Origin: Spirochaetia bacterium
Lineage (GTDB): Bacteria > Spirochaetota > Spirochaetia > SZUA-6 > Bin103
DNA length: 64,000 nt
Assembly: GCA_965199955.1 (NCBI GenBank)
Contig: CBDATQ010000001.1
Coordinates: forward strand, 2,006,284-2,070,283
Direction of reading: 5' to 3'
Shown here: piece by piece, positions 1 to 64,000 of the stretch
How positions within the stretch are numbered: position 1 is the first letter of the stretch
How the letters are laid out: each line of letters begins with the position of its first letter
Position numbers and translations under genes: made by a program
The notes under the pieces: generated by a model
The model's input: only the letters and a program-made list of their open reading frames with translations
Database searches by the model: none
What the model was told of the DNA's origin: nothing

Positions 1-683
1 CGCTGGCGTGCGTGGAGACCCCCGGTGCTCCGTCCCCCGGAGCCGGCGAGTTGGAATACCTCCTCCGGCGCGGTGTCATCTCGGCGCTCGCCCGGAACGC
101 CTGACCTCTCGGCGCCGACGGCTTCCGATCACTCCGGTGGTGCGTCGCTGCCGCCTCCGACGTCAACGACCGGCCGCACTTCCTCGCCTGGAATGATCAA
201 GGTGGGTGTGGTGCCTTCCGGCGTCATCGAACGTCCGATCGCCGACGCATACCTTCACGGCCTGCAGGGCTCTCTGCGTGATGTGCTCCTGCGGCGCACG
301 ATCGTCGAGGTACAGGTTGTTGTACTGCGCCCACAGCGTGCGCAGCCGGTCCGCCTGGGCGATGCGGGGACGAAAGATGTCGCCCGCAACGACGACCCCG
401 ATGCGCTGCTTGTCGCTGGTGATGATCTCGGGGTCGGTGACGCTGAACGGCACCGCGGAGACGAGACTCGTTTCAACTCCACGAACAGGCCGACGTCGGA
501 GTAGACGCCGGGGCCGACGACGTCGACGATGCGGCCGCTGCGGAACTTGATGCCGACCTCCTGCTCGTTCACCCGGGCCATCACGTAGATGAACCGTGAT
601 CCGAAGAAGATCAGGAACACGACAATGACGATCAACGCCGCAATGCCCAGCCGGGCACTGCCGAAGAGCTTGGGAGAGTCCAC
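1..683 (-). pseudogene. SPFH/Band-7 (HflC/HflK-like) membrane protein; 5' part lies in the window, it carries an internal frameshift and runs off the window start
   Basis: Minus ORF 255..683 reads FIYVMARVNEQEVGIKFRSGRIVDVVGPGVYSDVGLFVELKRVS after a TM-like stretch LGIAALIVIVVFLIFF. Minus ORF 163..453, in a different frame, continues SVTDPEIITSDKQRIGVVVAGDIFRPRIAQADRLRTLWAQYNNLY, the HflC/HflK-stomatin pattern. Local GC is lower than the surroundings. Confidence 0.45.
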
Positions 684-794
684 CTCTTCTTCCTTGCCCG
701 AGTTCCAGTTCAGAGGCTACGGGTCGATAGGGTACGCTGCTGGTTTGATCAGGAACAGACCGTGTGGTAGACAGCGACGGACCGTGGAGGTGTC

Positions 795-1637
795 ATGGCC
801 CAGACGCGACTGACCGAGCAGCAGAAGGCGTTCTTCGCCGACTTCGGGTTTCTGCAGTTCCCCGGCCTGCTGGCCGACTGCATCGACGGGATCATCGACG
901 AGTTCGAGGCGATCTGGACGCGGCACGGGGGTGGCCATCACGGCAAGCCCCACGACGGCGAGCGCCGCTCCTGCATCGTCCCCTTTATCGACCAGAGTGA
1001 GTTGCTGTCGGCGCTGATCGACGCCCCGCGCATCCACGACATCGCCGCCTGTCTGCTGGGCGACGACTTCAACTATGCCGGCAGTGACGGCAATTACTAT
1101 GCCGGCGACACCCGCTGGCACTCGGACGGCTGGAACGTGGACGGACCGCGGTCGATCAAGATCGCCCTGTACCTCGACCCGCTGACGCGGGACACCGGAG
1201 CGCTGCGGGTCATTCCGGGCAGTCACCGGCCCGGCGACACATACGCTGACGCGCTGCAGGAGCAGGTCCGGGAGAGCGAGTCGCTGTGGGGGATCGAGGG
1301 TCCCGACGTGCCGGCGTACGCGCTGGAGACACGGCCGGGGGACGTGGCCTGCTTCAACCACAACACCAAGCACGCGTCCTTCGGCGGCAGCCCGCGCCGC
1401 CGGATGTTCACCATCAACTGCCATGCCCGCTATCCGGAAGAGCGCCTGGACGGGCTGCGCGAGAGGATCGACAGCTTCGCACGCTTCTGGCTGGACCGGG
1501 TGTACGGCGAGGCGATGGTGCGCACCGCCGGCCCGGAGCGCATGGTCCATCTTGAGCAGATCATGGCCAACGACGGGCACCTGGCCGAGCTGTCGCGCCG
1601 CAAACGCGCCGAGATGTCCGAGCCCTCGCGCTCCTGA
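795..1637 (+). CDS. Phytanoyl-CoA dioxygenase (PhyH) family Fe(II)/2-oxoglutarate dioxygenase
   Basis: 280-aa ORF with coding-like GC3 and a PhyH-like layout (HSDG..D, later HNTKHASFG). It lies about 110 bp downstream of the divergent SPFH start. Confidence 0.7.
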   Translation: MAQTRLTEQQKAFFADFGFLQFPGLLADCIDGIIDEFEAIWTRHGGGHHGKPHDGERRSCIVPFIDQSELLSALIDAPRIHDIAACLLGDDFNYAGSDGNYYAGDTRWHSDGWNVDGPRSIKIALYLDPLTRDTGALRVIPGSHRPGDTYADALQEQVRESESLWGIEGPDVPAYALETRPGDVACFNHNTKHASFGGSPRRRMFTINCHARYPEERLDGLRERIDSFARFWLDRVYGEAMVRTAGPERMVHLEQIMANDGHLAELSRRKRAEMSEPSRS

Positions 1638-1741
1638 TCCGCCGGCACCGTGCCCCGGCACCGGCCGACGGGGATTGCACAACACTCGACCGGCAGGCAC
1701 TCTCAACCCTTGATTCCAACCGGAATCGAGGAGGCGAACGA

Positions 1742-2270
1742 ATGAAGAGGCATCTCTCAGTGCTCGCCACCGTCTTCGTTCTGCCCATCCCCACAAGCGG
1801 GCTGTTCGCAGCCGCGCAGGAGGAGATGGCGGCGGAGAAGACGACGTTCAGTGGCTCGGTGGAGGATGGAACACCGAGATCGTGGACGATGGCTGGGCCG
1901 AGCAGATAATCCAGGACAAGTTCGAAGTCGAGATCACACCCGTGAACATCCTGAGGAGCGAAAAGGACAAGCTCAATCTCCTGGTCGCCTCCGGCGACTT
2001 TCCGGACGTGGCGTACTGGAACGCATCGGACCGATACGGCCTGTATTCCGACGGGGTGACGCGGTCCATTCCGGAGTCGTTCTTCCGGCAGTACGCAACC
2101 TGATGGAGGACGGCGCGCTCATCCAGGCGACGATCTCCAAGAACTACCGGGACTATCTCAAGCTGCTCGCCGGCTGGTACGCGGAAGGGCTGATCGACCC
2201 GGAGTTCACGATGCTCAAGAAGACGATCGAGGACGAATACCTGGTCAAGAGGCGATCACCGGAGAGGTAG
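1742..2270 (+). pseudogene. Carbohydrate ABC transporter substrate-binding protein, frameshifted fragments
   Basis: A signal-peptide-like start MKRHLSVLATVFVLPIPTSGLFAAAQ at 1742 is followed by pieces in two frames. These are WAEQIIQDKFEVEITPVNILRSEKDKLNLLVASGDFPDVAYWN and ATISKNYRDYLKLLAGWYAEGLIDPEFTMLKK. GC is about 55-58%, far below the window average. Confidence 0.5.
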
Positions 2271-2470
2271 ACATCGACAGCTCCTGGGACGACTACGTCG
2301 CCCAGTGGCGGAAAGCCGGCGGCGACGAGCTCCTGACCGAGCAGGCCCAGGGGCTCCTCTACGGCGAGTTCATGAACGGCAACATCGTCTACTGATCATC
2401 GTCGGTGAAGCCGGCAAGGAGGGGAGCGGTGCATACACCGCTCCCCTTTCGTTAGAGTGGGGAGAGTTCG

Positions 2471-2757
2471 ATGTCGACGCTCGCGAACAAGGATGTCAGA
2501 AAGGTCATCCGCAGGCAGACCCTCAACAGGGCGAAGCGGATGCACGAGTACTACATCCTGCTCCTCATCCCCGTAATCCTTCTGGTCCTACGAGGTGGCC
2601 GACGTCATCGACACCTAATATTTACCGGTCTGGTTTCGTGGAGCGCCGGTGGGCGTACAACACGGACGTCGTACTGTTCAAGAACGTGGTGGGGCTGATC
2701 CTCTTGATCGGCGCGAACGCCGTCATCAAGCGCTACAGCGAGTACGGGATCTGGTAG
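2471..2757 (+). pseudogene. Carbohydrate ABC transporter permease (LplB-like); only N- and C-terminal fragments remain
   Basis: RRQTLNRAKRMHEYYILLLIPVILLV (N-terminus) and VVLFKNVVGLILLIGANAVIKRYSEYGIW (C-terminus) occur in different frames about 200 bp apart. The middle of the gene is missing. Confidence 0.45.
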
Positions 2758-2769
2758 CGGCAGCGAGCG

Positions 2770-3340
2770 ATGGCAGAGACACTGCAGAGACGGACCGTCG
2801 GCGGCCGGGCGTTCGACTCACTCAACGTCCTGTTCCTGCTGCTCTTCACCGTAACCGTGGTCTACCCGTTCTGGCATCTGATGATCATTTCCTTCTCGGG
2901 CACGGACGACATCGTCACCATGGGACTTCACTTCTGGCTGGACGAATGGCACATCGAGGCGTATCGGTATGTCTTCAGCAGCAACCGGGTGGGCAGAACG
3001 TACGTCAACAGCATCCTGCGGGTGGCCATCGGGACGACCACCGCCATCATCGTGACGCTGTTGGCCGCCTATCCGCTGGCGAAGCGGGACCTCCCGGGAA
3101 GAAATGCCATCACGACGACATTCGTCTTCACGATGTTCGTCGCGGGCGGACTCATTCCCCACTATCTCCGCGTACGAGGCCTGGGCTTGATCGACTCGCG
3201 GTGGGCGCTGGTCCTTCCCGTTGCCCTGGACGTGTTCTGGGTCATCATCATGCGCAACTTCCTGATGGCCATCGACGTGGAGATGGAGGAAGCGGCCTTC
3301 ATGGACGGCGCGAGCGTCAGGACCATATTGGTCAGGATCC
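2770..3340 (+). pseudogene. Carbohydrate ABC transporter permease (LplC/YtcP-like), 3' truncated
   Basis: TM-rich ORF with the EAA-loop-like segment AIDVEMEEAAFMDGASVRTILVRI. It loses similarity after about 3340; the remaining ORF tail to 3522 is antisense to the GH4 relic. Confidence 0.55.
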
Positions 3341-4042
3341 TGCCATACGAATCGCTTCTCCAGAATCCCCTTCAGCACCAGCGGTGCCTCTCCCATGATG
3401 AGGGCTCGAGCACCCCCGGTCTCGGTCACCGCTTCGACCTCGACTTCTGCCGTGGCGGGCAGTTCCAGCAGATCCGCGGCCGCGCTGATTCCACCCTGCA
3501 CGCCGTGGCACAGCCCGTATGACTTGATGCCGGTATATTTTGTGCAGCGCCCGCATGATGGTCGCCATCGGATTGGAGTGACTGAGAAACACCACGGCTG
3601 GACAGCGTTTCTCCATGCGTCTGCAGAGGTCGATGTGGGCGGGGATGGAACGCAGGGCCATCATCATGCCCGCGGGACCGGCGGTGTCGCCTACCGCCAG
3701 TTGGATCCCGAATTTGGCGCAGATTTGCATGTCGGCTGTGGTAATACGAACCATGCACCCCACGAACCATCTCGGCACCGCTGCCGCCTATGGACGAAAG
3801 CGCGTAGTCCGCCCCGTCGACGGCTTTCATCGGGGTCGGCCGTCGAGCGTATGTTCCAGGCGCGCGCCGGCGGCTTCGCTCAACCGCCGTCCGAGGTCTG
3901 CCATGCGCTCCGCTTTCTCGGGGTCGATGTCGTAGAGCACGATATCCGACTCTGCTAATTCTCCTTCTAGAGCCAGGTTTCCGAGGACGTTGCGGAAGTA
4001 GAGGCTGCCGCCCCCGAGGCACATGATCTTGATGGCTGGCAT
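3332..4042 (-). pseudogene. Glycoside hydrolase family 4 (NAD/Mn-dependent glycosidase); N-terminal approximately 160 codons with a frameshift, remainder lost
   Basis: Minus ORF 3827..4042 reads MPAIKIMCLGGGSLYF...IVLYDIDPEKAERM, a Rossmann GGGS N-terminus. Minus ORF 3332..3778 reads GDTAGPAGMMMALRSIPAHIDLCRRMEKRCPAVVFLSHSNPMATIMRAL, the GH4 core, in another frame. No C-terminal half is present. Confidence 0.5.
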
Positions 4043-4056
4043 TCCGGAGTCCTCCG

Positions 4057-5298
4057 GTGATGTTGCGCGCTCGGCCCCAGCACCCTACCATCTTAGCGAT
4101 GCCGAGCGTTCCCGCGGCGGAGATCGATCGCCGCGTGCATGCGGTCCAGGACGAGCTTGTCCGCGAGGACTCGCCGGTCGACCTGCTGCTGGTCGTGCAG
4201 AAGGTGGATCTGTTCTATCTGAGCGGCACCCTCCAGCAGTGTCACCTGGCGCTGCCGGCCGAAGGCGCACCGCGCCTGTTGGTGCGCAAGGTGCGGGAGA
4301 CCGCGGAGGCCGACTCCCCGATCCGGGACATCGTCCCGCTGTGCAGCTTCCGGGAGCTTCCCGGTCACGTCAGGGACCTGTGCGGTGAGCCGCCGTGGCG
4401 GATCGGCATGGAGCTGGACGTGCTGCCGGTCGGACTCTGGCGCACCTACCGGAGCGTGTTCGGTGACGACGCGGAGATCGTTGACTGCTCGCCTGCGCTG
4501 CTGGCGGCGCGCTCGCGCAAGAGTGCGTGGGAGCTCGACCAGTTTCGGGACGCCGCCCGCCTCCATCCGCTGCTGTTCGGCGACCCGCTCCGCCGGTTGC
4601 TGGCCCGGGACGTCTCGTCCTATGACCTGCAGGCGCGGCTGGAGGCCGAGGCGCGCGCGCTCGGCCACTGCGGACTGGTGCGGCTGCGCGGCCTGGACGC
4701 GGAGACCGGCATCGGCATCGCGGTGAGCGGTCCGGACGGCGCCGTGCCGAGCAACTCGATGTTCCCGATCGGCGGCACCGGCCCGCACGCGTGGGTGTCG
4801 CACGGCGGCACGCGCGCACCGCTCCGGCGCGCCGTGCCGGTCATCCTGGACTTCCTGATGAGCACCACCGGCTACCACGTGGACTGCTCGCGCATGGCCG
4901 TGCGCGGCGCCTTCCCGGACCGGGCGGCATCCATCCTGGAGCGGATCGGCGACCTGCTGCGCGGCATGGAGGGACGGCTCAGGGCCGGCGTGCGGCCGTC
5001 GGAGATCTACCGCTCGGCGGTCGATGAGGCCGCGGCGGCGGGGCTGGGGGACGGCTTCATGGGGCCGCCCGGCTATCAGGTAAGCTTCGTGGGACACGGC
5101 GTGGGGCTGGAGGTCAACGAGCTGCCCGTGATCGGTCCGCGCTCGGACCGGCCGCTCGAGTCGGGCAACGTGGTCGCCCTTGAGCCCAAGTACACCGACC
5201 AGGAGTATGGCGTGATCGGAATCGAGAACACCTACGTCGTCACCGAGGGCGGTGCCGAAAAGCTGACCACCGCGACCGAAGCGGTCGTCGAGGGGTGA
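4057..5298 (+). CDS. M24 family metallopeptidase (Xaa-Pro aminopeptidase/creatinase-like)
   Basis: 413-aa ORF. The C-terminal half has the pita-bread fold hallmarks (HGVGLEVNELPVI, EPKYTDQEYGVIGIENTYVVTEGG). An alternative start lies near 4099. Confidence 0.7.
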   Translation: MMLRARPQHPTILAMPSVPAAEIDRRVHAVQDELVREDSPVDLLLVVQKVDLFYLSGTLQQCHLALPAEGAPRLLVRKVRETAEADSPIRDIVPLCSFRELPGHVRDLCGEPPWRIGMELDVLPVGLWRTYRSVFGDDAEIVDCSPALLAARSRKSAWELDQFRDAARLHPLLFGDPLRRLLARDVSSYDLQARLEAEARALGHCGLVRLRGLDAETGIGIAVSGPDGAVPSNSMFPIGGTGPHAWVSHGGTRAPLRRAVPVILDFLMSTTGYHVDCSRMAVRGAFPDRAASILERIGDLLRGMEGRLRAGVRPSEIYRSAVDEAAAAGLGDGFMGPPGYQVSFVGHGVGLEVNELPVIGPRSDRPLESGNVVALEPKYTDQEYGVIGIENTYVVTEGGAEKLTTATEAVVEG

Positions 5299-6365
5299 AG
5301 CGCATGTTTTCCGTCGCGGTCCCGGCGCTGCGCGTCTACATCGCCGAGTTGCTGCAGGCCAAGGGCACGCCCGTGCACATCGCCCGCGTCGTCGCCGACT
5401 CGCTGGTGCTCTCCAACCAGCGCGGCCACGACTCGCACGGCTTCATCCGCGTGGCCCCATACTGCGACTGGATCGACCGCGGCTGGATGGATCCCGCGGC
5501 GGAACCGGAGCGGGTGGTCGACGAACCGCACGTCGTGCAGGTGGACGGCCACTTCGGGTGGGGCCAGTACGTCGGCCGCGTCGCCACAGGGTGGGCGATC
5601 GAGGCGGCGCGCGGCGGGCACTGCGTGCTGACCATCCGGCGCTCTTCGCACTTGGGCCGCATGGGCGAGTTCATGGAGCAGGCGGCCGAGGCGGGGCTGG
5701 TGTGCTTCTCGTTCACGAACACGCACGGCGGCGGGCTGGTCACCGCCCCGCACGGTGGCTGCGAGCGCCGCCTGTCGGCCAACCCGCTGGCGGCCGGCGC
5801 GCCGCTGCCGGACGGCCCGGCGATGATGATGGACATCGCCACCTCCTCGATCGCGGCCGGCAAGGTGCAGGTCGCTGTGGAGCGGGGCGAGGCGCTGGGG
5901 CCCGGCCACCTGGTAGACGGCGCCGGACAGCCTTCCACCGATCCGAAGGCGTACGCCGGTCGTCCGGATGGAACAGAGCCGCCGGGTGCGCTGCTGCCGT
6001 TCGGTGGGCACAAGGGTTACAGCCTGGCGATGTTCTGCGAGGTGCTGGCCGGGGCGCTGACCGGCGCCGGCTGCAGCACGAAGGGCGTGCAGCGTGTGGC
6101 GAACGGGTTCCTGGCGCTGTTCCTGGATCCGGCCGCGTTCTGTGGCGAGGACTTCTACCGCGCCGAGCTGGGGGCGCTCATCCCGCACGTGAAGTCGTCA
6201 CGGCTGATGGCAGGCCACGACGAGATCCTCTACCCGGGCGAACCCGAGGCGCGCGCGGAGGCGGAGCGCCGCGAAGCGGTCACGATCGAACCGTCCACCT
6301 GGGAACGCACCGCGAACGTCGCTCGCGAACTCGGGGTGACCCCGCCGGAAACCAGGGCGCCCTGA
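5295..6365 (+). CDS. Ldh_2 family (malate/L-lactate/ureidoglycolate dehydrogenase type 2) oxidoreductase
   Basis: 356-aa ORF overlapping the upstream stop by 4 nt. Motifs HDSHGF, SSHLGRMGEF and GGHKGYSLAM are typical of the family. Confidence 0.7.
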   Translation: MKRMFSVAVPALRVYIAELLQAKGTPVHIARVVADSLVLSNQRGHDSHGFIRVAPYCDWIDRGWMDPAAEPERVVDEPHVVQVDGHFGWGQYVGRVATGWAIEAARGGHCVLTIRRSSHLGRMGEFMEQAAEAGLVCFSFTNTHGGGLVTAPHGGCERRLSANPLAAGAPLPDGPAMMMDIATSSIAAGKVQVAVERGEALGPGHLVDGAGQPSTDPKAYAGRPDGTEPPGALLPFGGHKGYSLAMFCEVLAGALTGAGCSTKGVQRVANGFLALFLDPAAFCGEDFYRAELGALIPHVKSSRLMAGHDEILYPGEPEARAEAERREAVTIEPSTWERTANVARELGVTPPETRAP

Positions 6366-6399
6366 CCGGCGCGGGGAACTACGGCCCGGCGGGACCGGT

Positions 6400-6991
6400 G
6401 AGAAACAGCACCGTGTCGCTACGCCCGTGACGAAGGTCTCCGGGCCTTCGGGCGCCGGAATCACGGGCCACCCACATCGCTCCAGTCCGCCGCTCCGAAC
6501 ACGACGAACAGCTCTCCCCGTCCGTTGGCGGGACGGGTCAGGGCCAGCACGTCGGGCCGGGGGCGCCGAAGTCGTCGTTACGGAGCACGGTCCGGAACGG
6601 TGACCAGTTGACGAAGTCCCGGCTGGCCGTGCGGCCGACGATGCGCTTAGGGCAGGGGCGCGGTGTCCGGATCGTCCCGCCCGCGGGCTCGGGCCTTGTA
6701 GCGGGGACTGCGGGTGAACACGACGTATTCGCCGGTCACCGGATCCTTGAGCGCACCGTGGCGGTCTCCCGCGCCCGGCAGTCCGTCGCTCGACTCCGCG
6801 TAATTGAGGAAGTTCCGGTCGGACTCCGGCCTGCCGTCGTGGAAGCTCCGGTACCACAGCCGGCAGGTGCCGTTCGGGCCGTCGCGGAGCACGGTCCCGG
6901 AGAGCCCGGCGGCGCGTCCTTCCCAAGCTCGATCCGGTCTCAGATCCGGCTCGGCGGTGCGAGCATCGGGCCGCGCGATCGTCCGCGTCAC
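6400..6991 (-). pseudogene. Beta-propeller glycoside-hydrolase-like relic (GH43/GH32/GH130-like), multiple frameshifts
   Basis: Minus-strand pieces in three frames read GTCRLWYRSFHDGRPESDRNFLNYAESSDGL, RIVGRTASRDFVNWSPFRTVL and DVLALTRPANGRGELFVVFGAADW. There is no continuous ORF. Family assignment is tentative. Confidence 0.3.
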
Positions 6992-7021
6992 GTGCCAGCG
7001 GGCATCAGATGGAGGTGCGGA

Positions 7022-7759
7022 TCATTCACGGCCGGTCTCCCGGGGCGTCTCGTACCCGTACCTCTCCATCGCCGGTGCGAAGAAATCGTAGTAGTTGGGC
7101 CCGGTGTCGGCCTCCCATCGCCCCACCGCCTCGGGCTTCACGGGAATCCGGGCAAGCTTGATTCCCAGGTAGGACTCCAGACGGGCGAGCGTCTCATCCT
7201 GGCGCTGGACGAAATCCTCGAACCGCACCTCGATCCAGTTCCTGGGTCGCGGCGTGGAGCGGACCAGATCGTACTGGTACTTCCACGACATGGCCCGACG
7301 CAAGCGGGCGTCGTGCGTGGTCGGACAGGCAACGCCCCAGTCGCTGAGGTCGTCCGTTTTGTGCTTGCCGATGATGCAGTCGCGCGGGTTGCGGATCCAG
7401 AAGATATACCGGACATCCGGGAACATCCTGACGATCCAGGGAAAGGTCAGCGTAGTCTCCGGGATCTTCCATCCCCGGTGCTCCGCCCGGCTCGTCAGCA
7501 TGCTGTGCAGATACGACCGGATCAGCGGCTCGAACTCGCTCGGAATGGGCATCGAGTGGAGATCGCTGAAATCCCACTGCAGCCCTCCCAGCCAGCGAAC
7601 GTGTCTGGCGATGAGACGGGACGCCTCGTACATCGCCTGCGGCGGAAGCAGATCACCCGAGACGTTCAACGGCTCGCCCATCCACACGCCGCTGGCCGAG
7701 AGCGTGTGCGACATGGCTCGCGTGCCGGAGTGACCCCGCCCGATGATGGTGGTCAGCAT
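7022..7759 (-). CDS. Sulfotransferase family protein
   Basis: 245-aa ORF with a PAPS-binding P-loop-like IIGRGHSGT and a later RNPRDCIIGKH segment, as in the Sulfotransfer_3 family. Confidence 0.65.
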   Translation of the reverse strand: MLTTIIGRGHSGTRAMSHTLSASGVWMGEPLNVSGDLLPPQAMYEASRLIARHVRWLGGLQWDFSDLHSMPIPSEFEPLIRSYLHSMLTSRAEHRGWKIPETTLTFPWIVRMFPDVRYIFWIRNPRDCIIGKHKTDDLSDWGVACPTTHDARLRRAMSWKYQYDLVRSTPRPRNWIEVRFEDFVQRQDETLARLESYLGIKLARIPVKPEAVGRWEADTGPNYYDFFAPAMERYGYETPRETGRE

Positions 7760-7826
7760 CGGTGGCCCACACCGAGCAGATGGAGGTGCCGAGCGTTCAC
7801 AGCGGGTCTCACGGGTTCAGGATAGG

Positions 7827-8852
7827 ATGGAGGCGATGGATGCGCATCCTGAGGTCGTCGAGGCCGCCGAACAGGGCGTCGCGTGGCTGAGAGAGCGGAT
7901 CGATTTCGATGGCGCGATCGGGGGGAGCGACGCACCGGGGCTCTACTTCAAGGTGCCGGCGGCGCTGGCGCTGAACGGCAGGCGGGGAGTCGCCGTCCGC
8001 GTGCTCGACTGGATCGCCGATCACCTGCTGGCGGCCGACGGCACGCTCAAGCTCGCAGCCGCGGTCGAACGGGGGCGTCCGAACACCTACGACCGCGGCT
8101 GGCTGGCATGGGGGGCGGCGCTCTGCGAGCGCTACGACCTGCAGCAGGCGCTGACGGACGACGTGGCCGCCTACCAGGACCGGCGCACGGGCGGGTTCTG
8201 GGACTCGGCTGTCGCCCGGTCGTCGCAGGCCGGATTGCAGGGCGCGATGACCGCCGGAATGGCCGGCCTGGCGCTGCTCGCGGCCGGCCGGATCGAGCCT
8301 GCGCGTCAGGCGGCACGGTTCCTGGATGAGCTCTGGGACGGGCAGGCGAGCCTGGACGACGGGTTCGATGCCAACCGGCAGGTGCCGGCTGACTGGGATG
8401 GGCGCGACGGACGCGCGCCGCCGTTCTACCGCGAGCGCACCTCCCGCCACTACGTCGACCTGCATGGCATGGCGCAGCGGCCCGCCCGCTTCGGGCCGGC
8501 GATCGCGTTGCTGGTGCGGTTGCACCGCCTCACGGGCGACCGCGTCCATCTGGCCTGCGCCCGCCGCTACGCCGATCTCTTTCTGCGCCGGGACGAACTC
8601 TATCTGTGCGTGGAGTGTCACAAATATCTCTGGGCGCTCTGCGAGCTGCAGCAGCTCATCCCCGAGAAGGATTACCGCGCCGCGGCAGGCAACTGCGCCC
8701 GATATCTCGTGGCGGCGCAACAGACGGATGGAAGCTGGCACCCGGAGGCATCGGCGACCGGCGGAGAGCCGAGTCTGGAGGAGGTGCTCAACGTGGTCGG
8801 CAACGTCCTGGCCGGCCTCGCCTACTACCGCATCCACCTGGACCACGTGTAG
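7827..8852 (+). CDS. Alpha/alpha-toroid repeat protein (prenyltransferase/terpene-cyclase-like repeats), function unknown
   Basis: ORF 7743..8852; ATG at 7827 (MEAMDAHPE) is the likely start. It has repeated aromatic/Gly-rich helical hairpin repeats and a QQTDGSW motif resembling the Q-x-x-D-G-G-W repeats. Confidence 0.45.
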   Translation: MEAMDAHPEVVEAAEQGVAWLRERIDFDGAIGGSDAPGLYFKVPAALALNGRRGVAVRVLDWIADHLLAADGTLKLAAAVERGRPNTYDRGWLAWGAALCERYDLQQALTDDVAAYQDRRTGGFWDSAVARSSQAGLQGAMTAGMAGLALLAAGRIEPARQAARFLDELWDGQASLDDGFDANRQVPADWDGRDGRAPPFYRERTSRHYVDLHGMAQRPARFGPAIALLVRLHRLTGDRVHLACARRYADLFLRRDELYLCVECHKYLWALCELQQLIPEKDYRAAAGNCARYLVAAQQTDGSWHPEASATGGEPSLEEVLNVVGNVLAGLAYYRIHLDHV

Positions 8853-8873
8853 CGCGACCCGCACGCCGACCGG

Positions 8874-9430
8874 TCAGGCGACGATCCTCTCCTGCAGCGC
8901 CGGCAGCGCAAAGGCCAGGCCGACGCTCACCACCAGGCCGGCGACGATCTTGGCGAAGTCGAAGAGCACCAGCCGGGACACCTCGCGGCGGCTGCGATGG
9001 CGCTGGTTCCAGGCGATGGCGATCTCACGTCCTGCCAGCAGGCCCACGAACACCCAGGACGTGCTCATGGGGATGTTGCTCACCTCCTTGAACAGGAGCA
9101 GCACGACGCCGTAGATGAGATCCACGAAGGTCGCCGAGCGAATGTCGGTGGTGTTGGTCTTGGTCAGGACCGCCTTCTGGATGACGCCGCCGCGGGTGGC
9201 GAAGATGACGGCGTGCAGCAGCATCATCACCCCGACCGCCATGAGAAACCAGGCCGGGGACAGTTGCCGCGGCAGGAACACGAAGATGTTGGCAAGGTCC
9301 TGGATCAGCCATTGGCTCCACAGGAACCCAGTCGAGCACCACTGGGCGGCAATCCACCAGTTGCTGACCGGCCCCGCGTCCGGCTGAATCGGGACTCCAG
9401 GTGCCGGGTGACGAATCGATAGACCAGGAT
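8874..9430 (-). pseudogene. PiT-family inorganic phosphate transporter, C-terminal fragment
   Basis: The C-terminal approximately 160 aa of minus ORF 8874..9671 read IFATRGGVIQKAVLTKTNTTDI...SNIPMSTSWVFVGLLAGREIAIAW, the PHO4/PiT pattern. Upstream residues are Arg/Pro-rich junk. GC is locally reduced. Confidence 0.45.
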
Positions 9431-9514
9431 GGCGATCACGAACGAGCACGAAACCCACCACCATCAGCACCTCGGTCGGGATCACGGTTCGGTCAGAGCC
9501 AGGTTGCCGGAGGT

Positions 9515-10452
9515 TCAGCGATCGCCGGCGGCCCAAGCGTACGGGCCGGCGCCATGCGCGCGGATCACGGCGGCGATCCCGGCACGCAGATCGGCGGCGA
9601 GGGACCGGTGCGTTTCGATCAGGTTGGACATCTCGTCGGGATCGGCGTGCAGGTCGTACAGCTCCTCGCACGGATCGAAGCGGTGGCGGATGTACTTCCA
9701 GCGGCCGTCGCGGACCATGATCGTCCCCGCCAGCCGTTCCGGGGATTCATCCGGCTCGCGCTCCAGCGCGCGGATCTCGGAGAGCACCGGCGCTGACGGC
9801 GGCTCGGTTCCCGACAGCAGCGCCGGGGCGAGCGAGCGGCCGTGAAATGCGGCCCGGGCCGAGATCCCGGCCAGCTCCAGGAGTGTGGGCACCAAGTCCA
9901 CTCCGCCCACCGGACGCCGCAGCCGGGCGCCGGCGATGATCCGGCCCGCGCAGCAGCCACGGCACCCTGACCGACTGCTCGTACATCATCGACTTCGCGT
10001 ACGGGCCGTGCTCGCCCAGGCTCTTGCCGTGGTCGCTGATGAAGCAGACGAGGGTGTCCCCGGCCGCGCCGGCGTCCTCGAGCGCAGCGAGCAACCGGTC
10101 GAGCTGGCGGTCGACATGGGTGCAGAGCGCGTAGTAGTGCGCGGCGATCCGCCGCATGATCCGCACGCCGAACCGCGGTGCCGCGTGATGGCCCGAGCCG
10201 CGCAGGACGCCGGCTTTCCCGTCAGGTCAGCCCGGTCAGCCAGCTCGCGCGCGCGGGCGAGCAGACCGGCGAGGAGCAGCAGGCGGTTTCCAGGACCGTC
10301 CGCTGCGTGGCAAGACGTTCCAGCGTCGGGGTCTGCACCGCCGGGTCGCCCGCGAAGTCGGTGCTGGCAGCCCGCCACTGGTCGCATATGACCAGCAGGA
10401 TGTTCGGATGCCGGGGCATGCCGCAGAGTGGGGCTAGCGCACACCGCGTCAA
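9515..10452 (-). pseudogene. Sulfatase (formylglycine-dependent) split into three frames
   Basis: Minus ORF 10222..10452 reads NILLVICDQWR...CSPARASWLTG, the CxPxR FGly motif. Minus ORF 9747..10166 reads LVCFISDHGKSLGEHG. Minus ORF 9515..9910 carries the sulfatase C-terminus. At least two frameshifts separate them. Confidence 0.65.
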
Positions 10453-10499
10453 ACCGCCTGTTGTGGCGAGCGTGCCCGCTGGTCACAATTCCGGTCGGA

Positions 10500-12050
10500 A
10501 TGAGCGACGCGGGCGAGGCGGGCGGCGAGTACCTGCTGGAGGCGCTCGACATCGTCAAGCGCTACGGCGACTTCACGGCCAACGACCGGGTCACCCTGAG
10601 GCTTCGCCCCGGCCAGATCCATGCCCTGCTCGGCGAGAACGGTGCCGGCAAGTCGACCCTGGTCAAGATCATGTACGGGGCGCGGCAGCCGACGGCCGGC
10701 ACGCTGCGCTGGCGCGGCCAACCGGTCTCGATCGCCAGTCCCGCCGCCGCGCGCCGGTTCGGCATCGCCATGGTCTTCCAGCACTTCTCCCTGTTCGAGG
10801 CGCTGACGGTGGTGGAGAACATCGCGCTGGCGCTGCCCGGCCGATTCGACCCCGGCGCCTTGGCCCGGCGCGTGACCGCCGTATCCGCGGAGTACGGGCT
10901 GCCGCTGGAACCGGGGGCGCTGGTCGCGGACCTGTCCGTCGGCGAGCGGCAGCGCATCGAGATCGTGCGCTGCCTGTTGCAGGAGCCGCGCCTGCTGATC
11001 ATGGACGAGCCGACCTCCGTGCTCACGCCGCAGGAGGCGGATCAGCTCTTCCTGACCCTGCGGCGCCTGGCCGACGACGGGTGCGCGGTGCTCTACATCT
11101 CCCATCGGCTGGAGGAGGTGCAGCGGCTCTGCCACGACGCCACGATCCTTCGCCGCGCCAAGGTCGTCGCGAACGTCGACCCGCAGGCCGAGACGGCGGC
11201 GTCCCTGGCGCGGCTGATGGTCGGCGAGGACGTCCACGCCGTGCGCGCGGAGGGACACGCGCACGACGGCGACGCCGCGCTCGCCGTCAACGGGCTGACG
11301 CTGGCGGCGGAGGGACCGTTCAGTGTTGCGCTGCGCGACATCGAGCTTACCGTCCGCGCCGGCGAAGTGACGGCGATAGCGGGAGTCGCGGGCAATGGCC
11401 AGTCCGAGCTGTTCGAGGCTCTGTCCGGGGAACGGCTGGCTCCGTCGGCCGGCGCGATCACGATCGCCGGACAACCATGCGGGACACGCGGCGCGACCGC
11501 GAGGCGCCGGCTGGGCGCCGCCTTCGTGCCGGAAGAACGGCTCGGCCACAGCGCCGTGCCGGGCATGGAGCTTTCCGAGAACGTCCTGCTCACACGTCAC
11601 GCGTCCGATCGCGGACTGGTGCGCGGCGGGTTCGTCGACCGGTCCGGAACCCGTTCGGTGACACAGCGGGTCACCGAGCGGTTCGACGTGCGCATCAGCG
11701 AGGCGAACCCGCAGGCAAGCGAGCTGTCCGGCGGGAACCTGCAGAAGTTCGTGATCGGCCGGGAGCTCGACCGCGAGCCCGCGGTCCTGGTGATCAATCA
11801 GCCCACCTGGGGCGTGGACGCGGGCGCGGCGGCGCTGATCCGGCAGGTGCTCGCCGACATGGCCAAGGACGGCGCGGCGGTGCTGGTCATCAGCCAGGAC
11901 CTGGACGAGATCTTCGAGATCGCCGACCGCATCGCGGTGATCTCCCGCGGCGAACTCTCGGCGACGTATCCGGCGAATCGCGTCGACCGCGAGCGAGTCG
12001 GCCTGCTCATGGCCGGGGTCGGGGAGACGTCCGCCGGCAAGGAAGGGTAG
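10500..12050 (+). CDS. ABC transporter ATP-binding protein with duplicated ABC domains (BMP/nucleoside-type, NupA/RnsA-like)
   Basis: Start MSDAGEAGG at 10500. It has two Walker A sites (GENGAGKST, GVAGNGQS), two LSGG signatures and a D-loop. Confidence 0.85.
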   Translation: MSDAGEAGGEYLLEALDIVKRYGDFTANDRVTLRLRPGQIHALLGENGAGKSTLVKIMYGARQPTAGTLRWRGQPVSIASPAAARRFGIAMVFQHFSLFEALTVVENIALALPGRFDPGALARRVTAVSAEYGLPLEPGALVADLSVGERQRIEIVRCLLQEPRLLIMDEPTSVLTPQEADQLFLTLRRLADDGCAVLYISHRLEEVQRLCHDATILRRAKVVANVDPQAETAASLARLMVGEDVHAVRAEGHAHDGDAALAVNGLTLAAEGPFSVALRDIELTVRAGEVTAIAGVAGNGQSELFEALSGERLAPSAGAITIAGQPCGTRGATARRRLGAAFVPEERLGHSAVPGMELSENVLLTRHASDRGLVRGGFVDRSGTRSVTQRVTERFDVRISEANPQASELSGGNLQKFVIGRELDREPAVLVINQPTWGVDAGAAALIRQVLADMAKDGAAVLVISQDLDEIFEIADRIAVISRGELSATYPANRVDRERVGLLMAGVGETSAGKEG

Positions 12051-12238
12051 TTCGCATAAACCGCGGAGTATAATTCACGAATCGCGGTCCGGCCGCCGAT
12101 CCTCACGGCAACAAGACTGGGCTGGGCGGGCTCGACGCGGACGGTGAAACTGCCGACTCGGACGCTGAACCCGCACCGGCCTACGTTCCGGTTGAGAGTA
12201 CCGCCAGGACGTCAGTCTTGGGCTCATCGGCTCGGGAC

Positions 12239-12673
12239 ATGGCTGATCGTGCCGGCAACCCTTCTCCTGCCGTTGCCGCTCATGACGCTCGCCCACGGTT
12301 CCTCGACCGCCTGCCCGATGGACTGGGCCATGACCTGATCTACATCAGAACGGTAGATCACTATTTGGAGGTACACACCACAGCCGGCTCGGGCCGCGTT
12401 CTCGTTCGCTTTGCGGATGCGGTTGCGGAGCTCGGAGACCTGGGGATGCAGGTCCATCGCTGCTACTGGATCGCTCACCGCACGTTGCTGGAGGAGGGGG
12501 CGGAGTTGGTCACGCGAGGTAACCGCATGGTGCTGAGACTTGCGGAGCAAGCGTGGTGTCGCGTTTCAGGAAGCGATCGAACGAGCGCTCGGTTCGGACC
12601 GGTCGAAGGCGTTCCGGGATGGCGCATGGATCACCGCCGACGAAGCGTCAAGAGTGATCGACTGGCTGCTTGA
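12239..12673 (+). CDS. Orphan LytTR DNA-binding domain protein (lacks the N-terminal TM/receiver part usual for the family)
   Basis: RFLDRLPDGLGHDLIYIRTVDHYLEVHTTAGSGRVLVRFADAVAELG...VHRCYWIAHRTL...RVSGS matches the LytTR fold pattern. It sits in a 0.9-kb gap inside the ABC operon, after a TATAAT hexamer at about 12078. Confidence 0.4.
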   Translation: MADRAGNPSPAVAAHDARPRFLDRLPDGLGHDLIYIRTVDHYLEVHTTAGSGRVLVRFADAVAELGDLGMQVHRCYWIAHRTLLEEGAELVTRGNRMVLRLAEQAWCRVSGSDRTSARFGPVEGVPGWRMDHRRRSVKSDRLAA

Positions 12674-12928
12674 CCAGGGGCGAACCGACTGAGTCTGTGA
12701 TCCCCGGTTCCAGATCGCGATGCTGCGGCAGGCAGCGGTGGAATCGGGGGCTTTGGCCTACAGCCAGATGCCGGTGCCGGATCGCGGTCCCGCGGGCGCG
12801 GGGCTCGACGCAGGCGCCGATATCACGGATCGTATTCCGGTGATCTGGCGCCGGGAGTGCTGGGCGACTTCGATGGCGCGTCGCGCCTGCCGCGGGTGCG
12901 TCGCGCCGGGCATTGGCGGGAGTTCGGT

Positions 12929-14008
12929 GTGACGCTGCAATTCGAGAAACGCCAGCACCCCAGCCGCGTGATGGTCGTGGGCTCGCCGGTCCTGGCGATC
13001 CTGCTCACCGTGATCGTCGGCGGCATTCTCTTTGCGGCGCGCGGCCTGGAGCCGCTGCCGGCGCTGTACGTCTACTTCGTGGAGCCGGTGACCACGCTCT
13101 GGTCGATCGAGGAGATGGTCGTCAAGGCGACGCCGCTGGTGCTGATCGGCGCCGGGCTGGCGGTCTGCTTCCGCGCCAACGTCTGGAACATCGGCGCCGA
13201 GGGGCAACTCACCATGGGCGCCATCGTCGGCGCCGCCGTTCCCGTCCTGGCCACGGAATGGCAGTCGCCGCTGGTCTTGCCGCTGATGATGGCGCTCGGC
13301 ATCGCCGGCGGCATGGCCTGGGCGGCGATCCCGGCGCTGCTCCGCAACCGGTTCGGAGCTAACGAGATTCTCACCAGCCTGATGCTCGTGTACGTGGCCC
13401 AGCTCGTCCTGGACTGGCTGGTGCGCGGTCCGTGGCGCGACCCCGAGGGGTACAACTTCCCGGAGTCGGTGGCGCTGCAGGGCGTTCAGCTCCTGCCGAC
13501 GCTCGGCTACAGCCGCGTCCACCTGGGCGGGGCGTTCGCGCTGTTGGCCGTGCTGGTGCTGTTCGTGTTCCTGTCGCGCACGTTGAAAGGTTTCGAGATC
13601 CAGGTGTCCGGCGACGCACCGCGCGCCGGAGAATTCGGCGGCTTCCGGCGGCCGCGCACCGTGTGGTTCTGCCTGCTGCTGTCCGGGGGACTGGCGGGAC
13701 TGGCCGGCATCGGCGAGATCGCCGGGCCGATCAGGCAGCTGCAGCCGTCCATCTCGCCGGGCTACGGATTCACGGCGATCATCGTGGCGTTCCTGGGCCG
13801 ACTGAACCCGATCGGGGTGCTGCTGGCGGGGATCGTTCTCGCCAGCAGCTACCTGGGCGGCGAAGGGGCGCAGATATCGCTGGGGCTTTCCAGCAAGACG
13901 GCGCAGGTGTTCCAGGGCACGCTGCTGTTCTTCATCCTGGCGTGCGACACGCTGATCCGGTACCGGCTGCGATTCCGTCTGGGAGCGGTCGCGGAGCTGC
14001 CTCGATGA
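12929..14008 (+). CDS. ABC transporter permease (YufP/NupB-like)
   Basis: GTG at 12929 gives VTLQFEKRQHPSRVMVVGSPVLAILL, a typical N-terminus for this family. Multi-TM. It overlaps the next gene by ATGA. Confidence 0.75.
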   Translation: MTLQFEKRQHPSRVMVVGSPVLAILLTVIVGGILFAARGLEPLPALYVYFVEPVTTLWSIEEMVVKATPLVLIGAGLAVCFRANVWNIGAEGQLTMGAIVGAAVPVLATEWQSPLVLPLMMALGIAGGMAWAAIPALLRNRFGANEILTSLMLVYVAQLVLDWLVRGPWRDPEGYNFPESVALQGVQLLPTLGYSRVHLGGAFALLAVLVLFVFLSRTLKGFEIQVSGDAPRAGEFGGFRRPRTVWFCLLLSGGLAGLAGIGEIAGPIRQLQPSISPGYGFTAIIVAFLGRLNPIGVLLAGIVLASSYLGGEGAQISLGLSSKTAQVFQGTLLFFILACDTLIRYRLRFRLGAVAELPR

Positions 14009-14925
14009 CCGGCGTGGAGTCGGTGATCCTTACCATCATCACGGCCTCGACGCCCCTGTTGCTGGCCTCCATCGGCGAGCTGGTGGTCGAGCGTTCCGGT
14101 GTCCTCAACCTGGGCGTCGAGGGGATGATGATCATGGGCGCCGTGACCGGCTTCGCGGCGGCCTACATGTCGGGATCGGCGCTGGCGGGCGTGGCCGTGT
14201 CGCTCGGCGCCGGCATCGCCATCGCGCTGCTGTTCGCCTACCTGACCCAGACGCTGGTAACCAACCAGGTCGCTACCGGGCTGGCGCTCACTCTGTTCGG
14301 GCTGGGGCTCGCCGGGATGATCGGCGAGAACTTCACGGGCCTCCCCGGCGTGAGGCTCCCGAACGTCCAGATCCCGGTGCTCACCGATCTCCCGTTCATC
14401 GGGCCGGTGGTGTTCGGCCAGGATCCCCTGGTATACGCCTCGATCGCGATCACGGTGCTGGTCGCCTGGACGCTGGCGCGCACGCGCATCGGGCTGGTGA
14501 TCCGCGCGACCGGCGGCAACCACCACTCCGCCCACGCGCTGGGCTTCCGGGTGATCGCCGTGCGCTACGCCTGCATCGCCTTCGGCGGGGCCTGCGCAGG
14601 GCTGGCCGGCGGCTACCTCTCCCTCGTCTACACGCCGCAGTGGATCGAGAACATGACGGCAGGCCGGGGCTGGATCGCGCTGGCGCTGGTGGTGTTCTCC
14701 ACTTGGGCGCCTCGGCGCGTCGCAATCGGCGCCTATCTGTTCGGGACCGTGTGGATCATGGGCCTATGGGCGCAGGGCGTGGGGATCGCCGTGGCGTCGC
14801 AACTCCTTTCGGCGTTGCCTTACCTGGCGACCATCGCGGCGTTGGTGCTGATCTCCGGCAACCGTTTCTTGACGAAGGCGAACACCCCTGCTTGCATTGG
14901 GCAGCCGTTCGTGCCCGATCGGTAG
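14005..14925 (+). CDS. ABC transporter permease (YufQ/NupC-like)
   Basis: Start MTGVESVILTIITASTPLLLASIGELVVERSGVLNLGVEGMM. Multi-TM branched-chain-type permease fold. Confidence 0.8.
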   Translation: MTGVESVILTIITASTPLLLASIGELVVERSGVLNLGVEGMMIMGAVTGFAAAYMSGSALAGVAVSLGAGIAIALLFAYLTQTLVTNQVATGLALTLFGLGLAGMIGENFTGLPGVRLPNVQIPVLTDLPFIGPVVFGQDPLVYASIAITVLVAWTLARTRIGLVIRATGGNHHSAHALGFRVIAVRYACIAFGGACAGLAGGYLSLVYTPQWIENMTAGRGWIALALVVFSTWAPRRVAIGAYLFGTVWIMGLWAQGVGIAVASQLLSALPYLATIAALVLISGNRFLTKANTPACIGQPFVPDR

Positions 14926-14980
14926 GTCGCCGCGTCCGGCCATCCATCATCGACAGGGGGAACGACCCCGAAAGGAGAGC

Positions 14981-16042
14981 ATGATGAAGAGACTGCTCAT
15001 CGTCGCGCTGGCGCTGATGCTGACCGTGGCGGCGTTCGGCCAGGACAAGCTGAAAGTCGGGTTCGTCTACGTCGGCCCGATCGGCGATCACGGCTGGACG
15101 TACCAGCACCATGACGGTCTGCTGGCAGTGCGGGAGGAGTTCGGCGACCGCGTCGAGACGATCCATGTGGAGAACATTTCGGAAGGCCCGGATGCCGAGC
15201 GAGCCATTACCCGCATGGCCCGTGAGGGTGCCGGTCTGATCTTCACCACCTCGTTCGGCTTCATGGACCCGACCATCAACGTGGCCGCGGACTTCCCGGA
15301 CGTGAAGTTCGAGCACGCCACCGGCTTCAAGCGGGCCGACAACGTGTCCACCTACTCGGCCCGCTTCTACGAGGGGCGCTATATCATCGGCCAGATCGCC
15401 GCGCAGATGTCGGAGAGCGGCGTCGCCGGCTACATCGCGTCCTTCCCGATCCCCGAAGTGGTGCGCGGCATCAACGCGTTCCTGCTCGGCGCGCAGACGA
15501 TCAATCCCGACTTCAAGCTCAAGGTGGTGTGGGTCAATACCTGGTTCGATCCCGGCAAGGAAGCGGACGCCGCCAAGGTCCTGATCGGCCAAGGCGCGGA
15601 CATCATCACCCAGCACACCGACTCCACCGCACCGTTGCAGATCGCGGAGGAGCAGGGCGTGGTCGGCTTCGGGCAGGCGTCGGACATGATCATGTTCGCC
15701 CCGAACGCGCAACTCACCGCCGTCATCGACGAATGGGCTCCCTACTACGTGGCCCGCACCAGGGCGGTGCTCGACGGCACCTGGGAGTCCACGGACACGT
15801 GGGACGGTATCGCCCCGGGCATGGTGCGCATGGCGCCCTATACCAACATGCCGGACGAGGTGAAGGCGCTGGCCATGGAGACGGAGGCGATGATCTCCTC
15901 CGGAGAGCTGCACCCGTTCAAGGGCCCGATCCACAACCAGGAAGGCGAGATGGTCATCTGCGCGGGCGAGGTCCTCGACGACGGCACGCTGCTCGGCATG
16001 AACTGGTACGTGCAAGGCGTCGACGACAAGCTGCCCGGTTAG
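14981..16042 (+). CDS. BMP-family (PnrA/Med-like) ABC transporter substrate-binding lipoprotein
   Basis: AAAGGAGAG RBS 5 nt upstream of ATG 14981. Signal peptide MMKRLLIVALALMLTVAAFG. VGFVYVGPIGDHGWTYQH is the BMP hallmark. Confidence 0.85.
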   Translation: MMKRLLIVALALMLTVAAFGQDKLKVGFVYVGPIGDHGWTYQHHDGLLAVREEFGDRVETIHVENISEGPDAERAITRMAREGAGLIFTTSFGFMDPTINVAADFPDVKFEHATGFKRADNVSTYSARFYEGRYIIGQIAAQMSESGVAGYIASFPIPEVVRGINAFLLGAQTINPDFKLKVVWVNTWFDPGKEADAAKVLIGQGADIITQHTDSTAPLQIAEEQGVVGFGQASDMIMFAPNAQLTAVIDEWAPYYVARTRAVLDGTWESTDTWDGIAPGMVRMAPYTNMPDEVKALAMETEAMISSGELHPFKGPIHNQEGEMVICAGEVLDDGTLLGMNWYVQGVDDKLPG

Positions 16043-16165
16043 CGTCGCAGCGCGGAGTTTCGCCTGTGGGTCGATAGCCCACCCAAGGGGCCGTCTCTCC
16101 CGCGGCGTCGTGAACGCGATTGCGCGTCCATGACCTGCCGATAATGAGAGGGACGGCCCTTCTCA

Positions 16166-16711
16166 ATGTCAGCAATCGATCCCTCGCCGTTGTCCGTCGC
16201 CGCGGTCAACCAGCTCGAGGCCGCGGCGTTCATTGCGCGATTCGGTGACATCGCCGAGCACTCGCCCTGGGTGGCCGAACGCGTGGCAGCCGCGCGGCCG
16301 TTCGCCGGCCGCGAAGCCGTGGTCGCGGCCTTCGTGGCCGCGGTGCGCGCCGCGCCGCCGGCGTCTCAGCTCGCGCTGATCCGCGCCCACCCGGACCTGG
16401 CCGATCGAGCCGCCGTGGCGGACGACGCCGGCGGCGGCGACATCGCCGCGGAGTCGCGGCGCGAGCAGGCCGGGGCCGGGCTGGACCGCCTGACGCCGGA
16501 CGAGTTCGAGCGCTTCGCCGACCTCAACACCCGCTACCGCGCCCGGTTCGGCATCCCGTTCATCTTCGCGGTGAAGGGCGCGAACAAGGACATGATCCTG
16601 ACCGCCTTCGAGGAGCGCATCGGCAACGACGCCGCGACCGAGCGCGCGACGGCGCTGGCCAACGTCGAGCGCATCCTCCGCTTCCGCATCGAAGACCGGA
16701 TCGTGCCGTGA
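16166..16711 (+). CDS. OHCU decarboxylase (2-oxo-4-hydroxy-4-carboxy-5-ureidoimidazoline decarboxylase, UraD-like)
   Basis: 181-aa ORF. FIARFGDIAEHSPW...LIRAHPDLA...IPFIFAVKG is the OHCU decarboxylase pattern. Confidence 0.7.
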   Translation: MSAIDPSPLSVAAVNQLEAAAFIARFGDIAEHSPWVAERVAAARPFAGREAVVAAFVAAVRAAPPASQLALIRAHPDLADRAAVADDAGGGDIAAESRREQAGAGLDRLTPDEFERFADLNTRYRARFGIPFIFAVKGANKDMILTAFEERIGNDAATERATALANVERILRFRIEDRIVP

Positions 16712-18051
16712 GCGCCGCCGCCGGCGGGCGGGTCGTGCGCGGTGCGGTGCTGAGCTACCTCGACGACCCGGCGCGCGCCGGATCGCAGGATGCGGTTTGC
16801 TTTCATCAGTACGGCGCGGTCGTCGTGGGCGGTGACGGCAGGATCGCCTGGTGCGGTCCGGCCGCCGAGATGCCCGACCGCTTTCGCTCGCTTGCCTCGG
16901 AAGACTACGGGTCGGCGCTGGTGCTGCCGGGCTTCATCGACTCCCACATCCATTTCCCCCAGTACCGGATGCTGGCGGCGCCGGGCAACGACTTGCTGGA
17001 CTGGCTGCAGCGGTTCACCTTCCCGGAGGAGTGTCGCTATCGTGCGCCTGCGCATGCGTGCGCGGCGGCTGAAGTGTTCCTGGATCGGCTGATCCGGCAC
17101 GGTACGACCGCGGCGGTGGTCTTCTCCACGGTCCATCGCGGCGCGACAGAGGCCCTGTTCGCCGCGGCGGAACGGCGCCGGATGGCGATCGTCACCGGCA
17201 AGACCATGATGGACCGCAACGCCCCGGCGGCGCTGTGCGACGATCCGGCGCGCGGGGTCGAGGACAGCGAGGCGCTGATCGAGCATTGGCACGGCCGCGG
17301 GCGGCTGCGTTACGCGATCACCGTGCGCTTCGCCGTCACCTCCAGCGAGGAGCAGCTACGAGCCGCCGGAGAGCTGGCCGGCCGCCACCCCGGCTGCCAC
17401 GTGCACACGCACCTGTCGGAGAGCGAGCCGGAGATCGCGCTGGTGACGCGTGACTTCCCCTGGGCGCAGGACTACACCGACGTGTACGATCGCTTCGGCT
17501 TGGTCGGCGCCCGCAGCCTGTTCGCGCACGGCATCCATCTCTCCGAGCGCGAACAGGCGTGCCTGTCCGCAGCCGGCGCGACCGTCGTGCACTGTCCGAC
17601 CTCGAACACCTTCCTGGGCTCGGGCCTGTTCGACCTCCGCCGCCTCAGGAACGGGACGCGCCCGGTCGGCGTCGGCCTGGCCACCGACGTCGGCGGCGGC
17701 ACCAGCTACTCGATGCTGCACACCATGGGCGAGGCGTACAAGGTGGCGATGCTGCGCGGCTACCGGCCGACCGCGCACGAGCTGTTCCACCTGGCGACCC
17801 GCGGCAACGCCCGGCGGCTCGGCCTGGATGATCAGATCGGATGCCTGGAACCCGGCCGCTGGGGCGACCTCGTCGTCCTCGACCCTGCCGCCACGCCGGT
17901 GCTGGCCTCCCGCAACGAGCTGTCGGCAAACCTGGAGGAGACGCTGTTCGCGCTGGCGATCCTGGGCGACGACCGTGCGGTGCGCGCGACCTACGTCGCC
18001 GGCTGCCGGGTATGGCTCGCCGAGCCGGCGGGCGATCCGGCAAACTCCTGA
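16708..18051 (+). CDS. guaD: Guanine deaminase
   Basis: 447-aa amidohydrolase with PGFIDSHIHFPQ, HTHLSES and LATDVGGG, matching GuaD. It overlaps the OHCU decarboxylase stop by 4 nt. Confidence 0.8.
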   Translation: MSAAAGGRVVRGAVLSYLDDPARAGSQDAVCFHQYGAVVVGGDGRIAWCGPAAEMPDRFRSLASEDYGSALVLPGFIDSHIHFPQYRMLAAPGNDLLDWLQRFTFPEECRYRAPAHACAAAEVFLDRLIRHGTTAAVVFSTVHRGATEALFAAAERRRMAIVTGKTMMDRNAPAALCDDPARGVEDSEALIEHWHGRGRLRYAITVRFAVTSSEEQLRAAGELAGRHPGCHVHTHLSESEPEIALVTRDFPWAQDYTDVYDRFGLVGARSLFAHGIHLSEREQACLSAAGATVVHCPTSNTFLGSGLFDLRRLRNGTRPVGVGLATDVGGGTSYSMLHTMGEAYKVAMLRGYRPTAHELFHLATRGNARRLGLDDQIGCLEPGRWGDLVVLDPAATPVLASRNELSANLEETLFALAILGDDRAVRATYVAGCRVWLAEPAGDPANS

Positions 18052-18077
18052 CGGCAACGTTCGCCAAGGAGGAACGC

Positions 18078-18395
18078 ATGTACGTGATCGTCGCCCCCAT
18101 CCAGATCAAGGAAGGGCACAAGGACGAATTCATCGAGGCGATGCTCGGGGACGCGCGCGGCTCCGTGAACGACGAGCCGGGCTGCCTGCGATTCGACGTG
18201 GTCCAGGACGGCACCGATCCGAACCGGATCTGGCTCTACGAAGTGTACGTGGACGAGGCGGCCTTCCAGGCTCACACGAAAACCCCGCACTTCCTGAAGT
18301 GGCGGGACACCGTCAAGGACTGGATGGACGAGCGGCCGGTCGGCGCGGGCGCGGGCAGCTACAACATCTGGCCGTCGGACGGCGACTGGAAGTAG
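18078..18395 (+). CDS. ABM-domain (antibiotic-biosynthesis-monooxygenase-like) small protein
   Basis: AAGGAGG RBS, ATG at 18078. The 105-aa product MYVIVAPIQIKEGHKDEFIEAM...LRFDVVQD has the ferredoxin-like ABM fold pattern. Confidence 0.55.
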   Translation: MYVIVAPIQIKEGHKDEFIEAMLGDARGSVNDEPGCLRFDVVQDGTDPNRIWLYEVYVDEAAFQAHTKTPHFLKWRDTVKDWMDERPVGAGAGSYNIWPSDGDWK

Positions 18396-18403
18396 GGATT
18401 GCG

Positions 18404-20197
18404 GTGACGCAGCGCGAACCGTGGCACGCGGTGGCGACGGACCTGGTGGACGTCGCAGCCGGACGGGCCGCCGCCGACCTGGTGATCCGCGGCGGGCGTT
18501 GGGTCAACGTGCTCACGCGCGAGGCGGTGCCCGGCATGGACATCGCCGTGCGCCGGGGCCGCATCGCCTGCATCGTCGAGGACGCTGGCTACTGCATCGG
18601 CGACGGCACCCGCGTGGTCGAGGCCGAAGGTCGCTTCATGGTGCCTGGCCTGACCGACGGCCACCTGCACGTCGAGAGCAGCATGTGCACGGTCACGGAG
18701 TACGTGCGCGCTGTGCTCCCGCACGGCACCACGGCGATCTTCACCGACCCGCACGAGGTGGCGAACGTCTTCGGCCTCGACGGCGTGCGCATGATGGTGG
18801 CCGAGGCGGAGGCCGCGCCGATACACGTCTTCGTGCAGATGCCCTCCTGCGTGCCGTCCGCGCCGGGGCTGGAGACGCCCGGGGCGCGCATCACGCCGCA
18901 GGACGTGCAGGAGGCGATGACCTGGCCGGGGATCGTCGGCCTGGGCGAGATGATGAATTTCCCCGGCGTGGTCGCCGGCGATCAGCAGATGCACGCCGAG
19001 ATGGCCGCCACCATGCGCGCCGGCAAGACGATCGGCGGCCACTACCCGAGCCTGGAGCTCGACCGGCGCTTTCACGCCTACCTGGCCGGCGGCCCGGCCG
19101 ACGATCACGAGAACACCCGGGAGGTGGACGCCGTCGAGCGCGCCCGCCGCGGCATGCGGCCGATGCTGCGGCTCGGTTCGGCCTGGTACGACGTGGCCGC
19201 GCAGGTCACAGCCATCACGGAGCAGGGGCTCGACCCGCGCCAGTTCATCCTGTGCACGGACGACGTGCACGCCGGCACGCTGGTGGCCGACGGCCACATG
19301 GACCGCGTTCTGCGGCACGCGATCGGGCTGGGCCTCGACCCCCTGATCGCCTTGCAGATGGCCACCATCAACACCGCACAGAACTTCGGCGTCGAGCGCG
19401 ATCTGGGATGCCTGGCGCCGGGGCGCTACGCGGACGTGGTGCTGGTGGAGGACCTCGACGAGTTCGCTGCCGGCACGGTGATCGCCCGCGGCGAGGTGGC
19501 GGCGGAGGAGGGGAGGCTGCTCATCGAGCTGCCGCCCTGGGAGCACGAGGAACGCTTTCGCCGCTCGATCCGCGTGCCGCGGCCGCTGGTCGCCGGCGAC
19601 TTCGCGGTGGATGCCGGCGGCCGCACGGGCAGGGTGACCGCCAACGTGATCGGCGTGATCGAGAACCATGCCGCCACCCGCCACCTGACCGCGAACCTGG
19701 ACGTGCGCGACGGCCGGGTGCAGCCCGACCCGGCGCAGGACGTGCTGCCGCTGGCCCTGGTGGAGCGCCATCACGGGACCGGCAGGGTCGTGAACGGCTT
19801 CGTGCAGGGCTTCGGCTTCGACGCCGTCTGCGGCGTGGCCACCACCGTCGCCCACGACTGCCACCACCTGCTGGTGACCGGGACCTGCGCCGCGAACATG
19901 GCGCAGGCTGCGAACACGCTGGTCGACGTCGCCGGCGGCGTCGCCGTGGTGCGCGACGGCACGCTGACCGCCCTGGTCGAGCTGCCGATCGGCGGGCTGA
20001 TGTCCGACGAGCCGGCCGGCGTGGTCGCCGAGAAGTCGGCCCGCGTGATGCGGGCGCTCGCTGAGTGCGGCCGCGCGCTCAATAACGGCTACATGCAGCT
20101 CAGCCTGCTGGCGCTGGCGGTGATCCCCGAGCTGCGCATCTCCGACCTGGGCCTGGTCGACGTCTCCCGCTTCACCCACATCCCGGTGCTCGTCTGA
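18404..20197 (+). CDS. ade: Adenine deaminase
   Basis: GTG at 18404 lies 9 nt after the ABM stop. LVIRGGRWVNV..., GLTDGHLHVESSM and TDPHEVANV match adenine deaminase. The 915-aa track ORF beginning at 17450 is an upstream run-on through guaD. Confidence 0.8.
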   Translation: MTQREPWHAVATDLVDVAAGRAAADLVIRGGRWVNVLTREAVPGMDIAVRRGRIACIVEDAGYCIGDGTRVVEAEGRFMVPGLTDGHLHVESSMCTVTEYVRAVLPHGTTAIFTDPHEVANVFGLDGVRMMVAEAEAAPIHVFVQMPSCVPSAPGLETPGARITPQDVQEAMTWPGIVGLGEMMNFPGVVAGDQQMHAEMAATMRAGKTIGGHYPSLELDRRFHAYLAGGPADDHENTREVDAVERARRGMRPMLRLGSAWYDVAAQVTAITEQGLDPRQFILCTDDVHAGTLVADGHMDRVLRHAIGLGLDPLIALQMATINTAQNFGVERDLGCLAPGRYADVVLVEDLDEFAAGTVIARGEVAAEEGRLLIELPPWEHEERFRRSIRVPRPLVAGDFAVDAGGRTGRVTANVIGVIENHAATRHLTANLDVRDGRVQPDPAQDVLPLALVERHHGTGRVVNGFVQGFGFDAVCGVATTVAHDCHHLLVTGTCAANMAQAANTLVDVAGGVAVVRDGTLTALVELPIGGLMSDEPAGVVAEKSARVMRALAECGRALNNGYMQLSLLALAVIPELRISDLGLVDVSRFTHIPVLV

Positions 20198-20211
20198 CGC
20201 CTCCTCCCGCG

Positions 20212-21635
20212 TCACATGCCCCAGACCGTGACCGGCGCGCCGTCTCCGGACGGTGGACGGCGGAAGATCTTCTCCTCCCAGGTCCGCTCCGGCGGACGGT
20301 CGAACACGATCAGGTGGCCCGCCTCGGCCTCGCACCGGTCCACGTAGACGCGGGTCTGCTTCAGCCCCTCCGCGACGGCCCGCTCCAGCTCGCCGCGCCG
20401 CACCTTGCACTCCACCACGAACCGCCGCTCGCGCCCGCCCTGCGGCCACACGATCAGCAGGTCCGTGCGTCCGCGCCGAGCGCGTACTCCCGCTCGATCC
20501 GTCCGCCGCCGCCAGCGACCCGCTGCAGGTGCGCCTGCAGCAGCAACTGCGGCCCGGCCTCATGGTAGCGCTCGAAGCGCTGCACCCAGTGCTCGGAGTG
20601 CTCCCGGAAGAACGCCTGGACGCCGCGATCAGCCCCTCCACGTCCAGCCGCCCGTCCGCGCCCACGTACCACGCCACCCGCTGCGGCAACCCCGCCTGCA
20701 CCGCGTAGTTCAGATGGCGCGGCACCACTTCGGCGTAGATCGGGTTGGCGATGCGCGGCGTGCCGTCCGCCTCCTGAGCCACCAGCCCCAGGTTGCAGGC
20801 GTAGGCGACGTCCTCGGAGGTCCACGCGTGCCGGTCGGGCGCCGGCCAGGATCGGTTCGATCACCCGCCGCGCGCGCTCCTCGCGCAGCTTGTCCGCCTG
20901 GTTGTCGAGGTGGGTCACCCGCGCCAGGAGCAGCCGCTCCTGCGCCTCCAGGATCGCCTGATCGGTGATCGGGCGGGAGCGGTCGCGGCCGGCCTTGTCA
21001 TCGAAGCACGCTTCCCGGCACAGCGCGTTCACCAGCCATGGCTGCCCGGCGGTGCGTGCCACGATCAGGCGCAACGCCTCCTCCGTGAACGCTTGCCCGG
21101 TCGCCGCCGTGTGCTGCGCCAGCAGCGCCCACACCTCCCGCTCCGAGAAGTCGCCCAGCCGCAGCGACTTGGCCTTGATGTTGAAGGCGCTGCCGCCGAG
21201 CACCATGCGGTTCTCGGCCATCGAGTGGATGCGGTAGTCGCGCACGTCGCGCACCCCGCACAGGACGATGCTGTGCGGGAAGCGCGCCGGCCGGTCGACG
21301 TAGCCGGTGCGCAACTGCCGCAGCACGGCCAGCAGGGTGTCCCCCACCAGCGCGTCGATCTCGTCGATCAGCAACACCAGCGGACGCGGGTCGGCCATGC
21401 TCCAACGCAGCAACGCGCGCCACAGCACCTTGCCCGGGCCCACTCGCTCCAGCACTCCGGGCCAGACATCCTCCAGCGACTCGTCGCCTAGATTCACGCT
21501 TGCCTGCAGCGCCAGTTCGGTGTGGGTCGAAGTCGATGAGACCCACCAGGGTGTGGTAGCGGCCGCGATGGGAGTAGCTGGTGCGGCCATCATGGTAGCG
21601 CGCAGTCCCTTGACCCCGTGGCAGCATCGGAACAT
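20212..21635 (-). pseudogene. AAA_35-like ATPase with a PD-(D/E)XK-like C-terminal region, at least two frameshifts
   Basis: The N-terminal 270 aa of minus ORF 20454..21635 read LVLLIDEIDAL...GGSAFNIKAKSLRLGDFSEREVWALLAQHT, the SPFNI-type AAA-like domain. The continuation ANPIYAEVVPRHLNYAVQAG..., FREHSEHWVQRFERYH and RFVVECKVRRGELE lies in other frames (20212..20451 and the N-terminus of ORF 18359..20782). Confidence 0.5.
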
Positions 21636-21662
21636 CCTCGCTCACCGAGCGGAGAGAACGAC

Positions 21663-22280
21663 ATGGAACGGGTCTTCGTCTACTGGGACAACTCCAACAT
21701 ATTCATCAGCGCACAACAGGTGGCCATCGAGCGCGAGGGGGAAGCGGCCCGGTACCGGACTCGTATCCACTTTCAGAATCTGTTGACACTGGCGTGTGCC
21801 GATCGTTCGATCGAGCATGCAATCGCCGTCGGCTCCATACCTCCCGAGCTGAGATACGTCTGGAACCGCATGGAGAACGAGGGTGTGACCGTTCAATTGC
21901 TCGAACGCGGTGAGATGCACCACCGGGAACAGGGAGTGGATCAGGCGCTGCAGACGGCGATGCTGCGCGACGCCTTCGATTACAACGGAGATCCCGGTAT
22001 AGTCGTCATGCTTACGGGCGACGGCAGCGGGTTCGACGATGGCGTCGGCTTCCACGCGGACCTCGAACGCATGCGACGCCGCGGCTGGCGCGTCGAAGTT
22101 CTTTCGTGGCGACACAGTTGCAACCGCGGCATGCGGAAATGGGCGGAGCAGAATGGTACGTTCATTGCGCTGGACGACCACTACGAGAGTGTGACGTTCC
22201 TTGAGCCGCCCGCTCCGGGCCGGCCGCTTGCGGATCCGCGCGCAGCCACTGCTGTCGACCTTAGCCGGCTTCCCTCATGA
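21663..22280 (+). CDS. NYN-domain (LabA/limkain-type predicted RNase) protein
   Basis: MERVFVYWDNSNIF, GDPGIVVMLTGDGSGFDDG and RRGWRVEVLSW are the NYN core motifs. Confidence 0.7.
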   Translation: MERVFVYWDNSNIFISAQQVAIEREGEAARYRTRIHFQNLLTLACADRSIEHAIAVGSIPPELRYVWNRMENEGVTVQLLERGEMHHREQGVDQALQTAMLRDAFDYNGDPGIVVMLTGDGSGFDDGVGFHADLERMRRRGWRVEVLSWRHSCNRGMRKWAEQNGTFIALDDHYESVTFLEPPAPGRPLADPRAATAVDLSRLPS

Positions 22281-22544
22281 GGCGATATGAGCACGGGGTC
22301 GCGCAGCCGTGTCGATGGCGACAGGACCTCCAGCACCTGCGCCAGAGGGCGCAGTAACCGAACGCTCGTGAGATCCACCGGAATATCCCACTGCTCCCGG
22401 TCATACGCTACGTGGACGCGGCCATGGCTGCCTTTGCCGTGACGCCTTCTGTGCAGTTCCAGGGCATCCGTCTGGTATACGCCCGACCCATGACTGCATG
22501 AGCCCGCGACCTCTCCGCCCTCGTCGCGAGCAATCGCACGACCA

Positions 22545-24863
22545 TTACTCCATGACTCTCACCGCGATGGGCTGATCGGGAGCAATCGGCGTGTCGCGTG
22601 CCACGATTCCCCGGTGCAGGTCGAGCAGGACGCGTTCCGGGGTCATGGGGGCGTCGAGGGTCAGCTCGGCATCGGGGCGGAAGGCCTTCATGGCGTTGCG
22701 AAGGGCGAAGAAGACGCCGATGCCGTACATCAACGGCGGTTCGCCGACCGCCTTGGCTCCGAGCGGGCCGTAGGGGTTGTCCGCAGGCTCCAGGAACTTC
22801 ACGGCCATGTCGTCGGGCATGAAGTAGACGTCCGGGGCCTTGTAGGTGGACAGCGCGTGGGACAGGCAACGGCCTTCGGCGTCCCACCGCAGATCCTCCA
22901 TGGTCATCCAGCCCATGCCCTGGGCCAGGCCGCCCTCGACCTGGCCCAGGTCCACGGTGGGATTGATGGTGCGGCCGAGGTCGTGGACGATCTTCACTTG
23001 GTCGACCGCGTAGGTGCCGCGCAGGCAGTCGACGGTCACCTCGAACACGGCGGTGCCGTAGACGTGGTAGGCGAAGGGGTGGCCGTGCTCGCGCTCCTCG
23101 TCGTAGTGGAGTCCCGGGGTCGTGTAGTAGCCGTGCGCCGAGAGGCGTTTGCGCGCGCGGTAGGTGAGGCCCACCAGGTCGGTCCAGCTCATGCCCGCAG
23201 GCTCGCCGCCGACTCGAATCTGCTCATCGGAGACGGTGATCGTGGCCGGGTCGGCGCTCCCGATCTCCCGCGCCGCCACCTCACGCATGCCGTCGAGAAT
23301 GGCCTCGACGGCGATGATCGCCGCGTTGCCGTTCAGGTCGGTGGTGGCGCTGGCGGCGCTCGGCGACATGTTGGCGACCCTGGTGGTATTGGTGCTCTCG
23401 ACGCGTACCCGCCGCCGTGAGATGCCGAGGGTGCGCGCCACCACGGAGGCGACGTTGCTGCTGATGCCCTGGCCCATCTCGATGCCGCCGGTGGTCACGC
23501 TCACGCTGCCGTCGGCATAGACGTGGACCAGGGCGTTGCCCTGGTTGAGGTGGGTCTTGGTGAACGAGATGCCGAAGCAGACCGGCATCAGGGCGCAGCC
23601 CTTCTTGATCGCGAAGTTGTCTCGGTTGAACGCCGTCACCCGCCTGCGGATCCCATCGACGTCGAACGCCAACTCCAGCTCGTCCCAGGTCCGCTCGGCG
23701 CGGCTTCGCTCCACGACCTGCCCGTAGTGGAAGACGTCGCCGTCGCGCAGCAGGTTGGCGCGCTGGATCGCGGAGGCCTCGATCCCCATCGCGTCGGCGG
23801 CCCTGGCGATCGCGGCCTCGATTACGTACATGCCCTGCGGGCCGCCGAAGCCGCGGAAGGCGGTGTGCGGCTGCAGGTTGGTCCGGCACGGCGCGGCGGT
23901 CACGCGCACGTTGGGGATGAAATAGGCGTTGGTGGCGTGGAACAGCGTGCGCGCCAGCACCGGCGGCGACAGGTCGGCGAAGGCGCCGGAGTTCTGGAAG
24001 AAGGTGGCCTGGTAGGCAAGGATCCTGCCGTCCGCGGTCAACCCGATCCGGAAGTCGGCGGAGTAGGGATGGCGCTTGCCGGTCATGCGGATGTCGTCCA
24101 GCCGGTTCAGCACCAGCTCTACCGGCGCGTCCAGGTCCGCGGCGGCCAGCGCGGCCATCGCCGCCCAGTGGGTGGCCTGGTCCTCCTTGCCGCCGAAGCC
24201 GCCGCCGAGCCGTTTCACGTCCACCTCGATCTTGTGCATCGGCCGGCCGAGCACGGCCGACACGACGTGCTGTACCGCTGCCGGCCCCTGGGTGGAGGAG
24301 AACACCCGCATCGCTCCATCCTCACCGGGCACGGCGCGGGCGCGCTGCGTCTCCAGGTAGAGGTGCTCCTGGCCGCCGATTTCGCAGCGTCCGTCGACCA
24401 CCACGTCGCAATCGCCCCAGGCGCCCGCGACGTCGCCGGTCGCCATGGTGCGTGGCGGATGGATCAGGTCGCCGTTCGCGAACGCCTCGCGCGGGTCGAC
24501 TACCACCGGCAGATCGTCGATCTCGACCTCGACCAGGTCGCGAGCCTGCCGCGCCTGGTGCGCCGTGCGGGCCACGACAAGGGCGATGGAATGGCCGATG
24601 AAGCACACCTCGCGCTCCACCAGCAGCTCCTCGTCCTCGATGATCGGGCCGAAGCGGTTGACGCCGGGAATGTCGGCGGCGGTGAGCACCGCCACCACGC
24701 CGGGTGCGGCGCTCGCCGCGGCGGTGTCGAGCCGGACGATGGTGCCGTGCGCCTTCGGGGAGCCGACCACCGCGGCGTGCAGCATCCCCGGCGGGGGCGG
24801 CACGTCGTCCACGTACTGCGGCTCGCCGCGCACGTGCAGGTGGGAGTCGATGTGGTGGTTCAC
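22545..24863 (-). CDS. xdhB: Xanthine dehydrogenase molybdopterin-binding subunit
   Basis: GTG start overlaps the xdhA stop (GTGA). HLHVRGEPQYVDDVP and the aldehyde-oxidase/Xdh molybdopterin domains run to VRVME. The upstream part of the 1185-aa track ORF is run-on across xdhA. Confidence 0.85.
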   Translation of the reverse strand: MNHHIDSHLHVRGEPQYVDDVPPPPGMLHAAVVGSPKAHGTIVRLDTAAASAAPGVVAVLTAADIPGVNRFGPIIEDEELLVEREVCFIGHSIALVVARTAHQARQARDLVEVEIDDLPVVVDPREAFANGDLIHPPRTMATGDVAGAWGDCDVVVDGRCEIGGQEHLYLETQRARAVPGEDGAMRVFSSTQGPAAVQHVVSAVLGRPMHKIEVDVKRLGGGFGGKEDQATHWAAMAALAAADLDAPVELVLNRLDDIRMTGKRHPYSADFRIGLTADGRILAYQATFFQNSGAFADLSPPVLARTLFHATNAYFIPNVRVTAAPCRTNLQPHTAFRGFGGPQGMYVIEAAIARAADAMGIEASAIQRANLLRDGDVFHYGQVVERSRAERTWDELELAFDVDGIRRRVTAFNRDNFAIKKGCALMPVCFGISFTKTHLNQGNALVHVYADGSVSVTTGGIEMGQGISSNVASVVARTLGISRRRVRVESTNTTRVANMSPSAASATTDLNGNAAIIAVEAILDGMREVAAREIGSADPATITVSDEQIRVGGEPAGMSWTDLVGLTYRARKRLSAHGYYTTPGLHYDEEREHGHPFAYHVYGTAVFEVTVDCLRGTYAVDQVKIVHDLGRTINPTVDLGQVEGGLAQGMGWMTMEDLRWDAEGRCLSHALSTYKAPDVYFMPDDMAVKFLEPADNPYGPLGAKAVGEPPLMYGIGVFFALRNAMKAFRPDAELTLDAPMTPERVLLDLHRGIVARDTPIAPDQPIAVRVME

Positions 24864-26305
24864 GACAGGCCCCGGGCGTAGAACGCTTCCACGGCGAAGC
24901 GCTCGGGAAACAGGGTCACGAAATGGGCGATCAGCAATTGCCGCGCCAGCAGGCGCTTGTATTCGGCCGAGCCGCGCACGTCCGTGATCGGCGCGATCTC
25001 CTGCTGGGACATGCGCACGGCCTCCCACGCCGTTTCCAGGTCCAGGGCGCGGCCGCGCAGCGCCTGCGAGGTCTCGCGCAGGTAGAGCGGGATGGGCGCC
25101 ACGCCGCCCAGGCTGAGGTGCGCGTCGGCGATGGTGTCCCCGGTGCAGCGGATCGAGCAGGCGCTGTTGACCGACGCGATGTCCAGGCAGGTCCGCTTGG
25201 AGACCTTTTCGAAATTGACCTGGGCGGCGGCCGGATCGGCGAACGCCACCTCGGTGAGCAACTCGCCGGGCCGCAGGTCCATCTGCTTGTAGCCGCGGTA
25301 GAACTCCCGCAGCGGGACCGATCGCCGCGTGCCGCCGTCGTCCAGCACGACGCGCGCGTCCAGGGCCAGCAGGAGGGCGGTGAAGTCCCCGATCGGGGAG
25401 GCGTTGACGATGTTGCCGGCCAGGGTGGCGCGGTTGCGGATCTGCCAGGAGGCGATGAGGTGGTTGAACGCCCCGATGCGGGGCAGCGCCTCGACGACGC
25501 GCGGGTCGGCGCCGAACTCCTCGAAGGTGGTGAGCGCGCCGACGCGGAGCTCGCCATCGCGGACGCGAATGCGTTTGAGCGCCGGCCGCCGGTTGAGCAC
25601 CTCGACGCGGCGGTCCGGGATTTCCTCGCCCTGTTGCACGTACAGGTCGGTGCCGCCGGCGATGCGCACCTCCGGCTCTGCATCGGCGTCGGGTGCAGGT
25701 GTCTCTTCCTGCAGCGCCCGCAACCGCTCCGGGATGGTCGTGAAGTACGCGGGGATCGCTCCCGCCGCGGCCATCGTCATTACTCGATCGCCGCCGGTCC
25801 CGTCGAGCCGGCTGCCGATCCGGCGGGCCAGCGTGTCGGCGCAGTCCTTCAGCGAGCGGTAGCCGGTGCATCTGCACAGGTGGCCGCTCAGGGCGTATTT
25901 CACGTTTTCGAGGGAGAGCCCCCTGGTTGCGTCCAGCATCAGCCCGTGCAGGGACACCACGATGCCGGGCGTGCAGAACCCGCACTGCGTGCCGCCGTGC
26001 TCGACGACGGCCTCCTGCGCGGGGGTGAGCCCGGCTTCCAGGTTGCACCCCTCGATCGTGACCACGTGCCGGCCGTGCACTTCCGCCAGCGGCACCAGGC
26101 AAGAGGTGACCGGCTGGTAGCGGACCGCGTCGCCTGCAAGCTCTCCTATCAGGACGGCGCAGGCGCCGCAGTCGCCCTCCTTGCAGCCTTCCTTGGTGCC
26201 GGTCAGCCGCTCGCGATTCCGCAGGAAGTCCAGCAGCAGCAGCCCCGCCGGCAAGGACGTCTCCATCAGCCGGTCGTTGAGAATGAACCGAGTGCTCGGC
26301 GCCAT
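24860..26305 (-). CDS. xdhA: Xanthine dehydrogenase small subunit (2Fe-2S + FAD-binding)
   Basis: GCKEGDCGAC, GGTQCGFCTPG and HLCRCTGY ferredoxin motifs, followed by a FAD-binding CO-dehydrogenase-flavoprotein-like domain. Confidence 0.85.
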   Translation of the reverse strand: MAPSTRFILNDRLMETSLPAGLLLLDFLRNRERLTGTKEGCKEGDCGACAVLIGELAGDAVRYQPVTSCLVPLAEVHGRHVVTIEGCNLEAGLTPAQEAVVEHGGTQCGFCTPGIVVSLHGLMLDATRGLSLENVKYALSGHLCRCTGYRSLKDCADTLARRIGSRLDGTGGDRVMTMAAAGAIPAYFTTIPERLRALQEETPAPDADAEPEVRIAGGTDLYVQQGEEIPDRRVEVLNRRPALKRIRVRDGELRVGALTTFEEFGADPRVVEALPRIGAFNHLIASWQIRNRATLAGNIVNASPIGDFTALLLALDARVVLDDGGTRRSVPLREFYRGYKQMDLRPGELLTEVAFADPAAAQVNFEKVSKRTCLDIASVNSACSIRCTGDTIADAHLSLGGVAPIPLYLRETSQALRGRALDLETAWEAVRMSQQEIAPITDVRGSAEYKRLLARQLLIAHFVTLFPERFAVEAFYARGLS

Positions 26306-26311
26306 CGCCTG

Positions 26312-27277
26312 CTACCGGCGGTTGCGCTCGCGAAGGATCTGCGCGGCGATGCTGATGGCGATCTCCTCCGGCGTCTGGCTGCCGATGTCCAGACCCACCG
26401 GAGCGTGGATGCGCTCGATCGTCTCCGGGGAGACCCCTTCCTCCCGCAGGAGGGAGAATATCCGCTCGATCTTCTTCTTGCCGCCCATCAAGCCGACGAA
26501 CGGGCAGGGCAGGGCCGTGACGCCGAGGAGGGCGCGTACGTCGGTACGGTAGTCGGCGGTCATCACCACCACGGCGGTGGACTCTGGATGGGCGATCGAG
26601 GGTCCTGCTTGGTCGTAGTCCCTGACGATGGAAAGGCCACCGACCACGGTCTCGTGGTCTCGGCTGACCACGTTCGTGCGGGTGTCGAAGACCCGCACCC
26701 GGTAGCCCAGTGGCGACATCACTTCTCCCAGCGCCGCTGCGCAGTGGCCGCCGCCGACGATCGCGAGGCGGCGCCGATTGAGGAGGTCCTCCCGGTACCG
26801 CCAGGCGCCATGCGCCTCCGTGAAGGTGACGCGCGGCGCGTCGAAGCCGGCTCCGATCTCCGCCAGCCGCAGGCCGGCGTCGTCGATCTCGATCCAGCCG
26901 CTCTGATCGTGTCGGACTCTGTCCACGATGGTGCGCACGCTGGCCAGGTCGCGTGGTCCGTCCAGCACGCAGAAGATGTTGGTCTGGCTTCCCTCGCAGA
27001 TCAGGCCGGATTGATCACCGGACGCTTTCTCACTATGCACCAGCGTCTGCTTCGCCGGCCGATAGTTGCCGCACTGCAGCAGCGCCCTCGCTTGGTCGAC
27101 CAAACGGTGCTCCATGGCACCACCACCGATCGTGCCGAACAGCTCTCCCGAATCGGCGACCAGCAGCTTGGCGCCCGTGGTCCCAGGTGAGCCGCGGGTA
27201 TGTGCGGCCACGCAGGCGACGAACACCCGGCTGCCCGAACCGAGGTGCCCGTGAACCCGCTCCCAGAACGCGATCAT
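26312..27277 (-). CDS. xdhC: XdhC/CoxI family molybdenum-cofactor insertion accessory protein
   Basis: 321-aa ORF with the XdhC N-domain and a Rossmann-like LAIVGGGHCAAAL. Confidence 0.75.
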   Translation of the reverse strand: MIAFWERVHGHLGSGSRVFVACVAAHTRGSPGTTGAKLLVADSGELFGTIGGGAMEHRLVDQARALLQCGNYRPAKQTLVHSEKASGDQSGLICEGSQTNIFCVLDGPRDLASVRTIVDRVRHDQSGWIEIDDAGLRLAEIGAGFDAPRVTFTEAHGAWRYREDLLNRRRLAIVGGGHCAAALGEVMSPLGYRVRVFDTRTNVVSRDHETVVGGLSIVRDYDQAGPSIAHPESTAVVVMTADYRTDVRALLGVTALPCPFVGLMGGKKKIERIFSLLREEGVSPETIERIHAPVGLDIGSQTPEEIAISIAAQILRERNRR

Positions 27278-27386
27278 GTCTTCAGCTTAAGGAGGTCGCC
27301 CCACCTCGTCACGCTGTCCTGCGCGGCGGTGTGGATTCGGGGGCGGAGCAGGACAGACGGATGTGCGAGCGAGTAGGATCAAAACC

Positions 27387-27584
27387 ATGGCGTTGACCGA
27401 ACCCCGTTTCGTCCTTGATGAAGCCGGCAACAAGGTTGCCGTCGTGCTGCCGATCGATGTCTACGAAGAGCTCGTCGAACAGCTCGAGCAGCAGGACGAC
27501 CTCAAGGCGATCGAAGAAGCGATGCAGGACTCGGAACAGATCCCCTGGGAGCAGGTCAAGACGGAGCTCGGTGTATCGGATTGA
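27387..27584 (+). CDS. Type II antitoxin (Phd/YefM- or RelB-like) paired with the downstream RelE/ParE toxin
   Basis: The 65-aa product MALTEPRFVLDEAGNKVAVVLPIDVYEELVEQLEQQDDLKAIEEAMQ is acidic. It overlaps the toxin start by 12 nt. Confidence 0.55.
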   Translation: MALTEPRFVLDEAGNKVAVVLPIDVYEELVEQLEQQDDLKAIEEAMQDSEQIPWEQVKTELGVSD

Positions 27585-27821
27585 ATTCGTGCCAGCGGCA
27601 CGGCGCGACCTCAAGCGCATCAACGATCCCCTCAGGACACGGATTGTCACAGCGATCGATGCTCTGAGCACCAACCCTCGGCCATCGGGATGCCGCAAGC
27701 TGGCAGGCCGCCATTCTGGCGCATTCGCGTTCAGGACTACCGCATCATCTATCAGATCGTCGATGACAGGCTGCTCGTGACCGTGATTCGCGTCCGCCAT
27801 CGGCGATCCGTTTACCGCTGA
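27573..27821 (+). pseudogene. RelE/ParE-family toxin with a single-nucleotide frameshift
   Basis: VYRIEFVPAARRDLKRI...IDALSTNPRPSGCRKLAG then switches frame to RPPFWRIRVQDYRIIYQIVDDRLLVTVIRVRHRRSVYR. One C appears to be missing in GGCCGCCATTC at about 27711. Confidence 0.6.
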
Positions 27822-27833
27822 GCTCCTTCAAGC

Positions 27834-28549
27834 CTACACGCCGAGCCACGTCGCCCTGACGTCGGGACTCCGGTCAAGCTCCGCCGCGGTGCCGTGCCAG
27901 CGGATGCGGCCCTTGCCGAGCACGTAGACGTGCTCGGCAAGCCCGATGGCGAACGGGTAGTTCTGCTCCACCAGCAGCATCGTCATGCCGGCCGCCCGCA
28001 GGTCGTGGACGATTCCGGCGATGCGCTCGACGACGATCGGCGCCAGCCCCTCGGTCGGCTCGTCCAGGATCAGCAGGCGCGGTGACAGGGTGATGGCGCG
28101 CGCGATGGCCAGCATCTGCTGCTCGCCGCCGCTCAGCTCGTTGCCGCGGTTGCGGCGCCGCTCGGCCAGCAGGGGGAACCGCTCGTAGAGGTCCTCCACC
28201 GGGACGCGGTGGCGGCCGGTGCCCCGACGCCGGTTCCGGTTTAGGTTCAGGTGCTCGTCCACCGTGAGCGAGGCGAAGATGCCGCGCTCCTCGGGTACAT
28301 AGCTGACTCCCCGCCGCGCGACGCGATGCGGCGGCAGGCGCTCGATCGCCTCGCCAGCGAACCGGATGGTGCCGCGCGCCGCGGCGGCGATGCCCATGAT
28401 CGACTTGAGCGCGGTCGACTTTCCTGCGCCGTTGCGTCCGAGCAGCGCGACGACACTGCCGCCCGCCACCTCCAGCGACACGTTCTGCAGGACGTGGCTT
28501 CGCCCGTAGTAGGTGTCCACCCCCTCCATGGACAGCAGCGGGTCCGCCA

Positions 28550-28550
<1 letters not shown>
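27834..28550 (-). CDS. livF: Branched-chain amino acid ABC transporter ATP-binding protein
   Basis: GRNGAGKST Walker A, LSGGEQQ signature and LILDEP Walker B. Confidence 0.8.
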
Positions 28551-29295
<745 letters not shown>

Positions 29296-29298
<3 letters not shown>

Positions 29299-30309
29299 CG
29301 CTCGGCTTCTCCGCCGCATGACTGCCAGTGCCGCGTGCCGGATCGCCCAGGTGAGGCGCCCGTACAGGCCGTCCCTGGCCAGCAGGACGACGGCGATGAA
29401 GAACAGCCCCATGATGAGCTGCCAGTGATCGGCCATCTCCGGCGGGAGGGAGAGGCTTTTCCAGAACGCGCCGTCGTTCAGTTGATTGCGGAGGACGATG
29501 TACAGCGCCGCGCCGCCGGCGGCGCCGATCAGGCTGCCGCTGCCTCCCAGGATGACGATGATCAGCGCCTCGCCCGAGAGGGTCCAGAAGGCCAGGTCCG
29601 GGGACACGAAGCCGGTGTGCTGCGCCATCAGGGCCCCGGCCAGACCGGCGACCGCGCCCGCGGCGCCGAAGGCTGCCAGCTTGTAGCGCCGTACCGGGCA
29701 CCCGAGCGACGCCAGCCGGCCCGGGTTCTGGTGAATGGCCGTGAGCATCATGCCGAATGGAGAGCGGCGAAGGATCAGCAGGGCCAGGTAGACCAGCAGC
29801 GCGGCGATGAGGACTCCGGCGGCGAACACCGCCGGATCTCCGGAGTCCAGCCCGAGCGGGGCCAGATCGAAACGCGGCGTGCCGGCCATGCCGTTGTCTC
29901 CGCCGAAGACCCGCGCCTTGACGAAGTAGGCATGGACCATCTGCCCGATGGCGAGGGTGATCATGATGAAGAACACGCCGGTCAGGCGCACCGCGAAGAA
30001 GCCGACGCCCACGGCGATCGCCGCCGCGGCCGCCACCGACAGCCCCACCGCCGCGAGCGGCGGCCAGCCCCAGAGGACCGTGGCGGCGGCGGTGGCGTAG
30101 GCGCCGAGCGCCAGGAATCCCGCGTGTCCGAGCGAGACCATGCCGGCGGCACCCACCAGGAGGTCGAGGCTCATGGCGAAGATCGCCAGGATCGCCACCT
30201 CGGCCAACAGCTCCATTCCGAAGTAACCGGCCCCGAACCAGGCGGCGACGGCGATGCCCGCGAGGACTCCCGCCACCGGGAGCTGGAGGGGGTCGCGACC
30301 GTTCATCAC
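29296..30309 (-). CDS. livM: Branched-chain amino acid ABC transporter permease
   Basis: 337-aa multi-TM permease of the LivM type. Confidence 0.8.
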
Positions 30310-31187
30310 TGCTCTCCGCCGCGGACCGGGATCAGGCCGGCCGGCTTGATGAGCAGGATCATGGCCATGAGGGCGTAGATCGTTACCCGCGCCAGCTCGG
30401 GAAGCACGACCTGGCCGTAGGTGTCGGCGATGCCGATGATCAGCGAGCCGAGGGCCACGCCCTTGAGGCTACCGGGGCCGCCCAGCACCACGACGATGAG
30501 GGCCAGGATCAGCACCTTCATGTCCATCCCCGGCGCGATGGCGAGCACCGGCGCCGCGATCACGCCGGCGACTCCGGCCAGCAGGCACCCCAAGCAGAAC
30601 ACCAGGAAGAAGACGCGGCCGATGTCGAGGCCGAGCGCCGCCACCATGGTGCGGTCGTCCACGCCGGCGCGCACGATGGCGCCGACGCGGGTGCGCTCCA
30701 GCGCAAGGTAGAGCAGCAGGAAGGCAGCCACGCCCAGGGCGATGATGAACAGGCGGTAGGTGGGATAGACCTGTCCCAGCACGGAGCCGCGGCCGGACAG
30801 CAGCGCCGGCACGTCGATGATGTGCGGCAGCGATCCCCAGATGATGTCGACCGTCTCGATCCCGACGAAGATCAGGCCGAAGGTCACGAGCACCTGCTTC
30901 ATGGGGTCGGCCCGCTGCATGTGGCGCAGCAGTACCAGGTAGAGCAGTCCTCCGATCAGGGCGACGCCGAGCGGGGCAAGCAGCAGGGCCAGCCAGAAGG
31001 ACTCGAAGGCGCGGACTGCGCTCAGGGCCAGGTAGGCGCCGGCCATGAACAGCGTTCCGTGCGCCAGGTTGATGAAGTTCATCAGCCCGAACACCACGGA
31101 CAGCCCGATCGACAGCAGGAACAGCAGCGCCGAGAGCTGCAGCCCGTTGAGGGTCTGGACGATCAGGAACCCGGGATCAAGGAGCAC
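30306..31187 (-). CDS. livH: Branched-chain amino acid ABC transporter permease
   Basis: 293-aa multi-TM permease of the LivH type. Confidence 0.8.
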   Translation of the reverse strand: MLLDPGFLIVQTLNGLQLSALLFLLSIGLSVVFGLMNFINLAHGTLFMAGAYLALSAVRAFESFWLALLLAPLGVALIGGLLYLVLLRHMQRADPMKQVLVTFGLIFVGIETVDIIWGSLPHIIDVPALLSGRGSVLGQVYPTYRLFIIALGVAAFLLLYLALERTRVGAIVRAGVDDRTMVAALGLDIGRVFFLVFCLGCLLAGVAGVIAAPVLAIAPGMDMKVLILALIVVVLGGPGSLKGVALGSLIIGIADTYGQVVLPELARVTIYALMAMILLIKPAGLIPVRGGEQ

Positions 31188-31278
31188 GGTTACCCCGCCG
31201 CGCGAATTACCAGGTACAACAGGTGCACGGGATCCGACGCGGTGAACGTGCGTCGCGAGAGGATCAGCCCCTGGTCTG

Positions 31279-32457
31279 CTACAGCTCGCAGCCGTTGGGC
31301 GGGTCCTGGACGTCGGCCACCATGTCCTGGACCACCGCCGCGACGCCGTCGCCTTGGGCCTGGACCTCGAAGATGTAGACGTTCTGGATCACGTTGTTGG
31401 TTGCCGGATCGATGCGGAACGGTCCGCGGGGGCCGTCGAAGCGGATGTCGCGCATCGCCGCGACCAGGGCCGCCCTGTCCTCGGTGTCGCCGCCGGTGGC
31501 CCTGAGGGCCTCGACGATGAGTCGGGCGCTGTCGTAGGCGGCGACGCCGAACTCCGACCCGTCACGTCCGTGCGCGGCGCGGAACTTCTCCTGGAAGACG
31601 TGGTTCGCCGGCGTGTCGATCGACGGCACGTAGTTGAGGATCCCCAGGGTTCCCTCCGCGTCCATGCCCTGCGCGTTGACGTACAGCGCGGAGTTGAGCC
31701 AGCCGGCGCCGGCGAGCTGAATCTCGTCCTTCAGCCCGAAGGCCGCCCACTCCTTGACGAACTGGATCGCCGGGCCGCCCGCGAAGAACACGTACGCCGC
31801 ATCCGGGTTCGCGGCCTTCACCTTCGCCAGGTAAGGGCCGAAGTCCTCGGTCTCGCCCAGCGGCGGATACTCCTCGCCGATGACGGTGCCTCCGGCGGCG
31901 ACGAAGCCAGAGCGAAACGCCTCCATGGCCTGGTGTCCCGCCGCGTAGTCGAACGCCATCAGGAACACGTTTCGGTAGCCCCGGGCAGCCATCCACGGCC
32001 CCATCTCGCGGCTGATCTGCGCGTTGGAGAATGAAGAGCGCAGGATCCACGGGCTGCAGAGCGGGCCGGTGAGGTCGTCGTTGCCGGCGTTGGTGACGAT
32101 CAGCGGCACCTCGGCGTTGTGCACGAAGTCGCGCACGGCGCCGGCCACCGCGGAGGAGATGATGCCCACCACGATGTCCACCTCATCCCTGAGGACCAGT
32201 CTCTTGATCAGCGCCAGGCCGGTGCCCGGATTCGCTTCGCTGTCGGCATGGATCAGCTCTATGGGGCGACCGGCCACCTCGCGGCCGAACTCGTCGAAGC
32301 CCAGCTCCAGGGCCAGCGTCTGGTCGCCGCCGAGTCCGGCGCAGACCCCCGAGGAAGGCAGCAGCACGCCGATCCTGACCGGTTCGGCGCCGGCGCCGGC
32401 AGCGCACACGGTGAGAGCGGCGATCGCCGCCGCGACGGTCCTGATCACGCTTTTCAT
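31279..32457 (-). CDS. livK: Branched-chain amino acid ABC transporter substrate-binding protein
   Basis: Signal peptide MKSVIRTVAAAIAALTVCAAGAG followed by a periplasmic-binding type-I fold pattern. It is the first gene of the minus-strand operon. Confidence 0.8.
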   Translation of the reverse strand: MKSVIRTVAAAIAALTVCAAGAGAEPVRIGVLLPSSGVCAGLGGDQTLALELGFDEFGREVAGRPIELIHADSEANPGTGLALIKRLVLRDEVDIVVGIISSAVAGAVRDFVHNAEVPLIVTNAGNDDLTGPLCSPWILRSSFSNAQISREMGPWMAARGYRNVFLMAFDYAAGHQAMEAFRSGFVAAGGTVIGEEYPPLGETEDFGPYLAKVKAANPDAAYVFFAGGPAIQFVKEWAAFGLKDEIQLAGAGWLNSALYVNAQGMDAEGTLGILNYVPSIDTPANHVFQEKFRAAHGRDGSEFGVAAYDSARLIVEALRATGGDTEDRAALVAAMRDIRFDGPRGPFRIDPATNNVIQNVYIFEVQAQGDGVAAVVQDMVADVQDPPNGCEL

Positions 32458-32614
32458 GGGGTGAATCCTAGTCGGGTCGGTTCAGGGATGTCCAGGATTC
32501 CGGGGACGGTACGGTAACGCAGGGGAACGCCCAGTCCGAGTTGGCCGACCGTCCGGGGACAGGCTATCCTGGAACCGCCATGCGCCTCCGCGAACGCCCC
32601 CGCGCCGGGGCCGC

Positions 32615-35600
32615 ATGATGCCCGGCGCCACGGAAGTCGTCGGGGTCGGCGGCTGTCTGACGACGCCGCTGACGGTGGCCGGCATCGACCATACGTCCGT
32701 GCGGGCGGCGGTCGCCCGCGCGTTCGCGGAGCAGCGGGCGTTTCCCTTCCTGCCGGACACGGAGTGGAGCGCCGCTGTCCCGGAGCAGCACGCGGAGCGG
32801 ACGGCTGCCGTCCGCGCTGAGGCGGTTGCGGCGGCGACGAAGAGCCCCACGACCGCCGACCGATTCAACCGTGACGCGCGGCTGATCGAACGGCTGGATG
32901 CCGCCGTCCGCCTCACGCATGAAGCGATCGCCGCGATCGGCGGCGAGGGACGCCAGACGCTCGAACGGCGGCGATTCGTGCTGATCAGGGAAGCGCCGGA
33001 AGCCACCTGCCTCTACGAGGAAGGGGAGACCGGCGTCGTCGCGCGAGTCGGGCAGGGACCGCTGGAGCTGCGTCAGCCTACGATCTACCTGGGCCTGCGC
33101 CTGTTCGACCTGCTGGCCGCGGAGCAGGTAGATCGCGGCGGCACGGTGCCGGAAGCGCTGCTCTCCATCCTGCGGCTGGAAGAGCGTGCGATCGAGACCG
33201 GCTACTCGCACGTGGAGCCGCTGGACGCGCCCAGGCGCGAGGCCCTGGAACGCCTGTTCGGCGTCCTGCGCCAGCCGATCGCGGGACTGACGCCGGCCGA
33301 GCCCGAGCCGGAGCGGCAGCGGCGGCCGATGCGCTTCTCGCAGGCGCTCAGGCAGGCGACGCTGCGCCAGTTGAACGCACGGCGGGCCGACGCGCCGCTG
33401 GATTTCGACCCCGCCATATGCGTGTCCGCCATGCGCCGCCTGGAGCGCACCGCACAGCGCGCCAAGGCGTACGGCGGCGATTCGGTGCGCCGCGAGGTGA
33501 TGCGGCTGCTGGTCGCCGCCTCCGGGCACGACCTGGACGAGGTGCGCAACCACGCCAACCTGCTGCTGGAGCGCATGCTCGCCCCCAAGGAATTCGCCGC
33601 TCCGCTTGCGCGGACGTTCCTGACCGCCATGCAGGGGACGGAGCACCACTTCAGCTTCGATCTCCCGCGCAGCCGCGGCCGGTACCGGCTCCGGATCTAC
33701 CGGGGCCGCGGCCAACGGCGCTATCCGAGCGAGGCGGACCTGGACTACGTGGATGTCGATCTGGCCCGGTCGTCGCCGGGATCACCGCACACCGCCACCT
33801 GGCGATTCGACGAGCTCGGGCACTACGACTTCTGCGTGGCGAGGGAATTCGACAGCGGCCGCCGGGAGTGGGTTCAGGACGCCGAGTGCAGCGGGCGCAT
33901 CAACGTGCTGCCCGACCTCCGCGGCGAGCTGGTGTTGCAGATCTTTCCCGACATCCACGGACACACCCGCGCCTACTGGGCTGACGTCGAGCATCCGGGA
34001 CTGGTGTACAACGAGCACGGGCAGGTGATCCGCCAGGGCACGTTCGCGGACATCGCCGCGCACCTCCCGGAGATCAAGCGCAAGTACGGGTTCACCGCCA
34101 TCTACGTGCTGGGCGCGCAGAAACGCGGCAGCAACCGCGAGGACTGGACCGGCCACGCAACCTCGCCTTCGCCGTTCGCGCCGGAGAGCCTGACCGAGAT
34201 GGAGCCGGCGCTCGGCGGGAACGACGGCCTGCGGACCCTGGTCGCCGCCGCCCACGAGCTTGAGATCAAGGTGCTGCTGGACGTGATCCCGCACCTCAAC
34301 CGAAGGGTGCACGACGACGTGCCGGATGAGGACGTCGTGCAGTGCTTCGACGACGACGGCACCCTGGTCGCGCGCTCCTCGACCGACGGCCGCTACGGGA
34401 GCTGGAACGACGGCGTGCTGCTCAACTACCGGCGCCTGTCGGTATGGGAGTGGCTGGTCGATTCGGTGCGCGCCCTGATCGACCGGTTCGACGTCGACGG
34501 GGTGCGCTGCGACATTTCGCACGCCCTGCCGATCATGATGAAGCGCAACAATGCCCCGGCGGTGCCGGCCGGCCCCCGTTCTGACGAGGAGCAGGTCGAG
34601 GGCACCATAGTGGTCAACGAACGGGTCGACGACCACTATGTCACCACCGGGTTCTTCGACTCGGCGTGCCGGGACCTGATCGCCAGCCCCCTGCACTACC
34701 TGCTGATGCGCGAGATGGAGCAGGCCGCGCATGCGGCCGGCAAGCCCTTCTACGTCCACCTTGCCGAGGCGTACTGGGGACGTGAGCAGTACCTCAGCCG
34801 CGTCGGCATCGTTTCGTACAACTCGGCGCTGTTCAAGATCTGCGAGCGCATCGCCCAGGGGACCTCCGCGGTCGGCGAGGTCTACCACCTGTACGACCAG
34901 CACTACCGCGGCGCACTGCCGCCCGGCACCGAGTTGATCGGATTGTTCGGCAACCATGACGAGCGCCGCCCGGTCAACACCTTCGGCCGCGACAACCTGC
35001 GGCCCGTGCTCACGCTTACGTCGTTTCTGAGCAACGTGGTGATGGACTTCGAGGGCAACGCCGAGGGCGAGGCGTGGAAGGTGTTTCCGGACAACGTCTA
35101 CGTCGACTGGAACCGGTTCGACAACGCCGCCGACCGCAGCGTCGAGCGCATCTTCCGCGACGTGTACGCCATCCACCGCCGCAACCCGGGCCGCGGGATG
35201 CTGGTGCCTACCGACCATCCCCAGGTGGCCGCGGTGATCAAGCCCGCCCCCGAGGGACTCTGGCTGGCCGTGTGCAGCTTCTCGGCGGACAGCGCCACGG
35301 TGAGCGTCGACATGCGCGCCGCCGCCTCCTCGCTGGATGGCTCGATCGATCCCGCCGGGCGCTACGTGGTGGCGGATCCCACCTACTCGCCGGTCACCCG
35401 CCGCTACGCCCACTACACGGGAGAGGAGTTGCGACACTCCACGCTGACCACCTCCGTGAGCTACCGGCAGCGGGTGAAGCTGCTGCGCATCGACCGGATC
35501 GCCGACGACGACCTGGGCGGCGGGACGGCCGAATCCGGGTATCCGCGTTTCCTGCGCGATTCGTTCGACCGCCTGCAGGACGCGCCGTCCCGCGAGCGGC

Positions 35601-37516
35601 TGGACCCCTCGTTCGCGTACCGGGAGATCACGCGCGCTGCGGCGACTCGTGGCGGTCTGGGACGGTTTCTGGACGAGAAGCTGCTGCCCCTCTACGAGGA
35701 CGCCGAGCACGACGCCGTCGTCCTCGGCCTGAAGCGGGTGCTGTTTCACGCCTACCGGGAAGGCGGCCTGGGCCGCGGCGGCGAGGGAGCCAGGCTGCCC
35801 GCCCCCGGGAAAGGCCGCACGCGGCGCTCCCGGCTGCTGGCACGGGTGCTGGACGGACTGCGCAGCCGCCCGGTGGTGTTCGTGTCGGCGGAGGCGGAGC
35901 CGTTCTCCAAGAGCGGCGGACTGGCCAACGTGACCTGCGAGCTGCCGCGCGAGCTGGCCCGCCTGGGGGAGCGGCTGTACGTGATCACGCCGCTGTACCG
36001 CGCCGGCGAGCCGCGCGCGGTGGAGAAGATGCAGGCGGCGATCGACCGCTACGGCATCACCTACAGCGGCACGAACGTGAGCTTCCAGCTCGGCGACGAG
36101 CGCTACGAGGTGGGCGTGCACTCGGGCGAGGTCGACGGCGTGACCTACTACCTGCTCGACCACCACGAGCTGTTCGACGGGCTGTACTGGGGCTATCGCT
36201 CCAACGAGCGCATCCGCCGTCGCCTGGGCCTGGCGCGGGCGGCGGCAGAGGTGATCGTCAGCTTCGACCTCGATCCGCTGGTGGTCGCCACCAACGACGC
36301 GGCTGCCGGCCTGCTCACCGGCATCGTCCGAGCCGATCCGCACTATGCAGAACCCTTTGCGCGCACCAGCTTCGTGCATGTCATCCACAACGGCGGCTGG
36401 CAGTACTTCGACTGCTATGGCCGCTATGAGGACGGCACCGATCTGTTCGGGCTGTTCAACCTCCCCGGACACCACGTATCGCAGTTCACGGATCCGCGTG
36501 ACGACGGCCTGTTCAACCTGATGGCCGCCGGCATCCGCTTCGCGGACCGGGTGTTCACCGTGAGCCCCTCCTACGCGCGGCAGATCGAGCAGAACTGCGA
36601 CGGGCTGGAGCCGTTGCTGGAGGACGTGATCGGCATCAACAACGGCATCGCCCGCGGGTTCCGGCGCGGCGTGCGGCAGCGCCTGTCGCGCTCCGGGCTG
36701 GAGGAGCACCAGTACCCGCGGCTGCGCGCGCGTATCGCCGAGGACCCGTTGCTGCGCGCCAAGCTCGAACGGCGGTTCCCGGAGCTGCTGGCCGACGACC
36801 CGGACGCCGTCCGCTTCCGCAGCCAGGCGCGGCGAGACGAGGTCACCCGCATGCGCACCAAGCTGCTGGCGCAGCTCGAGTACGGGCTCACGGTCGATCC
36901 GGACCAGGTGCTGTACGTGATGATCCATCGGGTCAGCGACCAGAAGGGGTTTCAGATCCTGCTGGAGGCTTCCGAGGGGATCTTCCGCAACCTCGGCGTG
37001 CAGGCGATCCTGGGAGGTCCCATCGCGCCCAACGACCACCGTGCCGAGGAACTCGCCGCCGGCATGCACGCCCTGATGGAGTTCTATCCGGGCGCGGTCG
37101 CCACGCGGATCGGCTACCAGGAGATCAGCCTGCCGCTGCTGGCCGCCGACGCGTTCCTGATGCCGTCCCAGTTCGAGCCCGGCGGCATCTCCCAGCTCGA
37201 GGCGATGAGCTGCGGCTGCCTGGTGGTCGCGCACGCCACCGGTGGCCTGCGCGACACGGTGACCCCGCTGCAGCTTCGGGGCTCGACCGTGAGCGGGTAT
37301 GGCGTGCTGTTCGGGGACTACCAGGCCGACGCGTTCCTCGACGCGATGGCGCGCTGCACGTGGTTCTTCCGTCACGCCACGGCCGCGCAGATCCGCCGCG
37401 CGCGCAACAACGCGCGGCGCAACATCGTGTACTGGGACGGCGCCGCCCGCCGCTACCTGGAAGAGCTGCACGCCCTGCAGGAGACGATCCCGGCAGCGAA
37501 TCTCCCGCCCCAATAA
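32615..37516 (+). CDS. Multidomain alpha-glucan enzyme: unknown N-terminal region, GH13 alpha-amylase-family catalytic domain and GT5 glycogen/starch-synthase domain in one 1633-aa polypeptide
   Basis: It is a single ORF. GH13 regions GFTAIYVLG, LDVIPHLN, GVRCDISHALP, AEAYW and FGNHDERR lie at about 34000-35450. GT5 motifs FSKSGGLANV and QFEPGGISQLEAMSCG lie at about 35865-37516. A stem-loop sits right after the TAA stop. Confidence 0.7.
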   Translation: MMPGATEVVGVGGCLTTPLTVAGIDHTSVRAAVARAFAEQRAFPFLPDTEWSAAVPEQHAERTAAVRAEAVAAATKSPTTADRFNRDARLIERLDAAVRLTHEAIAAIGGEGRQTLERRRFVLIREAPEATCLYEEGETGVVARVGQGPLELRQPTIYLGLRLFDLLAAEQVDRGGTVPEALLSILRLEERAIETGYSHVEPLDAPRREALERLFGVLRQPIAGLTPAEPEPERQRRPMRFSQALRQATLRQLNARRADAPLDFDPAICVSAMRRLERTAQRAKAYGGDSVRREVMRLLVAASGHDLDEVRNHANLLLERMLAPKEFAAPLARTFLTAMQGTEHHFSFDLPRSRGRYRLRIYRGRGQRRYPSEADLDYVDVDLARSSPGSPHTATWRFDELGHYDFCVAREFDSGRREWVQDAECSGRINVLPDLRGELVLQIFPDIHGHTRAYWADVEHPGLVYNEHGQVIRQGTFADIAAHLPEIKRKYGFTAIYVLGAQKRGSNREDWTGHATSPSPFAPESLTEMEPALGGNDGLRTLVAAAHELEIKVLLDVIPHLNRRVHDDVPDEDVVQCFDDDGTLVARSSTDGRYGSWNDGVLLNYRRLSVWEWLVDSVRALIDRFDVDGVRCDISHALPIMMKRNNAPAVPAGPRSDEEQVEGTIVVNERVDDHYVTTGFFDSACRDLIASPLHYLLMREMEQAAHAAGKPFYVHLAEAYWGREQYLSRVGIVSYNSALFKICERIAQGTSAVGEVYHLYDQHYRGALPPGTELIGLFGNHDERRPVNTFGRDNLRPVLTLTSFLSNVVMDFEGNAEGEAWKVFPDNVYVDWNRFDNAADRSVERIFRDVYAIHRRNPGRGMLVPTDHPQVAAVIKPAPEGLWLAVCSFSADSATVSVDMRAAASSLDGSIDPAGRYVVADPTYSPVTRRYAHYTGEELRHSTLTTSVSYRQRVKLLRIDRIADDDLGGGTAESGYPRFLRDSFDRLQDAPSRERLDPSFAYREITRAAATRGGLGRFLDEKLLPLYEDAEHDAVVLGLKRVLFHAYREGGLGRGGEGARLPAPGKGRTRRSRLLARVLDGLRSRPVVFVSAEAEPFSKSGGLANVTCELPRELARLGERLYVITPLYRAGEPRAVEKMQAAIDRYGITYSGTNVSFQLGDERYEVGVHSGEVDGVTYYLLDHHELFDGLYWGYRSNERIRRRLGLARAAAEVIVSFDLDPLVVATNDAAAGLLTGIVRADPHYAEPFARTSFVHVIHNGGWQYFDCYGRYEDGTDLFGLFNLPGHHVSQFTDPRDDGLFNLMAAGIRFADRVFTVSPSYARQIEQNCDGLEPLLEDVIGINNGIARGFRRGVRQRLSRSGLEEHQYPRLRARIAEDPLLRAKLERRFPELLADDPDAVRFRSQARRDEVTRMRTKLLAQLEYGLTVDPDQVLYVMIHRVSDQKGFQILLEASEGIFRNLGVQAILGGPIAPNDHRAEELAAGMHALMEFYPGAVATRIGYQEISLPLLAADAFLMPSQFEPGGISQLEAMSCGCLVVAHATGGLRDTVTPLQLRGSTVSGYGVLFGDYQADAFLDAMARCTWFFRHATAAQIRRARNNARRNIVYWDGAARRYLEELHALQETIPAANLPPQ

Positions 37517-37540
37517 CCGGAGCCCACGGGGCTCCGGTTA
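37514..37540 (+). terminator. Stem-loop abutting the stop codon (11-bp stem AACCGGAGCCC/GGGCTCCGGTT, 3-nt loop)
   Basis: The stem-loop is seen directly in sequence and there is no U-tract; this is the GC-type intrinsic terminator common in high-GC genomes. Confidence 0.4.
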
Positions 37541-37560
37541 TTGGCCCACCCCGCCTTTGG

Positions 37561-37608
37561 CAAGGATCTGGCGTACCGGCCGCGCGCGGCCGGTACGCCA
37601 GATCCTTG
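37561..37608. repeat. Perfect 48-bp palindrome CAAGGATCTGGCGTACCGGCCGCG|CGCGGCCGGTACGCCAGATCCTTG
   Basis: The two 24-nt halves are exact reverse complements with no spacer. It lies in the 129-bp intergenic region between the convergent fusion gene and glgX, and is followed by CTCCTTTATAT on the plus strand. Confidence 0.6.
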
Positions 37609-37645
37609 CAGGTACTCAGCTCCTTTATATGATTATGTGCGCAAT

Positions 37646-39628
37646 CTACTCGCCGGACGCGGCCGCGAGGAGCACCAGGGAGCGGGGGGCCGCGTGGTAG
37701 ACCTCCTGGGGAGTGATCGGCAGCGCCTGGCCGAGATCGCAGATGTCGTGCGGCGACGGCAGCGCCGTGTCGATCGCCCGACGCCACGCGCCGCCGCAGC
37801 ACGCGGCGGGGACGGCGAACTCGCACGGCTCCTCGGCGGCGTTCAGGATCAGGCAGAGGTCCAAGGCCTCGTCGTGCAGGCACACGGCAAGCCGGGGCTC
37901 CCCGCTGCTCCAGTCGGGATACGCACCGCGCGGGTCCAGCCAGCGTATCTCCGAGCCATCGTCTTCATAGAACGTGTCGCGGCGCAGCGCAGGGTGGCGG
38001 GCCCGCAGCGCGATCACCTCGCGGCAGAAGCGGGCGAGCTCGGCGTTGCTCACGTGCAGGGTCCAGTCGTGCCAGGACACCTCGCTGTCCTGGCAATAGG
38101 CGTTGTTGTTGCCGCCCTGCGTGTGCGCCATCTCGTCGCCGCCCAGCAGCATCGGCGTGCCAAGCGACAGGAACAGGGTCGCCATCAGGTTCTTGCTCTG
38201 GCGCAGCCGCGTCGCGTGTATCTCGGGGTCGTCGGCGGGGCCCTCCACACCGTAGTTGGCGCTGAGGTTGTGGTCGCTGCCGTCGAGGTTGTCCTCGCCG
38301 TTCGCGGCGTTGTGCTTGGCGGCATAGCTGACCAGGTCCCGGAGGGTGAACCCGTCGTGCGATGTGACGAAGTTGATGCTGTGGACGGGCCGGCGGCCGT
38401 CGTCCCCGTACAGGTCGGCGCTTCCCGTCAGCCGCGTGGCGAGCGCCGCGGCAGAGCCGTCACCACGCCAGAAGCGGCGTACGTCGTCGCGGAAGCGGTC
38501 GTTCAGCTCCGCCCAGCGCTCGCCGGGAAACTGACCGACCTGGTAGGCCCCGGCGGCGTCCCACGCCTCGGCGATGATCTTGGTATCGCGCAGCACCGGG
38601 TCCTCGCCGATCCGCTCCAGGATCGGCGTGTTGGCGCTGAGGTTGCCGAACCGGTCGCGTCCGAGTACGGAGGCCAGGTCGAACCGGAAGCCGTCGACGT
38701 GCATCTCCACGGCCCAGTAGTGGAGGCAGTCGATGATCAGCTCGCGGACCACGGGATGGTTGCAGTTGAGGGTGTTATGGCAGCCGGTGAAGTCCAGGTA
38801 GCGGCTCGGATCGTCGGGGTCGAGCAGGTAATAGACGCTGTTGTCCAGTCCCCGGTAGGAGAAGGTGGGACCGTCCGCGCCCCGCTCCGGCGAGTGGTTG
38901 AACACCATGTCCAGGATCACCTCGATGCCGGCGGCGTGCAGGGCCTTGACCATCTCCTTGAACTCGCTCACCTGGCTGCCCGGCTCCGTTCCCGCGGCGT
39001 AGCGGCGCTTGGGGGCGAACAGGCCGATCGGGTTGTAGGCCCAGTAGTTGACCAGCGGCTCACCCGAAGCCGATCCGGGGGCGTGCTCGTCCGACTCGGT
39101 CACCGGCAGCAGCTCGACCGCGGTCACGCCCAGCTCGTTCAGATACGGGATGCGCTCGGCCAGGCCGCGGAACGTGCCGGGGTGCGCCACATCCGAAGAG
39201 GGGTGGACGGTGAATCCGCGCACGTGGGTTTCGTAGATCACCGTCCGCGCGGGCGGATGGCGTGGCGCACGGTCGTCGCCCCAGTCGAAGGCATCGTCCA
39301 CCACCAGGCAGCGGGGGCCGTCGGCGGGCAGGTCCGTCGCGCGAAGGCGAGGCGGCAGGGCGCAGGTGAACGCCTTGGCGTACGGATCGAACAGCGGGGC
39401 GTGCGGGTCGAAGAGGTGACCGGCCGCGGGCGCAAGGGGACCTTCCACCCGGTACAGGTAGGCGTGGCCGGGGCCCACACCGTCCACGACCAGGTGCCAG
39501 ATGTCCCCGGTGCGGTGCAGTGGAATCCGTGCGCTCGGTGCGGCGCTCCCGGCGTCGTCGAACAGCAGGAGGGTCACGGCCGTGGCATGCCGGCTGAACA
39601 GCGCGAACTGCGTGGCGCCGTCGAGCAC
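37646..39628 (-). CDS. glgX: Glycogen debranching enzyme (isoamylase-type, GH13_11 with N-terminal CBM48)
   Basis: 660-aa ORF. YETHVRGFT, DMVFNHS, GFRFDLASVL, EAWD and FVTSHDGFTL match GlgX-type debranching enzymes. Confidence 0.85.
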   Translation of the reverse strand: MLDGATQFALFSRHATAVTLLLFDDAGSAAPSARIPLHRTGDIWHLVVDGVGPGHAYLYRVEGPLAPAAGHLFDPHAPLFDPYAKAFTCALPPRLRATDLPADGPRCLVVDDAFDWGDDRAPRHPPARTVIYETHVRGFTVHPSSDVAHPGTFRGLAERIPYLNELGVTAVELLPVTESDEHAPGSASGEPLVNYWAYNPIGLFAPKRRYAAGTEPGSQVSEFKEMVKALHAAGIEVILDMVFNHSPERGADGPTFSYRGLDNSVYYLLDPDDPSRYLDFTGCHNTLNCNHPVVRELIIDCLHYWAVEMHVDGFRFDLASVLGRDRFGNLSANTPILERIGEDPVLRDTKIIAEAWDAAGAYQVGQFPGERWAELNDRFRDDVRRFWRGDGSAAALATRLTGSADLYGDDGRRPVHSINFVTSHDGFTLRDLVSYAAKHNAANGEDNLDGSDHNLSANYGVEGPADDPEIHATRLRQSKNLMATLFLSLGTPMLLGGDEMAHTQGGNNNAYCQDSEVSWHDWTLHVSNAELARFCREVIALRARHPALRRDTFYEDDGSEIRWLDPRGAYPDWSSGEPRLAVCLHDEALDLCLILNAAEEPCEFAVPAACCGGAWRRAIDTALPSPHDICDLGQALPITPQEVYHAAPRSLVLLAAASGE

Positions 39629-39813
39629 GGGTCGCGCCCAGCGGCTCCGGCCGGCCGCGGCGGGTGTTGGACGGCCCGGGAGAGCGGTGCACCGTGGTCA
39701 ATGAGTACCACCGGCAGGCCAGATGCGCCAGACGGTGGACGGCCGAGCGCGTTCCTGGCACTAATACGCACTCTGGATACGGTCTCGGAGCCGTTCCGCT
39801 GCGAGGGTCACGA
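39629..39813. promoter_or_regulatory. Divergent intergenic region between glgX and glgP (presumed promoters)
   Basis: 185 bp lie between the divergent start codons. No specific operator was recognised. Confidence 0.25.
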
Positions 39814-42378
39814 ATGACAAACCGACTCACCTTTACCGTCAAGCCCCACCTCCCGGAGCGCCTGGCGCCCCTGGCCGATCTGGCCCATGACTTCTGGATT
39901 ACCTGGCACTTCGACGCCATCCGCCTGTTCATGCGGTTCGGCGCCGACGCATGGGAGCAGGCCCAGCAGAGCCCTCTGCGGCTGCTCAGCGAGTTGCCGC
40001 AGGAGCGGCTCCACGAGATGGAGCGGGACAAGGCATTCCTCGCCCACATGGACCAGGTCATCGCCGACTACCACGATTACCTGCAGGCCGATCCGTGGTA
40101 CTCTGGACCTCGCGACGCCGTGGTCGCCTACTTCTCCATGGAGTTCGGCCTGGACGCCACCCTGCCGATCTATTCCGGCGGCCTGGGGGTGCTGGCCGGC
40201 GACCACTTGAAGAGCTGCTCCGACCTGGGGTTGCCGGTCGTGGGCGTGGGGCTGCTCTACCGCACCGGTTACTTCCGCCAGCGCGTCACCATGGACGGCC
40301 ACCAGCTCGAGAGCTTTCCGGCCAACGACTTCTACAACATGCCTCTCATGCTGTGCACTTCTGCAGACGGCGAGCCGGTGACGATTACCGTGGATCTGGG
40401 CGGAGAACGGGCGCATGCGTGCATCTGGCGCGTCCGGGTGGGACGCGTGCCGCTCTATCTGCTCGACACCGACATCGACGCCAACGACCCGTCGACGCGC
40501 GAGATCACCGGTCAGCTCTACGTGTCGGACCGCCGCATGCGCCTGCGCCAGGAACTGCTGCTGGGCATCGGCGGCATTCGCGCGCTGCGCGCCCTGGAGA
40601 TCCCGGTCGCGGTGACCCACATGAACGAGGGGCACTCGGCGTTCCTGGCCCTGGAGCGGGTCCGTGAGCTGATGCACGAGCACGGCATGAGCTACTTCGA
40701 GGCACTGCAGGCGGTGTGGAGCACCACGGTGTTCACCACCCACACGCCGGTGCCGGCCGGCAACGAGACGTTCGACCCGCACCTGGTGCTGGACCAGGCC
40801 AGAGCGCTGCGCTCCGCCCTGGGGCTGGACGAGCACGAGTTCCTGTCGCTGGGCCGCATCGGGCACGACGGCGACGCGCACGGCCAGTTCGGGCTCACGC
40901 CGCTCGCCCTGCGCCTGGCCGCGCACTGCAACGGGGTCAGCAAGCTGCACGGCCAGGTGTCGCGCCGCATGTGGCGCAGCCTGTGGCCGGGCGTGCCGGC
41001 GGACGAAGTGCCGATCCGCCACATCACCAACGGCGTCCACCTGCGGAGCTGGATCTCGCATGACGTCCAGGAGCTGCTGGTGCGCTACCTGGGGCCGGCG
41101 GTGGCCAAGCACGCGCCCGAGGTGGCGGTGTGGCGGCAGGTGGACAACATCGCCGACGAGGAGCTGTGGCGGACGCACGAGCGGCGACGCGAACGGGTGA
41201 TCTGGTTCGCCCGCCGGCGCATCGTGGCGCAGATGCGGCGCGAAGGGGCCGCGGAGGCCGATCTGCGGGCGGCCGAGGTGGCGCTGCGCCCGGACGCCCT
41301 GACGATCGGATTCGCGCGCCGGATTGCCGGTTACAAGCGCCCGGGCCTGCTCTTCCGTCAGCCGGAGCGCCTGGTGCGGCTGCTCAGCAGCCGCGAGCAG
41401 CCGGTGCAGATCATCTTCGCCGGCAAGTCGCACCCCAACGATCACCAGGGCAAGGAGATGATCCGGCGCATCGTCCAGTTCGCGACCGAGCACGACCTGC
41501 GCAGCCGGATGGTGTTCCTGGACGACTACGACATCAACGTGGCGCGCTACCTGGTCGCGGGCTGCGACGTGTGGCTCAACATCCCGCGCCGGCCGCACGA
41601 GGCCAGCGGCACCAGCGGCATGAAGGCGTCGGTCAACGGATCGCTGATGGTGTCCACCCTGGACGGTTGGTGGGACGAGGCGTACAGCCCGGACATCGGC
41701 TGGTCCGTGGGCTCAGGCGAGACCTACCAGGACGAGAACATCCAGGACGAGCTGGAGGCCGACGCCGTGTTCGCGGAGCTGGAGCACATGGTCATCCCGA
41801 TGTTCTACGACCGCAGCATCGACGGCCTGCCGCGCGCGTGGATCGCCAAGATGCGGCATTCGATGACCGTGATCGGCGAGCACTTCAGCGCGCAGCGCAT
41901 GGTCGCCGAGTATCACGGCAACCTCTACGAACCGGCGCTCGCGCACGCCCGCCGGCTGCACGACTCGGGGTACCGGGACGCCGTGGAGCTCGCCGGCCAC
42001 CTGCAGCGGCTGCACCACCACTGGCCGGGGATCGCGGTCGAGCAACTCGACTCCGACAGCTCTGCGATGCTGGAGGTGGGCGACTCATTGGACGTCACCG
42101 CGCGGATCCGGCTGGGCGGACTGGAGCCGTCCGACGTGCAGGTGGCGCTCTATCATGGCGCGTTGCCCGGCAGCATCGACCTTCAGCCGGGCGACGACGA
42201 GATCGTCGACGGGCAGAGCACGCCCATGGAGCTGATCGAACGGCACGGGGAGTCGGCGACCTACCGCGCGAGCGCGATGTGCCGGAAGACGGGGAGGGTG
42301 GCCGCGACGGTGCGCGTGATGCCCGACCATCCCTTCCTTCCCCATCCGTTCGTGCCGGGGCTGTTCCTCCAGGGATGA
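39814..42378 (+). CDS. glgP: Alpha-glucan phosphorylase (GT35, long bacterial GlgP type with a C-terminal DUF3417-like extension)
   Basis: ATG at 39814 (MTNRLTFTVKPHLPERL). It has AYFSMEFGLD, the pyridoxal-phosphate region EASGTSGMKASVNG, and a C-terminal extension. Confidence 0.85.
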   Translation: MTNRLTFTVKPHLPERLAPLADLAHDFWITWHFDAIRLFMRFGADAWEQAQQSPLRLLSELPQERLHEMERDKAFLAHMDQVIADYHDYLQADPWYSGPRDAVVAYFSMEFGLDATLPIYSGGLGVLAGDHLKSCSDLGLPVVGVGLLYRTGYFRQRVTMDGHQLESFPANDFYNMPLMLCTSADGEPVTITVDLGGERAHACIWRVRVGRVPLYLLDTDIDANDPSTREITGQLYVSDRRMRLRQELLLGIGGIRALRALEIPVAVTHMNEGHSAFLALERVRELMHEHGMSYFEALQAVWSTTVFTTHTPVPAGNETFDPHLVLDQARALRSALGLDEHEFLSLGRIGHDGDAHGQFGLTPLALRLAAHCNGVSKLHGQVSRRMWRSLWPGVPADEVPIRHITNGVHLRSWISHDVQELLVRYLGPAVAKHAPEVAVWRQVDNIADEELWRTHERRRERVIWFARRRIVAQMRREGAAEADLRAAEVALRPDALTIGFARRIAGYKRPGLLFRQPERLVRLLSSREQPVQIIFAGKSHPNDHQGKEMIRRIVQFATEHDLRSRMVFLDDYDINVARYLVAGCDVWLNIPRRPHEASGTSGMKASVNGSLMVSTLDGWWDEAYSPDIGWSVGSGETYQDENIQDELEADAVFAELEHMVIPMFYDRSIDGLPRAWIAKMRHSMTVIGEHFSAQRMVAEYHGNLYEPALAHARRLHDSGYRDAVELAGHLQRLHHHWPGIAVEQLDSDSSAMLEVGDSLDVTARIRLGGLEPSDVQVALYHGALPGSIDLQPGDDEIVDGQSTPMELIERHGESATYRASAMCRKTGRVAATVRVMPDHPFLPHPFVPGLFLQG

Positions 42379-42442
42379 CACGGCCCGTGGAGACGTCGGC
42401 GATGCCGATGGGCTATGGCCGGTCGGTGGCGCGGATGGAGCC

Positions 42443-43222
42443 ATGAGCCCCGGCACGCGCGGCATCATCATCGGAGCCGGCCGCGGCAGTCGCTTGATGC
42501 CTGCCACGGAGAACACGCCCAAGTGCTTCGCCGAGGTGGGCGGGAAGCGCATACTCGACTGGGTGCTGGCGGCCTTCCAGGACAACGGCATCAACGATGT
42601 CTGCTTCATCGGTGGCTACAGGATCGACGTCGTCCGCGCAGCGTATCCCCGGCTCACGTTCCGAACCAACGCCAACTGGGAGCGCAACAACATCCTTGCC
42701 TCCCTGATGCACGCCGAGGATCTGATGGACGGGCCATTCATCTGCTGCTACTCCGACATCCTGTTTACCCCGGAGGTCATTCGGCGGGTGATGAACGACT
42801 GCCGCGACATCGCTCTGGTCGTGGACACGGAGTGGTCCGATCGCTACCGATACCGCACTGACCACCCGGCGGACGACGCCGAGAAGGTGATCGCGGCGGA
42901 TGGACGGATCACGCGCATCCATCGTGACATTGGGGAGTCTGCCGCGTACGGCGAGTTCACAGGCGTCTCGAAGTTCTCCCGCTCGGGAGCCACGCTCTTG
43001 AGAGAGCACTATCATCGCTGCCGGCGCCGTTACGCCGGTGCCAGCTTCCGAGAGGCGCCGTCATTCGAGAAGGCCTACCTCATCCATCTGTACCAGGAGA
43101 TGCTGGAACAGGGCGTGCCAATCGCGCACGTCGACACGCCCGGAGAGTACGTGGAGATCGACACCCAGCAGGACTTCGAGCTGGCGCGCGCGCACTGGGA
43201 CGGTGGTGGCGCGCGTGGGTGA
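42443..43222 (+). CDS. LicC-like NTP-transferase (sugar-phosphate/phosphocholine nucleotidyltransferase family)
   Basis: GIIIGAGRGSRLMPATENTPKCFAEVGGKRIL is the G-x-G-x-R-L...TENTPK signature. The 259-aa product has no C-terminal LbH domain. GC is about 62%, lower than the neighbours. Confidence 0.55.
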   Translation: MSPGTRGIIIGAGRGSRLMPATENTPKCFAEVGGKRILDWVLAAFQDNGINDVCFIGGYRIDVVRAAYPRLTFRTNANWERNNILASLMHAEDLMDGPFICCYSDILFTPEVIRRVMNDCRDIALVVDTEWSDRYRYRTDHPADDAEKVIAADGRITRIHRDIGESAAYGEFTGVSKFSRSGATLLREHYHRCRRRYAGASFREAPSFEKAYLIHLYQEMLEQGVPIAHVDTPGEYVEIDTQQDFELARAHWDGGGARG

Positions 43223-44341
43223 CCATCGCGAGCGCTTCCTGTTTCCCACTTCGGTGGTAGGTTCCGTGCCGCGACCACAATTCGTTCGCGACCTCATCGG
43301 TGCCTCCGGGTCCCTTGCCGCGGAGGACTACGGCGCGCGGATGGACGCCGCCGTCCGCTACGTCGTCGCCATGCAGGAGCACGCCGGTCTCGACGTCGTC
43401 ACCGACGGTGAGTGGCGGCGCCGGTCCTACATCGGCGTGATTGCGGAGCTGGCCCACGGCTTCGAGCTTTCGGCCAACCCTGCCGACGGTCGCCCATGGA
43501 CGGTGGTGGTAGACAGGCTGGCGCCCAAAGCGACGGGGTTCATCGCCCGTGAGGTTGCGTTTCTCAAGAGCGTGACGTCGCGTGCAGTGAAAGCCACGTT
43601 GCCGGCACCGGCGCTGCTCGGGGAACGCATGTGGGATGCGCAGCGCTCGTCGCAGGCGTATCCCACGCGAGAGCAGTTCGTGCGCGACTGCGTGCCGATC
43701 CTGCGACGCGAGGTGGAACTGGTGTGTGACGCCGGGGCGGATGTGATTCAGATCGACGACCCGCACCTGTGCCTGTTCGTGGATCCCGACGTCCGGGCCG
43801 GCTACGAAGATCCCGACGCTGCGGCCGACTTTTCGGTGGACATGGTGAACCAGGTGTTGAGCGGTCATCACGCCATGGCTGCAGACGTGACGACCGCCGT
43901 GCACCTCTGTCGGCGCGCCGGTGCCCGTGCGCGCGGTGAGCGCAGCCATCGCGGCGACTACGCGCCTACGTTGCCCAGCTCAATCGGCTGCAAGCGCAGC
44001 ACCTGACGTTGGAGTTCACCACTCCGGAGGCCGGCGACATGCAGGTGTTGCGCGATCTGCGGGAGGAACTGCAGATCGGTCTCGGCTGCGTCAGCGTAAC
44101 GCCCGGGCAGATCGATACCGCTGCTCAGATCGTGCAGCGGGTGGAAGCGGCGCTGCAATTCGTCGCGCCGGAGCGGATCACCCTCAACCCGGACTGCGGC
44201 TTTGCACCTGGCTCGGGCGCCGACGTCTCCATGGACGAGGTATACGCCAAGCTGACGGCAGAAGTCGCGGCCGCGCGTATGCTGCGGGAGACGGCACGCG
44301 CCGATCCCGGTTACTTCTGTTGCTGGAAGAAGCGCCGATAG
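43215..44341 (+). pseudogene. MetE C-terminal-domain-like (cobalamin-independent methionine synthase family) protein with one frameshift
   Basis: GTG at 43215 overlaps the upstream stop. FPTSVVGSVPRP...IQIDDPHL...HLCRRAG is followed by a frame switch at about 43950 to AYVAQLNRLQAQHLTLEFTTPEAGD...NPDCGFAPG (ORF 44009..44341). Confidence 0.5.
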
Positions 44342-44344
44342 ACT

Positions 44345-44439
44345 TCTTCCTCGGAGAGCGTTTCGGAGTGGAACCAGGTCGAGCAGATCCACTCCGACAG
44401 CGCTGCCACGCTCGAGGTGGGCGCTCGCTGGACGGACGG
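44345..44439 (+). other. Approximately 95-bp relic homologous to an internal part of glgP (start of the C-terminal extension)
   Basis: It translates SESVSEWNQVEQIHSDSAATLEVGARWTDGQ, compared with GlgP HHWPGIAVEQLDSDSSAMLEVGDSLDVTARI. 38 of 45 nt are identical between 44379-44423 and 42039-42083. Confidence 0.45.
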
Positions 44440-45360
44440 TCAGGCGCCGTTCCTGACCACGTAGGCGGTCGAAAGCAGTTCGAGCGCATCATCGAACACG
44501 GTCTCGGTGTCGGCAAACCGCACCGCGGAAATGGCCGCGCACTCGGTGGCCGCGCCTTTCGACAGGAACGATCCGGAGACCGGCGAGACGTCGGAGTAGT
44601 CGCGGCCGACGGCCAGCTTGATGTAGTCGCTGGCGGGCGGAAACAGGACGCCACGGGTGGGGTCGGCCGCGACCCAGCCGGACCGCGGATGGAGCACCTC
44701 CAGCCAGGCGTGGGTCTCTCCCACTTGTCCCGTGAGCAGCCCGCTGACGTAGCGGCAGGGGATGCTCAGCGCGCGCAGCATGCCCAGGGCCAGGTGGGTC
44801 TTGTCCTGGCACACTCCTTCCCTGGTTGCCAGCACCTGCTCGGCAGTGGTCGTGACCCCGGTGGCGCCGCGCCGGTATCCGATCTCGCGGTGCACCCACT
44901 CGACGGTCGCACGTACCGCCGCCAGCAGGGAGCCGGCGTCGCCAGCGACCTCCTGCGACACCGCCGCGACGCCTTCGGGATCGATCAGCGGCGACCTGAA
45001 CGCGAAGTCGAAGCCGTCCGGCAGATCGGTGACCTCGGCCAAGGCGGAGTCCTCGGGCGCCGGCGCCGCATCAGCCAGCCGGATCCGTCCCGCCGTGGCG
45101 ACCACGAGGCGGTCGTGCGGCGCGAAGATGCGGACGCGCTGCACGCGGTTGCCGAAGCGGTCCCGGTACTCCACGGAGCGGCCTTCGGGCCGGGTCCACA
45201 TCTGCTGGCCCATCGGCTCCTGGGACGCGTCGGCAAGGGGAAAGATGCGGAGCTGATTGTCGTTGTGCAGGACCCGGTCGGAGTAACCGTAGTGCGCTGC
45301 GTAGATATACGACGCCGTGACCGTCTGTGCCGCTAGCTGAGCACCCATGTGGGCTTGCAC
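44440..45360 (-). CDS. Transglutaminase-like (bacterial TGase N-domain + papain-like Cys-His-Asp core) protein
   Basis: CQDKTHLALGMLRALSIP (Cys), GETHAWLEV (His) and AADPTRG (Asp), with an N-terminal Bact_transglu_N-like region. Confidence 0.75.
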   Translation of the reverse strand: MQAHMGAQLAAQTVTASYIYAAHYGYSDRVLHNDNQLRIFPLADASQEPMGQQMWTRPEGRSVEYRDRFGNRVQRVRIFAPHDRLVVATAGRIRLADAAPAPEDSALAEVTDLPDGFDFAFRSPLIDPEGVAAVSQEVAGDAGSLLAAVRATVEWVHREIGYRRGATGVTTTAEQVLATREGVCQDKTHLALGMLRALSIPCRYVSGLLTGQVGETHAWLEVLHPRSGWVAADPTRGVLFPPASDYIKLAVGRDYSDVSPVSGSFLSKGAATECAAISAVRFADTETVFDDALELLSTAYVVRNGA

Positions 45361-45563
45361 AGTCCCCCCGAAGAGTTGTTGGTGATGCGGCTGCCTTCCA
45401 GCGCCACCCGGGGCAGGCCGCCGGGGAACACCGTGACCTCGCCGTCCGCGCCCTGAATGGCGAATACCCGCAGGTCCACGTGGCGTGGCTCCAGCATGCC
45501 GTTCCGCTCATTCAAGACGACGTGTTGGGAGAAGTCCAGCGCGTCTTGCGCGATGAACATCAA
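45333..45563 (-). pseudogene. C-terminal approximately 55 codons of a circularly permuted ATP-grasp (type 2) gene; the rest is absent
   Basis: VDLRVFAIQGADGEVTVFPGGLPRVALEGSRITNNSSGG..KPTWVL is the characteristic C-terminus of CP ATP-grasp proteins. Upstream sequence is occupied by the vapC 3' end. Confidence 0.45.
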
Positions 45564-46084
45564 TCCTGCGCGGCTGCTTCCCGAGTGTCGATATCGTCGA
45601 TCATCAGAACGTCGATGTCAGGGACGGATCCGAAGGCTCGGTCCGTGGTCACCAGGTGGTCGGCCCCGAGGCGTAGTGCCGTCGCGAGAATGACGGAGTC
45701 GGTCGTGAGCAGGCCGTGCTCTGATTGCAGGTCGAGCGCTCGGTCAAAGTCCGCGCGGCTGTGCGGTGCGATCCGCAGTCCCATGTCCTGCAAGGCGTCC
45801 AGCTTGGTTCGGTAGACGTGCAGCCGCCGCGCGAGCTCGGGGCGCGAGGCGAGCTTGCGCGCGGGGTTGGAGCCCGTAAGCTTCCCGGTCGCTCGCGCCT
45901 CGATGAGCATGAGTCGATGGCACACTTCCAGGAGCGCCGCAAAGGGCAGGATGCCGACGATCGTCGCCTGCGTGCAGCGAGCCAGCAACGCCTGTGCCTG
46001 TTCGGAGTATCCTGCTGCCGCATAGATCAGGATGTTCGCGTCGATGCAGCACCGCGACCCCGTGGGAATCGCCTCGACCGTCAC
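45560..46084 (-). CDS. vapC: PIN-domain toxin
   Basis: CIDANILIYAAAG plus later acidic residues (TTDSVILATALRLGADHLVTTDRAF) give the PIN fold pattern. The start overlaps the vapB stop (ATGA). Confidence 0.7.
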   Translation of the reverse strand: MTVEAIPTGSRCCIDANILIYAAAGYSEQAQALLARCTQATIVGILPFAALLEVCHRLMLIEARATGKLTGSNPARKLASRPELARRLHVYRTKLDALQDMGLRIAPHSRADFDRALDLQSEHGLLTTDSVILATALRLGADHLVTTDRAFGSVPDIDVLMIDDIDTREAAAQD

Positions 46085-46323
46085 GGGGCCAGCATATCGT
46101 CGTCGATGATGAGTTGCAGGTCGGCCGGTTCGACCGGCATCGGGCTCTCGCAGAACACGCGGTACGCCCGCATCGCCCGCTGTTGGTCGGGTCGCCGCTC
46201 GGCGAGGTATCCGATGAGCGCTTCGCTGATCACGTCGCTGATGCGCCTGCCTTCCTCGGCCGCAACGCGCCGGACCTCCATGACGAGGTCTTCCTCCAGC
46301 AGCGTCCCGACCTTCTGTTTCAT
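46081..46323 (-). CDS. vapB: VapB-type antitoxin (ribbon-helix-helix-like)
   Basis: 80-aa product MKQKVGTLLEEDLVMEVRRVAAEEGRRISDVISEALIGYL. The remainder of track ORF 46081..48006 is antisense run-on. Confidence 0.55.
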   Translation of the reverse strand: MKQKVGTLLEEDLVMEVRRVAAEEGRRISDVISEALIGYLAERRPDQQRAMRAYRVFCESPMPVEPADLQLIIDDDMLAP

Positions 46324-46359
46324 CTTTCGAGAATGCGGTAGAGTTCTACCGTTGTCAAG

Positions 46360-47808
46360 ATGAACGGCGTCTGGGTCACCCGCGGCTTCGCGGCGTTTCG
46401 GCGCGGCACCTTCGGCAATGCCGGTCAGAATCTCTACGTGTCGCGGGCCGGGTTGCTGCAGCGCATCCATCACCTGGACCTGAATCGCGACGGCTACGCG
46501 GACCTGCTGTTCTGCAACGCGCAGGGGCACCTGGAGGCGCCGCCGGCCTGCGTGTACGGGGACGTCTTCGGCGCCTGCGAGCGCACCGAGCTGCCCGCCG
46601 GCGGCAGCCCCACCGCGGCTGTGGCTGACATCTCGGGCGACGGCCATGCCGACCTGATCATCGGCAACGAGAAGAGCGGCAACGCCGGCCGCATGAACGC
46701 CAACGTCTACTTCGGATCGCCGGACGGCCTGAGCGAGCGCTACCAGACCGTGCTGCCGGCGCACCGCTGCACGTCGGTGGCTGCCGGCGTCTTCGACGGG
46801 GACGGCCGCGCGGAGCTGATCGTGACCGCGGCCGACCGGCCGCCGCGCATCTACTGGGGCGGCGCCGTCGGCACCGATCCGGAGTGCTGGTCTGACGTTC
46901 CCGCTCCCGACGGGTGGGCGCCGGTTGACCTTGCCGAAACCGAGGAGCTGTCCGAGACCGAGCGCGTGGGCGCCGTGGCGCCGCTGGCGATCGCCGTCGA
47001 CCTGGGCTCCGAACCGCTGGTATTCGTCGCCGGCGGGGCGACGCAGTTCCTGGTGCCGGTCACCCCGGAACGCGGCTTCGGCCCGCCGCTGCGGCTCGCG
47101 TGCCGCAACGCCCTGGCGGTGGCGGCCGGGGATTTCGACGGCGACGGCCGGATCGACCTGGCGATCGCGCCGGCCTGGCGCAACCGCTGCGTGATCCTGC
47201 GCGGCGGCCCGGACGGGTTCAGCACTGAACGAGCATGGGTCCTGCCCACCTCGTTCAGCGCCGGCTATCCGGTGGCGCACGACATCACCGGTAACGGCTA
47301 TCCCGACCTCCTGCTCGGCGGCGGCAAGCCCAACCCCGGCCAGCCGCACGACTCGTTCAACCACGTCTTCTGGAACGGGCCCGAGGGGTTGCGCGCCGAC
47401 CGGCAGACGCAGCTCCCGTCCAACTGCGGCCACGGCCTGGCGGTCGCCGACTTCGACGGCGACGGGGTTCCCGACCTGCTGAGCTGCGGCTACCAGAGCG
47501 CCGTCGACCGGGACGTGGACGCGGTCATCTACTGGGGCAATCACGACACGGGATTCCGCGCCGGCGACTTCACGCGGCTGCGCGCGCACTCGTCGGCCGG
47601 CTGCCTCGCGGCCGACTTCGACGGCGACGGCCGCGTCGACATCGCCATCGCAAACCACAAGATCTTCGGCGATCACGTGGGCGAGTCCTTCGTGTACTGG
47701 AACAGTCCGGACGGATTCAGCGAGCAGCGGGTCACGCGCCTGCCGAACGGCGGCTGCACCCCCCGCGTGCGCGAAGTCCGGGTAGAGTACGGGGAGCGCC
47801 AACCATGA
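46360..47808 (+). CDS. FG-GAP/VCBS-repeat beta-propeller protein without a signal peptide
   Basis: Seven-plus D-x-D/N-G-D-G-x-x-D-L repeats (DLNRDGYADL, DISGDGHADL, DFDGDGRIDL, DFDGDGVPDL, DFDGDGRVDI). The N-terminus MNGVWVTRGFAAFRRG is not hydrophobic. Confidence 0.7.
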   Translation: MNGVWVTRGFAAFRRGTFGNAGQNLYVSRAGLLQRIHHLDLNRDGYADLLFCNAQGHLEAPPACVYGDVFGACERTELPAGGSPTAAVADISGDGHADLIIGNEKSGNAGRMNANVYFGSPDGLSERYQTVLPAHRCTSVAAGVFDGDGRAELIVTAADRPPRIYWGGAVGTDPECWSDVPAPDGWAPVDLAETEELSETERVGAVAPLAIAVDLGSEPLVFVAGGATQFLVPVTPERGFGPPLRLACRNALAVAAGDFDGDGRIDLAIAPAWRNRCVILRGGPDGFSTERAWVLPTSFSAGYPVAHDITGNGYPDLLLGGGKPNPGQPHDSFNHVFWNGPEGLRADRQTQLPSNCGHGLAVADFDGDGVPDLLSCGYQSAVDRDVDAVIYWGNHDTGFRAGDFTRLRAHSSAGCLAADFDGDGRVDIAIANHKIFGDHVGESFVYWNSPDGFSEQRVTRLPNGGCTPRVREVRVEYGERQP

Positions 47809-47818
47809 TCGGACAGGC

Positions 47819-48667
47819 ATGATCGTCGACACGCACGTGCACGTCTGGGAGATGCCGCCGGTCGCGCCGATCGGTCCGACCGCGTCATCGTTCACCTCGC
47901 TGCCGGAGGAAGCGGCCCCGGTGGAGCTGCTGATCGAGGACATGGACGCCAACGGCGTCGACGCCGCGGTGCTGGTGCAGACGAGCTGGTCGACCTGGGA
48001 CAACACCTACGTCGCCGAAGCGGCCTCGAAGCATCCGGGCCGGCTGCGCTCGATCGGCCTGATCGATCCTCTGGACCCGGGCAGCGCGGACCTGGTCGGG
48101 CACTGGATGGACAAGTTGGGGATGCGAGGCTTCCGCTTCCATCCCGACTACTATTCGGACGCCGAGATCCTCACATCGCCCCCTGCCGGGCTGATTCTCG
48201 GAGCGATCGAGGACCGCAGTGGCATCGTCAAGGTGCACAACCGCGTCTCCAACGCGCACCAGCTCGCCGACGCCGCGCGCCGCCATCCCGGCATCACCTG
48301 GATCATCGATCACCTGATGTACCCGGAGCCGGACATGGCCGCGGACGGCTGGCGCGACTACGATCCGGTCCTCCGCCTGGCGGAGCGGGAGAACGTCTTC
48401 CTGACGATCTCGGACGTGCACAGCCGCTCGGACGTGGAGTTTCCGTACCGAGACTTGCACGCGGTGATCAAGCGCGGGATCGACGCGTTCGGCATCGACC
48501 GCTGCCTGTGGGGCACCGGCTATCCCGGCCACCTCCGCGTCGCGCATGGCTGGCCGCCGCTGGCCGACGAGCTGCGCCTGATGCGCGAGGGCCTCGACTG
48601 GCTGACCGCCACCGAGCGCGCGTCGATCCTCGGCGGGAACGCCAGAAGGCTCTACGGCTATGGCTGA
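47819..48667 (+). CDS. Amidohydrolase_2 family TIM-barrel metal-dependent hydrolase
   Basis: MIVDTHVHVW start, IIDHL and later acidic ligands. 282 aa. Confidence 0.65.
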   Translation: MIVDTHVHVWEMPPVAPIGPTASSFTSLPEEAAPVELLIEDMDANGVDAAVLVQTSWSTWDNTYVAEAASKHPGRLRSIGLIDPLDPGSADLVGHWMDKLGMRGFRFHPDYYSDAEILTSPPAGLILGAIEDRSGIVKVHNRVSNAHQLADAARRHPGITWIIDHLMYPEPDMAADGWRDYDPVLRLAERENVFLTISDVHSRSDVEFPYRDLHAVIKRGIDAFGIDRCLWGTGYPGHLRVAHGWPPLADELRLMREGLDWLTATERASILGGNARRLYGYG

Positions 48668-49499
48668 TCCGAAGCCCGTCTCTCCGCAGACGCTGTCGGG
48701 GCAGGTCGCCGTGGTCACCGGCGCGGCGCAGGGGCTGGGAAGGGGCATCGCGGAGACCGTCGCGTCCCGTGGCGCCACGGTGATCGTCGCTGACCTGCAG
48801 GAAGACAAGGCCGAGGCGGTCGCCGCCGCGATCGCCGGCGACGGACTGGCCGCGGCAGCAGCCCGCCTGGACGTCACGTCGACCGCCGAGGTGGACGGTT
48901 TCTTCGCCGAGGTCCGTCAGGCGCAGGGGCGGCTGGACATTCTCGTGAACAGCGCCGGGCTGGGCCAGAACGTGGCGCCGGTCGTCGAGCTCGGCGACGA
49001 GGAGTGGGAACGGGTGCTGAACGTGAACCTGAATGGCACGTTCAAGTGCTGCCGCGCGGCCGCGCGGATCATGGAGCGCCAGGAGTCCGGGTGCATCGTC
49101 AACCTGGCGTCGATCAACGGCCAGAACCCCGCTGCGTGGGTCGCCGCGTACAACGTGGCCAAGGCCGGGGTGATCGGCTTCACGCGTTCGCTGGCGCTGG
49201 AGCTCGCTGCGTACGGCGTCCGCGTCAACGCGATCTGTCCGGGACCGGTGTACACGGACTTCAACCGGCGGGTGATGGCGCAGCGCTGCCAGACGCTGGG
49301 GATCACGGAGGAGGAGATGATCGAGCGGATCCGGCAGGCGATTCCCTTGGGCCGTTGGGGCGAGCCCGAGGACATCGCCTTCGCGGTCGCCAACCTCTGC
49401 GACCCGAACTCCTCCTGGGTGACCGGCGAGATCCTGCGCATCTCCGGCGGCATGGAGGGCGTCGCCGCCGCGCCGCGCAGGCGGGCCGCGGGCTCGTGA
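48660..49499 (+). CDS. SDR family oxidoreductase
   Basis: VAVVTGAAQGLGRGIA (TGxxxGxG), NSAG and Y-x3-K (YNVAKAG). Confidence 0.8.
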   Translation: MADPKPVSPQTLSGQVAVVTGAAQGLGRGIAETVASRGATVIVADLQEDKAEAVAAAIAGDGLAAAAARLDVTSTAEVDGFFAEVRQAQGRLDILVNSAGLGQNVAPVVELGDEEWERVLNVNLNGTFKCCRAAARIMERQESGCIVNLASINGQNPAAWVAAYNVAKAGVIGFTRSLALELAAYGVRVNAICPGPVYTDFNRRVMAQRCQTLGITEEEMIERIRQAIPLGRWGEPEDIAFAVANLCDPNSSWVTGEILRISGGMEGVAAAPRRRAAGS

Positions 49500-50443
49500 C
49501 GGTCGCGGCGGGCATCAGCCGGGTCGGGATCTGCGGCGCCGGCCAGATGGGCGCCGCGGCGGCCGTGGCCTTCAAGCGTGGCGGCTACGAAGTTCTGGTG
49601 TGGGATCGGGACCCAGAGCGGCTCGCCGGGGTCGAGGAGACGGCGGCGTCCCTGGAGGACTGGACGGAGCGCCACGTCGGTCCCGCGTTGCGGGCGGGGG
49701 GCGCGATCAGAACTGCCGGGGAGCCGGCGGAGCTCGACCGGGGCGCCGATCTGATCATGGAGGCCATCGTCGAGGACCTTGATCGCAAAGGGGACCTGCT
49801 CCGCGGGTTCGCGGTCGCCAGGGAGCGCGGAGCGATCTTCATCAGCACCACCAGCGGGCTCCCCATTACGGAGCTGGGGCGCCGCGGCGCCTGCGCCGAG
49901 CTGCTGGCGGGCACGCACTTCTGGAACCCGCCCCACTTGATGCCCCTGGTCGAGGTGGTCCGCGGCGAAGGGACGCCGGACAGCGTGATGGACCGGGTGT
50001 GCGAGGTGATGACCTCGATCCGCAAGATCCCCGTGCGCGTCAACCGCGACATCCCCGGGTTCATCGGCAACCGCATGCTGCACGCGCTCTGGCGCGAAGC
50101 GATCTACTTGGCGCAGGAAGGGGTCGCCACGGCCGAGGAGATCGACAGGGTGGCGCGCCTGACGTTCGCGCTGCGGATGCCCGCCCTCGGTCCGCTGGAG
50201 AACATGGACCTGGTCGGGCTCGACCTGATCGGCGCCATCCACGACTACCTGATGGAGTCCCTGTCGAACGAAGGCGAGCCGTTGCCGGCGCTGCGTGACC
50301 GGATCGGCCGGGGCGAACTCGGCGCCAAGAGCGGTGCCGGCTTCCACGACTGGTCCGGCCGCGACGCTGCCGAGGTGGCGGAACGCCGCGACCGGCAGAT
50401 CGTCCGCCAGCTTGCATACCTCAGGGAGACCGGCGACCTGTGA
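49496..50443 (+). CDS. 3-hydroxyacyl-CoA (3-hydroxybutyryl-CoA) dehydrogenase
   Basis: GTG at 49496 overlaps the SDR stop. VGICGAGQMGAAAA Rossmann motif, NRDIPGFIGNRML and the C-terminal dimerisation domain. The upstream part of track ORF 49004..50443 is run-on. Confidence 0.8.
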   Translation: MTVAAGISRVGICGAGQMGAAAAVAFKRGGYEVLVWDRDPERLAGVEETAASLEDWTERHVGPALRAGGAIRTAGEPAELDRGADLIMEAIVEDLDRKGDLLRGFAVARERGAIFISTTSGLPITELGRRGACAELLAGTHFWNPPHLMPLVEVVRGEGTPDSVMDRVCEVMTSIRKIPVRVNRDIPGFIGNRMLHALWREAIYLAQEGVATAEEIDRVARLTFALRMPALGPLENMDLVGLDLIGAIHDYLMESLSNEGEPLPALRDRIGRGELGAKSGAGFHDWSGRDAAEVAERRDRQIVRQLAYLRETGDL

Positions 50444-50832
50444 GACCGACCGTCTTCGTGCCCGAGCCGATCGCCGCGTGCGGTATGGAGTTGCTGGAGG
50501 CGGCCTGCGATTGCACGGCGCCCTGGACCGAGGGGAGGGTGCCGGCCGATGCCGAAGCGCCGGAGATGCTGCGCGGCGCGGATGTGAGCTCTTCGGGCAG
50601 AACGGCAAACAGTCGGGCTGGGGGTTCGGATACTCCGGTGGCGGTCCTGTTGGACCCGGCGGCCGCGAAGAGCAGCCGCGGCCGGGGGGCCGTCGGTTGG
50701 GGCGGGGCGTTCGGCACGACGACCTGGACCGACCCGGAGCTGGAGATCACGGCGGTGCTGATGGTGCAGCAGGGCAGCCAGGGTGTGGTCCAGGACTTCG
50801 AGAACGCCGTCCGCGCGGCGATCATCGACTGA
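50440..50832 (+). pseudogene. Chimeric relic: N-terminal fragment of a D-2-hydroxyacid dehydrogenase fused to the C-terminal end of a class-C beta-lactamase/serine hydrolase
   Basis: MRPTVFVPEPIAACGMELLEAA...EAPEMLRGADV is 2-HADH N-terminus-like. It is followed by LFGQNGKQSGWGFGY (in another frame) and AVGWGGAFGTTTWTDPELEITAVLMVQQ (beta-lactamase C-terminus). Confidence 0.4.
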
Positions 50833-50856
50833 AGCGGCCGGCATGGAGGGAGAGCC

Positions 50857-51780
50857 ATGAGACGCATGATCATCGACTGCGACCCCGGGCACGACGACGC
50901 GATCGCCCTGATGCTCGCGCACCGGCACGCGCAGGTGGACGGCATCACGACCGTGAGCGGCAACGTGCCGCTTGCCGCCACCACCGCCAACGCGCTGCTG
51001 CTCACGGCGCTGCTCGACGTCGATACGCCCGTGCACGCCGGCGCGGTGCGGCCGCTGGTGGGCGAGCCGCAGCACGCTCCGCACGTCCACGGCGAGTCCG
51101 GCCTGGGCGACGTGACCCGCATGGAGCACGACAGGGTGGTGGCCGGTGACGACGGGGTCGGGTTCCTGCTGGACGCCGCCGCCCCCGACGTGTGGGTCGT
51201 CGCCATGGGACCGCTGACCAACGTGGCGCTGGCGATCGAGCGCGACCCAGAGTGGGTAAAGCGGATCGCCGGCATCGCGCTCATGGGCGGCAGCACCGAC
51301 GTGGGCAACGTGACGCGGGTCGCGGAGTTCAACGTGTACGCCGACCCGGAAGCGGCCGAGCGGGTGTTCCGCTCCGGCGCGGATATCACCATGTGCGGGC
51401 TCAACCTTACCCACCAGGTCATGACGACCGACGCGGTGGCGGAGCGGCTGCGTGGAGCGGAGACACCGGTGGCCGGCTTCGCCGCGCAGGTGTTCGACGA
51501 CCTGCACGGACGCATCGCGGCGCTGACCGGCTTCCGGGAAGCGGCGCTGCACGATCCCTGTGCGGTGCTGGCGGTTACGCACCCGGAGCTGATCGAGACC
51601 GCGCCGCGCGCGGTCAGCGTCGAGGTCGACGGCACGCTCACCCGCGGCATGACCGTCGTCGACCAGCGCCGCGGCCTGCGGGGCGACCCGGCAAACGCGA
51701 ACGTCGGCTACCGGATCGACGCGGAACGGGCGCTGCAGGTGGTCCTGGAGTCGCTGGGAGTCGAGCCGGAGTCGGGCTGA
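50857..51780 (+). CDS. Inosine-uridine preferring nucleoside hydrolase (IUNH family)
   Basis: IIDCDPGHDDAIAL aspartate cluster at the N-terminus. 307 aa. Confidence 0.8.
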   Translation: MRRMIIDCDPGHDDAIALMLAHRHAQVDGITTVSGNVPLAATTANALLLTALLDVDTPVHAGAVRPLVGEPQHAPHVHGESGLGDVTRMEHDRVVAGDDGVGFLLDAAAPDVWVVAMGPLTNVALAIERDPEWVKRIAGIALMGGSTDVGNVTRVAEFNVYADPEAAERVFRSGADITMCGLNLTHQVMTTDAVAERLRGAETPVAGFAAQVFDDLHGRIAALTGFREAALHDPCAVLAVTHPELIETAPRAVSVEVDGTLTRGMTVVDQRRGLRGDPANANVGYRIDAERALQVVLESLGVEPESG

Positions 51781-51793
51781 CCAGTCGTGCGCG

Positions 51794-52335
51794 TCAGGGG
51801 CCGGTCGTTAGCGGTACAATGTCGCTCCAGCCATAGGCGACCTCCGTCAGCTCCGTGCCGCCTATCGTGATCGTCTCCACTCGGACCTCGGCACCGCCCA
51901 GCGCCTCGTAGAAGTTCCGGGACGGATTGTCCGTGAGCACCCAGGTCAGCATCGAGCGCCACCCTCGGGAGAGGAACCACGAGCAGAGCGCCGCCACCAG
52001 CCGCTTTCCCACACCTTGCCGCTGACCGGACTCGAAGAGGTAGATCGCGTAGAGCTCGGCCGAGTACTCAGGAGTGGCCTCTTCCGATCCCTCGGAGGCG
52101 ATCTGCGGATCGTCCGAACACGATGCGGTCCCGCTCGCCGGGGGAGCGCCGCTCCGCTCCGGTCCGCCGGAGGCGAACCCGATGATCCGCCCGTCCCGAT
52201 CCTTGGCGACGAAGGCGGTCTGCCGCTCGTCCGCAAGGATGCGATGCCAGCGCTCCTCCCGTTCCTCGTAGTCCAGGCCGGCCACGTGCTCAGCGGGTAC
52301 GATGCCGGTGTAGGTGGACCGCCAGCTATCGATCC
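51794..52335 (-). pseudogene. GNAT N-acetyltransferase lacking its first approximately 15-20 codons and start codon
   Basis: RIDSWRSTYTGIVPAEHVAGLDYEE...QRQGVGKRLVAAL is a GNAT helix-1 plus the Q/R-x-x-G-x-G/A motif. The in-frame stop lies immediately upstream (about 52390), with no ATG/GTG/TTG before helix 1. Confidence 0.5.
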
Positions 52336-52668
52336 GACCCGCGCCTGCTCGACCGAATCGCCGAAAGGGGCGTCACCATCGAATGTCCACTTTCGTGCAA
52401 CGTGATGCTTGGAGCCGTGCAGAGCTATGAGGATCACCCGATTCGCCGCTTCGTGGAGCGAGGGATCCCGGTGACCATCTGCACTGACGATCCGGTGAAG
52501 GCCGTCACCACGATCGGGCGCGAGTACGCGATCGCGTCGGAACTGGGTTTCTCCGGAGCGGAACTGCTGGCCTGCACACACGCGGCGATCGCGGCGTCGT
52601 TTTGCGATGATGAAACGCGCGGCCGGTTGCTGCGCCTCGTGTCGGAGTCCGCTACGATCGAGCCATGA
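52322..52668 (+). pseudogene. C-terminal approximately 115 codons of adenosine deaminase
   Basis: DPRLLDRIAERGVTIECPLSCNVMLGAV...GIPVTICTDDP...SFCDDETRGRLL matches the CPxSN and TDDP segments of Add. No N-terminal part is present, and it abuts the GNAT relic on the opposite strand. Confidence 0.5.
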
Positions 52669-53600
52669 TGGATATTCAAGAGGCCAAGGACCTGTTCCGC
52701 GGCCCCATGGTGTCGGTGGCGACGCCCTTCACCGCTCGGTTCGACCTGGATCTCGATGCGCTGCGCGACAACATCGCGTTCATGCTCGACCGCGGGATGG
52801 CGACCGGGAAGGGGGTGCTGCTGGTCGCCGCTGCCGGCGGCGAGTTCCCGATGCTGAGCATGGAGGAGCGCAAGGAGGTCATCCGCGCCAGCGTCGAAGC
52901 GGCGGCCGGCCGCATCCCGGTCGCGGCCAGCATCCAGTTCGACGGCACGCGGGAGATCATCGAGCTGGCGCACTACGCCCACCGGGTTGGCGCCAGTCTC
53001 GGGCAGCTCTCGTCTCCCTCCTATTACCCCCCGCCGGCGCAGGACATCTTCGACCTGTTCGAAGCGGTCAGCGAGGAGACCAAGCTGCCCATCATGATCT
53101 ACAACAACTGGTGGACGACGCCGAACATGAACGTCGGCACGGTCGATCGGCTGGCGCGGCTGCCCGGTGTCGTCGCGCTCAAGTGGTCATCGTCGTCCAT
53201 GAGCGAGTACACCACCGGCCTGCACCGGTTCGCCGATCGCCTGGCGATCATCGACAACCTGGGCATGGCGGTGTGGGCGCACCTGCTGGGCGCCATCGGC
53301 TTTATCACCCACCAGAGCAACTTCTGGCCCGAGTACCCGTTGTCGCTCTGGGAGCTCCTGGAGCGCAAGGACTACGACGCCGCGGTGGCCCGGCTTGCCG
53401 GCTTCAGTTGGCCCTGGGACCAGTGGACGCACAAGGTGTGCGAGGAGACCGAAGGGGAGGGGCCGTTCATCAAGGCAGCCATGGAGGAGGTCGGACTGAC
53501 GGCTGGCCCCCCGCGTCCGCCGGCACGTCCGGTGAGCGCCGGCCTCCGGCAGGAGTTGCGAAGCCTGTTCGCCGACTCCGGGGTCCCCAAAGCGGCATGA
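52665..53600 (+). CDS. Dihydrodipicolinate synthase/N-acetylneuraminate lyase (DapA) family class I aldolase
   Basis: 311-aa TIM-barrel pattern with VATPFTARFDLD, GVLLVAAAGGEF and the Schiff-base-lysine region VVALKWSS. Confidence 0.7.
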   Translation: MMDIQEAKDLFRGPMVSVATPFTARFDLDLDALRDNIAFMLDRGMATGKGVLLVAAAGGEFPMLSMEERKEVIRASVEAAAGRIPVAASIQFDGTREIIELAHYAHRVGASLGQLSSPSYYPPPAQDIFDLFEAVSEETKLPIMIYNNWWTTPNMNVGTVDRLARLPGVVALKWSSSSMSEYTTGLHRFADRLAIIDNLGMAVWAHLLGAIGFITHQSNFWPEYPLSLWELLERKDYDAAVARLAGFSWPWDQWTHKVCEETEGEGPFIKAAMEEVGLTAGPPRPPARPVSAGLRQELRSLFADSGVPKAA

Positions 53601-53621
53601 TCCGCTGACGCCGAGCCGGCT

Positions 53622-54405
53622 TCAGCGGCCGATCGCCAGTCGCTCCGCGAGCCGTTCGGGCAGGCCGAGCGCCCGGATCTTGCGCGGCGCCACCTCCACC
53701 GGATAAGGCACGCGGTACTGCGTGAAGCGTTTCCGTCCGGTGTCGAACACCCCGAACGCGGCGTCCGGGTTGCCGTCGCGGGGTTGGCCCACGGAGCCGG
53801 GATTGATCGGGTAACGGCTGCCCGCGTCGAGTGTCAGGGAGTCTCCGGAAGCAGGCACCACCCCGCGCACCGGCGTCCCGATCGCGCCCGCGGCACGTTT
53901 CGGCCGCTCTTGCTGCAGGATCATGGCCACATGGGTGTGTCCGAAAAAACATACATCGGTATCAGGGAGACCGTTGCCCAGCGCCTGGAACGACTCGCGC
54001 GCGTCGTATCCGTCGAGCAGATACAGGTCCTCGTCCTGAGGTGAGCCGTGGCACAGCACGATCCCCGGTGCCGCCTGAACCGGCCCCTGCGGAATGTCGC
54101 TCAGCCGGTCCAGGTCGGCCGCCGGCAGCATCCGCCGGTGACGGCGCGCCGCGGCCTGCGCGATGTCGTTGAAGTCGCGGTCACTGGCGATGCCGGCCAC
54201 CACCTTGTCGTGGTTGCCGCGGACGCAGTGGTCGGGCGATCGCCAGCCCGCGTTCCAGGCACGCGGCGGGGTCGGCGTTGTAGCCGACCAGATCGCCCAG
54301 AAGCCGGTACGCGTCGATACGGACCGGCAGGGCGTCCAGTGCCGCCTCGACCGCCGGCAGCGCTTCGAGGTTGCCGTGGATGTCGGACAGGACGGCGTAG
54401 GTCAT
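53622..54405 (-). pseudogene. Metallophosphoesterase (YfcE/MJ0936-like) with a single-nucleotide frameshift
   Basis: N-terminus MTYAVLSDIHGNLEALPAV...YRLLGDLVGY (ORF 54181..54405). It switches frame at about 54222 to DHCVRGNHDKVVAGIA...FFGHTHV (ORF 53622..54203). Confidence 0.6.
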
Positions 54406-54441
54406 GGGCCGATCCCCGCCCGATGCCGCGGGAGGCCGCGC

Positions 54442-55230
54442 CTAGGTGGCCGTGGCCGGCTCCCTGACGCTGGCGGTGACCGGCTCGAATTGACGAGCGA
54501 CGACCCAGTCCGGGCGCGGGTTTTCCACGCCGTCCGGCACGTTGTCGATCGCCGCGAACGCGTAGATCAGGCTGTAGCGCTTCGTCGGTGACAAGTTGTG
54601 GTTCGAGCCGTGCACGGTCCGGCAGTCGAAGAAGCAGACGTCGCCGGCCTCACCCTCGATGGGGATGATCATCGCCTCGTCGGTGATGTGCTCGCGCAGC
54701 GCTTCCGGCGTGATGCACCACTGCTTGTAGCTGGTGGTGACCTCGTCGCTGTAGTGGTCCAGCACGCCCCAGCGGTGCGAGCCCCGGATCAGCATGACGC
54801 AGCCGTTCGCGCTCGTGTTCGGGCCGAGCATCACCAGCGCGGAGGTCAGTCGGTCGTCGACGCCGTCGTAGCGCCAGTAGCCGTAGTCCTGGTGCCAGAG
54901 CCACACGGTGCCCTCGAACGACTCCTTGTAGTTCAGTTTGCTGTGGAAGACGTAGGCGTCGTCACCGAAGATCTGCTTGACCGGCCCGGCGACCGGCTCC
55001 GACCGGCAGAGGTCTCGGAACGGCTCGATGCTGCGGTGCGCGCAGAACACCGAGCGCACCGGTCCGCTCTTCTCCCGCACCACGTGCACCTCCGCCGGGT
55101 TGTCGGCGTCTTCCGCCATCACCGCGTCCGCCGCGGCGCGCAGCTCCTCGATCCGATCCGGCGGGATCACGCCCCGCTGCACCAGGAATCCGTCCTCTCG
55201 GTAGGTGGCGAGTTCTCGTTCCGTCCACAT
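54442..55230 (-). CDS. PhyH-family Fe(II)/2-oxoglutarate dioxygenase (ectoine-hydroxylase-like)
   Basis: GGAGG RBS 7 nt before ATG 55230 (MWTERELATY). FHSKLNYK, WHQDYGYW and RTVHGSNHN give the 2-His-1-carboxylate pattern. The upstream 228 codons of the track ORF are run-on. Confidence 0.7.
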   Translation of the reverse strand: MWTERELATYREDGFLVQRGVIPPDRIEELRAAADAVMAEDADNPAEVHVVREKSGPVRSVFCAHRSIEPFRDLCRSEPVAGPVKQIFGDDAYVFHSKLNYKESFEGTVWLWHQDYGYWRYDGVDDRLTSALVMLGPNTSANGCVMLIRGSHRWGVLDHYSDEVTTSYKQWCITPEALREHITDEAMIIPIEGEAGDVCFFDCRTVHGSNHNLSPTKRYSLIYAFAAIDNVPDGVENPRPDWVVARQFEPVTASVREPATAT

Positions 55231-55232
55231 GT

Positions 55233-56615
55233 TCAGGCCTCCAATGGTTCGAGGTCCGCCAGCATCGTCGGGATGAGCTCGGCGACGGTGGGGTGAATAT
55301 GCACCGCCCGCTGGATCACGGTATACGGCGCCTTGGCGTACATCACGTCCAGGATCGAATGGATGACCTCGTCGCCGCCGACGCCGAGGATGGCGGCGCC
55401 CAGGATCCGCTCGGTCCCGGCATCTACCAGCACCTTCATGAAGCCCTGCGTCTCGCCCTTCTCCACGGCGCGGCCGACGCGGGTCATCGCCCGCGTGGCG
55501 ATCAGCGCCGGGCGGCCCGATTCCCGGACCTGCTGCTCGCTCATGCCGACGCGGCCGAGCGGCGGGTCGACGTACAGCGCGTAGCAGTCGATGCGGTCCG
55601 CGACGCTGCGGGGGTCGCCGTGCAGGAGGTTGGCGGCGACTATCTCGTAGTCGTTGTAGGCGGTGTGCGTGAAGGCGCCGCGGCCGTTGCACTCGCCCAG
55701 CGCCCACACGCCGGGGACGGCGGTCTGCAGCCCGTCGTCCACGGGGATCAGCCCCCGCCGGTCGACCTCGATGCCGGCGGCGTCCAGGCCCAGGTCGTCG
55801 GTGTTGGGGCGCCGTCCCACCGCCAGCAGCAGGTGCGATCCGACCACGGCCGGTTCCCCGGATGCGCAGTCCAGGGTGGCCGTGACCGCGTCGCCGTCCC
55901 GGCCCACGTCCATGCACGTCGCGTTCAGACGGACGTTCACGCCCTCGGCTTCCAGGATCCCGGTCACCGCCGCACAGATGTCCGGCGACTCCCGCTTGAT
56001 GAGGCGGTCGCCGGTGTCGATGAGCGTGACCTCGCTGCCGAAGCGGCGGTACATCTGCGCGAACTCCAGCCCGATGTAGCCGCCGCCGACGATGATCAGG
56101 TGCTCGGGCAGGACCTCCAGCTCCATGACGGTCGAGTTGGTCAGGTAGTCGACCCGGTCGAGCCCGGCGAACGGCGGCACGAACGCGCGTGCGCCGACGT
56201 TGATGAAGATCCGCTCCGCTTCCAGCAGGTCGTCGCCCACGCGGACCCGGTGAGCCGCCGCGAAGCGCGCGTGCCCCTGGTAGACCGTGCAGTTGGCCAG
56301 CGAGCGGAGCCAGCGCTCGACGCCGACCTCGGACTTTTGCGCGATCGCGTCCTTGCGCGCCTTCACGCGCTTCATGTCCACGCCGACCGCGCCGCCGATC
56401 ACGACGCCGAAGTCGGCTGCCCGGCGCGCCACGTGCGCGGCGCGGGCGCTGGCCACCAGCGCCTTGGTGGGAATGCAGCCCACGTTGACGCAGGTGCCGC
56501 CGAAGCGGTGGCGCTCGATGATGGCGGTGTCCATGCCGGCGCCGGCCAACGCGGCGGCCAGGCTGGGACCGGCCTGCCCGGTGCCGATGACGATCGCGTC
56601 GTACGTGCGGGCCAT
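55233..56615 (-). CDS. Class-I pyridine-nucleotide-disulfide oxidoreductase (mercuric-reductase/dihydrolipoamide-dehydrogenase-like, no NmerA)
   Basis: MARTYDAIVIGTGQAG FAD site, GGTCVNVGCIPTK redox disulfide, IVGGGYIGLEFA NAD site and the C-terminal dimerisation His region. Confidence 0.75.
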   Translation of the reverse strand: MARTYDAIVIGTGQAGPSLAAALAGAGMDTAIIERHRFGGTCVNVGCIPTKALVASARAAHVARRAADFGVVIGGAVGVDMKRVKARKDAIAQKSEVGVERWLRSLANCTVYQGHARFAAAHRVRVGDDLLEAERIFINVGARAFVPPFAGLDRVDYLTNSTVMELEVLPEHLIIVGGGYIGLEFAQMYRRFGSEVTLIDTGDRLIKRESPDICAAVTGILEAEGVNVRLNATCMDVGRDGDAVTATLDCASGEPAVVGSHLLLAVGRRPNTDDLGLDAAGIEVDRRGLIPVDDGLQTAVPGVWALGECNGRGAFTHTAYNDYEIVAANLLHGDPRSVADRIDCYALYVDPPLGRVGMSEQQVRESGRPALIATRAMTRVGRAVEKGETQGFMKVLVDAGTERILGAAILGVGGDEVIHSILDVMYAKAPYTVIQRAVHIHPTVAELIPTMLADLEPLEA

Positions 56616-56622
56616 GGGCGGC

Positions 56623-57660
56623 TCAGATCCAGCCGTGGCGGATGGAAACCGGAACGCCTGAGCGCTGCGTTTCCCAGGCGGGTCCGGCGGACAGCATCAC
56701 CTCGCGCCCGGTGAGAGCGGACTCTTCTGCGGCGAACAGGATCTCCATGATGTGACGCGTCCACTGGCCGTGCGCGGGCGGCTCGATGTTCAGCCGGATC
56801 GCCTCCACGAACGCCCGCCACTGCTCGGTCATGCCGGCCGGGGGCGTCTCGAACGGTACGTCCGTCCACTGGTTGTCCTTGCCGATCTGCACCGACCCGC
56901 TTGCGAAGCGCAGCGATCCCTGCGTGCCGTACATGATGCAGTCGTGCGTGGGCGCGCCGTCGGCGTACGCCACGGCGATGGCGATGCCGGCCGCGCCGTT
57001 CTTGTAGCGGATGAAGACCGTGGACGTGTCGTCGGCCGCCTGGTAGTGGGCGCGGGTGCCGATCGCCGCCGACACCGACAGCGCCTGCGAGGCCATCACC
57101 CAGGTCAGCCGGTCGACGACGTGCACGCCGTTGGTCATCCACATGCCGCCGCCGTGGAAGCGGCTGCGGTATTGGGGACGGCGCGTGGCGTGGTTCCAGT
57201 TCTTGCACATGTAGCTGACCGCGGTTACGACCGGCCCGATCTCGCCCGAGTCCAGGATCTCCTTGGCCTTCATCGCCGGCCCGCCGAAGTGCTGGGTCAG
57301 TCCGACCATCAGCTTCACGCCGGCCTCCTCGGCCGCCGCGACCATCTCGTCGCACTGCTGGAGGTTGAGCGCCATCGGCTTCTCCACCATCACGTGCTTG
57401 CCGGCGCGACAGGCATCGACGGTGAGCCGGTGGTGAAGCTGGTGCCCGAGCGTGATGGCGACCGCCTCGACCTCGTCGTCGGCCAGCAATTCGGTATGCG
57501 AGGCGTAGCCCCTGGCGACGCCGTACGCCTTCATGACCCTCTCGCGCGGCTCCTCGAGCAGATCGGCGCACGCCACCACCTCGACGTCGTCGAGCGTCGC
57601 GATCGCCTGCAAGTGGGAGCTGGAGATGCCTCCCAGGCCGACGATCCCTACTTTCAACAT
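56623..57660 (-). CDS. Gfo/Idh/MocA family NAD(P)-dependent oxidoreductase
   Basis: MLKVGIVGLGGISSSH Rossmann N-terminus and EKP motif (HVMVEKPMA). It lies 8 nt upstream of the disulfide oxidoreductase gene. Confidence 0.75.
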   Translation of the reverse strand: MLKVGIVGLGGISSSHLQAIATLDDVEVVACADLLEEPRERVMKAYGVARGYASHTELLADDEVEAVAITLGHQLHHRLTVDACRAGKHVMVEKPMALNLQQCDEMVAAAEEAGVKLMVGLTQHFGGPAMKAKEILDSGEIGPVVTAVSYMCKNWNHATRRPQYRSRFHGGGMWMTNGVHVVDRLTWVMASQALSVSAAIGTRAHYQAADDTSTVFIRYKNGAAGIAIAVAYADGAPTHDCIMYGTQGSLRFASGSVQIGKDNQWTDVPFETPPAGMTEQWRAFVEAIRLNIEPPAHGQWTRHIMEILFAAEESALTGREVMLSAGPAWETQRSGVPVSIRHGWI

Positions 57661-57748
57661 CTGTTCCTCCTGCATGCGGCCGTGTCGTCCGGGTAACGGC
57701 CGGCGCCTCAGTGTGCCACAATGGCGGCGCCATGGTGGGGAAGGTGCG

Positions 57749-58393
57749 ATGCGATTGATCCTGGAGCAGATACGGACCGGCGGCGACCGGAACTTCGCCT
57801 ATCTGGTCGGTGATCGCGAGGCCGGGGTGGCCGCGATCGTCGACCCGAGTTTCGACCCGGCCGCCGTGGTGGAGCGGGCAGCCGCGCAGGGCCTGTCGGT
57901 GGCCTACGTCGTCAACACGCACGGCCACGCCGACCACACCAACGGCAACGACGAGGCGCGCAGGCTCACCGGCGCCCCGCTCGTCGCCTTCGGCTCGAAC
58001 GCCGACCATCGCCTGGACGACGGCGGCGTGCTGGAGGTCGGCGCGCTGCGCCTGCGCGCGCTCCACACCCCCGGCCACGCCGACGACCACCTGGTCCTGT
58101 TCGAGCCGGACGAGCGCTTCGCCCTGACCGGCGACCTGCTGTTCGTGGGCAAGGTCGGCGGCACCTCCGGCCGCGACGCGGCCCGCACGGAGTGGGACAG
58201 CCTGCACCGGCTGCTGGATGCCGCCGGCGACGACGTCACCGTCTGGCCCGGGCACGACTACGGCTGCCGGCCGGCGTCCACGATCGGCATGGAGCGGCGG
58301 ACCAACCCATTTCTGGGCTGCGAGGACTTCGAGGCGTTCTTCGATCTCAAGGAGCGCTGGCCGTCGTTCAAGGCCGAGCATGGCCTGCGCTGA
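57749..58393 (+). CDS. MBL-fold metallo-hydrolase (glyoxalase II-like)
   Basis: NTHGHADHTNGN (H-x-H-x-D-H), later HTPGH, and a C-terminal His. Confidence 0.7.
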   Translation: MRLILEQIRTGGDRNFAYLVGDREAGVAAIVDPSFDPAAVVERAAAQGLSVAYVVNTHGHADHTNGNDEARRLTGAPLVAFGSNADHRLDDGGVLEVGALRLRALHTPGHADDHLVLFEPDERFALTGDLLFVGKVGGTSGRDAARTEWDSLHRLLDAAGDDVTVWPGHDYGCRPASTIGMERRTNPFLGCEDFEAFFDLKERWPSFKAEHGLR

Positions 58394-58423
58394 CGCGCCC
58401 GGCGGGCGTGGTACCGTAGACGG

Positions 58424-58822
58424 ATGAAGTACTCGTACGATCACGTCCACCTCCAGACCAACGACCTGGACGCCACGGTCGCCTGGTTCGAACGCATGTT
58501 CGATGCGCGCCGGCTGTGGATCGGGGAGTTCAAGGGCACCAAGATCACCCACCTGGGGTTCCACGATACCTTCGTCAACGTCTTCCACCGCGCGCCGACC
58601 AATCCCGACACGACCCCGGAGGACGCGGTGATTCATCACTTCGCCATGCGTCCCGACGACTACGACGCCGCCATCGCCGACCTCAAGCGCCGCGGCGCCC
58701 GCTTTCACACCGAGCCGGCCGCGGTCGGCCCGCACCTGCGGGTCGCCTTCATCGAAGGGCCCGACAACCTGCGCGTGGAGATCATCGAAGGCGACCTGCC
58801 CGAGGGGACCGGCCTGGAGTAG
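58424..58822 (+). CDS. VOC-family (glyoxalase/bleomycin-resistance/dioxygenase fold) protein
   Basis: 132-aa product with YDHVHLQTNDLDATVAWFERMF and HHFAMRPDDYD, a paired beta-alpha-beta-beta-beta module pattern. Confidence 0.65.
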   Translation: MKYSYDHVHLQTNDLDATVAWFERMFDARRLWIGEFKGTKITHLGFHDTFVNVFHRAPTNPDTTPEDAVIHHFAMRPDDYDAAIADLKRRGARFHTEPAAVGPHLRVAFIEGPDNLRVEIIEGDLPEGTGLE

Positions 58823-58960
58823 CGCGAATTGTCCTTCACAGAAGGAGAATTCAGTCCTGATTGGTCACTGTGAGAGCGACAATCGCTCCCGCGTGCGCGT
58901 GCGAGTGGTCGTTGATCCCGTTCGTGCCGCGGCGGTACTGTGGCGCGAGGTGACGTGCCG

Positions 58961-59788
58961 ATGCCGCTCGATCTGACCGCCGACATGACCGCGCATCAGG
59001 AGCAGGGGTACCTCGTCATTCCCGAGGTGCTTGGACCCCACGACGTGGACGCCGCCCAGCAGGAGATCGAGCGCCTGCACGAGTTTGCGGCAGGCGAGGA
59101 GAGCCCGCCCGGAGAGGCGACGTTCCAGTTCGAGCCGCACACCGACGTGCGCTCCGAGCACGGCCGGCCCGTGCTGCGCAAGATCGAGCGCACCGACCTG
59201 GTCTCCGGCCTGTTCGGGGACATGGCTCGCAATCCGCGCATGGTGGCGGTCGTGTCGGAGCTCCTCGGCCCGGAGCTGCTTCTGTTCCGGTCGACGCTGA
59301 TGCTGAAGCCGGCGCGCCACGGATCGCAGCACGGACTGCACCAGGACGTAGCCTATTGGCCGCTGGAGCCGCCGGAGCTGGTGACCGTGAGCATCGCCAT
59401 CTCCGCCAGCGACGCCGAGAACGGCTGCATCCACGTGATCCCCGGCAGCCACCGCTGGCCGGTCGGCGAGTGGGGGAACATCTCCCGCCGCGACGATGCC
59501 GCGCAGACCGACCGCGAGGACGTCGACCTGTCACAGCTCCGCGACGTACCGCTGGAGGCCGGCAGCGCCGTCCTGTTCCACAGCAACATCGTGCACGGCT
59601 CCGGCCCGAACCACTCAGACCGGCCCCGGCACACGGCGCTGTATGCCTACTTCCCGCCCACGGTCCGCTACATGCCCGCCAAGCTCGACTCGCCGAGCAG
59701 GACGTACCGCGTCATCGCCGGCCTGAACGGACTGGCCAGCGTCACCCTGAGAGTGGGCGAGAGCGCGTTGAGCGCCACGCAGCGATAG
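58961..59788 (+). CDS. PhyH-family Fe(II)/2-oxoglutarate dioxygenase
   Basis: HQDVAYWPLEP and VLFHSNIVHGSGPNHSDRPR give the HxD...H triad pattern. It is the third PhyH paralog in the window. Confidence 0.7.
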   Translation: MPLDLTADMTAHQEQGYLVIPEVLGPHDVDAAQQEIERLHEFAAGEESPPGEATFQFEPHTDVRSEHGRPVLRKIERTDLVSGLFGDMARNPRMVAVVSELLGPELLLFRSTLMLKPARHGSQHGLHQDVAYWPLEPPELVTVSIAISASDAENGCIHVIPGSHRWPVGEWGNISRRDDAAQTDREDVDLSQLRDVPLEAGSAVLFHSNIVHGSGPNHSDRPRHTALYAYFPPTVRYMPAKLDSPSRTYRVIAGLNGLASVTLRVGESALSATQR

Positions 59789-59791
59789 CCT

Positions 59792-60427
59792 TCACCCGGC
59801 TGTGTGCAGCACGGCCGCGGCGTCCCGGTAGCGTTGGCGAGCAAGCTGCAGCTCCGCATCGAGGTCGCCAGTCGGCTCGCGCAGGGGCTGCAGGGCCTCG
59901 ATCGCAGCGCTGCGGAAAGTGCGTTTCACAGCGTCGTCGATCAGCAGGCAGTCCGCGCGCAGGCGTTCGGAGTCCACGACCGGTCCGTCGACGAACACCA
60001 GGTCCGAGCGATCGATCGGCGCCTCTTCCATAGAAGGCACGATGGTGATGCGGTCGGCCACGCCGACGTGCGCGAACGTCTGTTCGGCGATCCGTCGATG
60101 GAGCGCGTCGCGCTCGACGGTGAACAGACGCGAGTGGGGAAACGCCTCGGCGATCAGCACGGTCGCGTAGCCGATGCCGGTGCCAGTCTCCAGGACGACC
60201 TGGGGCGGGCTCGGCATCTGCTCGGCCAGGATCGCCCAGAGCGGGGCGCGGGATGGCGGGCTGGGGTAGGCCTCGCACTCGGGTCCGTGCTGCATCCGGT
60301 GGGCGTGGGTCCGCAGGTACAGGTCCCAGTGCAGGTCGATCTCGGCGCCGAACGCAGCCTCCACCAGCGGGTCGATCCACGGGAAGTAGGAGTCCGCGTT
60401 CCACCAGTCCGAGCGCATCGTGATCAT
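59792..60427 (-). CDS. Class-I SAM-dependent methyltransferase (O-methyltransferase-3-like)
   Basis: VVLETGTGIGYATVLIAEAF glycine-rich SAM motif and DLVFVDG. 211 aa. The upstream 326 codons of track ORF 59792..61405 are run-on through the next gene. Confidence 0.6.
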   Translation of the reverse strand: MITMRSDWWNADSYFPWIDPLVEAAFGAEIDLHWDLYLRTHAHRMQHGPECEAYPSPPSRAPLWAILAEQMPSPPQVVLETGTGIGYATVLIAEAFPHSRLFTVERDALHRRIAEQTFAHVGVADRITIVPSMEEAPIDRSDLVFVDGPVVDSERLRADCLLIDDAVKRTFRSAAIEALQPLREPTGDLDAELQLARQRYRDAAAVLHTAG

Positions 60428-62448
60428 CGGCACACCAGCATGCCGTGGCCGTCGCACAGGGTGACGCGCACCATGGCGTAGCCGTCGCGGTACTCGTGGT
60501 CCAGCCGCTCGCCGTGCGGGGCGAGCTCGACGCGCCGGGGTGGACGGTCGGTGCGGATGGAGATCGGCTGGTCCACCAGCGGCAGTGCGTCCTCGACGAT
60601 GTCCAGGTCGCCGCGCCGTTCGCGGGCGAAGCTCAGCAGGTGCACGATGGTGGTGGCCGCACCCCTTCTGGCCACGGTGGTTTCCAGCACGCTCGGCGCG
60701 TCCGGCGCGCGCAGCAGCGGGCGCGGCAGCAGCAGTGCCAGGCAGTTGCCGATCAGGCTCCGGTGCTCGGGGACGGCGTGACGGCCGTAGGCGGCGAACA
60801 ACGGCGCCGATGCGGTGAGCACCGCGCCGCCGGACTCCAGGCGGTTGAGGGCGATCGCGGAGTAGCACGAGAGCCGGCCGGGCGGAGTATAGGAGTGCCC
60901 GGAGAAGCGGTCGTGCGACCGCTCGAAGTACGGCTCCACGACGCGCGCCAGCGACCGCGCGCCGCCGCCGGGCACCATGCGGAAGCCGGGCTCGTAGAAG
61001 GCATGGTCGAACTCGGCCAGCCCGTCCGACACCGCGCGCGCCGGCCTCAGGAAGGTGGTGCGGTACGGGCTCGGCCCGCGCGTCTCGATTCCCTGCTCGG
61101 GCAGCAGCGGTGACCCGTCCGGGTCGAGCGCCGCGGCGCCGCACAGCACCAGGGCGCCGCCGCCTGCCACGTAGTCGCTCAGCGCCGCGCGGAACGCCTC
61201 GTCCACCGGCGTGTTGGACAGCACGATCACCACGGGGTAGCGCTGCAGCCGGCCCGTCGGCGGCACGACGTCGAACTGCAGCCGAAGCTGTTGCAGGACG
61301 CAGGTGGCGCCGAGCCCCGCCGGTCCCGGGCGGTCGCCCAGCTCCGGGTCGACCACCACGGCGACCTCGCTCTGGAGGCGGCCGCCCGCCGCGACTTCCT
61401 GGCACCGCTCGACGTAGCGGTACGCGTCGCCGATCAGGTCATAGACGGCGGGGGCGGGGACGCCGCGCGGGTGCAGCAGGTCGCCCACGCCCAAGGTCAT
61501 CCCCTGGCTCAGAATCTGGCAGCACTCGTACTTCAGGGCCGCGCGCGGCTTCAGGCCGGCGTTGTCGCCCCAGCTCTTGAAGAAGCGGCCGGTGTGGCTC
61601 AGGGTCGGCAGGCCCAGGGGCCGTACGAAGCGGGCCACGTACGGGAAGTAGGCGTAGCCCCAGCCACCGGTCGGCAGCGCTTCGATCTCGATGTGGCGCA
61701 GGAACCGCTTCTCGACGTGCAGGTTGGTCTTGGGCCGCGAGTTGAACCAGATGCCCAGGTGGTCAGCGCCGCCGGCGGCGGCCTCGACCATGCCGGAGAA
61801 GCGCTTCATGTAGGCCATCGCGACTTCGCGCGCGTAGCGGTCGCGGTCGGCTTCCGATCTCGGGTCCAGACGGCGCTTCGCCATGCCGGCGAGCGCCCAT
61901 TTGGAGACGCTCGGCTGGTCCCAGCACATGTCCAGAAAGATGCCGTCCACCGGGGCGTAGCGGCCCAGCACCTCCTCCATCAGCTCGGCCAGGTAGTCCT
62001 GGTAGGGGCTGGACATGTCCAGGATCTGCCAGCCGGCGTTGAGCGCGTCGGGCGGCCGCGGCAGAGTGTCCGACGGCAGGCGCTTCACCCGCCGGCCTTC
62101 CGGATCCAAGGCCACCCACTCCGGATGCTCGTCCGCCGCGTACTCGTTCACCTGTCCCGACAGGTAGATCGGCGCGCGGATGCCGCGCCGGTGCAGGGCG
62201 TCGATCTGCGCTCCGGTCAGGTCGAGGCCGTCCGGAAGGGAAGGGTGGCGGCACGGGTGCGAGGTGCGGAAGTAGGCGTGGCCGTGATGGCAGAGACCGA
62301 ACACGGTCACGCTGTCGACGCTGGCCTCCACGAAGCGATCGGCGAAGGCGTCCGCGTCGAAGTCGCGTGCCACGTCCGGGATGTGCGGACCGGTGTGAAA
62401 GTCCAGGTGGATCGTTCGGGACGGGAACTCCTGAAAGCGGGAAGGCAT
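60424..62448 (-). CDS. Putative glycosidase: TIM-barrel (GHL6/GH42-like) domain plus beta-galactosidase-trimerisation-like alpha/beta domain
   Basis: 674-aa ORF. The N-terminal RTIHLDFHTGPHIPDV...VTVFGLCHHGHAYF resembles the hypothetical glycosyl hydrolase 6 family. The C-terminal half is alpha/beta-like. Assignment is tentative. Confidence 0.45.
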   Translation of the reverse strand: MPSRFQEFPSRTIHLDFHTGPHIPDVARDFDADAFADRFVEASVDSVTVFGLCHHGHAYFRTSHPCRHPSLPDGLDLTGAQIDALHRRGIRAPIYLSGQVNEYAADEHPEWVALDPEGRRVKRLPSDTLPRPPDALNAGWQILDMSSPYQDYLAELMEEVLGRYAPVDGIFLDMCWDQPSVSKWALAGMAKRRLDPRSEADRDRYAREVAMAYMKRFSGMVEAAAGGADHLGIWFNSRPKTNLHVEKRFLRHIEIEALPTGGWGYAYFPYVARFVRPLGLPTLSHTGRFFKSWGDNAGLKPRAALKYECCQILSQGMTLGVGDLLHPRGVPAPAVYDLIGDAYRYVERCQEVAAGGRLQSEVAVVVDPELGDRPGPAGLGATCVLQQLRLQFDVVPPTGRLQRYPVVIVLSNTPVDEAFRAALSDYVAGGGALVLCGAAALDPDGSPLLPEQGIETRGPSPYRTTFLRPARAVSDGLAEFDHAFYEPGFRMVPGGGARSLARVVEPYFERSHDRFSGHSYTPPGRLSCYSAIALNRLESGGAVLTASAPLFAAYGRHAVPEHRSLIGNCLALLLPRPLLRAPDAPSVLETTVARRGAATTIVHLLSFARERRGDLDIVEDALPLVDQPISIRTDRPPRRVELAPHGERLDHEYRDGYAMVRVTLCDGHGMLVCR

Positions 62449-62459
62449 GAGCTATCTCC

Positions 62460-63653
62460 TTATGGAGTCGAGGTCAATCGCTTCTCCAGCGGCGTGCGGA
62501 AGCGGGGTGTGATCACCGTGCCGGCAAGCCACCTACGCAGGCGTTCGGCCTCTGCGGCGATCATTCCTTGTACACTTGGTAAGACCGATTCGAGCAGTTC
62601 GACGGCGATCGTGCCGTCCGCGCGCTGCGCCCAGCCGCCGACGATGCGGCCGTCGGCCCAGACGGTGGGACCGGCATTGCCGTTGCGATCGAACAGCAGC
62701 TCCTGATGGTTGCCCAGGTACCAGGAGCGCTCCTTCCAGCCCATGACCGTCGGGTCCAGGGCCGGCAACAGCGCCACCCAGCCGTCCGGCTGCGCTACGG
62801 GTTCCAGGTCCTCCGCAAGCACGTAGCCGGTGCCGGCCTCCAGCTCGACCTCGACCGCGCCGGCCGCCGCCAGCGCCTGGCGGGTCTGGCGCTGCGACCA
62901 CCCGGTCCACCATGCGAGGTCCGTCAGGGTGCCCGGTCCGAATGCGGTCAGCCAGCGGCGTACCAGCTCCGTGCAGGCCGCCTCGGGCTCCAGGGCCGGC
63001 AGGCCTCCGTCGAGCCAGTCGGCGGTTGCCGCCCACCGGTACTGGCTGGAGATCCACGTGCCGCGCGGCCGCCCGCGGACGATGCGCGCCTCCGTCGCCA
63101 GCAGGAACAGCAGCCGCGTGGACAGACCCACCGTGCCGGCCCACGTGCGGCCCTCGCCGAAACTGAGCCGTGCCGTTAGCTCGGGGACGTCGGCGGTGAG
63201 CTCCTTGGCGGTGGCCTGGCCCCGCTCGCCTAGTGCCGAGAGCGTCCGCTGCATCACCCTCGGCAACCACCGATCGGGGTGCGGGTCGATCCCCTGATCG
63301 CCGATCAGCTTGAGCAGCCGGCGCCGTTCCGCGGGCGCCAGTGCGCGCGCGCAGGCGGCGTCGATCACCGCGGCCAGGTCGCACGGCACGACGAACATGG
63401 TGCGGCGCATCCCCAGCAGACGCACCAGCGAGCGGCGGTCGTAGAGCGCCTCCTCCAGATCGGCGACCTGGAACCCTTCCACGCGGCTCCATGCGCTCAG
63501 ATACACGCTGACCGGGTCGCTGGAATGAAGTCCGACCAGATCGGCAGCCGCCGTCGGGACATCCGGCGCCGGAGCGGCCAAGCTGTGGCGTGAGGCCAAG
63601 CGGGCGCGCCGCTCGGCCACGTCGATTCGTCGCCGCGCGCCGGGTAGAGCCAT
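62460..63653 (-). CDS. Winged-helix DNA glycosylase-like protein of the AlkZ/YcaQ (DUF1006) family
   Basis: 397-aa product. The N-terminus IDVAERRARLASRHSL...VGLHSSDPVSVYLSAWSRV...MRRTMFVVPCDLAAV follows the YcaQ pattern. Confidence 0.6.
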   Translation of the reverse strand: MALPGARRRIDVAERRARLASRHSLAAPAPDVPTAAADLVGLHSSDPVSVYLSAWSRVEGFQVADLEEALYDRRSLVRLLGMRRTMFVVPCDLAAVIDAACARALAPAERRRLLKLIGDQGIDPHPDRWLPRVMQRTLSALGERGQATAKELTADVPELTARLSFGEGRTWAGTVGLSTRLLFLLATEARIVRGRPRGTWISSQYRWAATADWLDGGLPALEPEAACTELVRRWLTAFGPGTLTDLAWWTGWSQRQTRQALAAAGAVEVELEAGTGYVLAEDLEPVAQPDGWVALLPALDPTVMGWKERSWYLGNHQELLFDRNGNAGPTVWADGRIVGGWAQRADGTIAVELLESVLPSVQGMIAAEAERLRRWLAGTVITPRFRTPLEKRLTSTP

Positions 63654-63699
63654 CGCGGCGCATGGTAGCCTGGAGGACGCCGTGGCTTCGCTCGAAGTG

Positions 63700-64000
63700 A
63701 GTAATCCTGGTGCTCGGCCGGCCCGCCGCCATCCGGAACTCCTCGGTGTGCAGGTGAATGAGCCGGTAGCCGGCGGCCACGAACCGGCGTACCACGCACG
63801 CGGAGAGCGCCAAGCCCAGCCCCTGGTTGGCGTGATTCGAGTTGGCGGCGAGCCAGCCGAGTTCGCCCCAGCACGGATAGGTACCCTTGTAGTTGTGCAG
63901 CGCCATCGCCGACGCCACGACTGCCCCGTTGGCCGCGTGTACCGCCAGGTATCAGCCGCGGGGAAGAATCCAGTTCAGGGAGTAGGACAGCCGTTCGGCG
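63700..64000 (-). CDS. GNAT acetyltransferase, C-terminal part (runs off window end); its 3' end is unresolved
   Basis: Minus-strand frame reads YLAVHAANGAVVASAMALHNY...GELGWLAANSNHANQGLGLALSACVVRRFVAAGYRLIHLHTEEFRMAA. No stop occurs in this frame before it overlaps the AlkZ start. Confidence 0.35.

Follow-up and report, generated by a model that had tools for sequence, protein, structure and literature searches.

The window, a stretch of 64,000 nucleotides from the genome of a Spirochaetia bacterium, contains between two purine-catabolism genes a short region where one gene has decayed and another has arrived. As the original prediction had placed it, the site is bounded by an adenine deaminase gene and xdhB, both intact. 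The first (18404..20197, plus strand) matches Pfam Adenine_deam_C with 185 bits and corresponds to a 597-aa gene call in locus L157. The second (22545..24863, minus strand) encodes an xdhB-like molybdopterin subunit of xanthine dehydrogenase with the Pfam domains Ald_Xan_dh_C, MoCoBD_1 and MoCoBD_2, and is syntenic with loci L001 and L013 of sister genomes. Between them lie the remnant of an AAA+ ATPase gene with a predicted PD-(D/E)XK tail (20212-21520, minus strand), convergent with the adenine deaminase gene, a relic of an ISAzo13-family transposase gene (21523..21596, minus strand), and an intact NYN-domain gene (21663..22280, plus strand) that is divergent to the remnant.

In its intact form, the ATPase comprises 541 aa. 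With the intact orthologue P0001 as a tblastn query, the remnant resolves into four collinear pieces on the minus strand that together cover residues 107-541, are 86-96% identical to intact orthologues and are separated by three 1-bp indels. Piece 1 (20838..21520; residues 107-333; tblastn 21518..20838, 92% identity) keeps the SAFNI motif, GQPWLVNAL and Walker B (LLIDEID). The truncation breakpoint lies at the 5' end of this piece, position 21520, where the 92% blastn homology to L013 and L001 ends. Piece 2 (20615..20836; residues 334-407; 86%) contains PIYAEVVPRHLNY and is followed by piece 3 (20475..20618; residues 407-454; 96%). Piece 4 (20212..20466; residues 458-541; tblastn 20466..20215, 89%) holds the predicted PD-(D/E)XK core (TDLLIV ... 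FVVECKV) together with the original stop codon at 20212-20214. The peptide landmarks GGSAFNIKAKSL, PIYAEVVPRHLNY and FVVECKVRRGELE are all found on this strand in three different frames, bearing out the original reading, which saw here the decayed gene of an AAA_35-like ATPase whose tail resembles PD-(D/E)XK nucleases.

That reading had called for at least two frameshifts, and a MAFFT DNA alignment to three orthologous loci (L013, L001 and L015) identifies exactly three, each a single base. Frameshift 1, at 20839, adds one base, turning CC into CCC (GGCGCCCGACC versus GGCA-CCGACC in the three orthologues). Frameshift 2, between 20621 and 20620, removes one base, turning TT into T (GCGGCG-TCCAGG versus GCGTCGTTCCAGG), and frameshift 3, between 20476 and 20475, removes another (CTCGG-CGCGG versus CTGGGTCGCGG). 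The first 106 codons of the gene (318 bp) are also gone, and with them the Walker A motif (consensus GxxxxGK[ST]; PRQTGKT, residues 56-62 of P0001); across the whole window, tblastn with P0001 detected nothing that corresponds to residues 1-106. This N-terminal loss had escaped the earlier reading.

The intact orthologue P0001 passes the Pfam cut-offs for both AAA_22 (34.2 bits, cut-off 27) and AAA_35 (27.6 bits, cut-off 27), and the ancestral gene can thus be placed in this family. Even when its frames are corrected, the remnant fails both, scoring 17.6 bits for AAA_22 (cut-off 27) with no match to AAA_35. It is not a functional AAA_35/AAA_22 P-loop ATPase. A rough three-taxon estimate puts dN/dS at ~0.37 on the window branch, as against 0.10 and 0.24 for the two intact orthologues. 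With three indels and a 5' truncation relative to syntenic intact orthologues, and with dN/dS raised on its branch, 20212-21520 on the minus strand is a pseudogene that retains the 3' four-fifths of a single copy; the gene family in question is stand-alone and multi-copy. The branch value is raised yet far under 1, which means that the gene was inactivated recently or that the estimate is too rough.

Comparison with relatives indicates how the truncation came about. In both L013 and L001, the order xdhC-xdhA-xdhB is followed by an intact 541-aa ATPase gene, so that intact orthologues are present in relatives at the same site directly downstream of xdhB; the NYN gene is absent there. DNA homology between the window and these sister loci covers xdhB, breaks off, and restarts at codon 107 of the ATPase with 92% identity. 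From ~22570 to 21520, blastn finds no homology in L013, L001 or L015. The segment 21521..22544, which is without counterpart in the sister genomes, occupies the place where these have the xdhB-ATPase spacer and the initial 318 bp of the ATPase gene. The GC content of the segment is 0.63, compared with 0.70-0.72 in the neighbouring genes and 0.69 in the whole window. At third codon positions, GC is 0.73 in the NYN gene and 0.93-0.95 in xdhB, the adenine deaminase gene and the remnant. An Rfam scan of 19900-22900 gave no match, and a homologue search with the 55-aa junction peptide was empty. The original prediction had suggested a look for flanking repeats near 20200 and 22300; neither repeats nor target-site duplications were seen around the insert beyond short matches at chance level. 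The small inserted island, partly dead, that had been envisaged at this site holds up insofar as foreign DNA does lie between the purine-catabolism genes; only the ~1-kb NYN segment, however, was inserted. Since the ATPase was resident at the site and was destroyed by that insertion, the locus is not a half-dead island of two genes.

The frameshifts might instead be indel errors of sequencing or assembly in what is really an intact conserved hypothetical gene. All three are single-base changes, and assembly errors could account for some, given that two lie in short homopolymers. Moreover, independent short-read contigs stop on either side, at 20419 and 21344, flanking all three frameshift sites (20475-20839); contigs found via the neighbouring ABM gene likewise end at 20419, and for the ORFs of 393 aa and 79 aa, exact-protein look-ups returned no record. 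The loss of 106 codons, however, is independent of the indels. Over 21344-29192, the window is matched with 100% identity by contigs assembled from several further read sets. These contigs hence run across xdhB, the NYN gene and the breakpoint, which confirms the junction independently. The strain is present in runs such as SRR33960551 and SRR33991076. Removing the frameshifts would still leave an ATPase with neither Walker A nor a start, and the long neighbouring genes of the window (600-1600 aa) are uninterrupted, indicating an assembly with no high indel rate. An artefact is accordingly a very improbable explanation.

Directly abutting the breakpoint is the transposase relic, which encodes DGRTSYSHRGRYHTLVGLIDFDPH. 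Its counterpart at locus L078 is an insertion sequence (IS) copy, where it aligns with residues 54-77 of the N-terminal ORF (blastn 79% over 71 nt, E=1e-10; tblastn E=1e-6); the ORF adjoining that N-terminal ORF matches PF07592 (DDE_Tnp_ISAZ013) with E=1e-115. Because of its position at the breakpoint, an ISAzo13-type element was probably involved in the rearrangement; as the relic amounts to only ~24 codons, we infer this role rather than observe it. The stretch beginning GTARYHDGRTSYSHRG had also been considered as the N-terminal part of the ATPase. It was rejected, as tblastn shows no homology to the family, and it belongs to the ISAzo13-type relic.

The NYN gene is intact, and divergent to the remnant, as originally described. 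Its 205-aa ORF runs from an ATG at 21663 to a stop codon at 22278-22280, with a Shine-Dalgarno-like GGAGA motif 7 nt 5' of the start, and the same protein in the same context was found again in several independent read-set assemblies. A scan around the gene showed no promoter or terminator. The protein exceeds the threshold of Pfam NYN (PF01936; 37.3 bits, cut-off 24.2) and keeps every column that is invariant among 37 homologues. Its AF2 model (pLDDT 74.7) has as its top Foldseek matches 2qip (E=1e-6) and the NYN domain of Marf1 (E=1.4e-4). Fold and Pfam match are thus common to the window protein and the NYN/LabA-like proteins such as VPA0982 (2qip) and Marf1 (5yaa), as are the acidic residues D9 in the N-terminal strand, D93 and D120; D126 is conserved as well. 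Two features set the window family apart, namely TGDG, in which Gly takes the position of the second Asp that is normal for (S/T)GDxD, and a conserved C-terminal extension of ~50 aa. There are 1637 homologues, the best 120 of which are 76-89% identical, along with only two distant matches in viral contigs. What the homologues share with the window is the coding sequence and not the flanks, and no conserved non-coding flank was found across loci. In several genomes the gene is a compositional outlier. The NYN gene was probably acquired horizontally as a stand-alone gene and is probably expressed as a solitary, putatively metal-dependent RNase-like protein.

ATPase and nuclease pairs are common in defence systems, and the original prediction had interpreted the two genes as such a pairing, devoted to defence or RNA surveillance. 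On that account, both would have arrived together as a two-gene island whose ATPase half has since died. Their adjacency and divergent orientation fit, and at two other NYN loci an unrelated ATPase-nuclease gene lies within 4 kb. In the sister genomes, however, the site is occupied by the intact ATPase, and NYN is missing. No NYN homologue lies within 6 kb of an ATPase family member at any of 79 ATPase loci, and no member of the ATPase family occurs within 4 kb of the NYN gene at any of 60 NYN loci. Where one genome carries both genes, as in CBDCDL010000002.1 (a Spirochaetia MAG) and OZ242205.1 (Vicinamibacterales), they are ~0.4 Mb or more apart. PADLOC gave no match for the remnant, the intact orthologue P0001 or the homologue P0123, and for the window NYN protein only a chance-level match to JetC (E=0.018). 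The difference in GC3 (0.73 in NYN, 0.93 in the remnant) and the replacement of the 5' end of the ATPase by the NYN segment also speak against a common arrival, which is left with hardly any probability. The ATPase and NYN genes are accidental neighbours and not a defence pair, and NYN does not work with the ATPase. Consequently, the locus is a case of ordinary gene decay.

Another possibility is that NYN is no functional partner and travels instead as the passenger of a mobile element, or as a selfish cassette, with a preference for sites in or near ATPase-nuclease genes. The ISAzo13-type relic at the junction and the outlying composition of NYN in several genomes are compatible with this idea. 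In addition, three of the NYN contexts looked at have an ATPase-nuclease gene within 4 kb: the window itself, L101 and L094. At L101, which carries the closest NYN homologue, the gene sits just 3' of the DUF4143-type tail of a different ATPase (Pfam 20 bits, sub-threshold against a cut-off of 28.1), while at L094 a DUF1703-type ATPase is 3.8 kb away. These contexts allow for a loose tendency of NYN genes to land near ATPase-nuclease genes. Against a targeted mechanism, the flanks of NYN differ from locus to locus, the other loci have neither a transposase nor an integrase alongside NYN, and the IS proteins of L078 matched none of these loci in tblastn. For the majority of the 60 loci the neighbours are ordinary; in five, NYN lies within the ATP synthase operon. 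No neighbour recurs that would hint at a partner. Finally, the three ATPases belong to different families that are abundant in these genomes. Targeted insertion is improbable.

The ATPase family itself is large and multi-copy. It has >8000 close homologues, and clustering at 50% identity yields 5136 clusters with E<=1e-3 and 996 with E<=1e-30. In the reference genomes, 234 relatives were found, a single chromosome of 5.1 Mb carrying at least 8 copies; in 2.9 million viral contigs, the family is absent. Copies are 72-94% identical across MAGs labelled Spirochaetia, Vicinamibacterales and Aggregatilineales, and they often occur in tandem arrays with fragments nearby. Similarity in the flanks is mostly confined to orthologous-looking loci of different genomes. 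As paralogues have no flank in common, the gene is not a transposon, and no transposase recurs beside it. Nor is there a conserved partner gene, the commonest neighbours being present at no more than 14 of the 79 loci and in variable positions. Judged by eye from sequence, these neighbours appear to be ABC-transporter components, a sulfatase and a dehydrogenase. Conservation among paralogues is fairly even, without a hypervariable patch that would suggest a sensor.

To place the family, its domains may be compared with known systems. Intact orthologues resemble AAA_35 (PF14516) and AAA_22 (PF13401) in their Walker A (PRQTGKT) and Walker B (DEID) motifs, to which the family adds a predicted C-terminal PD-(D/E)XK domain; the window copy differs in being without the Walker A region. 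NCBI names members of AAA_35/AAA_22 'ATP-binding protein' or 'AAA-like domain-containing protein', and a full-text literature search for PF14516 returned no paper. Searches of NCBIfam gave no match and sequence searches of PDB gave no informative one. For the tail, D459 and E476 hardly vary in an alignment of family members as distant as 33% identity, and the AF2 secondary structure (H428-441, E446-449, E460-466, E469-479, H484-501, E506-512) fits the alpha-beta-beta-beta-alpha-beta core of PD-(D/E)XK nucleases. Pfam NucS_C and PDDEXK_9 (PF08011) match the remnant and P0001 below threshold, PF08011 with 13.5-19.4 bits against a cut-off of 25.5. Another likeness is to DUF1703 (AAA-ATPase_like PF09820 plus PDDEXK_9 PF08011), which has an N-terminal ATPase and a C-terminal PD-(D/E)XK nuclease, the order predicted for the window family. 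Both families consist of solo genes with many paralogues per genome and partial copies, and for the symbiont Cardinium cCpun an expansion of DUF1703 is described that reached 25 paralogues (PMC6387759). In a profile comparison, the ATPase domains of the two families align with 85.6% probability, their S-x-FNI motif included. Sequence similarity is nonetheless remote, with PF09820 not found by HMM and PF08011 sub-threshold, and, unlike DUF1703, the ATPase paralogues are unusually alike (72-94%) and common to MAGs with different phylum-level labels. The archaeal Walker-type ATPases PABY2304 (2qen) and SSO1545 (2fna) and the AAA+ clade of ORC/Cdc6, MuB and TnsC are 12-19% identical, and none has a nuclease tail. 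The likeness to these proteins is one of fold only and hence is no proof of shared function.

The history that very probably underlies the locus is that a resident ATPase gene was beheaded by ~1 kb of foreign DNA bearing an intact NYN gene and was then frameshifted, the two genes being unpaired throughout. In the order of events that we infer, an intact ATPase copy would have lain directly downstream of xdhB, as it does in close relatives. A rearrangement in the lineage of the window would then have swapped the spacer and the first 106 codons for ~1 kb of compositionally foreign DNA, probably with the participation of an ISAzo13-type insertion sequence. The foreign DNA would have brought in the horizontally acquired, stand-alone NYN gene, and the headless, promoterless ATPase gene may subsequently have drifted, gaining its three 1-bp indels. 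Besides the NYN insertion and the IS, a block of ~5 kb (Sel1, GerE, HIU hydrolase, uricase) has been lost in the history of this species and its sister species.

What is curious here is not the dead copy but the ATPase family, in which a solo ORC/Cdc6-like AAA+ domain is joined to a predicted PD-(D/E)XK nuclease and dead fragments are frequent. That both families are ~75-90% identical across very different taxonomic labels suggests recent horizontal spread under strong purifying selection. The mix of taxon labels may hint at a host-associated source, for instance a sponge microbiome; no conclusion above depends on that. A bolder proposal sees in the ATPase a new self-contained immune or selfish family that senses nucleic acid and spreads horizontally within one microbial community, with the solo NYN gene, just as conserved and mobile, as another element of that kind that occasionally inserts into the ATPase; this is unlikely. 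The locus offers a clean, datable case of gene death by insertion at a variable spot of a purine-catabolism cluster. It also illustrates that an ATPase-nuclease gene adjoining an RNase-like gene is insufficient for calling a defence island. It points to two families, one multi-copy and of AAA+/PD-(D/E)XK type, the other a small NYN family. If either of them does act in mobile-element conflict or symbiosis, loci such as this one would record its turnover.

The ATPase locus at 20212-21520 (minus strand) is an ordinary pseudogene produced by insertion and deletion, and the NYN gene that adjoins it is an unrelated, recently acquired solo gene. The three peptide landmarks named in the original prediction lie on the minus strand from 20212 to about 21635, one in each frame. 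The frame-corrected translation has over 8000 close homologues; the top matches are 541-residue proteins at about 90% identity that carry Pfam AAA_22 and AAA_35. Using an intact 541-residue orthologue (P0001) as a tblastn query, the remnant resolves into four collinear minus-strand pieces at 21518..20838 (residues 107-333), 20836..20615 (334-407), 20618..20475 (407-454) and 20466..20215 (458-541). Aligned at the DNA level with three orthologous loci, the remnant is seen to owe its frame changes to single-base indels: one base gained at 20839, one lost at 20621/20620 and one lost at 20476/20475. In the same tblastn search, residues 1-106, including the Walker A motif (PRQTGKT), find no match anywhere in the window. 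The original prediction of a decayed ATPase with at least two frameshifts is thus borne out and sharpened to three frameshifts plus a 5' truncation. When Nei-Gojobori distances are crudely partitioned among three taxa, dN/dS on the window branch is approximately 0.37 versus 0.10 and 0.24 in two intact orthologues, consistent with a fairly recent relaxation of selection.

Over 21344-29192 the window is matched at 100% identity by contigs assembled from separate read sets, and others cover it up to 20419; these give independent confirmation of the truncation junction, the NYN gene and the remnant's 3' end. All three indels fall between these covered stretches, in 20420-21343, and exact look-ups of the remnant ORFs return no match. 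Long neighbouring genes in the window are uninterrupted, which speaks against indel errors being frequent overall. Same-strain contigs built from short reads stop at 20419 and 21344, both within the remnant, as expected if the genome or community contains repeats of the ATPase family. A second decayed gene, sulfatase-like and frameshifted, lies at about 9515-10452 (minus strand) and is readable in three frames (MPRHPNILLVICDQW..., ...VCFISDHGKSLGEHGPY... and ...YDLHADPDEMSNL...), with an internal part apparently missing; gene decay in the window is therefore not confined to the ATPase. Elsewhere, a 174-residue ORF with a PIN-like N-terminal motif, CCIDANILIYAAAGY (45560-46084, minus strand), and a 76-residue ORF directly downstream (45333-45563) may form a toxin-antitoxin pair.

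Exact look-ups of two intact ATPase orthologues yielded two comparison loci, L001 on a contig of a metagenome-assembled genome (MAG) labelled Spirochaetia and L013 on a metagenome contig. Both present xdhC, xdhA, xdhB and an intact 541-residue ATPase gene in that order on the same strand, and the NYN gene is absent from both. By blastn, the window is 88-92% identical to these relatives along the xdh operon to about 22570-22608, shows no homology to them from there to 21520, and is again 92% identical from ATPase codon 107 through the stop codon. Together, the synteny of the xdh operon and the resumed homology mark the ATPase as the resident gene here. What is new in the window's lineage is the segment 21521-22544, which stands in place of an approximately 54-bp spacer and the first 318 bp of the ATPase gene. 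It is compositionally foreign: GC3 is 0.73 in the NYN gene versus 0.93-0.95 in xdhB, the adenine deaminase gene and the ATPase remnant, in a setting where GC is 69% for the whole window and 70-72% for the surrounding genes. The region around the ATPase is plastic in other ways too. The ATPase and adenine deaminase genes are 5-6 kb apart in L001 and a further locus, L015, and the block between them in L001 (Sel1, GerE, HIU hydrolase, uricase and other genes) is missing from the window (20189-20211 compared with L001 9630-14520 and L015). An Xre-RES toxin-antitoxin pair lies to one side of the ATPase in L001 and to the other in L013. L001 also has a fragmented adenine deaminase gene with a group II intron reverse transcriptase beside it.

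A search for repeats flanking the insert, as suggested in the original prediction, found none. The 74 bases abutting the ATPase breakpoint (21596..21523, minus strand) encode DGRTSYSHRGRYHTLVGLIDFDPH, which resembles residues 54-77 of the N-terminal ORF of an ISAzo13-family insertion sequence in locus L078 (blastn, 79% identity over 71 nt, E=1e-10; tblastn, E=1e-6); the adjoining ORF in L078 matches PF07592 at E=1e-115. Since an internal piece of a transposase gene is joined directly to ATPase codon 107, an insertion sequence was probably once present at, or within, the 5' end of that gene, and later deletions would have trimmed both.

The NYN gene (21663-22280, plus strand) is intact as first proposed, with a Pfam NYN match of 37.3 bits against a cut-off of 24.2 and every invariant column retained in an alignment of 37 sequences. 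The closest structural matches to its AF2 model (pLDDT 74.7) are the NYN/LabA-like protein 2qip and the Marf1 NYN domain. Similarity between its homologues and the window is limited to the coding sequence, from ATG to stop. In five metagenome loci (L111, L113, L121, L127 and L128), a homologue with 57-64% identity sits within an apparent F1 ATP synthase operon between atpG-like and atpD-like genes, with gaps of about 30 bp on either side; these gene and operon names were judged from sequences only.

The proposal that the two genes form an ATPase-nuclease pair for defence or RNA surveillance is not supported. A scan of one genome per species gave 234 ATPase relatives, and none of the best 79 loci has an NYN homologue within 6 kb on each side. 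Conversely, an HMM of the ATPase family has no match within 4 kb on each side of 60 NYN loci from genomes and metagenomes. Where one genome has both genes they are far apart: on one Spirochaetia contig the NYN gene is at about 0.74 Mb, against 1.16-3.67 Mb for the listed ATPase copies, and on Vicinamibacterales OZ242205.1 the two are at 3.33 Mb and 5.94 Mb. No PADLOC model matches either protein. In locus L101, which holds the closest homologue of the window NYN protein (89% identity), 72 bp separate that NYN gene from the end of an upstream DUF4143-like ATPase tail (3-248; sub-threshold in Pfam at 20 bits against 28.1). In locus L094 (457-2238 and 10005-12618), an NYN gene has a DUF1703-type ATPase-nuclease 3.8 kb away, and cas1 and cas3 at about 3.4-4.4 kb. 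The ATPase neighbours in L101 and L094 offer a weak lead only, because their families and arrangements differ.

The ATPase family is large, with 5136 clusters (50% identity) at E<=1e-3 and 996 at E<=1e-30, and has no match in 2.9 million viral contigs. The MAGs that carry members at 72-94% identity bear the labels Spirochaetia, Vicinamibacterales/Acidobacteria and Aggregatilineales. The protein is conserved fairly evenly along its length; in the tail, D459 and E476 of a D...ExK motif are nearly invariant down to 33% identity, and the Pfam matches to NucS_C and PDDEXK_9 are both sub-threshold. In a profile comparison, the ATPase domain, including the S-x-FNI motif, aligns with a DUF1703-type protein (PF09820 and PF08011) at 85.6% probability. 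DUF1703 proteins share this architecture and have multiplied in a symbiont, Cardinium cCpun, which has 25 paralogous copies (PMC6387759). By analogy with fold relatives, one guess is that the nuclease could be gated when the protein binds nucleic acid, or oligomerises on it, in an ATP-dependent way. The ATPase family is multi-copy, with at least eight loci in the 5.1-Mb chromosome OZ219914.1 and head-to-tail arrays of three full copies in L018 (6773-11692) and five copies, one partial, within about 14 kb in L093 (6053-12711 and 18738-20333). L093 additionally has DDE transposases and a DruA-like gene. Of the 79 loci, 12 have fragments of other copies nearby, and a nonsense or frameshift mutation is present in two of the 79 copies. 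In one cluster at 90% identity (P0034, 112 members), most of those listed are 274-residue forms on many different contigs, which could reflect either a truncated allele that is widespread or a split gene call that recurs. The ATPase gene has no recurrent neighbour and its paralogues no common flank, most flank similarity being between orthologous-looking loci of different genomes; a transposon is ruled out by this lack of shared flanks. The locus itself is of low interest, and moderate interest attaches to the two uncharacterised families, ATPase and NYN, to which it points.

Follow-up and report, generated by a model that had tools for sequence, protein, structure and literature searches.

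The window analyzed here is a stretch of 64,000 nucleotides from a Spirochaetia bacterium, and all positions refer to it. On its forward strand, a single ORF with an ATG start (32615..37516) encodes 1633 residues, a predicted chain of 180 kDa in which an N-terminal domain is followed by a GH13 module and a GT5 module. Downstream of this gene lie two palindromes and three genes related to sugar metabolism:

32615..37516, plus strand: tri-modular enzyme (N-terminal domain, GH13, GT5) of 1633 aa, defined by its translation, a GC3 of 0.91 and full-length homologues
32654..33280, plus strand: N1, alpha/beta domain, aa ~14-222, with invariant R119, R120, E126, G146, G148, P149, E189, T195, G196 and H199
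33341..33580, plus strand: N2, HEAT/ARM-like helical segment, aa ~243-322 (AF2 helices 243-322; conservation)
33623..33925, plus strand: beta-sandwich preceding the GH13 barrel, aa ~337-437 (AF2, 9-10 strands, pLDDT ~88-93)
33926..35194, plus strand: GH13 catalytic (beta/alpha)8 barrel with domain B, aa ~438-860
35195..35509, plus strand: GH13 domain C, a beta-sandwich, aa ~861-965 (AF2 strands 527-626, model m7af6274b00e7)
35510..35869, plus strand: helical inter-module domain or linker, aa ~966-1085 (AF2 helices 641-748, model numbering)
35870..37489, plus strand: GT5 module, GlgA-type glycogen/starch synthase with a GT-B fold, aa ~1086-1625 (Pfam PF08323 and PF00534; NCBIfam glgA models)
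37510-37544, between the convergent stops: perfect palindrome with 16-nt arms (repeat search)
37560-37609, between the convergent stops: perfect palindrome with 25-nt arms (repeat search)
37646..39628, minus strand: GlgX debranching enzyme (CBM48 and GH13), convergent (TIGR02100, 721 bits against a cut-off of 640.9; Pfam)
39664..42378, plus strand: alpha-glucan phosphorylase GlgP (DUF3417 and Phosphorylase; TIGR02094, 805 bits against a cut-off of 191.7; Pfam)
42443..43222, plus strand: sugar-1-phosphate nucleotidyltransferase-like protein (NTP_transf_3, Pfam PF12804; NCBIfam matches weak, far under their cut-offs)

An earlier note on this DNA had described one unbroken frame of 1633 residues, and the ORF list, the translation and the coding signal all bear this out. 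The codon-position GC of the ORF is 0.71/0.47/0.91, as in genuine genes of this 69% GC window, and GC3 is even from end to end. Every motif quoted in that note (GFTAIYVLG, LDVIPHLN, GVRCDISHALP, AEAYW, FGNHDERR, FSKSGGLANV and FEPGGISQLEAM) is found in the translation, and Pfam and NCBIfam profile matches likewise place GH13 and GT5 in one chain. More than 120 protein clusters with 45-98% identity share this architecture of ~1620 residues. It is present in no fewer than 80 species genomes and in as many as 193, nearly all of them from Spirochaetota, with many uncultured Spirochaetia and Leptospirales among the carriers; those with closed genomes include OZ241879.1, OZ219914.1, OZ251573.1 and the cultured Salinispira pacifica. 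The architecture had been considered rare; it instead defines a family conserved across Spirochaetota, members of which already stand in databases under the generic name 'glycogen/starch synthase'. The ORF has a median length of 1624 aa and is single in 77 of 80 related loci, with no stop or frameshift between the GH13 and GT5 parts. Since the architecture recurs in so many clusters and species genomes, an assembly artefact is excluded and the 1633-residue enzyme is genuine. The chance that an amylase gene and glgA were read as one because a stop or frameshift was overlooked, or that the gene is a decaying pseudogene, is negligible, as the unbroken homologues come from independent loci, differing assemblies and sequencing technologies, closed chromosomes included, and keep the length of the linker region; the one sign of a split, an in-frame TAA within the GT5 module of a related MAG (L033), replaces an invariant Glu codon (GAA to TAA) and is therefore a point mutation confined to a single genome and does not mark a gene boundary. 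A literature search on GH13-GT5 bacterial fusions or spirochaete glycogen enzymology returned nothing specific, and the family appears to be unstudied so far.

The two palindromes that separate the gene from glgX (37510..37609) are both unique within the window and probably form a bidirectional terminator. As described earlier, the fusion gene is convergent with glgX and adjoins glgP, both of which are identified above NCBIfam cut-offs, and neither glgB nor glgC is found among the main ORFs of the 64-kb window. Across the 80 related loci, the recurring neighbours are GlgX (15 loci), GlgP (14) and MalQ (7), in clades that are merely 40-47% identical; within ±10 kb of the fusion gene, none of these loci carries a glgA or glgB paralogue. 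In distant loci the commonest neighbours, a 197-aa protein and holA, are uninformative, and the majority of distant loci have unrelated housekeeping genes such as holA at their side. The LicC-like nucleotidyltransferase noted earlier is indeed present after glgP (as NTP_transf_3), but synteny is kept in just 3 of the 80 loci, and it thus probably lies outside the system; we rejected it as a substitute for GlgC on the same count.

The N-terminal segment was reported to be unmatched over ~420 residues, which holds for the first ~335 but not for the remainder, as residues ~337-437 are modelled as a beta-sandwich. The AF2 model thereby confirms the beta-sandwich suspected to precede the barrel. 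For residues 1-335, Pfam, PDB and fold matches were sought and none was found; structure prediction divides this part into the alpha/beta domain N1 and the HEAT-like domain N2. The latter gives weak ARM/HEAT-repeat matches spanning ~85 residues and features the motif LLVAASGHDxxEVRNxAN, with H305, D306 and R311 invariant. A profile of the N-terminal domain, run against 1.84 billion representatives, yielded 66 matches, almost all of which are fragments of the same fusion family, while a few are stand-alone proteins of ~250 residues without any Pfam domain; one further match (P0143) was discarded as frameshifted junk. The domain is strongly conserved and, apart from these few proteins, essentially limited to the fusion family. 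A NarL-type response regulator lies upstream of stand-alone N1 homologues in two contigs, and no glucan genes were found around them, a context too thin to build on.

The beta-sandwich that follows leads into a GH13 module with the (beta/alpha)8 barrel, domain B and domain C of that family. Pfam detects no CBM48 in the 1633-residue protein, and a CBM48 identity of the sandwich is unsupported, given that an hhalign comparison with the neighbouring GlgX aligns the barrel alone. The Pfam Alpha-amylase profile matches residues 475-559 (E 3.6e-7, 30.2 bits against a gathering cut-off of 22), and the catalytic triad consists of D633 (nucleophile), E718 (acid/base) and D782 (transition-state stabilizer). 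We scored residue conservation over 40 homologues of 45-92% identity, plus one outlier of ~30% identity. D556 and H560 of the motif LDVIPHLN, R631, D633 and H636 of GVRCDISHALP, E718 of AEAYW, and N780, H781 and D782 of FGNHDERR are invariant in all of them, and the module is apparently catalytically active. Compared with GH13_48 enzymes, the barrel features conserved inserts after beta1, beta4 and beta8, the one between beta4 and beta5 measuring ~45 residues. Several loops beside the active site are modelled with low confidence (pLDDT <50 at aa ~447-473, 638-645, 669-683 and 813-841). The linker that connects the module to GT5 (aa ~966-1085) is the least conserved part of the protein, with 25% identity to distant homologues.

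In sequence-profile and fold comparisons, the GH13 module matches best with two members of subfamily GH13_48, 4GKL (AmyB of Thermotoga neapolitana) and 3DHU (from Lactiplantibacillus plantarum), both exo-acting maltogenic amylases. Identity to these closest solved relatives is 16-18%, with 16% for AmyB; branching enzymes rank next among the sequence matches. GlgB models score far below their cut-offs (NF003811, 32.5 bits against 741; TIGR01515, 28.3 against 464). Judged by sequence and model, the module appears closest to GH13_48 and neither GlgB-like nor Ags1-like, Ags1 being compared by its description. Published hallmarks of GH13_48 are Asp135 of AmyB at the non-reducing-end binding site, a Cys right before the CSR-II nucleophile in 81% of members (otherwise A, V or L), and the endings L-[DN] of CSR-V, G-Q of CSR-VII and N-H of CSR-I (PMC11239784). 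In the fusion, D599 falls at the aligned position of D135 in 4gkl and of the matching Asp in 3dhu and is invariant, and CSR-V ends in L603-N604, with L in 33 of 40 sequences and N in all. The residue before the nucleophile is C632 in the clade of the window's protein (8/40), Phe in 31/40 and Tyr in 1/40. The fusion thus has the catalytic triad, the L-N of CSR-V, the non-reducing-end Asp and, in one clade only, the Cys in common with GH13_48, whereas it carries P559-H560 with a one-residue deletion in CSR-I, G814 followed by S or N (29 and 11 of 40) in CSR-VII, and mostly Phe before the nucleophile. Because of these departures, exo-action of the module is an extrapolation. Most GH13_48 members are plain A-B-C enzymes of ~420 residues, and a GT5 fusion goes unmentioned in the description of the subfamily (PMC11239784).

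The C-terminal ~540 residues belong to the same fold family as GlgA (E. coli 2QZS/3D1J, A. tumefaciens 1RZU) and the plant and cyanobacterial starch synthases. Pfam matches comprise Glyco_transf_5 (PF08323) at aa 1087-1336 (E 3e-40, 138.9 bits against a cut-off of 22.7) and Glycos_transf_1 (PF00534) at aa 1428-1579 (E 2e-14, 54 bits against 26.4), and NCBIfam glgA models match the module with E values down to 6.6e-65. The module is closest to ADP-glucose GlgA and starch synthases; it nevertheless falls short of every NCBIfam GlgA cut-off (TIGR02095, 219.6 bits against 328.45; all PRK00654 models far below theirs), so that it could differ from GlgA in the donor that it uses or the linkage that it forms. 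With GlgA it shares the KxGGL loop, the H-N pair, R300/K305, E377 and the TGGLxDTV motif; the aligned E. coli equivalents are K15=K1099, H161/N162=H1258/N1259, R300=R1439, K305=K1444 and E377=E1521. K1099 and G1101-L1103 lie in FSKSGGLANV, and E1521/E1529 in FEPGGISQLEAM. Most of the functional residues are invariant in the 40 homologues, with K1099 and D1228 conserved at ≥90%, and the ~30%-identical outlier keeps all except K1099; in some members the lysine of KxGGL gives way to another residue, such as M in P0026 or T in P0145. About 37 extra residues are inserted at aa 1338-1405, between the two Rossmann halves. While GlgA is a stand-alone enzyme of ~480 residues, the module here forms the C-terminal third of a 1633-residue chain, and it too looks catalytically active. 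The complete GH13 and GT5 catalytic sets claimed earlier are therefore intact and, apart from K1099 and D1228, invariant across the family. The bifunctional enzyme proposed earlier is plausible, and the non-canonical alpha-glucan suggested with it is a possible product.

No signal peptide, hydrophobic N-terminus or export domain was found in the 1633-residue protein, and no membrane segment by Kyte-Doolittle analysis (the highest 19-residue mean is 1.33), consistent with the soluble enzyme that the earlier note had proposed. With a probability of roughly 0.6, we interpret the fusion as a cytoplasmic, soluble glycogen-type synthase that carries its own module for processing chains at their non-reducing ends. 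The GT5 module would serve as a GlgA-type GT-B glycosyltransferase of alpha-glucan synthesis, and the GH13 module would act on the same non-reducing ends, cutting the chain at an alpha-1,4 linkage a few residues inward. The short unit could then either be released, for trimming or for the generation of primers or maltose, or be moved to another chain by transglycosylation, possibly with branching. The N-terminal ~335 residues probably regulate or scaffold both activities, and GlgX, GlgP and MalQ, which recur beside the gene, would consume the product. In this scheme we infer both activities, the donor sugar, the exo-action, the choice between hydrolysis and transfer, and any regulatory role of the N-terminal domain. 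A whole bacterial lineage keeps in one chain a predicted synthase, an amylase-type enzyme predicted to work on the same chain ends and an orphan domain of ~335 residues. The role of the GH13 module could reveal a new path to branched or size-controlled alpha-glucans or a new specificity in the industrially important GH13 family, and the N-terminal domain could prove to be a new regulatory domain for polysaccharide storage.

One possible version of this scheme, which we hold tentatively, combines the synthase with a purely hydrolytic maltogenic exo-amylase that releases maltose or short malto-oligosaccharides. Exo-acting maltogenic hydrolysis is what the nearest characterized relatives perform (AmyB of T. 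neapolitana and the enzymes of L. plantarum), and D599, which corresponds to AmyB Asp135, is invariant. The fusion retains the canonical His residues of CSR-I and CSR-IV that fungal GH13 transglycosylases have reportedly lost, and its neighbours (GlgX, GlgP, MalQ) are catabolic. The released sugars could multiply primers or limit chain length, and one regulated protein could switch between storage and mobilization. However, an end-attacking hydrolase fused to an end-extending synthase seems futile unless tightly regulated, the identity to AmyB is low, and inserts peculiar to the family, close to the active site, point to an altered specificity. If the GH13 module is an ordinary maltogenic hydrolase, the protein is merely an uncommon, unremarkable domain fusion.

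A more doubtful version has the GH13 module replace GlgB and move segments to O-6, such that one chain would make branched glycogen. It would fit the lack of glgB both in the window and in the flanks of the 80 loci, and the standing of GlgX, which is specific for alpha-1,6 branches, as the commonest functional neighbour; alpha-1,4 disproportionation is already covered by MalQ in seven loci. The conserved insert after beta4 is unique to the family and located on the acceptor side, and branching enzymes are the next-best sequence matches after 4gkl and 3dhu.

Bacterial glycogen synthesis proceeds through GlgC, GlgA and GlgB as separate enzymes and is controlled at GlgC. Against this background, the elements above can be joined into a self-sufficient cytoplasmic 'glucan factory', in which a GH13_48-derived, novel type of non-reducing-end transglycosylase or branching enzyme would operate in cis with a GlgA-type synthase under an allosteric N-terminal sensor. 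We consider this combination unlikely to hold as a whole. If true, the N-terminal domain would shift control from GlgC to the synthase, as in eukaryotes, the GH13 module would represent a third independent GH13 origin of branching or remodelling activity, and the protein would be a soluble bacterial parallel to the design of fungal Ags1.

Fungal Ags1 is an antifungal target. Both Ags1/Mok1 and the fusion carry GH13 N-terminal to GT5 in one polypeptide, and this domain order is the part of the resemblance drawn in the earlier note that stands; the membrane and export parts are absent, and the GH13 His residues are retained. In Ags1, the GH13 domain is extracellular and the GT5 domain cytoplasmic, with a transmembrane channel between and after them, and it has been suggested that both work on a single growing alpha-glucan (PMC12305055). 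Set against this description, the fusion lacks membrane segments, and both of its modules would be cytoplasmic. The related GH13 enzymes Aah1/Aah3 and the GPI-anchored enzymes of A. niger are without the conserved active-site His, while the GH13 of Ags1 itself is stated only to be without key catalytic residues (PMC12305055); in the fusion, H560 and H781 are both present and invariant. No Ags-named chain occurs among the PDB matches of the fusion protein. It is very unlikely that the protein is a bacterial counterpart of Ags1/Mok1 whose GT5 module makes a non-canonical (e.g., alpha-1,3) glucan and whose GH13 module joins the chains: the GT5 scores under all GlgA equivalog cut-offs would be in keeping with it, but the module most resembles ADP-glucose GlgA and starch synthases, with the functional residues common to both, and the neighbours GlgX, GlgP and MalQ work on alpha-1,4/alpha-1,6 glucans. 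The fusion would provide a soluble, tractable model of GH13-GT5 coupling, which is hard to study in the membrane-bound Ags1.

As a cytoplasmic synthase with a chain-end-processing module, the protein has bacterial precedents in GlgB-MalQ (Neisseria), TreS-Mak and GlgX-MalQ, which join two consecutive alpha-glucan enzymes; in none of these is a nucleotide-sugar synthase paired with an amylase-type GH13, and the N-terminal domain found here is absent from all of them. The GlgA-GlgB fusion of Criblamydiaceae/Waddliaceae, whose canonical GlgB is reported to be inactive, is likewise a bacterial single chain of a GT5 synthase and a GH13 enzyme of glycogen metabolism. In the chlamydial protein, however, GlgA is N-terminal, whereas here GH13 precedes GT5 and is amylase-like rather than GlgB-like, with its triad intact and invariant.

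The fusion gene is real and conserved: positions 32615-37516 on the forward strand hold a single frame of 1633 codons with an ATG start, and its codon-position GC (0.71/0.47/0.91) resembles that of genuine genes elsewhere in the window, in which GC content is ~69% throughout. The one-frame GH13-GT5 reading of the earlier note is thus borne out by the ORF, its coding signal and Pfam matches to both parts (Alpha-amylase and Glyco_transf_5/Glycos_transf_1), and every motif quoted there was located in the translation; the protein is almost certainly bifunctional, as predicted from sequence. Since mean hydropathy nowhere exceeds 1.33 (Kyte-Doolittle, 19-residue windows) and no signal-like N-terminus was seen, the protein is soluble and cytoplasmic, in line with the lack of a membrane or export domain stated in the earlier note.

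Among 5.8 billion proteins searched, 215 relatives turned up; the top-ranking 120 are almost all full-length (~1612-1675 aa, coverage 98-100%, identity 45-98%), and those that bear a name ('glycogen/starch synthase') belong to Spirochaetota MAGs and to Salinispira pacifica. The genome survey for the same fusion that the earlier note had proposed, carried out on one genome per GTDB species, gave 193 encoding stretches and found the fusion in at least 80 species-level loci: the best 80 are full-length, 76 carry spirochaete or leptospire labels, and the window shares 97% identity with high-GC 'Spirochaetia bacterium' MAG chromosomes. An artefact of merged genes can be rejected, as the ORF is single and uninterrupted in 77 of these 80 loci (median 1624 aa) and the top-ranking 120 relatives are almost all full-length. 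In a 40-sequence family alignment, mean column identity is 60%, with conservation spread over the entire length. The sole apparent split noted among the 80 loci, in the MAG Spirochaetes bacterium Dive96_bin3.202 (L033, 13262-13264), is not a gene boundary, because an in-frame TAA there substitutes one codon, that of the invariant Glu1119 in the GT5 module; the cause is a sequencing error or else a nonsense mutation, which would make this copy a pseudogene. The family is uncharacterised and present in databases under a generic name only, and no paper describing a bacterial GH13-GT5 architecture of this kind was found in the literature searched.

AlphaFold models from family alignments, combined with conservation, divide the protein as follows, with a beta-sandwich where the earlier note suspected an Ig-like one ahead of the barrel.

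Segments of the fusion protein (approximate residues)
14-222: N1, alpha/beta domain
between N1 and N2: disordered loop
243-322: N2, HEAT/ARM-like helical segment (model pLDDT 83)
337-437: beta-sandwich
438-860: GH13 barrel with domain B
861-965: domain-C beta-sandwich
966-1085: poorly conserved helical domain (model pLDDT 74)
1086-1625: GT5 module

Judged by its sequence, the GT5 module is a competent GlgA-type enzyme, a retaining glucosyltransferase of the GT-B class. It matches Glyco_transf_5 (residues 1087-1336, E 3e-40) and Glycos_transf_1 (1428-1579, E 2e-14); GlgA-type NCBIfam models reach E 6.6e-65, yet each stays under its own curated cut-off. Its top solved relatives are GlgA from E. 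coli and A. tumefaciens and plant and cyanobacterial starch synthases. Aligned to E. coli GlgA, the module keeps TGGLxDTV, with K15, H161/N162, R300, K305 and E377 corresponding to K1099, H1258/N1259, R1439, K1444 and E1521, and has ~37 additional residues between the two Rossmann halves. K1099 is at least 90% conserved across the family and the other residues are invariant. Two homologues (P0026 and P0145) carry Met or Thr in place of this KxGGL lysine, with the other catalytic residues intact. The sequence does not reveal which nucleotide the sugar donor carries.

The Pfam Alpha-amylase match of the GH13 module (residues 475-559) is weak, although above threshold (30.2 bits versus 22), and NCBIfam GlgB, TreZ and amylase models give faint matches only. 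We reject a GlgB identity, as GlgB models reach ~30 bits where 464-741 would be required, and no CBM48 was detected in the protein.

Match scores of the GH13 module (identity 11-18% in every match)
3dhu, Lactiplantibacillus plantarum amylase: 26.2
1wza, H. orenii AmyA: 25.9
4gkl, Thermotoga neapolitana AmyB: 25.7
3zss, GlgE: 24.1
branching enzymes: 19-22

4GKL and 3DHU are founders of CAZy GH13_48, exo-acting maltogenic amylases (PMC11239784), and two diagnostic features taken from that study were found in the module, with a third present in the window's clade but not in most of the family. D599, invariant in the family, aligns with AmyB Asp135, which is conserved in 95% of GH13_48 but not in other subfamilies (PMC11239784); CSR-V ends in L603-N604, fitting the GH13_48 L-[DN]; and the nucleophile is preceded by a GH13_48-like cysteine (C632) in the window's clade, with phenylalanine in most of the family. 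The fusion differs from GH13_48 in CSR-I (P-H instead of N-H), in CSR-VII (G-S/N instead of G-Q) and in highly conserved, poorly modelled inserts after beta1, beta4 (~45 aa) and beta8; GT5 fusions are not mentioned in the GH13_48 paper (PMC11239784). The module is best described as GH13_48-like, and is possibly a subfamily of its own. The family-specific barrel segments (residues ~447-473, ~638-695, the latter at window positions ~34526-34700, and ~813-841; pLDDT <50) include the invariant M642, K643, N646, R655, G663, N668, H674, T678 and C685, and may be acceptor-site or inter-module contact elements.

The N-terminal 335 residues, unrecognised in the earlier note, indeed match nothing in Pfam or NCBIfam, but N1 has small stand-alone relatives. 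Run exhaustively against 1.84 billion cluster representatives, an HMM of this region gave only 66 matches: nearly all are fragments of the fusion family, and a handful are proteins of ~210-260 aa homologous to residues ~30-220 (e.g. P0162, P0165, P0166, P0167, P0174; L082 1643-2368). These lack Pfam domains and share RFVLxRE, LYFGL and EQKAIxTGY with N1. A NarL/GerE-type response regulator lies directly upstream of a stand-alone gene on two independent metagenome contigs, which hints weakly at a part in regulation. The invariant residues R119, R120, E126, E189, R191, H199, H305, D306 and R311 suggest that the N-domain may bind a ligand or partner.

In the reading with the best support, the GT5 module would extend the non-reducing ends of a cytoplasmic alpha-1,4-glucan from a nucleotide-sugar donor, while the GH13_48-like module would bind the same ends and cut off a short unit, to be released or transferred, with the N-domain regulating or scaffolding both activities. 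We put the probability that this two-activity model is correct in outline at roughly 60%. Within it, a hydrolytic GH13 step, serving trimming or primer generation (or yielding maltose), is a tentative possibility, favoured by the exo-hydrolytic nature of the closest characterised relatives and by the retained canonical histidines.

The genomic neighbourhood bears on the alternative of transfer. As the earlier note had described, GlgX (TIGR02100, 721 bits versus 641) is convergent with the fusion gene and followed by an alpha-glucan phosphorylase (TIGR02094, 805 bits); the window's main ORFs yielded neither glgB nor glgC. Across the best 80 of 193 loci, neighbours include GlgX (15), GlgP (14) and GH77 MalQ (7; L014, L019, L021, L025, L026, L043 and L076, e.g. 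L025 4783-6351), so that the recurrent link is to enzymes dismantling alpha-1,4/alpha-1,6 glucans. Five compact loci, of a clade 40-47% identical to the window protein, have the order malQ/fusion/glgX without glgA, glgB or glgC, and no second GH13/GT5 synthase-like or branching-like paralogue lies within 10 kb on either side at any of the 80. The GlgX association and the lack of a nearby glgB favour branching or transfer as the GH13 step of the two-activity model; we rate branching somewhat below hydrolysis, and disproportionation is a third possible reaction. At many of the distant loci the adjoining genes are housekeeping ones, holA for example. The LicC-like nucleotidyltransferase reported downstream of glgP is present (NTP_transf_3) but syntenic in only 3 of the 80 loci, and is probably incidental.

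The likeness to fungal Ags1/Mok1 drawn in the earlier note holds for domain order only. In Ags1, an extracellular GH13 and a cytoplasmic GT5 domain are accompanied by a membrane channel, and in the related fungal enzymes Aah1/Aah3, which are GH13 transglycosylases, a conserved histidine of the active site is missing (PMC12305055), whereas the spirochaete fusion has no membrane parts and keeps the conserved histidines. The chlamydial GlgA-GlgB fusion, whose GlgB domain is canonical but reportedly inactive (PMC11046441), shows the opposite order. With GlgB-MalQ and TreS-Mak also known, fusing glycogen-pathway enzymes is a familiar theme and unsurprising per se; here, though, the module joined to the glycogen synthase has no precedent as its partner and the N-domain is an orphan, and a specialist would want the protein assayed.

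Further features were noted around the fusion gene.

Other features of the window
22545-27277, reverse: xanthine-dehydrogenase-type cluster (2Fe-2S/FAD subunit, XdhC accessory protein), not glucan-related
27834-32457, reverse: complete branched-chain-amino-acid-type ABC transporter (ATPase, two permeases, binding protein), upstream of the fusion gene and divergent from it, not glucan-related
37510-37544: perfect palindrome, hairpin with 16-nt arms, overlapping the TAA stop
37560-37609: perfect, loopless 50-bp palindrome, unique in the window
60424-62448, reverse: 674-aa protein carrying the GHL6 domain ('hypothetical glycosyl hydrolase 6'), adjoining an AlkZ-like DNA glycosylase

The GHL6 protein is an uncharacterised carbohydrate-active candidate. 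The two palindromes, in the 130-bp gap between the fusion and glgX stops and neither followed by a T-run, are probably a bidirectional terminator. Some 1.8 kb downstream of the fusion, 12 distant loci (e.g. L029 16585-19317) encode a class-I adenylate cyclase of ~910 aa, which may mean that glucan storage is under cAMP control or may be no more than synteny within the lineage.

Follow-up and report, generated by a model that had tools for sequence, protein, structure and literature searches.

Gene content of the locus

The window (the whole 64,000-nucleotide stretch of DNA that was analysed) carries, downstream of the alpha-glucan phosphorylase gene glgP, a two-gene cassette consisting of a nucleotidyltransferase (NT) gene and a short MetE-like gene, followed by the remnant of a gene termed Y, a short copy of an internal glgP segment (the relic) and a transglutaminase-like (TGase) gene (Table 1). 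Profile searches confirmed the gene content given in an earlier note on this DNA, namely glgP, a LicC-like nucleotidyltransferase gene and a frameshifted MetE-like gene.

Table 1 Features of the locus between glgP and the transglutaminase-like gene, in window positions
Feature	Positions	Strand	Remarks
glgP, alpha-glucan phosphorylase, 854 aa	39814..42378	+	DUF3417 + Phosphorylase + GlgP_C; NCBIfam TIGR02094, 805 bits
Repeat source segment, glgP C-terminal domain	42036..42094	+	encodes VEQLDSDSSAMLEVGDSLD
Nucleotidyltransferase (NT), intact, 259 aa	42443..43222	+	NTP_transf_3; predicted PntC/LicC/IPCT-like cytidylyltransferase type
Short MetE-like gene (Meth_synt_2), frameshifted	43215..44341	+	1-nt deletion at 43968/43969
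Spacer, 21 nt, MetE-like core to Y stop codon	44290..44310	no strand	common to L178 and L183
Gene Y remnant, short Alpha-E-like	44311..44378	-	stop and last ~22 codons, WFHSETLSEEEVYRRFFQQQK*
Relic, 58-nt direct glgP copy, one base missing	44377..44434	+	from glgP 42036-42094
Transglutaminase-like gene (TGase)	44440..45360	-	Bact_transglu_N + Transglut_core

The phosphorylase is 94-96% identical to its counterparts in the related haplotypes L011 and L014. The GTG start codon of the MetE-like gene overlaps the NT stop codon, and the TGase gene is convergent with the cassette, its stop codon lying 6 nt from the relic. In the window lineage, glgX and a glycogen-synthase fusion gene also adjoin the cassette. 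The GC content of the cassette, 65.8% compared to 68.9% for the window, falls at the 7th percentile of 1.9-kb windows, and its GC3 of 0.78-0.82 compares with about 0.90 in the neighbouring genes. The cassette is thus poorer in GC than its surroundings, as had been noticed before, but the value of about 62% given then was not borne out.

A direct repeat of glgP above chance level

In an all-against-all scan of the 64 kb with 54-nt windows, the best direct repeat was formed by positions 42029-42082 and 44370-44423, which match without gaps at 44 of 54 positions. About 4x10^9 position pairs were compared on both strands, and the tail of the score histogram dropped about 3-fold per step. The second-best direct pairs reached 39/54 and no other exceeded this value. 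On the inverted strand, chance pairs in windows of the same size also peaked at 39/54, the scores of 40-41 being due to ABC-ATPase paralogues and the score of 50 to a palindrome. The match exceeds chance. High GC content and codon bias lift background match rates in coding-like sequence of this kind, yet the top hit is unique among all the pairs compared, and the relic is identical to the glgP genes of two other genomes at 55/59 (93%, L178) and 54/59 (91.5%, L014) positions. A chance match was rejected on these two grounds and is exceedingly improbable. The pairwise check for chance similarity proposed in the earlier note thus came out in favour of the repeat.

When one 1-nt gap was allowed, the copy extended over 44377-44434 against glgP 42036-42094, with about 49/59 identities to the window's own glgP. 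The similarity to glgP at the relic is a single HSP of 47-59 nt, and the relic is nearer to the L178 and L014 glgP genes than to any non-glgP sequence, which bears out the derivation of the downstream copy from glgP. Because the source segment carries five window-specific substitutions, the window's glgP is now further from the relic than the L178 and L014 alleles. The recurrence of a glgP-internal segment is therefore real, with small corrections: the 38/45 identities described for it were reproduced with 44379-44423 against 42038-42082, and not with 42039-42083, which is off by one, while the two peptides quoted for the copies are correct translations.

Comparison with related haplotypes

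The locus was compared with four related haplotypes (L183, L014, L011 and L178) of the same high-GC Spirochaetia lineage, all of which are MAGs or metagenome contigs, L178 being one 4-kb scaffold. L183 has the order glgP, NT, intact MetE-like gene, complete Y and TGase gene, and is colinear with window positions 37659-44378, the 21-nt spacer and the Y tail included. L014 carries the cassette at the same site without the duplication, and L011 has the same glycogen genes and a complete Y without the cassette. Y is a member of a widespread family whose proteins are 167-178 aa long, and its remnant in the window aligns with the 3' end of Y in all four haplotypes. Homology of the MetE-like gene to L014 ends at 44289; the spacer that follows, which recurs in the 11%-diverged L183 and in L178, matches nothing else in the window or the loci and is part of the old 'j' arrangement rather than a recent scar.

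No glgP-like sequence occupies the relic position in L183, L014 or L011, where Y is complete. Because the cassette occupies this site in L014 and L183 too, but without a duplication, the relic is not an arrival duplication. The proposal that the cassette inserted with partial duplication of the glgP 3' region thus fails for the window, although L178 does have a 96-nt duplication at the far end of the cassette. There, a different glgP fragment, the end of the gene, is joined to a Y remnant through a 7-nt microhomology (GTGCCGG), and this second copy differs from the first at ~9 sites and has a TAG stop as in L011. The 3' region of glgP has thus taken part in two independent illegitimate joins here. 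Insertion of a mobile element with target-site duplication was rejected: the repeats are 58 nt long and 83% identical, not short and near-identical, and the right-hand one is missing from the cassette-bearing L014 and L183. A domain search of the window genes found no transposase or integrase between the two glgP repeats.

A second, paralogous phosphorylase gene, almost wholly lost or replaced, had also been suggested as the source of the relic. The copy does keep the reading register of the GlgP peptide; however, the similarity spans only 58-59 nt with sharp edges at the breakpoints against the relatives, its identity of 91-93% to orthologous glgP alleles is far too high for an old paralogue, and the place is taken by a complete Alpha-E-like gene, Y, in L014, L011 and L183. 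No relative has a phosphorylase at the site. A lost phosphorylase is accordingly very improbable. The relic is an ordinary scar of rearrangement; it neither derives from a second phosphorylase nor records the arrival of the cassette.

The states of the haplotypes do not follow their divergence: L183, at 88.7% identity, has the cassette, whereas L011, at 90.5%, lacks it. Since the gene-order states misfit a simple tree, recombination between strains has shuffled the locus, and the order (polarity) of some steps is uncertain. Further short ectopic pieces of genes lie at junctions of this locus in L181 and L182, where they come from the TGase gene (56 and 80 nt) and from a dCache gene.

Breakpoints and origin of the relic

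Compared with L014 and L183, the window loses its match to Y after 44378 and matches the relatives again, in the TGase flank, from 44433. Relative to L183, 467 nt comprising the body of Y and the spacer between Y and the TGase gene are missing, and the glgP copy exactly fills the gap. Both junctions show a microhomology of 2 nt (GG at 44377-78 and CG at 44433-34), compared with 7 nt at the L178 join. The relic junction is identical in all six independent Logan assemblies that reach it. As in a templated insertion, an ectopic copy of nearby sequence lies exactly between breakpoints set by an intact relative.

We consider it probable that the relic is a short patch, copied from glgP, at a junction made by illegitimate recombination, at which Y was mostly lost while the cassette was earlier in place. 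The precursor would have had the order glgP, NT, MetE-like gene, Y and transglutaminase gene, which survives in L183. The window lineage would then have lost the 467 nt, with the gap bridged by 58 nt that were copied, in direct orientation, from a part of glgP lying 2.3 kb upstream, the cassette being already present before the patch formed. Relative to the L178/L014 allele, the patch has since drifted by four substitutions and one deletion. The pattern would fit a switch of template while a break was repaired or the DNA replicated; end joining that used templated filler would fit it too. The breakpoints are shown by the comparison, whereas the joining mechanism is inferred, and the 2-nt microhomologies are weak evidence for any particular one.

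An alternative, which we regard as unlikely but as deserving some weight, is that trimming of a longer glgP 3' duplication, brought in with a cassette-bearing segment of another strain by homology-facilitated illegitimate recombination, left the relic behind. Homology in glgP would have anchored one end of the integrated segment and the other end would have joined illegitimately within the recipient glgP, with a later deletion. L178 shows such an architecture, its Y remnant being joined at GTGCCGG to a second glgP end with differing sites and an L011-type stop. The incongruence between haplotype states and divergence points to exchange between strains, and the relic allele is of the L178/L014 type, not the window's own. 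Such a history would nevertheless require an extra deletion ending exactly at the TGase flank, and a one-step precursor is available in the D-type haplotype L183. The left breakpoints differ (42036 in the window, upstream of 42279 in L178), so that the two cannot stem from a single duplication. After the second copy of L178 comes a gene fragment that adjoins Y in other haplotypes, so that it is doubtful whether its downstream sequence is the flank that a glgP without the cassette would natively have. With these haplotypes, a one-step templated insertion and a two-step history of a longer duplication later trimmed are indistinguishable.

The copy might also have been kept for a function between the two convergent genes, as a regulatory RNA or a terminator. 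A 9-bp hairpin spans the junction between the Y remnant and the patch, pairing CGGAGTGGA at 44364-72 with TCCACTCCG at 44388-96, and one of the four relic-specific substitutions completes its stem. The folding energy is, however, like that of shuffled sequences (z = -0.53 and -0.13 for the two strands), Rfam gave no match and the element is missing from all relatives, which makes a retained function highly unlikely.

The proteins of the cassette

The best PDB sequence hit of NT was LicC (1JYK, E=3.5e-10), with an alignment of only residues 6-97, the N-terminal 92; within them, GAGRGSRL of NT aligns with AAGLGTRL of LicC, the nucleotide-binding signature G-x-G-x-R-L. No NCBIfam model reached its cutoff for NT. 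An AlphaFold model (pLDDT 89.6) gave PntC (6PD2) as top Foldseek match with TM 0.76, compared to 0.71-0.72 for LicC (1JYK/1JYL), and PntC, IPCT and MurU match as well as or better than LicC by structure. We therefore rejected a specific assignment as a LicC-type CTP:phosphocholine cytidylyltransferase, LicC similarity not being full-length and the other three being equal or better. Neither the window nor the contexts of the homologues contain a licA choline kinase, licB transporter or licD transferase gene. NT is predicted to be a PntC/LicC-like cytidylyltransferase, with homologues that are 65-76% identical across phyla.

The MetE-like gene is intact, with 373-378 aa, in L014, L178 and L183 and broken only in the window's haplotype. 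There, the 1-nt deletion leads to a premature stop at 44004-44006, the remainder continuing in another frame to 44341; the frameshift is identical in 10 of 10 independently assembled Logan metagenome contigs of this haplotype. The two pieces scored 55.8 and 46.1 bits against Meth_synt_2 (PF01717, cutoff 21), compared to 100 bits for the intact L014 orthologue. The gene of the window lineage has eight synonymous changes and one nonsynonymous change, which indicates that its inactivation is recent.

In E. coli MetE, zinc is ligated by H641, C643, E665 and C726, and homocysteine is bound by S433, E484 and D599 (PMC7857596). By motif alignment these residues map to H230, C232, E267, C328, S17, E66 and D181 of the L014 orthologue, which are 100% conserved among 54 family members; the frameshift falls between the H-x-C ligands and the remaining two, E and C. 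A full-length MetE (TIGR01371, with an N-terminal folate-binding domain, ~750 aa) was rejected, the 373-378 aa protein scoring 80 bits against a cutoff of 930.

Distribution of the cassette and a proposed pathway

In metagenome loci from other organisms, the NT and MetE-like genes were adjacent in 63 of 67 cases and within 600 nt in two more, with NT preceding the MetE-like gene in all four contexts with gene calls. A gene for an MFS transporter of the organophosphate-antiporter (OPA) family lay directly upstream of the pair in 29/43 loci; no other neighbour family recurred and the flanking genes vary. The cassette is thus a widely distributed operon, which pairs a predicted cytidylyltransferase of the PntC/LicC-like type with a short MetE-like protein, a predicted zinc enzyme.

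The earlier note had raised the idea that NT could provide the nearby glucan enzymes with an activated sugar or phospho-alcohol. NT does adjoin glgP, glgX and the glycogen-synthase fusion gene in the window lineage, but elsewhere NT stays with its MetE-like partner and the OPA transporter, the remaining flanking genes being variable, and no glycogen genes lie near it in the four contexts with gene calls. L011, moreover, has the same glycogen genes without the cassette, and the nearest structures to NT are phospho-alcohol and phosphonate cytidylyltransferases rather than GlgC or GalU. A glycogen-related role is therefore most unlikely.

Family membership, conserved residues and gene neighbourhood, on which our view of the cassette's biochemistry is based, suggest another working model. 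The OPA-type transporter would import an organophosphate, NT would activate it with CMP, and an alkyl group, probably methyl, would pass through the MetE-like enzyme to homocysteine, or to a closely similar compound, held as a zinc-bound thiolate. We give the general logic of this model an even chance; its alkyl-transfer step is inferred. A more specific version is rather doubtful: NT, the MetE-like protein and the OPA antiporter may form an undescribed thiol-alkylating pathway independent of folate and B12, possibly a fifth 'core' methionine synthase, in which an imported methylated organophosphate (e.g. phosphocholine or an N-methylated aminoethylphosphonate), once CMP-activated, would be the methyl donor to zinc-bound homocysteine. 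No description of a cytidylyltransferase paired with a MetE-like protein was found in the searchable literature. The recent 1-nt deletion in the MetE-like gene interrupts the proposed pathway in the window's haplotype.

Discussion

The scar at this locus is a clean case, found in nature, of a deletion junction into which a short part of a nearby gene was pasted, with five haplotypes bracketing the event, and it marks the locus as an illegitimate-recombination hotspot in this high-GC spirochaete lineage. It is also a warning that a direct repeat around a low-GC cassette need not mark the insertion of that cassette. The cassette is a more useful lead than the scar, the pair being highly conserved at ~65-75% identity across phyla. 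If it provides a new methyl route to homocysteine, it adds to the open question of methyl donors for core methionine synthases.

Templated ('filler') insertions at deletion junctions are produced by template switching (MMBIR/FoSTeS type) or by end joining with copied filler. The window's patch, whose junctions have 2 nt of microhomology each, resembles them in being a short direct copy, from a few kb away, exactly between deletion breakpoints, but the event is known here solely as a polymorphism occurring in nature, in a spirochaete that is uncultured. Homology-facilitated illegitimate recombination (HFIR), reportedly described by de Vries and Wackernagel in 2002, is similar in combining one homologous anchor, here glgP, with one microhomology join, here the 7 nt of L178, where a segment without homology ends on its far side, and the present haplotypes likewise appear to move between strains. 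Simple HFIR, however, does not predict the two junctions that the window's patch requires.

With PntC, a phosphonate-specific cytidylyltransferase (6PD1/6PD2), and LicC, a CTP:phosphocholine cytidylyltransferase (1JYK), NT shares the fold (TM 0.76 and 0.71) and the N-terminal GxGxRL nucleotide-binding motif. It differs from both in an identity of only 18-20% in structural alignments, in the lack of ppm or lic genes nearby and in having a MetE-like gene as constant partner. The MetE-like protein, in turn, resembles the core folate-independent methionine synthases MesA-MesD in keeping all zinc- and homocysteine-binding residues. An assignment to MesD/MesX was rejected, since the protein scored only 73 bits against the MesD structure 3RPD, compared to the 390 bits to ACIAD3523 by which Price et al. 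2021 defined MesD (PMC7857596), and the adjacent gene encodes a putative cytidylyltransferase, not DUF1852 (MesX). As in that two-gene system (PMC7857596), however, the MetE-like protein is obligately paired with a second gene, which may provide the methyl donor.

The glgP-derived repeat downstream of the cassette

Scoring of all pairs of 54-nt windows across the 64-kb window, on the direct and inverted strands, confirmed the direct repeat that the earlier note had seen between glgP and a relic downstream of a two-gene cassette, NT (a PntC/LicC-like cytidylyltransferase gene) and a short MetE-like gene. The pair 42029–42082/44370–44423, returned by a repeat finder as the longest direct repeat in 39–46 kb (54 nt, 81% identity), matched at 44 of 54 positions and was the sole direct-strand pair to score above 39, the tail of the histogram dropping about three-fold per step. 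Chance pairs on the inverted strand likewise went no higher than 39; a score of 50 there reflected a palindrome, and scores of 40–41 came from conserved ABC-transporter ATPase motifs of paralogous genes on opposite strands (10962–11015/28053–28106 and 11753–11806/28773–28826), ordinary matches that served solely to calibrate the chance tail. Since the 44/54 pair stands alone above this tail on both strands, the repeat is real and not a chance match. The count of 38 matches in 45 given before was reproduced with the upstream copy at 42038–42082, one position away from its original placement, and both peptides quoted for the glgP segment and the relic were correct. When one 1-nt gap was allowed, the repeat reached 44377–44434 versus 42036–42094.

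Features of the glgP region in the window
Feature	Coordinates	Strand	Remarks
Amylase/glycogen-synthase fusion gene	32465–37516	+	
GlgX		−	
GlgP	39814–42378		DUF3417, Phosphorylase, GlgP_C
NT	42443–43222		259-aa NTP_transf_3 protein
MetE-like gene	43215–44006, then on to 44341		Meth_synt_2, in two pieces
Transglutaminase-like gene (TGase)	44440–45360		convergent
PIN gene and FG-GAP gene			listed after the TGase gene

The fusion ORF encodes about 1660–1680 aa with an alpha-amylase-family domain and a complete glycogen synthase (Glyco_transf_5 and Glycos_transf_1), and is found in the related haplotype L183 too. Between it and the convergent glgX lies a perfect palindrome (24-bp stem, GCAAGGATCTGGCGTACCGGCCGC|GCGGCCGGTACGCCAGATCCTTGC; 37560–37609), which looks like a bidirectional terminator; the relatives L014 and L011 carry related sequence.

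Relatives and haplotypes

Relatives were sought by a GlgP scan of species-representative genomes, which assigned the window to a high-GC 'Spirochaetia bacterium' lineage of MAGs (labelled Spirochaetia, yet of about 68–69% GC in the window, L011, L014 and L183). GlgP identity to the window was 96% for L014, 94% for L011 and 72–74% for L012 and L013; further look-ups added L178 and L183, with nucleotide identities of 97.3% and 88.7%, respectively. The exact NT protein was encoded by at least 22 metagenome contigs, the split MetE-like gene was identical in 10 of 10 retrieved contigs, and the glgP-patch junction was identical in all six that reached that far.

Gene orders at the locus (Y, small Alpha-E-like gene; X, segment of about 5 kb)
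Haplotype	Order
L011	glgP, X, Y fused to TGase
L014	glgP, NT, MetE-like (intact), X, Y, TGase
L183	glgP, NT, MetE-like (intact), Y, last 260 nt of TGase
L178	glgP, NT, MetE-like (intact), 156 nt of Y, 96 nt of glgP, unrelated sequence
Window	glgP, NT, MetE-like (frameshifted), 68 nt of Y, 58 nt of glgP, TGase

X encodes a B12-binding radical-SAM protein and a YhcG nuclease, besides unknown ORFs. The radical-SAM gene (with DUF4070; L014 12517–14226, L011 10658–12373) starts within the final codons of the MetE-like gene in L014, follows glgP directly in L011, and does not occur in the window, L178 or L183. Gene order did not track sequence divergence, L183 (88.7%) having the cassette and L011 (90.5%) lacking it, which suggests recombination between strains at this locus. 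Three-taxon site patterns gave no root for the window, L178 and L014.

The cassette was poorer in GC than the window (65.8% versus 68.9%, 7th percentile), as had been noticed, if not as low as the 62% first estimated, and its GC3 was 0.78–0.82 compared with about 0.90 in the neighbours. This codon-position GC below that of the neighbouring genes, together with the lack of a cassette in L011 and at the glgP locus of both L012 and L013, points to a probable horizontal entry into the lineage.

A probable patched deletion at Y

Compared with L183 and L014, the window is homologous to the 3' end of Y up to 44378 and to the TGase flank again from 44433 onwards; the 467 nt missing relative to L183 correspond to the body of Y and the Y–TGase spacer. 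The 58-nt patch in between derives from glgP, as had been proposed, with identities of 55/59 to the glgP of L178, 54/59 to that of L014 and about 49/59 to the window's own gene, and its junctions show the microhomologies GG and CG. No glgP-like sequence was found at the Y region in L014, L011 or L183. Together, the breakpoints, the identity to glgP and its absence from the relatives' Y regions argue that the relic is a glgP-derived patch at a deletion junction, probably made with the cassette already in place. The earlier interpretation is thus supported only in part: the relic is neither the remnant of a second phosphorylase nor a mark of the cassette's arrival. A break that removed Y would have been repaired, the patch being copied by template switch or as filler, and such a scar is a known kind of rearrangement.

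Relative to the L178/L014 allele the relic carries four substitutions and one deletion. By these counts its divergence would be of the same order as the synonymous divergence of the window lineage in glgP, which suggests that the patching event was not very recent. In the window's own glgP, the source segment has picked up five lineage-specific changes since then; against about one expected this gave P = 0.0035, but about 0.2 after scan correction, and no claim is made of it. A 9-bp inverted repeat (CGGAGTGGA/TCCACTCCG, 44364–44396) straddles the junction between Y remnant and patch; without one of the four substitutions specific to the relic its stem would be incomplete. RNA folding of the intergenic region was not better than shuffles on either strand, and Rfam gave no significant match there. 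A search for a template of the 21-nt spacer at 44290–44310 found none; the spacer is common to L183 and part of the old arrangement.

In L178, the glgP end (its last 96 nt) is present a second time, directly after the 156-nt Y remnant and with a 7-nt microhomology, GTGCCGG, at the join; this copy differs from the first at about nine positions and ends in TAG, like L011. This fragment represents a second event, independent of the patch in the window. The sequence that follows it did not prove to be the native downstream flank of glgP in relatives; it contains a dCache gene's 3' end, part of which adjoins Y copies in the further haplotypes L181 and L182 as well. Around Y and TGase, L180–L182 vary further, one addition being a restriction-modification gene. 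An IS630-type (DDE_3) transposase gene, duplicated Y genes, TGase-gene fragments of 56 and 80 nt and a dCache fragment of 154 nt were seen in L181 (6646–8122, 9929–10007 and 11221–11605) and L182 (7814–8620). Short ectopic gene fragments thus appear to recur at this locus, and such a patchwork points to illegitimate recombination as the general explanation. The second glgP fragment of L178 and the patchwork also leave room for the alternative that a glgP-anchored integration produced a longer duplication, of which the patch is what remains after trimming; the deletion-junction patch is the reading that we retain, on the breakpoints at Y and TGase.

Y itself (L014 17620–18135, minus strand) belongs to a large, widespread family of short Alpha-E-domain proteins (167–178 aa; P0121–P0240), roughly half as long as the Pfam Alpha-E model; it is not a pseudogene. 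In this lineage it lies downstream of the TGase gene or is fused to it. Upstream of TGase, all that the window retains of a circularly permuted ATP-grasp gene is a 75-aa fragment (45333–45563, minus strand), whereas L180 has the gene intact (450 aa, 3701–5053), so that the ATP-grasp/transglutaminase/Alpha-E operon appears to be decaying in the window's haplotype.

Inactivation of the MetE-like gene

The frameshift reported in the MetE-like gene was verified: one base is missing at 43968/43969 compared with L014 (GCGCCCATCGTC versus GCGCCTA-CGTT). It creates a stop at 44004–44006, falls between the zinc-ligand motif H-x-C and the E and C ligands, and is inactivating; L014, L178 and L183 have an intact copy. 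Eight synonymous changes and one nonsynonymous change in the window lineage suggest that constraint was lost only recently. The altered C-terminal tail, which reads into Y antisense, is common to the intact genes of L178 and L183 and falls outside the conserved core. The cassette pathway would no longer be functional in the window's genome.

The cassette and its relation to known enzymes

NT has more than 3000 homologues, the best hits among the matches listed being 63–76% identical; those with a named source include Planctomycetes, Verrucomicrobia and Omnitrophica, and the family alignment has a mean column identity of 75%. A MetE-like gene is next downstream in all four looked-up contexts and in 63 of 67 metagenome loci, and lies within 600 nt in two more. 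Directly upstream, 29 of the 43 loci with room there carry a GlpT/PgtP/UhpC-type MFS transporter gene, the sole neighbour family to recur in more than a dozen loci (24 of 41 loci of at least 5 kb); the window has none. The three-gene module of transporter, cytidylyltransferase and short MetE-like gene is conserved across phyla (L091–L177, e.g. L093 697–4045 and L094 4704–7851). The four contexts with gene calls contained no glycogen genes, and the link to glucan metabolism suggested before is not evident.

All seven zinc- and homocysteine-binding residues of MetE, as defined by Price et al. 2021 (PMC7857596), are kept in 54 of 54 MetE-like family sequences; conservation extends to both the gene pair and the catalytic residues. 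The proposed roles are CMP activation of an organophosphate by NT and alkylation of homocysteine or a similar thiol by the MetE-like enzyme. A limited literature search found no description of the pairing or of the module with the transporter. This uncharacterised conserved operon is of higher interest than the scar, whose interest is modest.

The best PDB sequence match of NT was LicC, over the N-terminal 92 residues only. Its confident model (pLDDT 89.6) was closest to PntC (TM 0.76), followed by inositol-1-phosphate cytidylyltransferases, MurU and LicC (0.71). NT is a member of the cytidylyltransferase superfamily, but failed when tested as LicC proper. The MetE-like protein has no folate-binding domain and is only a distant relative of MesD (73 bits against 3RPD) and 1YPX. 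It is not a full-length MetE and not a member of MesD/MesX, but its architecture and residues are like those of the core methionine synthases.

Follow-up and report, generated by a model that had tools for sequence, protein, structure and literature searches.

The minus strand of the window (the whole 64-kb stretch of DNA analysed here) carries, in this order, a vapB-like gene, a vapC-like gene, a remnant of an ATP-grasp gene and a transglutaminase-like gene, all four of which were recovered at the coordinates below. In the direction of transcription, the features of the locus are:

46337-46358, minus strand: candidate promoter/operator of vapBC, read from the sequence, of putative function
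46081-46323, minus strand: vapB-like antitoxin gene, 80 aa, whose stop overlaps the GTG start of vapC as GTGA
45560-46084, minus strand: vapC-like PIN-domain toxin gene, 174 aa, with a PF01850 match
45558-45562, minus strand: junction of a 1,147-bp deletion, TGATG, from DNA alignment with the related loci L005, L008 and L009 and blastn against L009
45333-45563, minus strand: ATP-grasp remnant, 75 or 76 codons, with a C-terminal PF14403 match, starting at ATG 45560 or TTG 45563
44440-45360, minus strand: transglutaminase-like gene, 306 aa, intact, with PF08379 and PF01841 matches and an alternative ATG start at 45348
44377-44434, minus strand: filler of 58 bp that separates the alpha-E remnant from the transglutaminase stop, resembling by blastn an internal piece of an alpha-glucan phosphorylase gene (GlgP)
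44311-44376, minus strand: remnant of a short alpha-E-like gene, the last 21 codons and the TAA stop, found by tblastn (translation WFHSETLSEEEVYRRFFQQQK)

The neighbourhood of circularly permuted (CP) ATP-grasp, alpha-E and transglutaminase genes is a predicted peptide ligation and modification system, often linked to Anbu (Iyer et al. 2009, as cited in PMC5666114). The same three families are involved here (PF14403/PF04174, PF04168, and PF08379 with PF01841, respectively), and in relatives the orthologous genes make up a compact operon with overlaps. Annotated Deinococcus and Enterobacter plasmids have the canonical order, with ATP-grasp first, alpha-E (~310 aa) second and transglutaminase last; the original prediction relied on it, but it holds neither in the window nor in its lineage, where the transglutaminase comes second and the alpha-E gene comes last and is of half length (~170 aa, covering Pfam model positions 8-94 only). 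This lineage order was seen in nearly all of 80 species-representative loci, with the alpha-E match missing only in L049, and the relatives' alpha-E orthologues match PF04168 at 47 bits. Of the 83 loci in which the ligase was scored (the representatives together with the look-up loci L004 and L085-L087), 71 have it intact; all these loci were gathered with the C-terminal fragment as query, and alleles missing that fragment were not visible, an ascertainment bias. Since the order is near-universal and the ligase mostly intact, the full operon is taken as the ancestral state. Relatives have all three genes; in the window the ligase is reduced to 75 codons and the alpha-E gene to 21, with the transglutaminase intact. 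Because only this last gene is whole, the CP ATP-grasp/alpha-E/transglutaminase system as defined is absent from the window.

The ATP-grasp remnant matches PF14403 (CP_ATPgrasp_2) only at model positions 328-374 of 374, at 40 bits against a gathering cut-off of 32 (E 3e-10), and aligns with about residues 377-451 of the intact 451-aa L009 orthologue at 91% identity. The L009 protein itself matches proteins of the PF14403 type; its L005 counterpart reaches 324 bits against PF14403. The small ORF was thus rightly predicted to be a genuine C-terminal remnant of a CP type-2 ATP-grasp gene; the surviving part had been put at approximately 55 codons, and here the prediction needs correction, all 75 codons being derived from the ligase. 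A complete ATP-grasp domain (model positions ~39-374) belongs to a protein of ~450 aa, and with 75 codons left the window ORF reads as a gene fragment and not as a member enzyme of the CP type-2 ATP-grasp family. A search of the 64-kb window gave no other ATP-grasp match; elsewhere in the genome, a second and intact ligase or alpha-E gene may exist. Because ~83% of the domain is missing from the remnant, including the parts before the C-terminal DLRVF...NNSSGG segment, the ligase activity has presumably gone. The claim that the ligase was destroyed and the transglutaminase left intact agrees with what we find, a 75-codon fragment beside a full 306-aa gene. The 3' end of the remnant overlaps the start of the transglutaminase by 28 nt. 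Two private substitutions fall at conserved sites, E6D and T50P, the latter turning the near-invariant T of the GGLTRV motif into P.

A conserved family of mini-proteins was also entertained, prompted by a word-indexed protein search with the fragment that returned only 38 short proteins. It was dropped after a DNA-level scan of species genomes revealed full-length genes in most relatives; the short protein matches are truncated or frameshifted alleles, or products of gene calling.

Exactly 1,147 bp of L005 (bases 8855-10001) are missing from the window; in the nucleotide alignment they appear as one clean gap between flanks that are ~90% identical. The gap runs from the base right after the vapC stop codon to an internal Met codon (~codon 376) of the ligase, and takes in the ligase start together with the spacer of 18 bp before it, both retained in relatives. 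At the resulting TGATG, the vapC stop TGA (45562-45560) overlaps the ATG of the remnant (45560-45558), and the microhomology amounts to the 2-bp 'GA' only. The remnant may be translated by termination-reinitiation at this TGATG. A wrong join during metagenome assembly is scarcely credible as the origin of the deletion: Logan assemblies of three different SRA runs each yielded, independently, a contig (L001-L003) that reproduces the junction at 100% identity, and both flanks of the junction are collinear with relatives. The source is, to be sure, an assembly of an uncultured organism, and some of the single-base frameshifts seen in the neighbouring MetE-like gene and in the ligase genes of L005 and L008 could be sequencing errors.

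Type II VapBC modules consist of a PIN-domain toxin with an upstream ribbon-helix-helix (RHH) or AbrB antitoxin. The pair in the window does resemble such a module, as had been proposed: the small upstream gene overlaps the PIN gene by 4 nt (as GTGA, and not as the ATGA described earlier), the VapC product matches the PIN family PF01850 at 44.1 bits against a cut-off of 23.6, its acidic residues D15, E53, D129 and D148 are present by inspection, and a palindrome lies in the putative promoter. It differs from known VapBC pairs in that the toxin, at 174 aa, is long and scores well under the cut-off of the NCBIfam VapC subfamily (TIGR00028; 23.6 bits against 73.6), and in that the antitoxin has no curated family match, neither in NCBIfam nor in Pfam at E values up to 10. 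A PDB sequence search gave VapB weak matches to RHH proteins, the EndoAI antitoxin at E 0.044 and a CopG-family protein at E 0.32. Together with an AF2 single-sequence model (pLDDT 75; helices at 8-24 and 28-43, plus C-terminal helices), whose best Foldseek matches are the RHH proteins CopG, SvtR and Arc at non-significant scores, these matches suggest an RHH fold. The candidate promoter lies in the 36 bp that separate vapB from a divergent FG-GAP gene. It consists of TTGACA (46353-46358) and, after it, a perfect palindrome, GGTAGA-AC-TCTACC (46337-46350), placed ~14 nt ahead of the vapB start codon ATG. Both elements are conserved in the alignment with L005 and L009; a consensus promoter and terminator scan of 44200-46500 flagged nothing, this candidate included.

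The original prediction had a mobile vapBC module inserted or recombined into the operon, physically replacing the 5' four-fifths of the ATP-grasp gene. The comparison with relatives makes this very improbable. VapB orthologues (85-96% identical) adjoin vapC in L004-L006, L008, L009 and L017, and VapC orthologues (87-93% identical) occupy the same position in relatives. In L005, L006, L008 and L009, vapB, vapC, a full-length ATP-grasp gene (~450 codons) and the transglutaminase gene are collinear, with vapBC directly upstream of the ligase; the ligase gene is intact in L006 and L009 and frameshifted in L005 and L008. Native vapBC at this position, named beforehand as a finding that would speak against replacement, is thus found in relatives, but in company with a full-length ATP-grasp gene rather than in place of one, and we count replacement as already refuted by these four loci. 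Moreover, the gap in the window starts exactly past the vapC stop and includes the spacer and ligase start of the relatives, and the direct repeats suggested to flank vapBC were looked for without a significant result: only short, chance-level matches and no target-site duplications were found. What speaks for replacement is that vapC directly abuts the remnant in the window, that the GC content of vapBC is slightly below that of the window (0.655 vs 0.689), and that vapBC behaves as an indel within the clade, being missing from L007 and L010-L013; in L007, ~115 bp of unrelated sequence lie between the FG-GAP and ATP-grasp genes. Presence or absence among close relatives is typical of toxin-antitoxin (TA) modules. 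Unlike usual VapBC pairs, the pair of the relatives lies 18 bp upstream of the ligase operon and is probably co-transcribed with it. Since vapBC stands upstream of a full-length ligase in relatives, the TA module is a pre-existing neighbour, and the loss of the ligase is, as the alignments have it, a simple deletion and not a replacement by this module. The TA pair is a bystander and not the cause of the ligase loss.

A second loss in the window, overlooked by the earlier work on this DNA, affects the alpha-E gene. Its remnant corresponds to residues 149-169 of the L009 alpha-E-like protein (171 aa, PF04168) at 81% identity by tblastn, and this 21-codon C-terminal piece, the only trace of an alpha-E domain protein in the cluster, overlaps the 3' end of a convergent MetE-like ORF. 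The filler between the remnant and the transglutaminase is 91.5% identical by blastn to L005 19008-19066, which lies inside the GlgP gene, and 85% identical to positions 42036-42082 of the window. The region past the transglutaminase varies among relatives, with a YhcG nuclease, a radical-SAM gene and HsdM fragments in L004, L005 and L007, and with GlgP directly adjacent in L011-L013. Between transglutaminase and MetE, 5-7 kb may have gone from the window; as relatives vary so much there, it is just as possible that they gained sequence by insertion. The MetE-like gene near the locus contains a 1-bp frameshift.

Damage to the ligase gene is not confined to the window. Among related genomes its lesions include large deletions, frameshifts and an IS66 insertion; the clade shows five different ligase lesions in eleven close genomes, some of which also lose alpha-E or have it fused to the transglutaminase. 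In L009 coordinates, the right-hand ends of the deletions lie at 10000 in the window, 9977 in L017 and 9985 in L010 and L087, placing three independent alleles within 23 bp, and the protein P0003 suggests a fourth deletion, ending ...LENPEM.

With this clustering in mind, one may speculate that the 3'-terminal ~225 bp (~75 codons) of the ligase gene are kept by selection, either as a stand-alone protein of 75 aa or, more plausibly, as a cis element for transglutaminase expression, be it an RBS, a promoter within the gene or a signal for coupled translation, with deletions stopping just upstream. Besides the clustered ends, this fits with the remnant ORF being uninterrupted in four of four truncated lineages examined, with the start of the transglutaminase inside the remnant and with a TGATG junction that permits coupled translation. 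The substitutions argue against a functional protein. L010 and L087 share one deletion, since which 7 nonsynonymous and 4 synonymous changes have occurred in the 75 codons (omega 0.5-0.6), a pattern with a probability of 0.005 under the omega of ~0.1 of intact alleles; among private changes, truncated alleles show 12 nonsynonymous and 5 synonymous ones, close intact alleles 1 and 5 (Fisher p = 0.05). The dN/dS estimates rest on very few substitutions. Conserved motifs have also changed after truncation, from NNSSGG to NNTSGG or NNSTGG, from FIAQ to FTAQ or FIAG, and from GGLTRV to GGLPRV. Furthermore, alleles without the fragment could not appear in a collection gathered with it, two of the junctions use a recurrent CCTGGAG-type microhomology, and the consensus scan of 44200-46500 detected no promoter-like site. 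We therefore consider selection for this unit unlikely. Because the remnants are under relaxed constraint, the 75-codon ORF is probably a non-functional leftover, a pseudogene fragment.

The transglutaminase presents a different picture. It matches PF01841 and PF08379 above the cut-off (80.8 and 42.6 bits, E 1e-22), and motif inspection places a complete triad in it, Cys184 (GVCQD), His217 (THAWLEV) and Asp233 (AADPT), as expected of a family member. It is 86-97% identical to the 306-aa orthologues in L005 and L007-L009, at a dN/dS of 0.15-0.22 that is the same as between relatives. In the window it would be transcribed from the vapBC promoter or from a promoter inside the remnant, and it would either act without its partners or itself be on the way to loss.

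Taken together, we have good confidence that the locus is a decayed, lineage-specific three-gene operon in which the ligase and alpha-E genes were mostly deleted, the transglutaminase was spared and vapBC was already in place. The operon encodes, when complete, a CP ATP-grasp ligase of ~450 aa, a 306-aa transglutaminase-like protein and a short, ~170-aa protein of the alpha-E type. A subclade of these uncultured, GC-rich bacteria carries the vapBC-like pair in the divergent intergenic region between the FG-GAP and ligase genes, where it stops ~18 bp short of the ligase start. In the lineage of the window, the sequence from directly behind the vapC stop up to ligase codon ~376 was lost in a non-homologous deletion of 1,147 bp. 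A second rearrangement took the first ~148 alpha-E codons and left the 58-bp filler instead; both events spared the transglutaminase.

Deletional decay of pseudogenes is known in bacterial genomes, including those of host-associated lineages. The locus resembles it in the several independent lesions that hit one gene across related genomes and in leftovers that are under relaxed constraint; it differs from the usual course only in that the right-hand deletion ends cluster. This is ordinary gene decay of low novelty, with the clustered ends as a small curiosity. If the ~225-bp unit were constrained after all, this would account for at least three independent large deletions in different genomes stopping within 23 bp of one internal Met codon, on its upstream side, with the ORF left open, and the transglutaminase would function independently of its ligase and alpha-E partners.

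For annotation, the recurrent 75-aa 'CP_ATPgrasp_2' ORFs in these metagenome-derived genomes are deletion remnants and not small ATP-grasp proteins. For the biology of this widespread system, the clade has lost the ligase repeatedly while the transglutaminase stays under purifying selection, which hints, as a modest clue, that the transglutaminase may be useful without its predicted partners.

On the minus strand of the window, in a region of 69% G+C, the following features were found, listed in the order in which the strand is read:

46081-46323, minus strand: vapB-like gene of 80 codons, an ORF with no Pfam match
45560-46084, minus strand: vapC-like gene of 174 codons, Pfam PIN (44 bits; cut-off 23.6)
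45333-45563, minus strand: ATP-grasp (ligase) remnant, an ORF of 75/76 codons, Pfam CP_ATPgrasp_2 (40 bits; cut-off 32)
44440-45360, minus strand: transglutaminase gene of 306 codons, Pfam Bact_transglu_N and Transglut_core
44377-44434, minus strand: 58-bp filler between the transglutaminase stop and an alpha-E remnant, resembling a glucan phosphorylase gene

The remnant covers just the final 47 positions of the CP_ATPgrasp_2 model (328-374 of 374), and its ATG overlaps the vapC stop (TGATG). The PIN acidic residues are found in the vapC product, as are the Cys/His/Asp motifs in the transglutaminase. These ORFs and Pfam matches bear out the original prediction of an ATP-grasp C-terminal remnant next to vapBC and a transglutaminase gene with small corrections, among them the vapB/vapC overlap, which reads GTGA and not ATGA.

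In a four-way DNA alignment, the window has a single gap of 1,147 bp (8855-10001 of the related locus L005), with collinear L005 sequence on either side. The gap begins at the base following the vapC stop codon and ends at the Met of ...ENPEMFIAQ (...CCGGAGA/TGTTCATC), with only 'GA' as microhomology at the junction. In each of three separate SRA runs, the Logan assembly matches the window over this junction at 100% identity, so the junction is not a mis-assembly. Of the two events originally envisaged, a toxin-antitoxin (TA) insertion or a deletion, it is the deletion that stands.

The proposal that vapBC had replaced part of the ligase gene does not hold, as vapBC is a native neighbour of that gene. 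In four relatives (L005, L006, L008 and L009), vapB and vapC lie between an FG-GAP gene and a full-length ligase gene, the vapC stop being ~18 bp ahead of the ligase start, and their products are 85-96% (vapB) and 87-93% (vapC) identical to those of the window. The pair is absent from L007 and L010-L013, and L007 has ~115 bp of unrelated sequence in this intergenic region; a search for direct repeats flanking vapBC or marking its indel found none. The pair is conventional-looking. For the 80-aa vapB product, weak sequence matches to EndoAI and CopG, a single-sequence AF2 model of two helices followed by C-terminal helices, and best Foldseek matches to ribbon-helix-helix proteins that were non-significant would weakly suggest an antitoxin of that fold. 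Upstream of vapB (46337-46358, minus strand), a TTGACA hexamer followed by the perfect palindrome GGTAGA-AC-TCTACC, both kept in L005 and L009, is a candidate promoter and antitoxin operator.

The FG-GAP gene is divergent from vapB and starts 36 bp upstream of it (46360-47808, plus strand). Its surface-type product is fast-evolving or recombined: it has 482 aa versus 904 aa in L004 and L005, where two halves lie in tandem, each sharing only ~55-58% identity with the protein of the window, against 80-95% for the neighbouring genes.

Scanning one genome per species for the pattern gave 210 related loci. The 80 that were fetched all come from uncultured bacteria, variously labelled Spirochaetia, Dehalococcoidia, SAR202 or Chloroflexota. 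The open frame holding the match has 450-490 codons in most of them, and the ligase gene is therefore full-length there; a family of mini-proteins, suggested by a word-indexed protein search in which the fragment matched short proteins only, was rejected since the relatives' ligases are mostly full-length. By tblastn with the intact 451-aa ligase of L009 and its downstream 171-aa protein, nearly all 80 loci carry the full operon in the order ATP-grasp (~450 aa), transglutaminase (~306 aa, start overlapping the ligase 3' end), alpha-E, with the alpha-E match missing only in L049. The alpha-E-like protein is short (~170 aa) and covers only positions 8-94 of the PF04168 model. The order first assumed, ATP-grasp, alpha-E (~310 aa), transglutaminase, is canonical on annotated Deinococcus and Enterobacter plasmids, and a published account of the neighbourhood agrees with it (PMC5666114). 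As the alpha-E gene here is third instead of second, the lineage has a rearranged variant of the known operon. This layout, with its half-length alpha-E, lies at about 8870-11700 of each of the loci L005-L084; in L006, a ~3.6 kb insertion (10225-13814) separates ligase and transglutaminase.

In the window the alpha-E gene has been lost as well as the ligase. No alpha-E gene was detected by tblastn downstream of the transglutaminase, where only its last 21 codons and stop are left (44311-44376), and the sequence past alpha-E varies greatly among relatives. The 58-bp segment resembles an internal piece of alpha-glucan phosphorylase (91.5% identity to the L005 copy, 19008-19066; 85% to the window's own, 42036-42082) and may be filler DNA of a complex rearrangement. 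Nearby, a MetE-like gene (PF01717, cobalamin-independent synthase family; 43038-44341, plus strand) lacks 1 bp between 43968 and 43969, outside any homopolymer, and is thereby broken into two ORFs; L005 and L007 carry it as a single intact 432-codon ORF. Either the gene is a second pseudogene close to the decayed operon, or the missing base is a sequencing error.

Ligase disruption is recurrent. Over all scored loci the gene is intact in 71 and disrupted in 12, and within the close clade it was disrupted independently in several genomes:

Ligase lesions in relatives, with coordinates of transglutaminase-alpha-E fusion genes
L005: 2-bp insertion near codon 94
L008: 1-bp deletion near codon 293
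L017 (same genome as L004): in-frame internal deletion of ~1,064 bp leaving 12 N-terminal and 87 C-terminal codons; fusion 10201-11646 (L004/L017)
L010/L087: double deletion; fusions 10201-11661 (L010) and 4201-5664 (L087)
L085 (more distant): IS66-family transposase inserted at 1922-3256; fusion 4201-5727

The in-frame fusions (487-508 aa) occur in none of the 71 intact loci, and the ligase is disrupted in 5/5 fused loci. As the fused loci trace back to just two or three independent lineages, shared history may account for the association.

The right-hand ends of three independent deletions fall within 23 bp in L009 coordinates (window, 10000; L017, 9977; L010/L087, 9985), equivalent to ~45560 of the window, and protein P0003 suggests a fourth, also ending at ...LENPEM. 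Two junctions share a similar CCTGGAG-type microhomology. The clustering is in part ascertainment, because the C-terminal fragment served as the query by which the loci were collected. The last ~225 bp of the ligase gene may hold a cis element that serves transglutaminase expression and is under constraint; a consensus scan of the region found no promoter.

Over the 3' 66 ligase codons, dN/dS is 0.04-0.16 between close intact alleles and 0.16-0.47 in pairs with a truncated allele. The cleanest test is offered by L010 and L087, which inherited the same deletion, so that all their divergence is post-truncation; between their remnants there are 7 nonsynonymous and 4 synonymous changes (omega 0.5-0.6), a ratio unlikely under intact-allele constraint (p = 0.005) and compatible with neutrality, and the NNSSGG motif is altered in both. 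Private changes are 12:5 nonsynonymous to synonymous in truncated alleles versus 1:5 in close intact ones (Fisher p = 0.05), and the window remnant carries E6D and T50P at positions conserved elsewhere. The transglutaminase keeps a dN/dS of 0.15-0.22 in every pair, window pairs included. From these substitution patterns, the best reading of the remnant is a pseudogene fragment of recent origin, with little divergence since the deletion (dS to L007 ~0.1), and that of the transglutaminase is a gene still under constraint. By synonymous distance the remnant (45333-45560) is nearest to L005 and L006 (dS 0.13-0.15, versus 0.24 for L007) and the transglutaminase to L007 (0.095, versus 0.24 for L005), a discordance that, at small counts, hints at recombination within the locus. 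As originally proposed, then, the ligase was destroyed and the transglutaminase spared, an ordinary case of gene decay by deletion in an operon of a known type.
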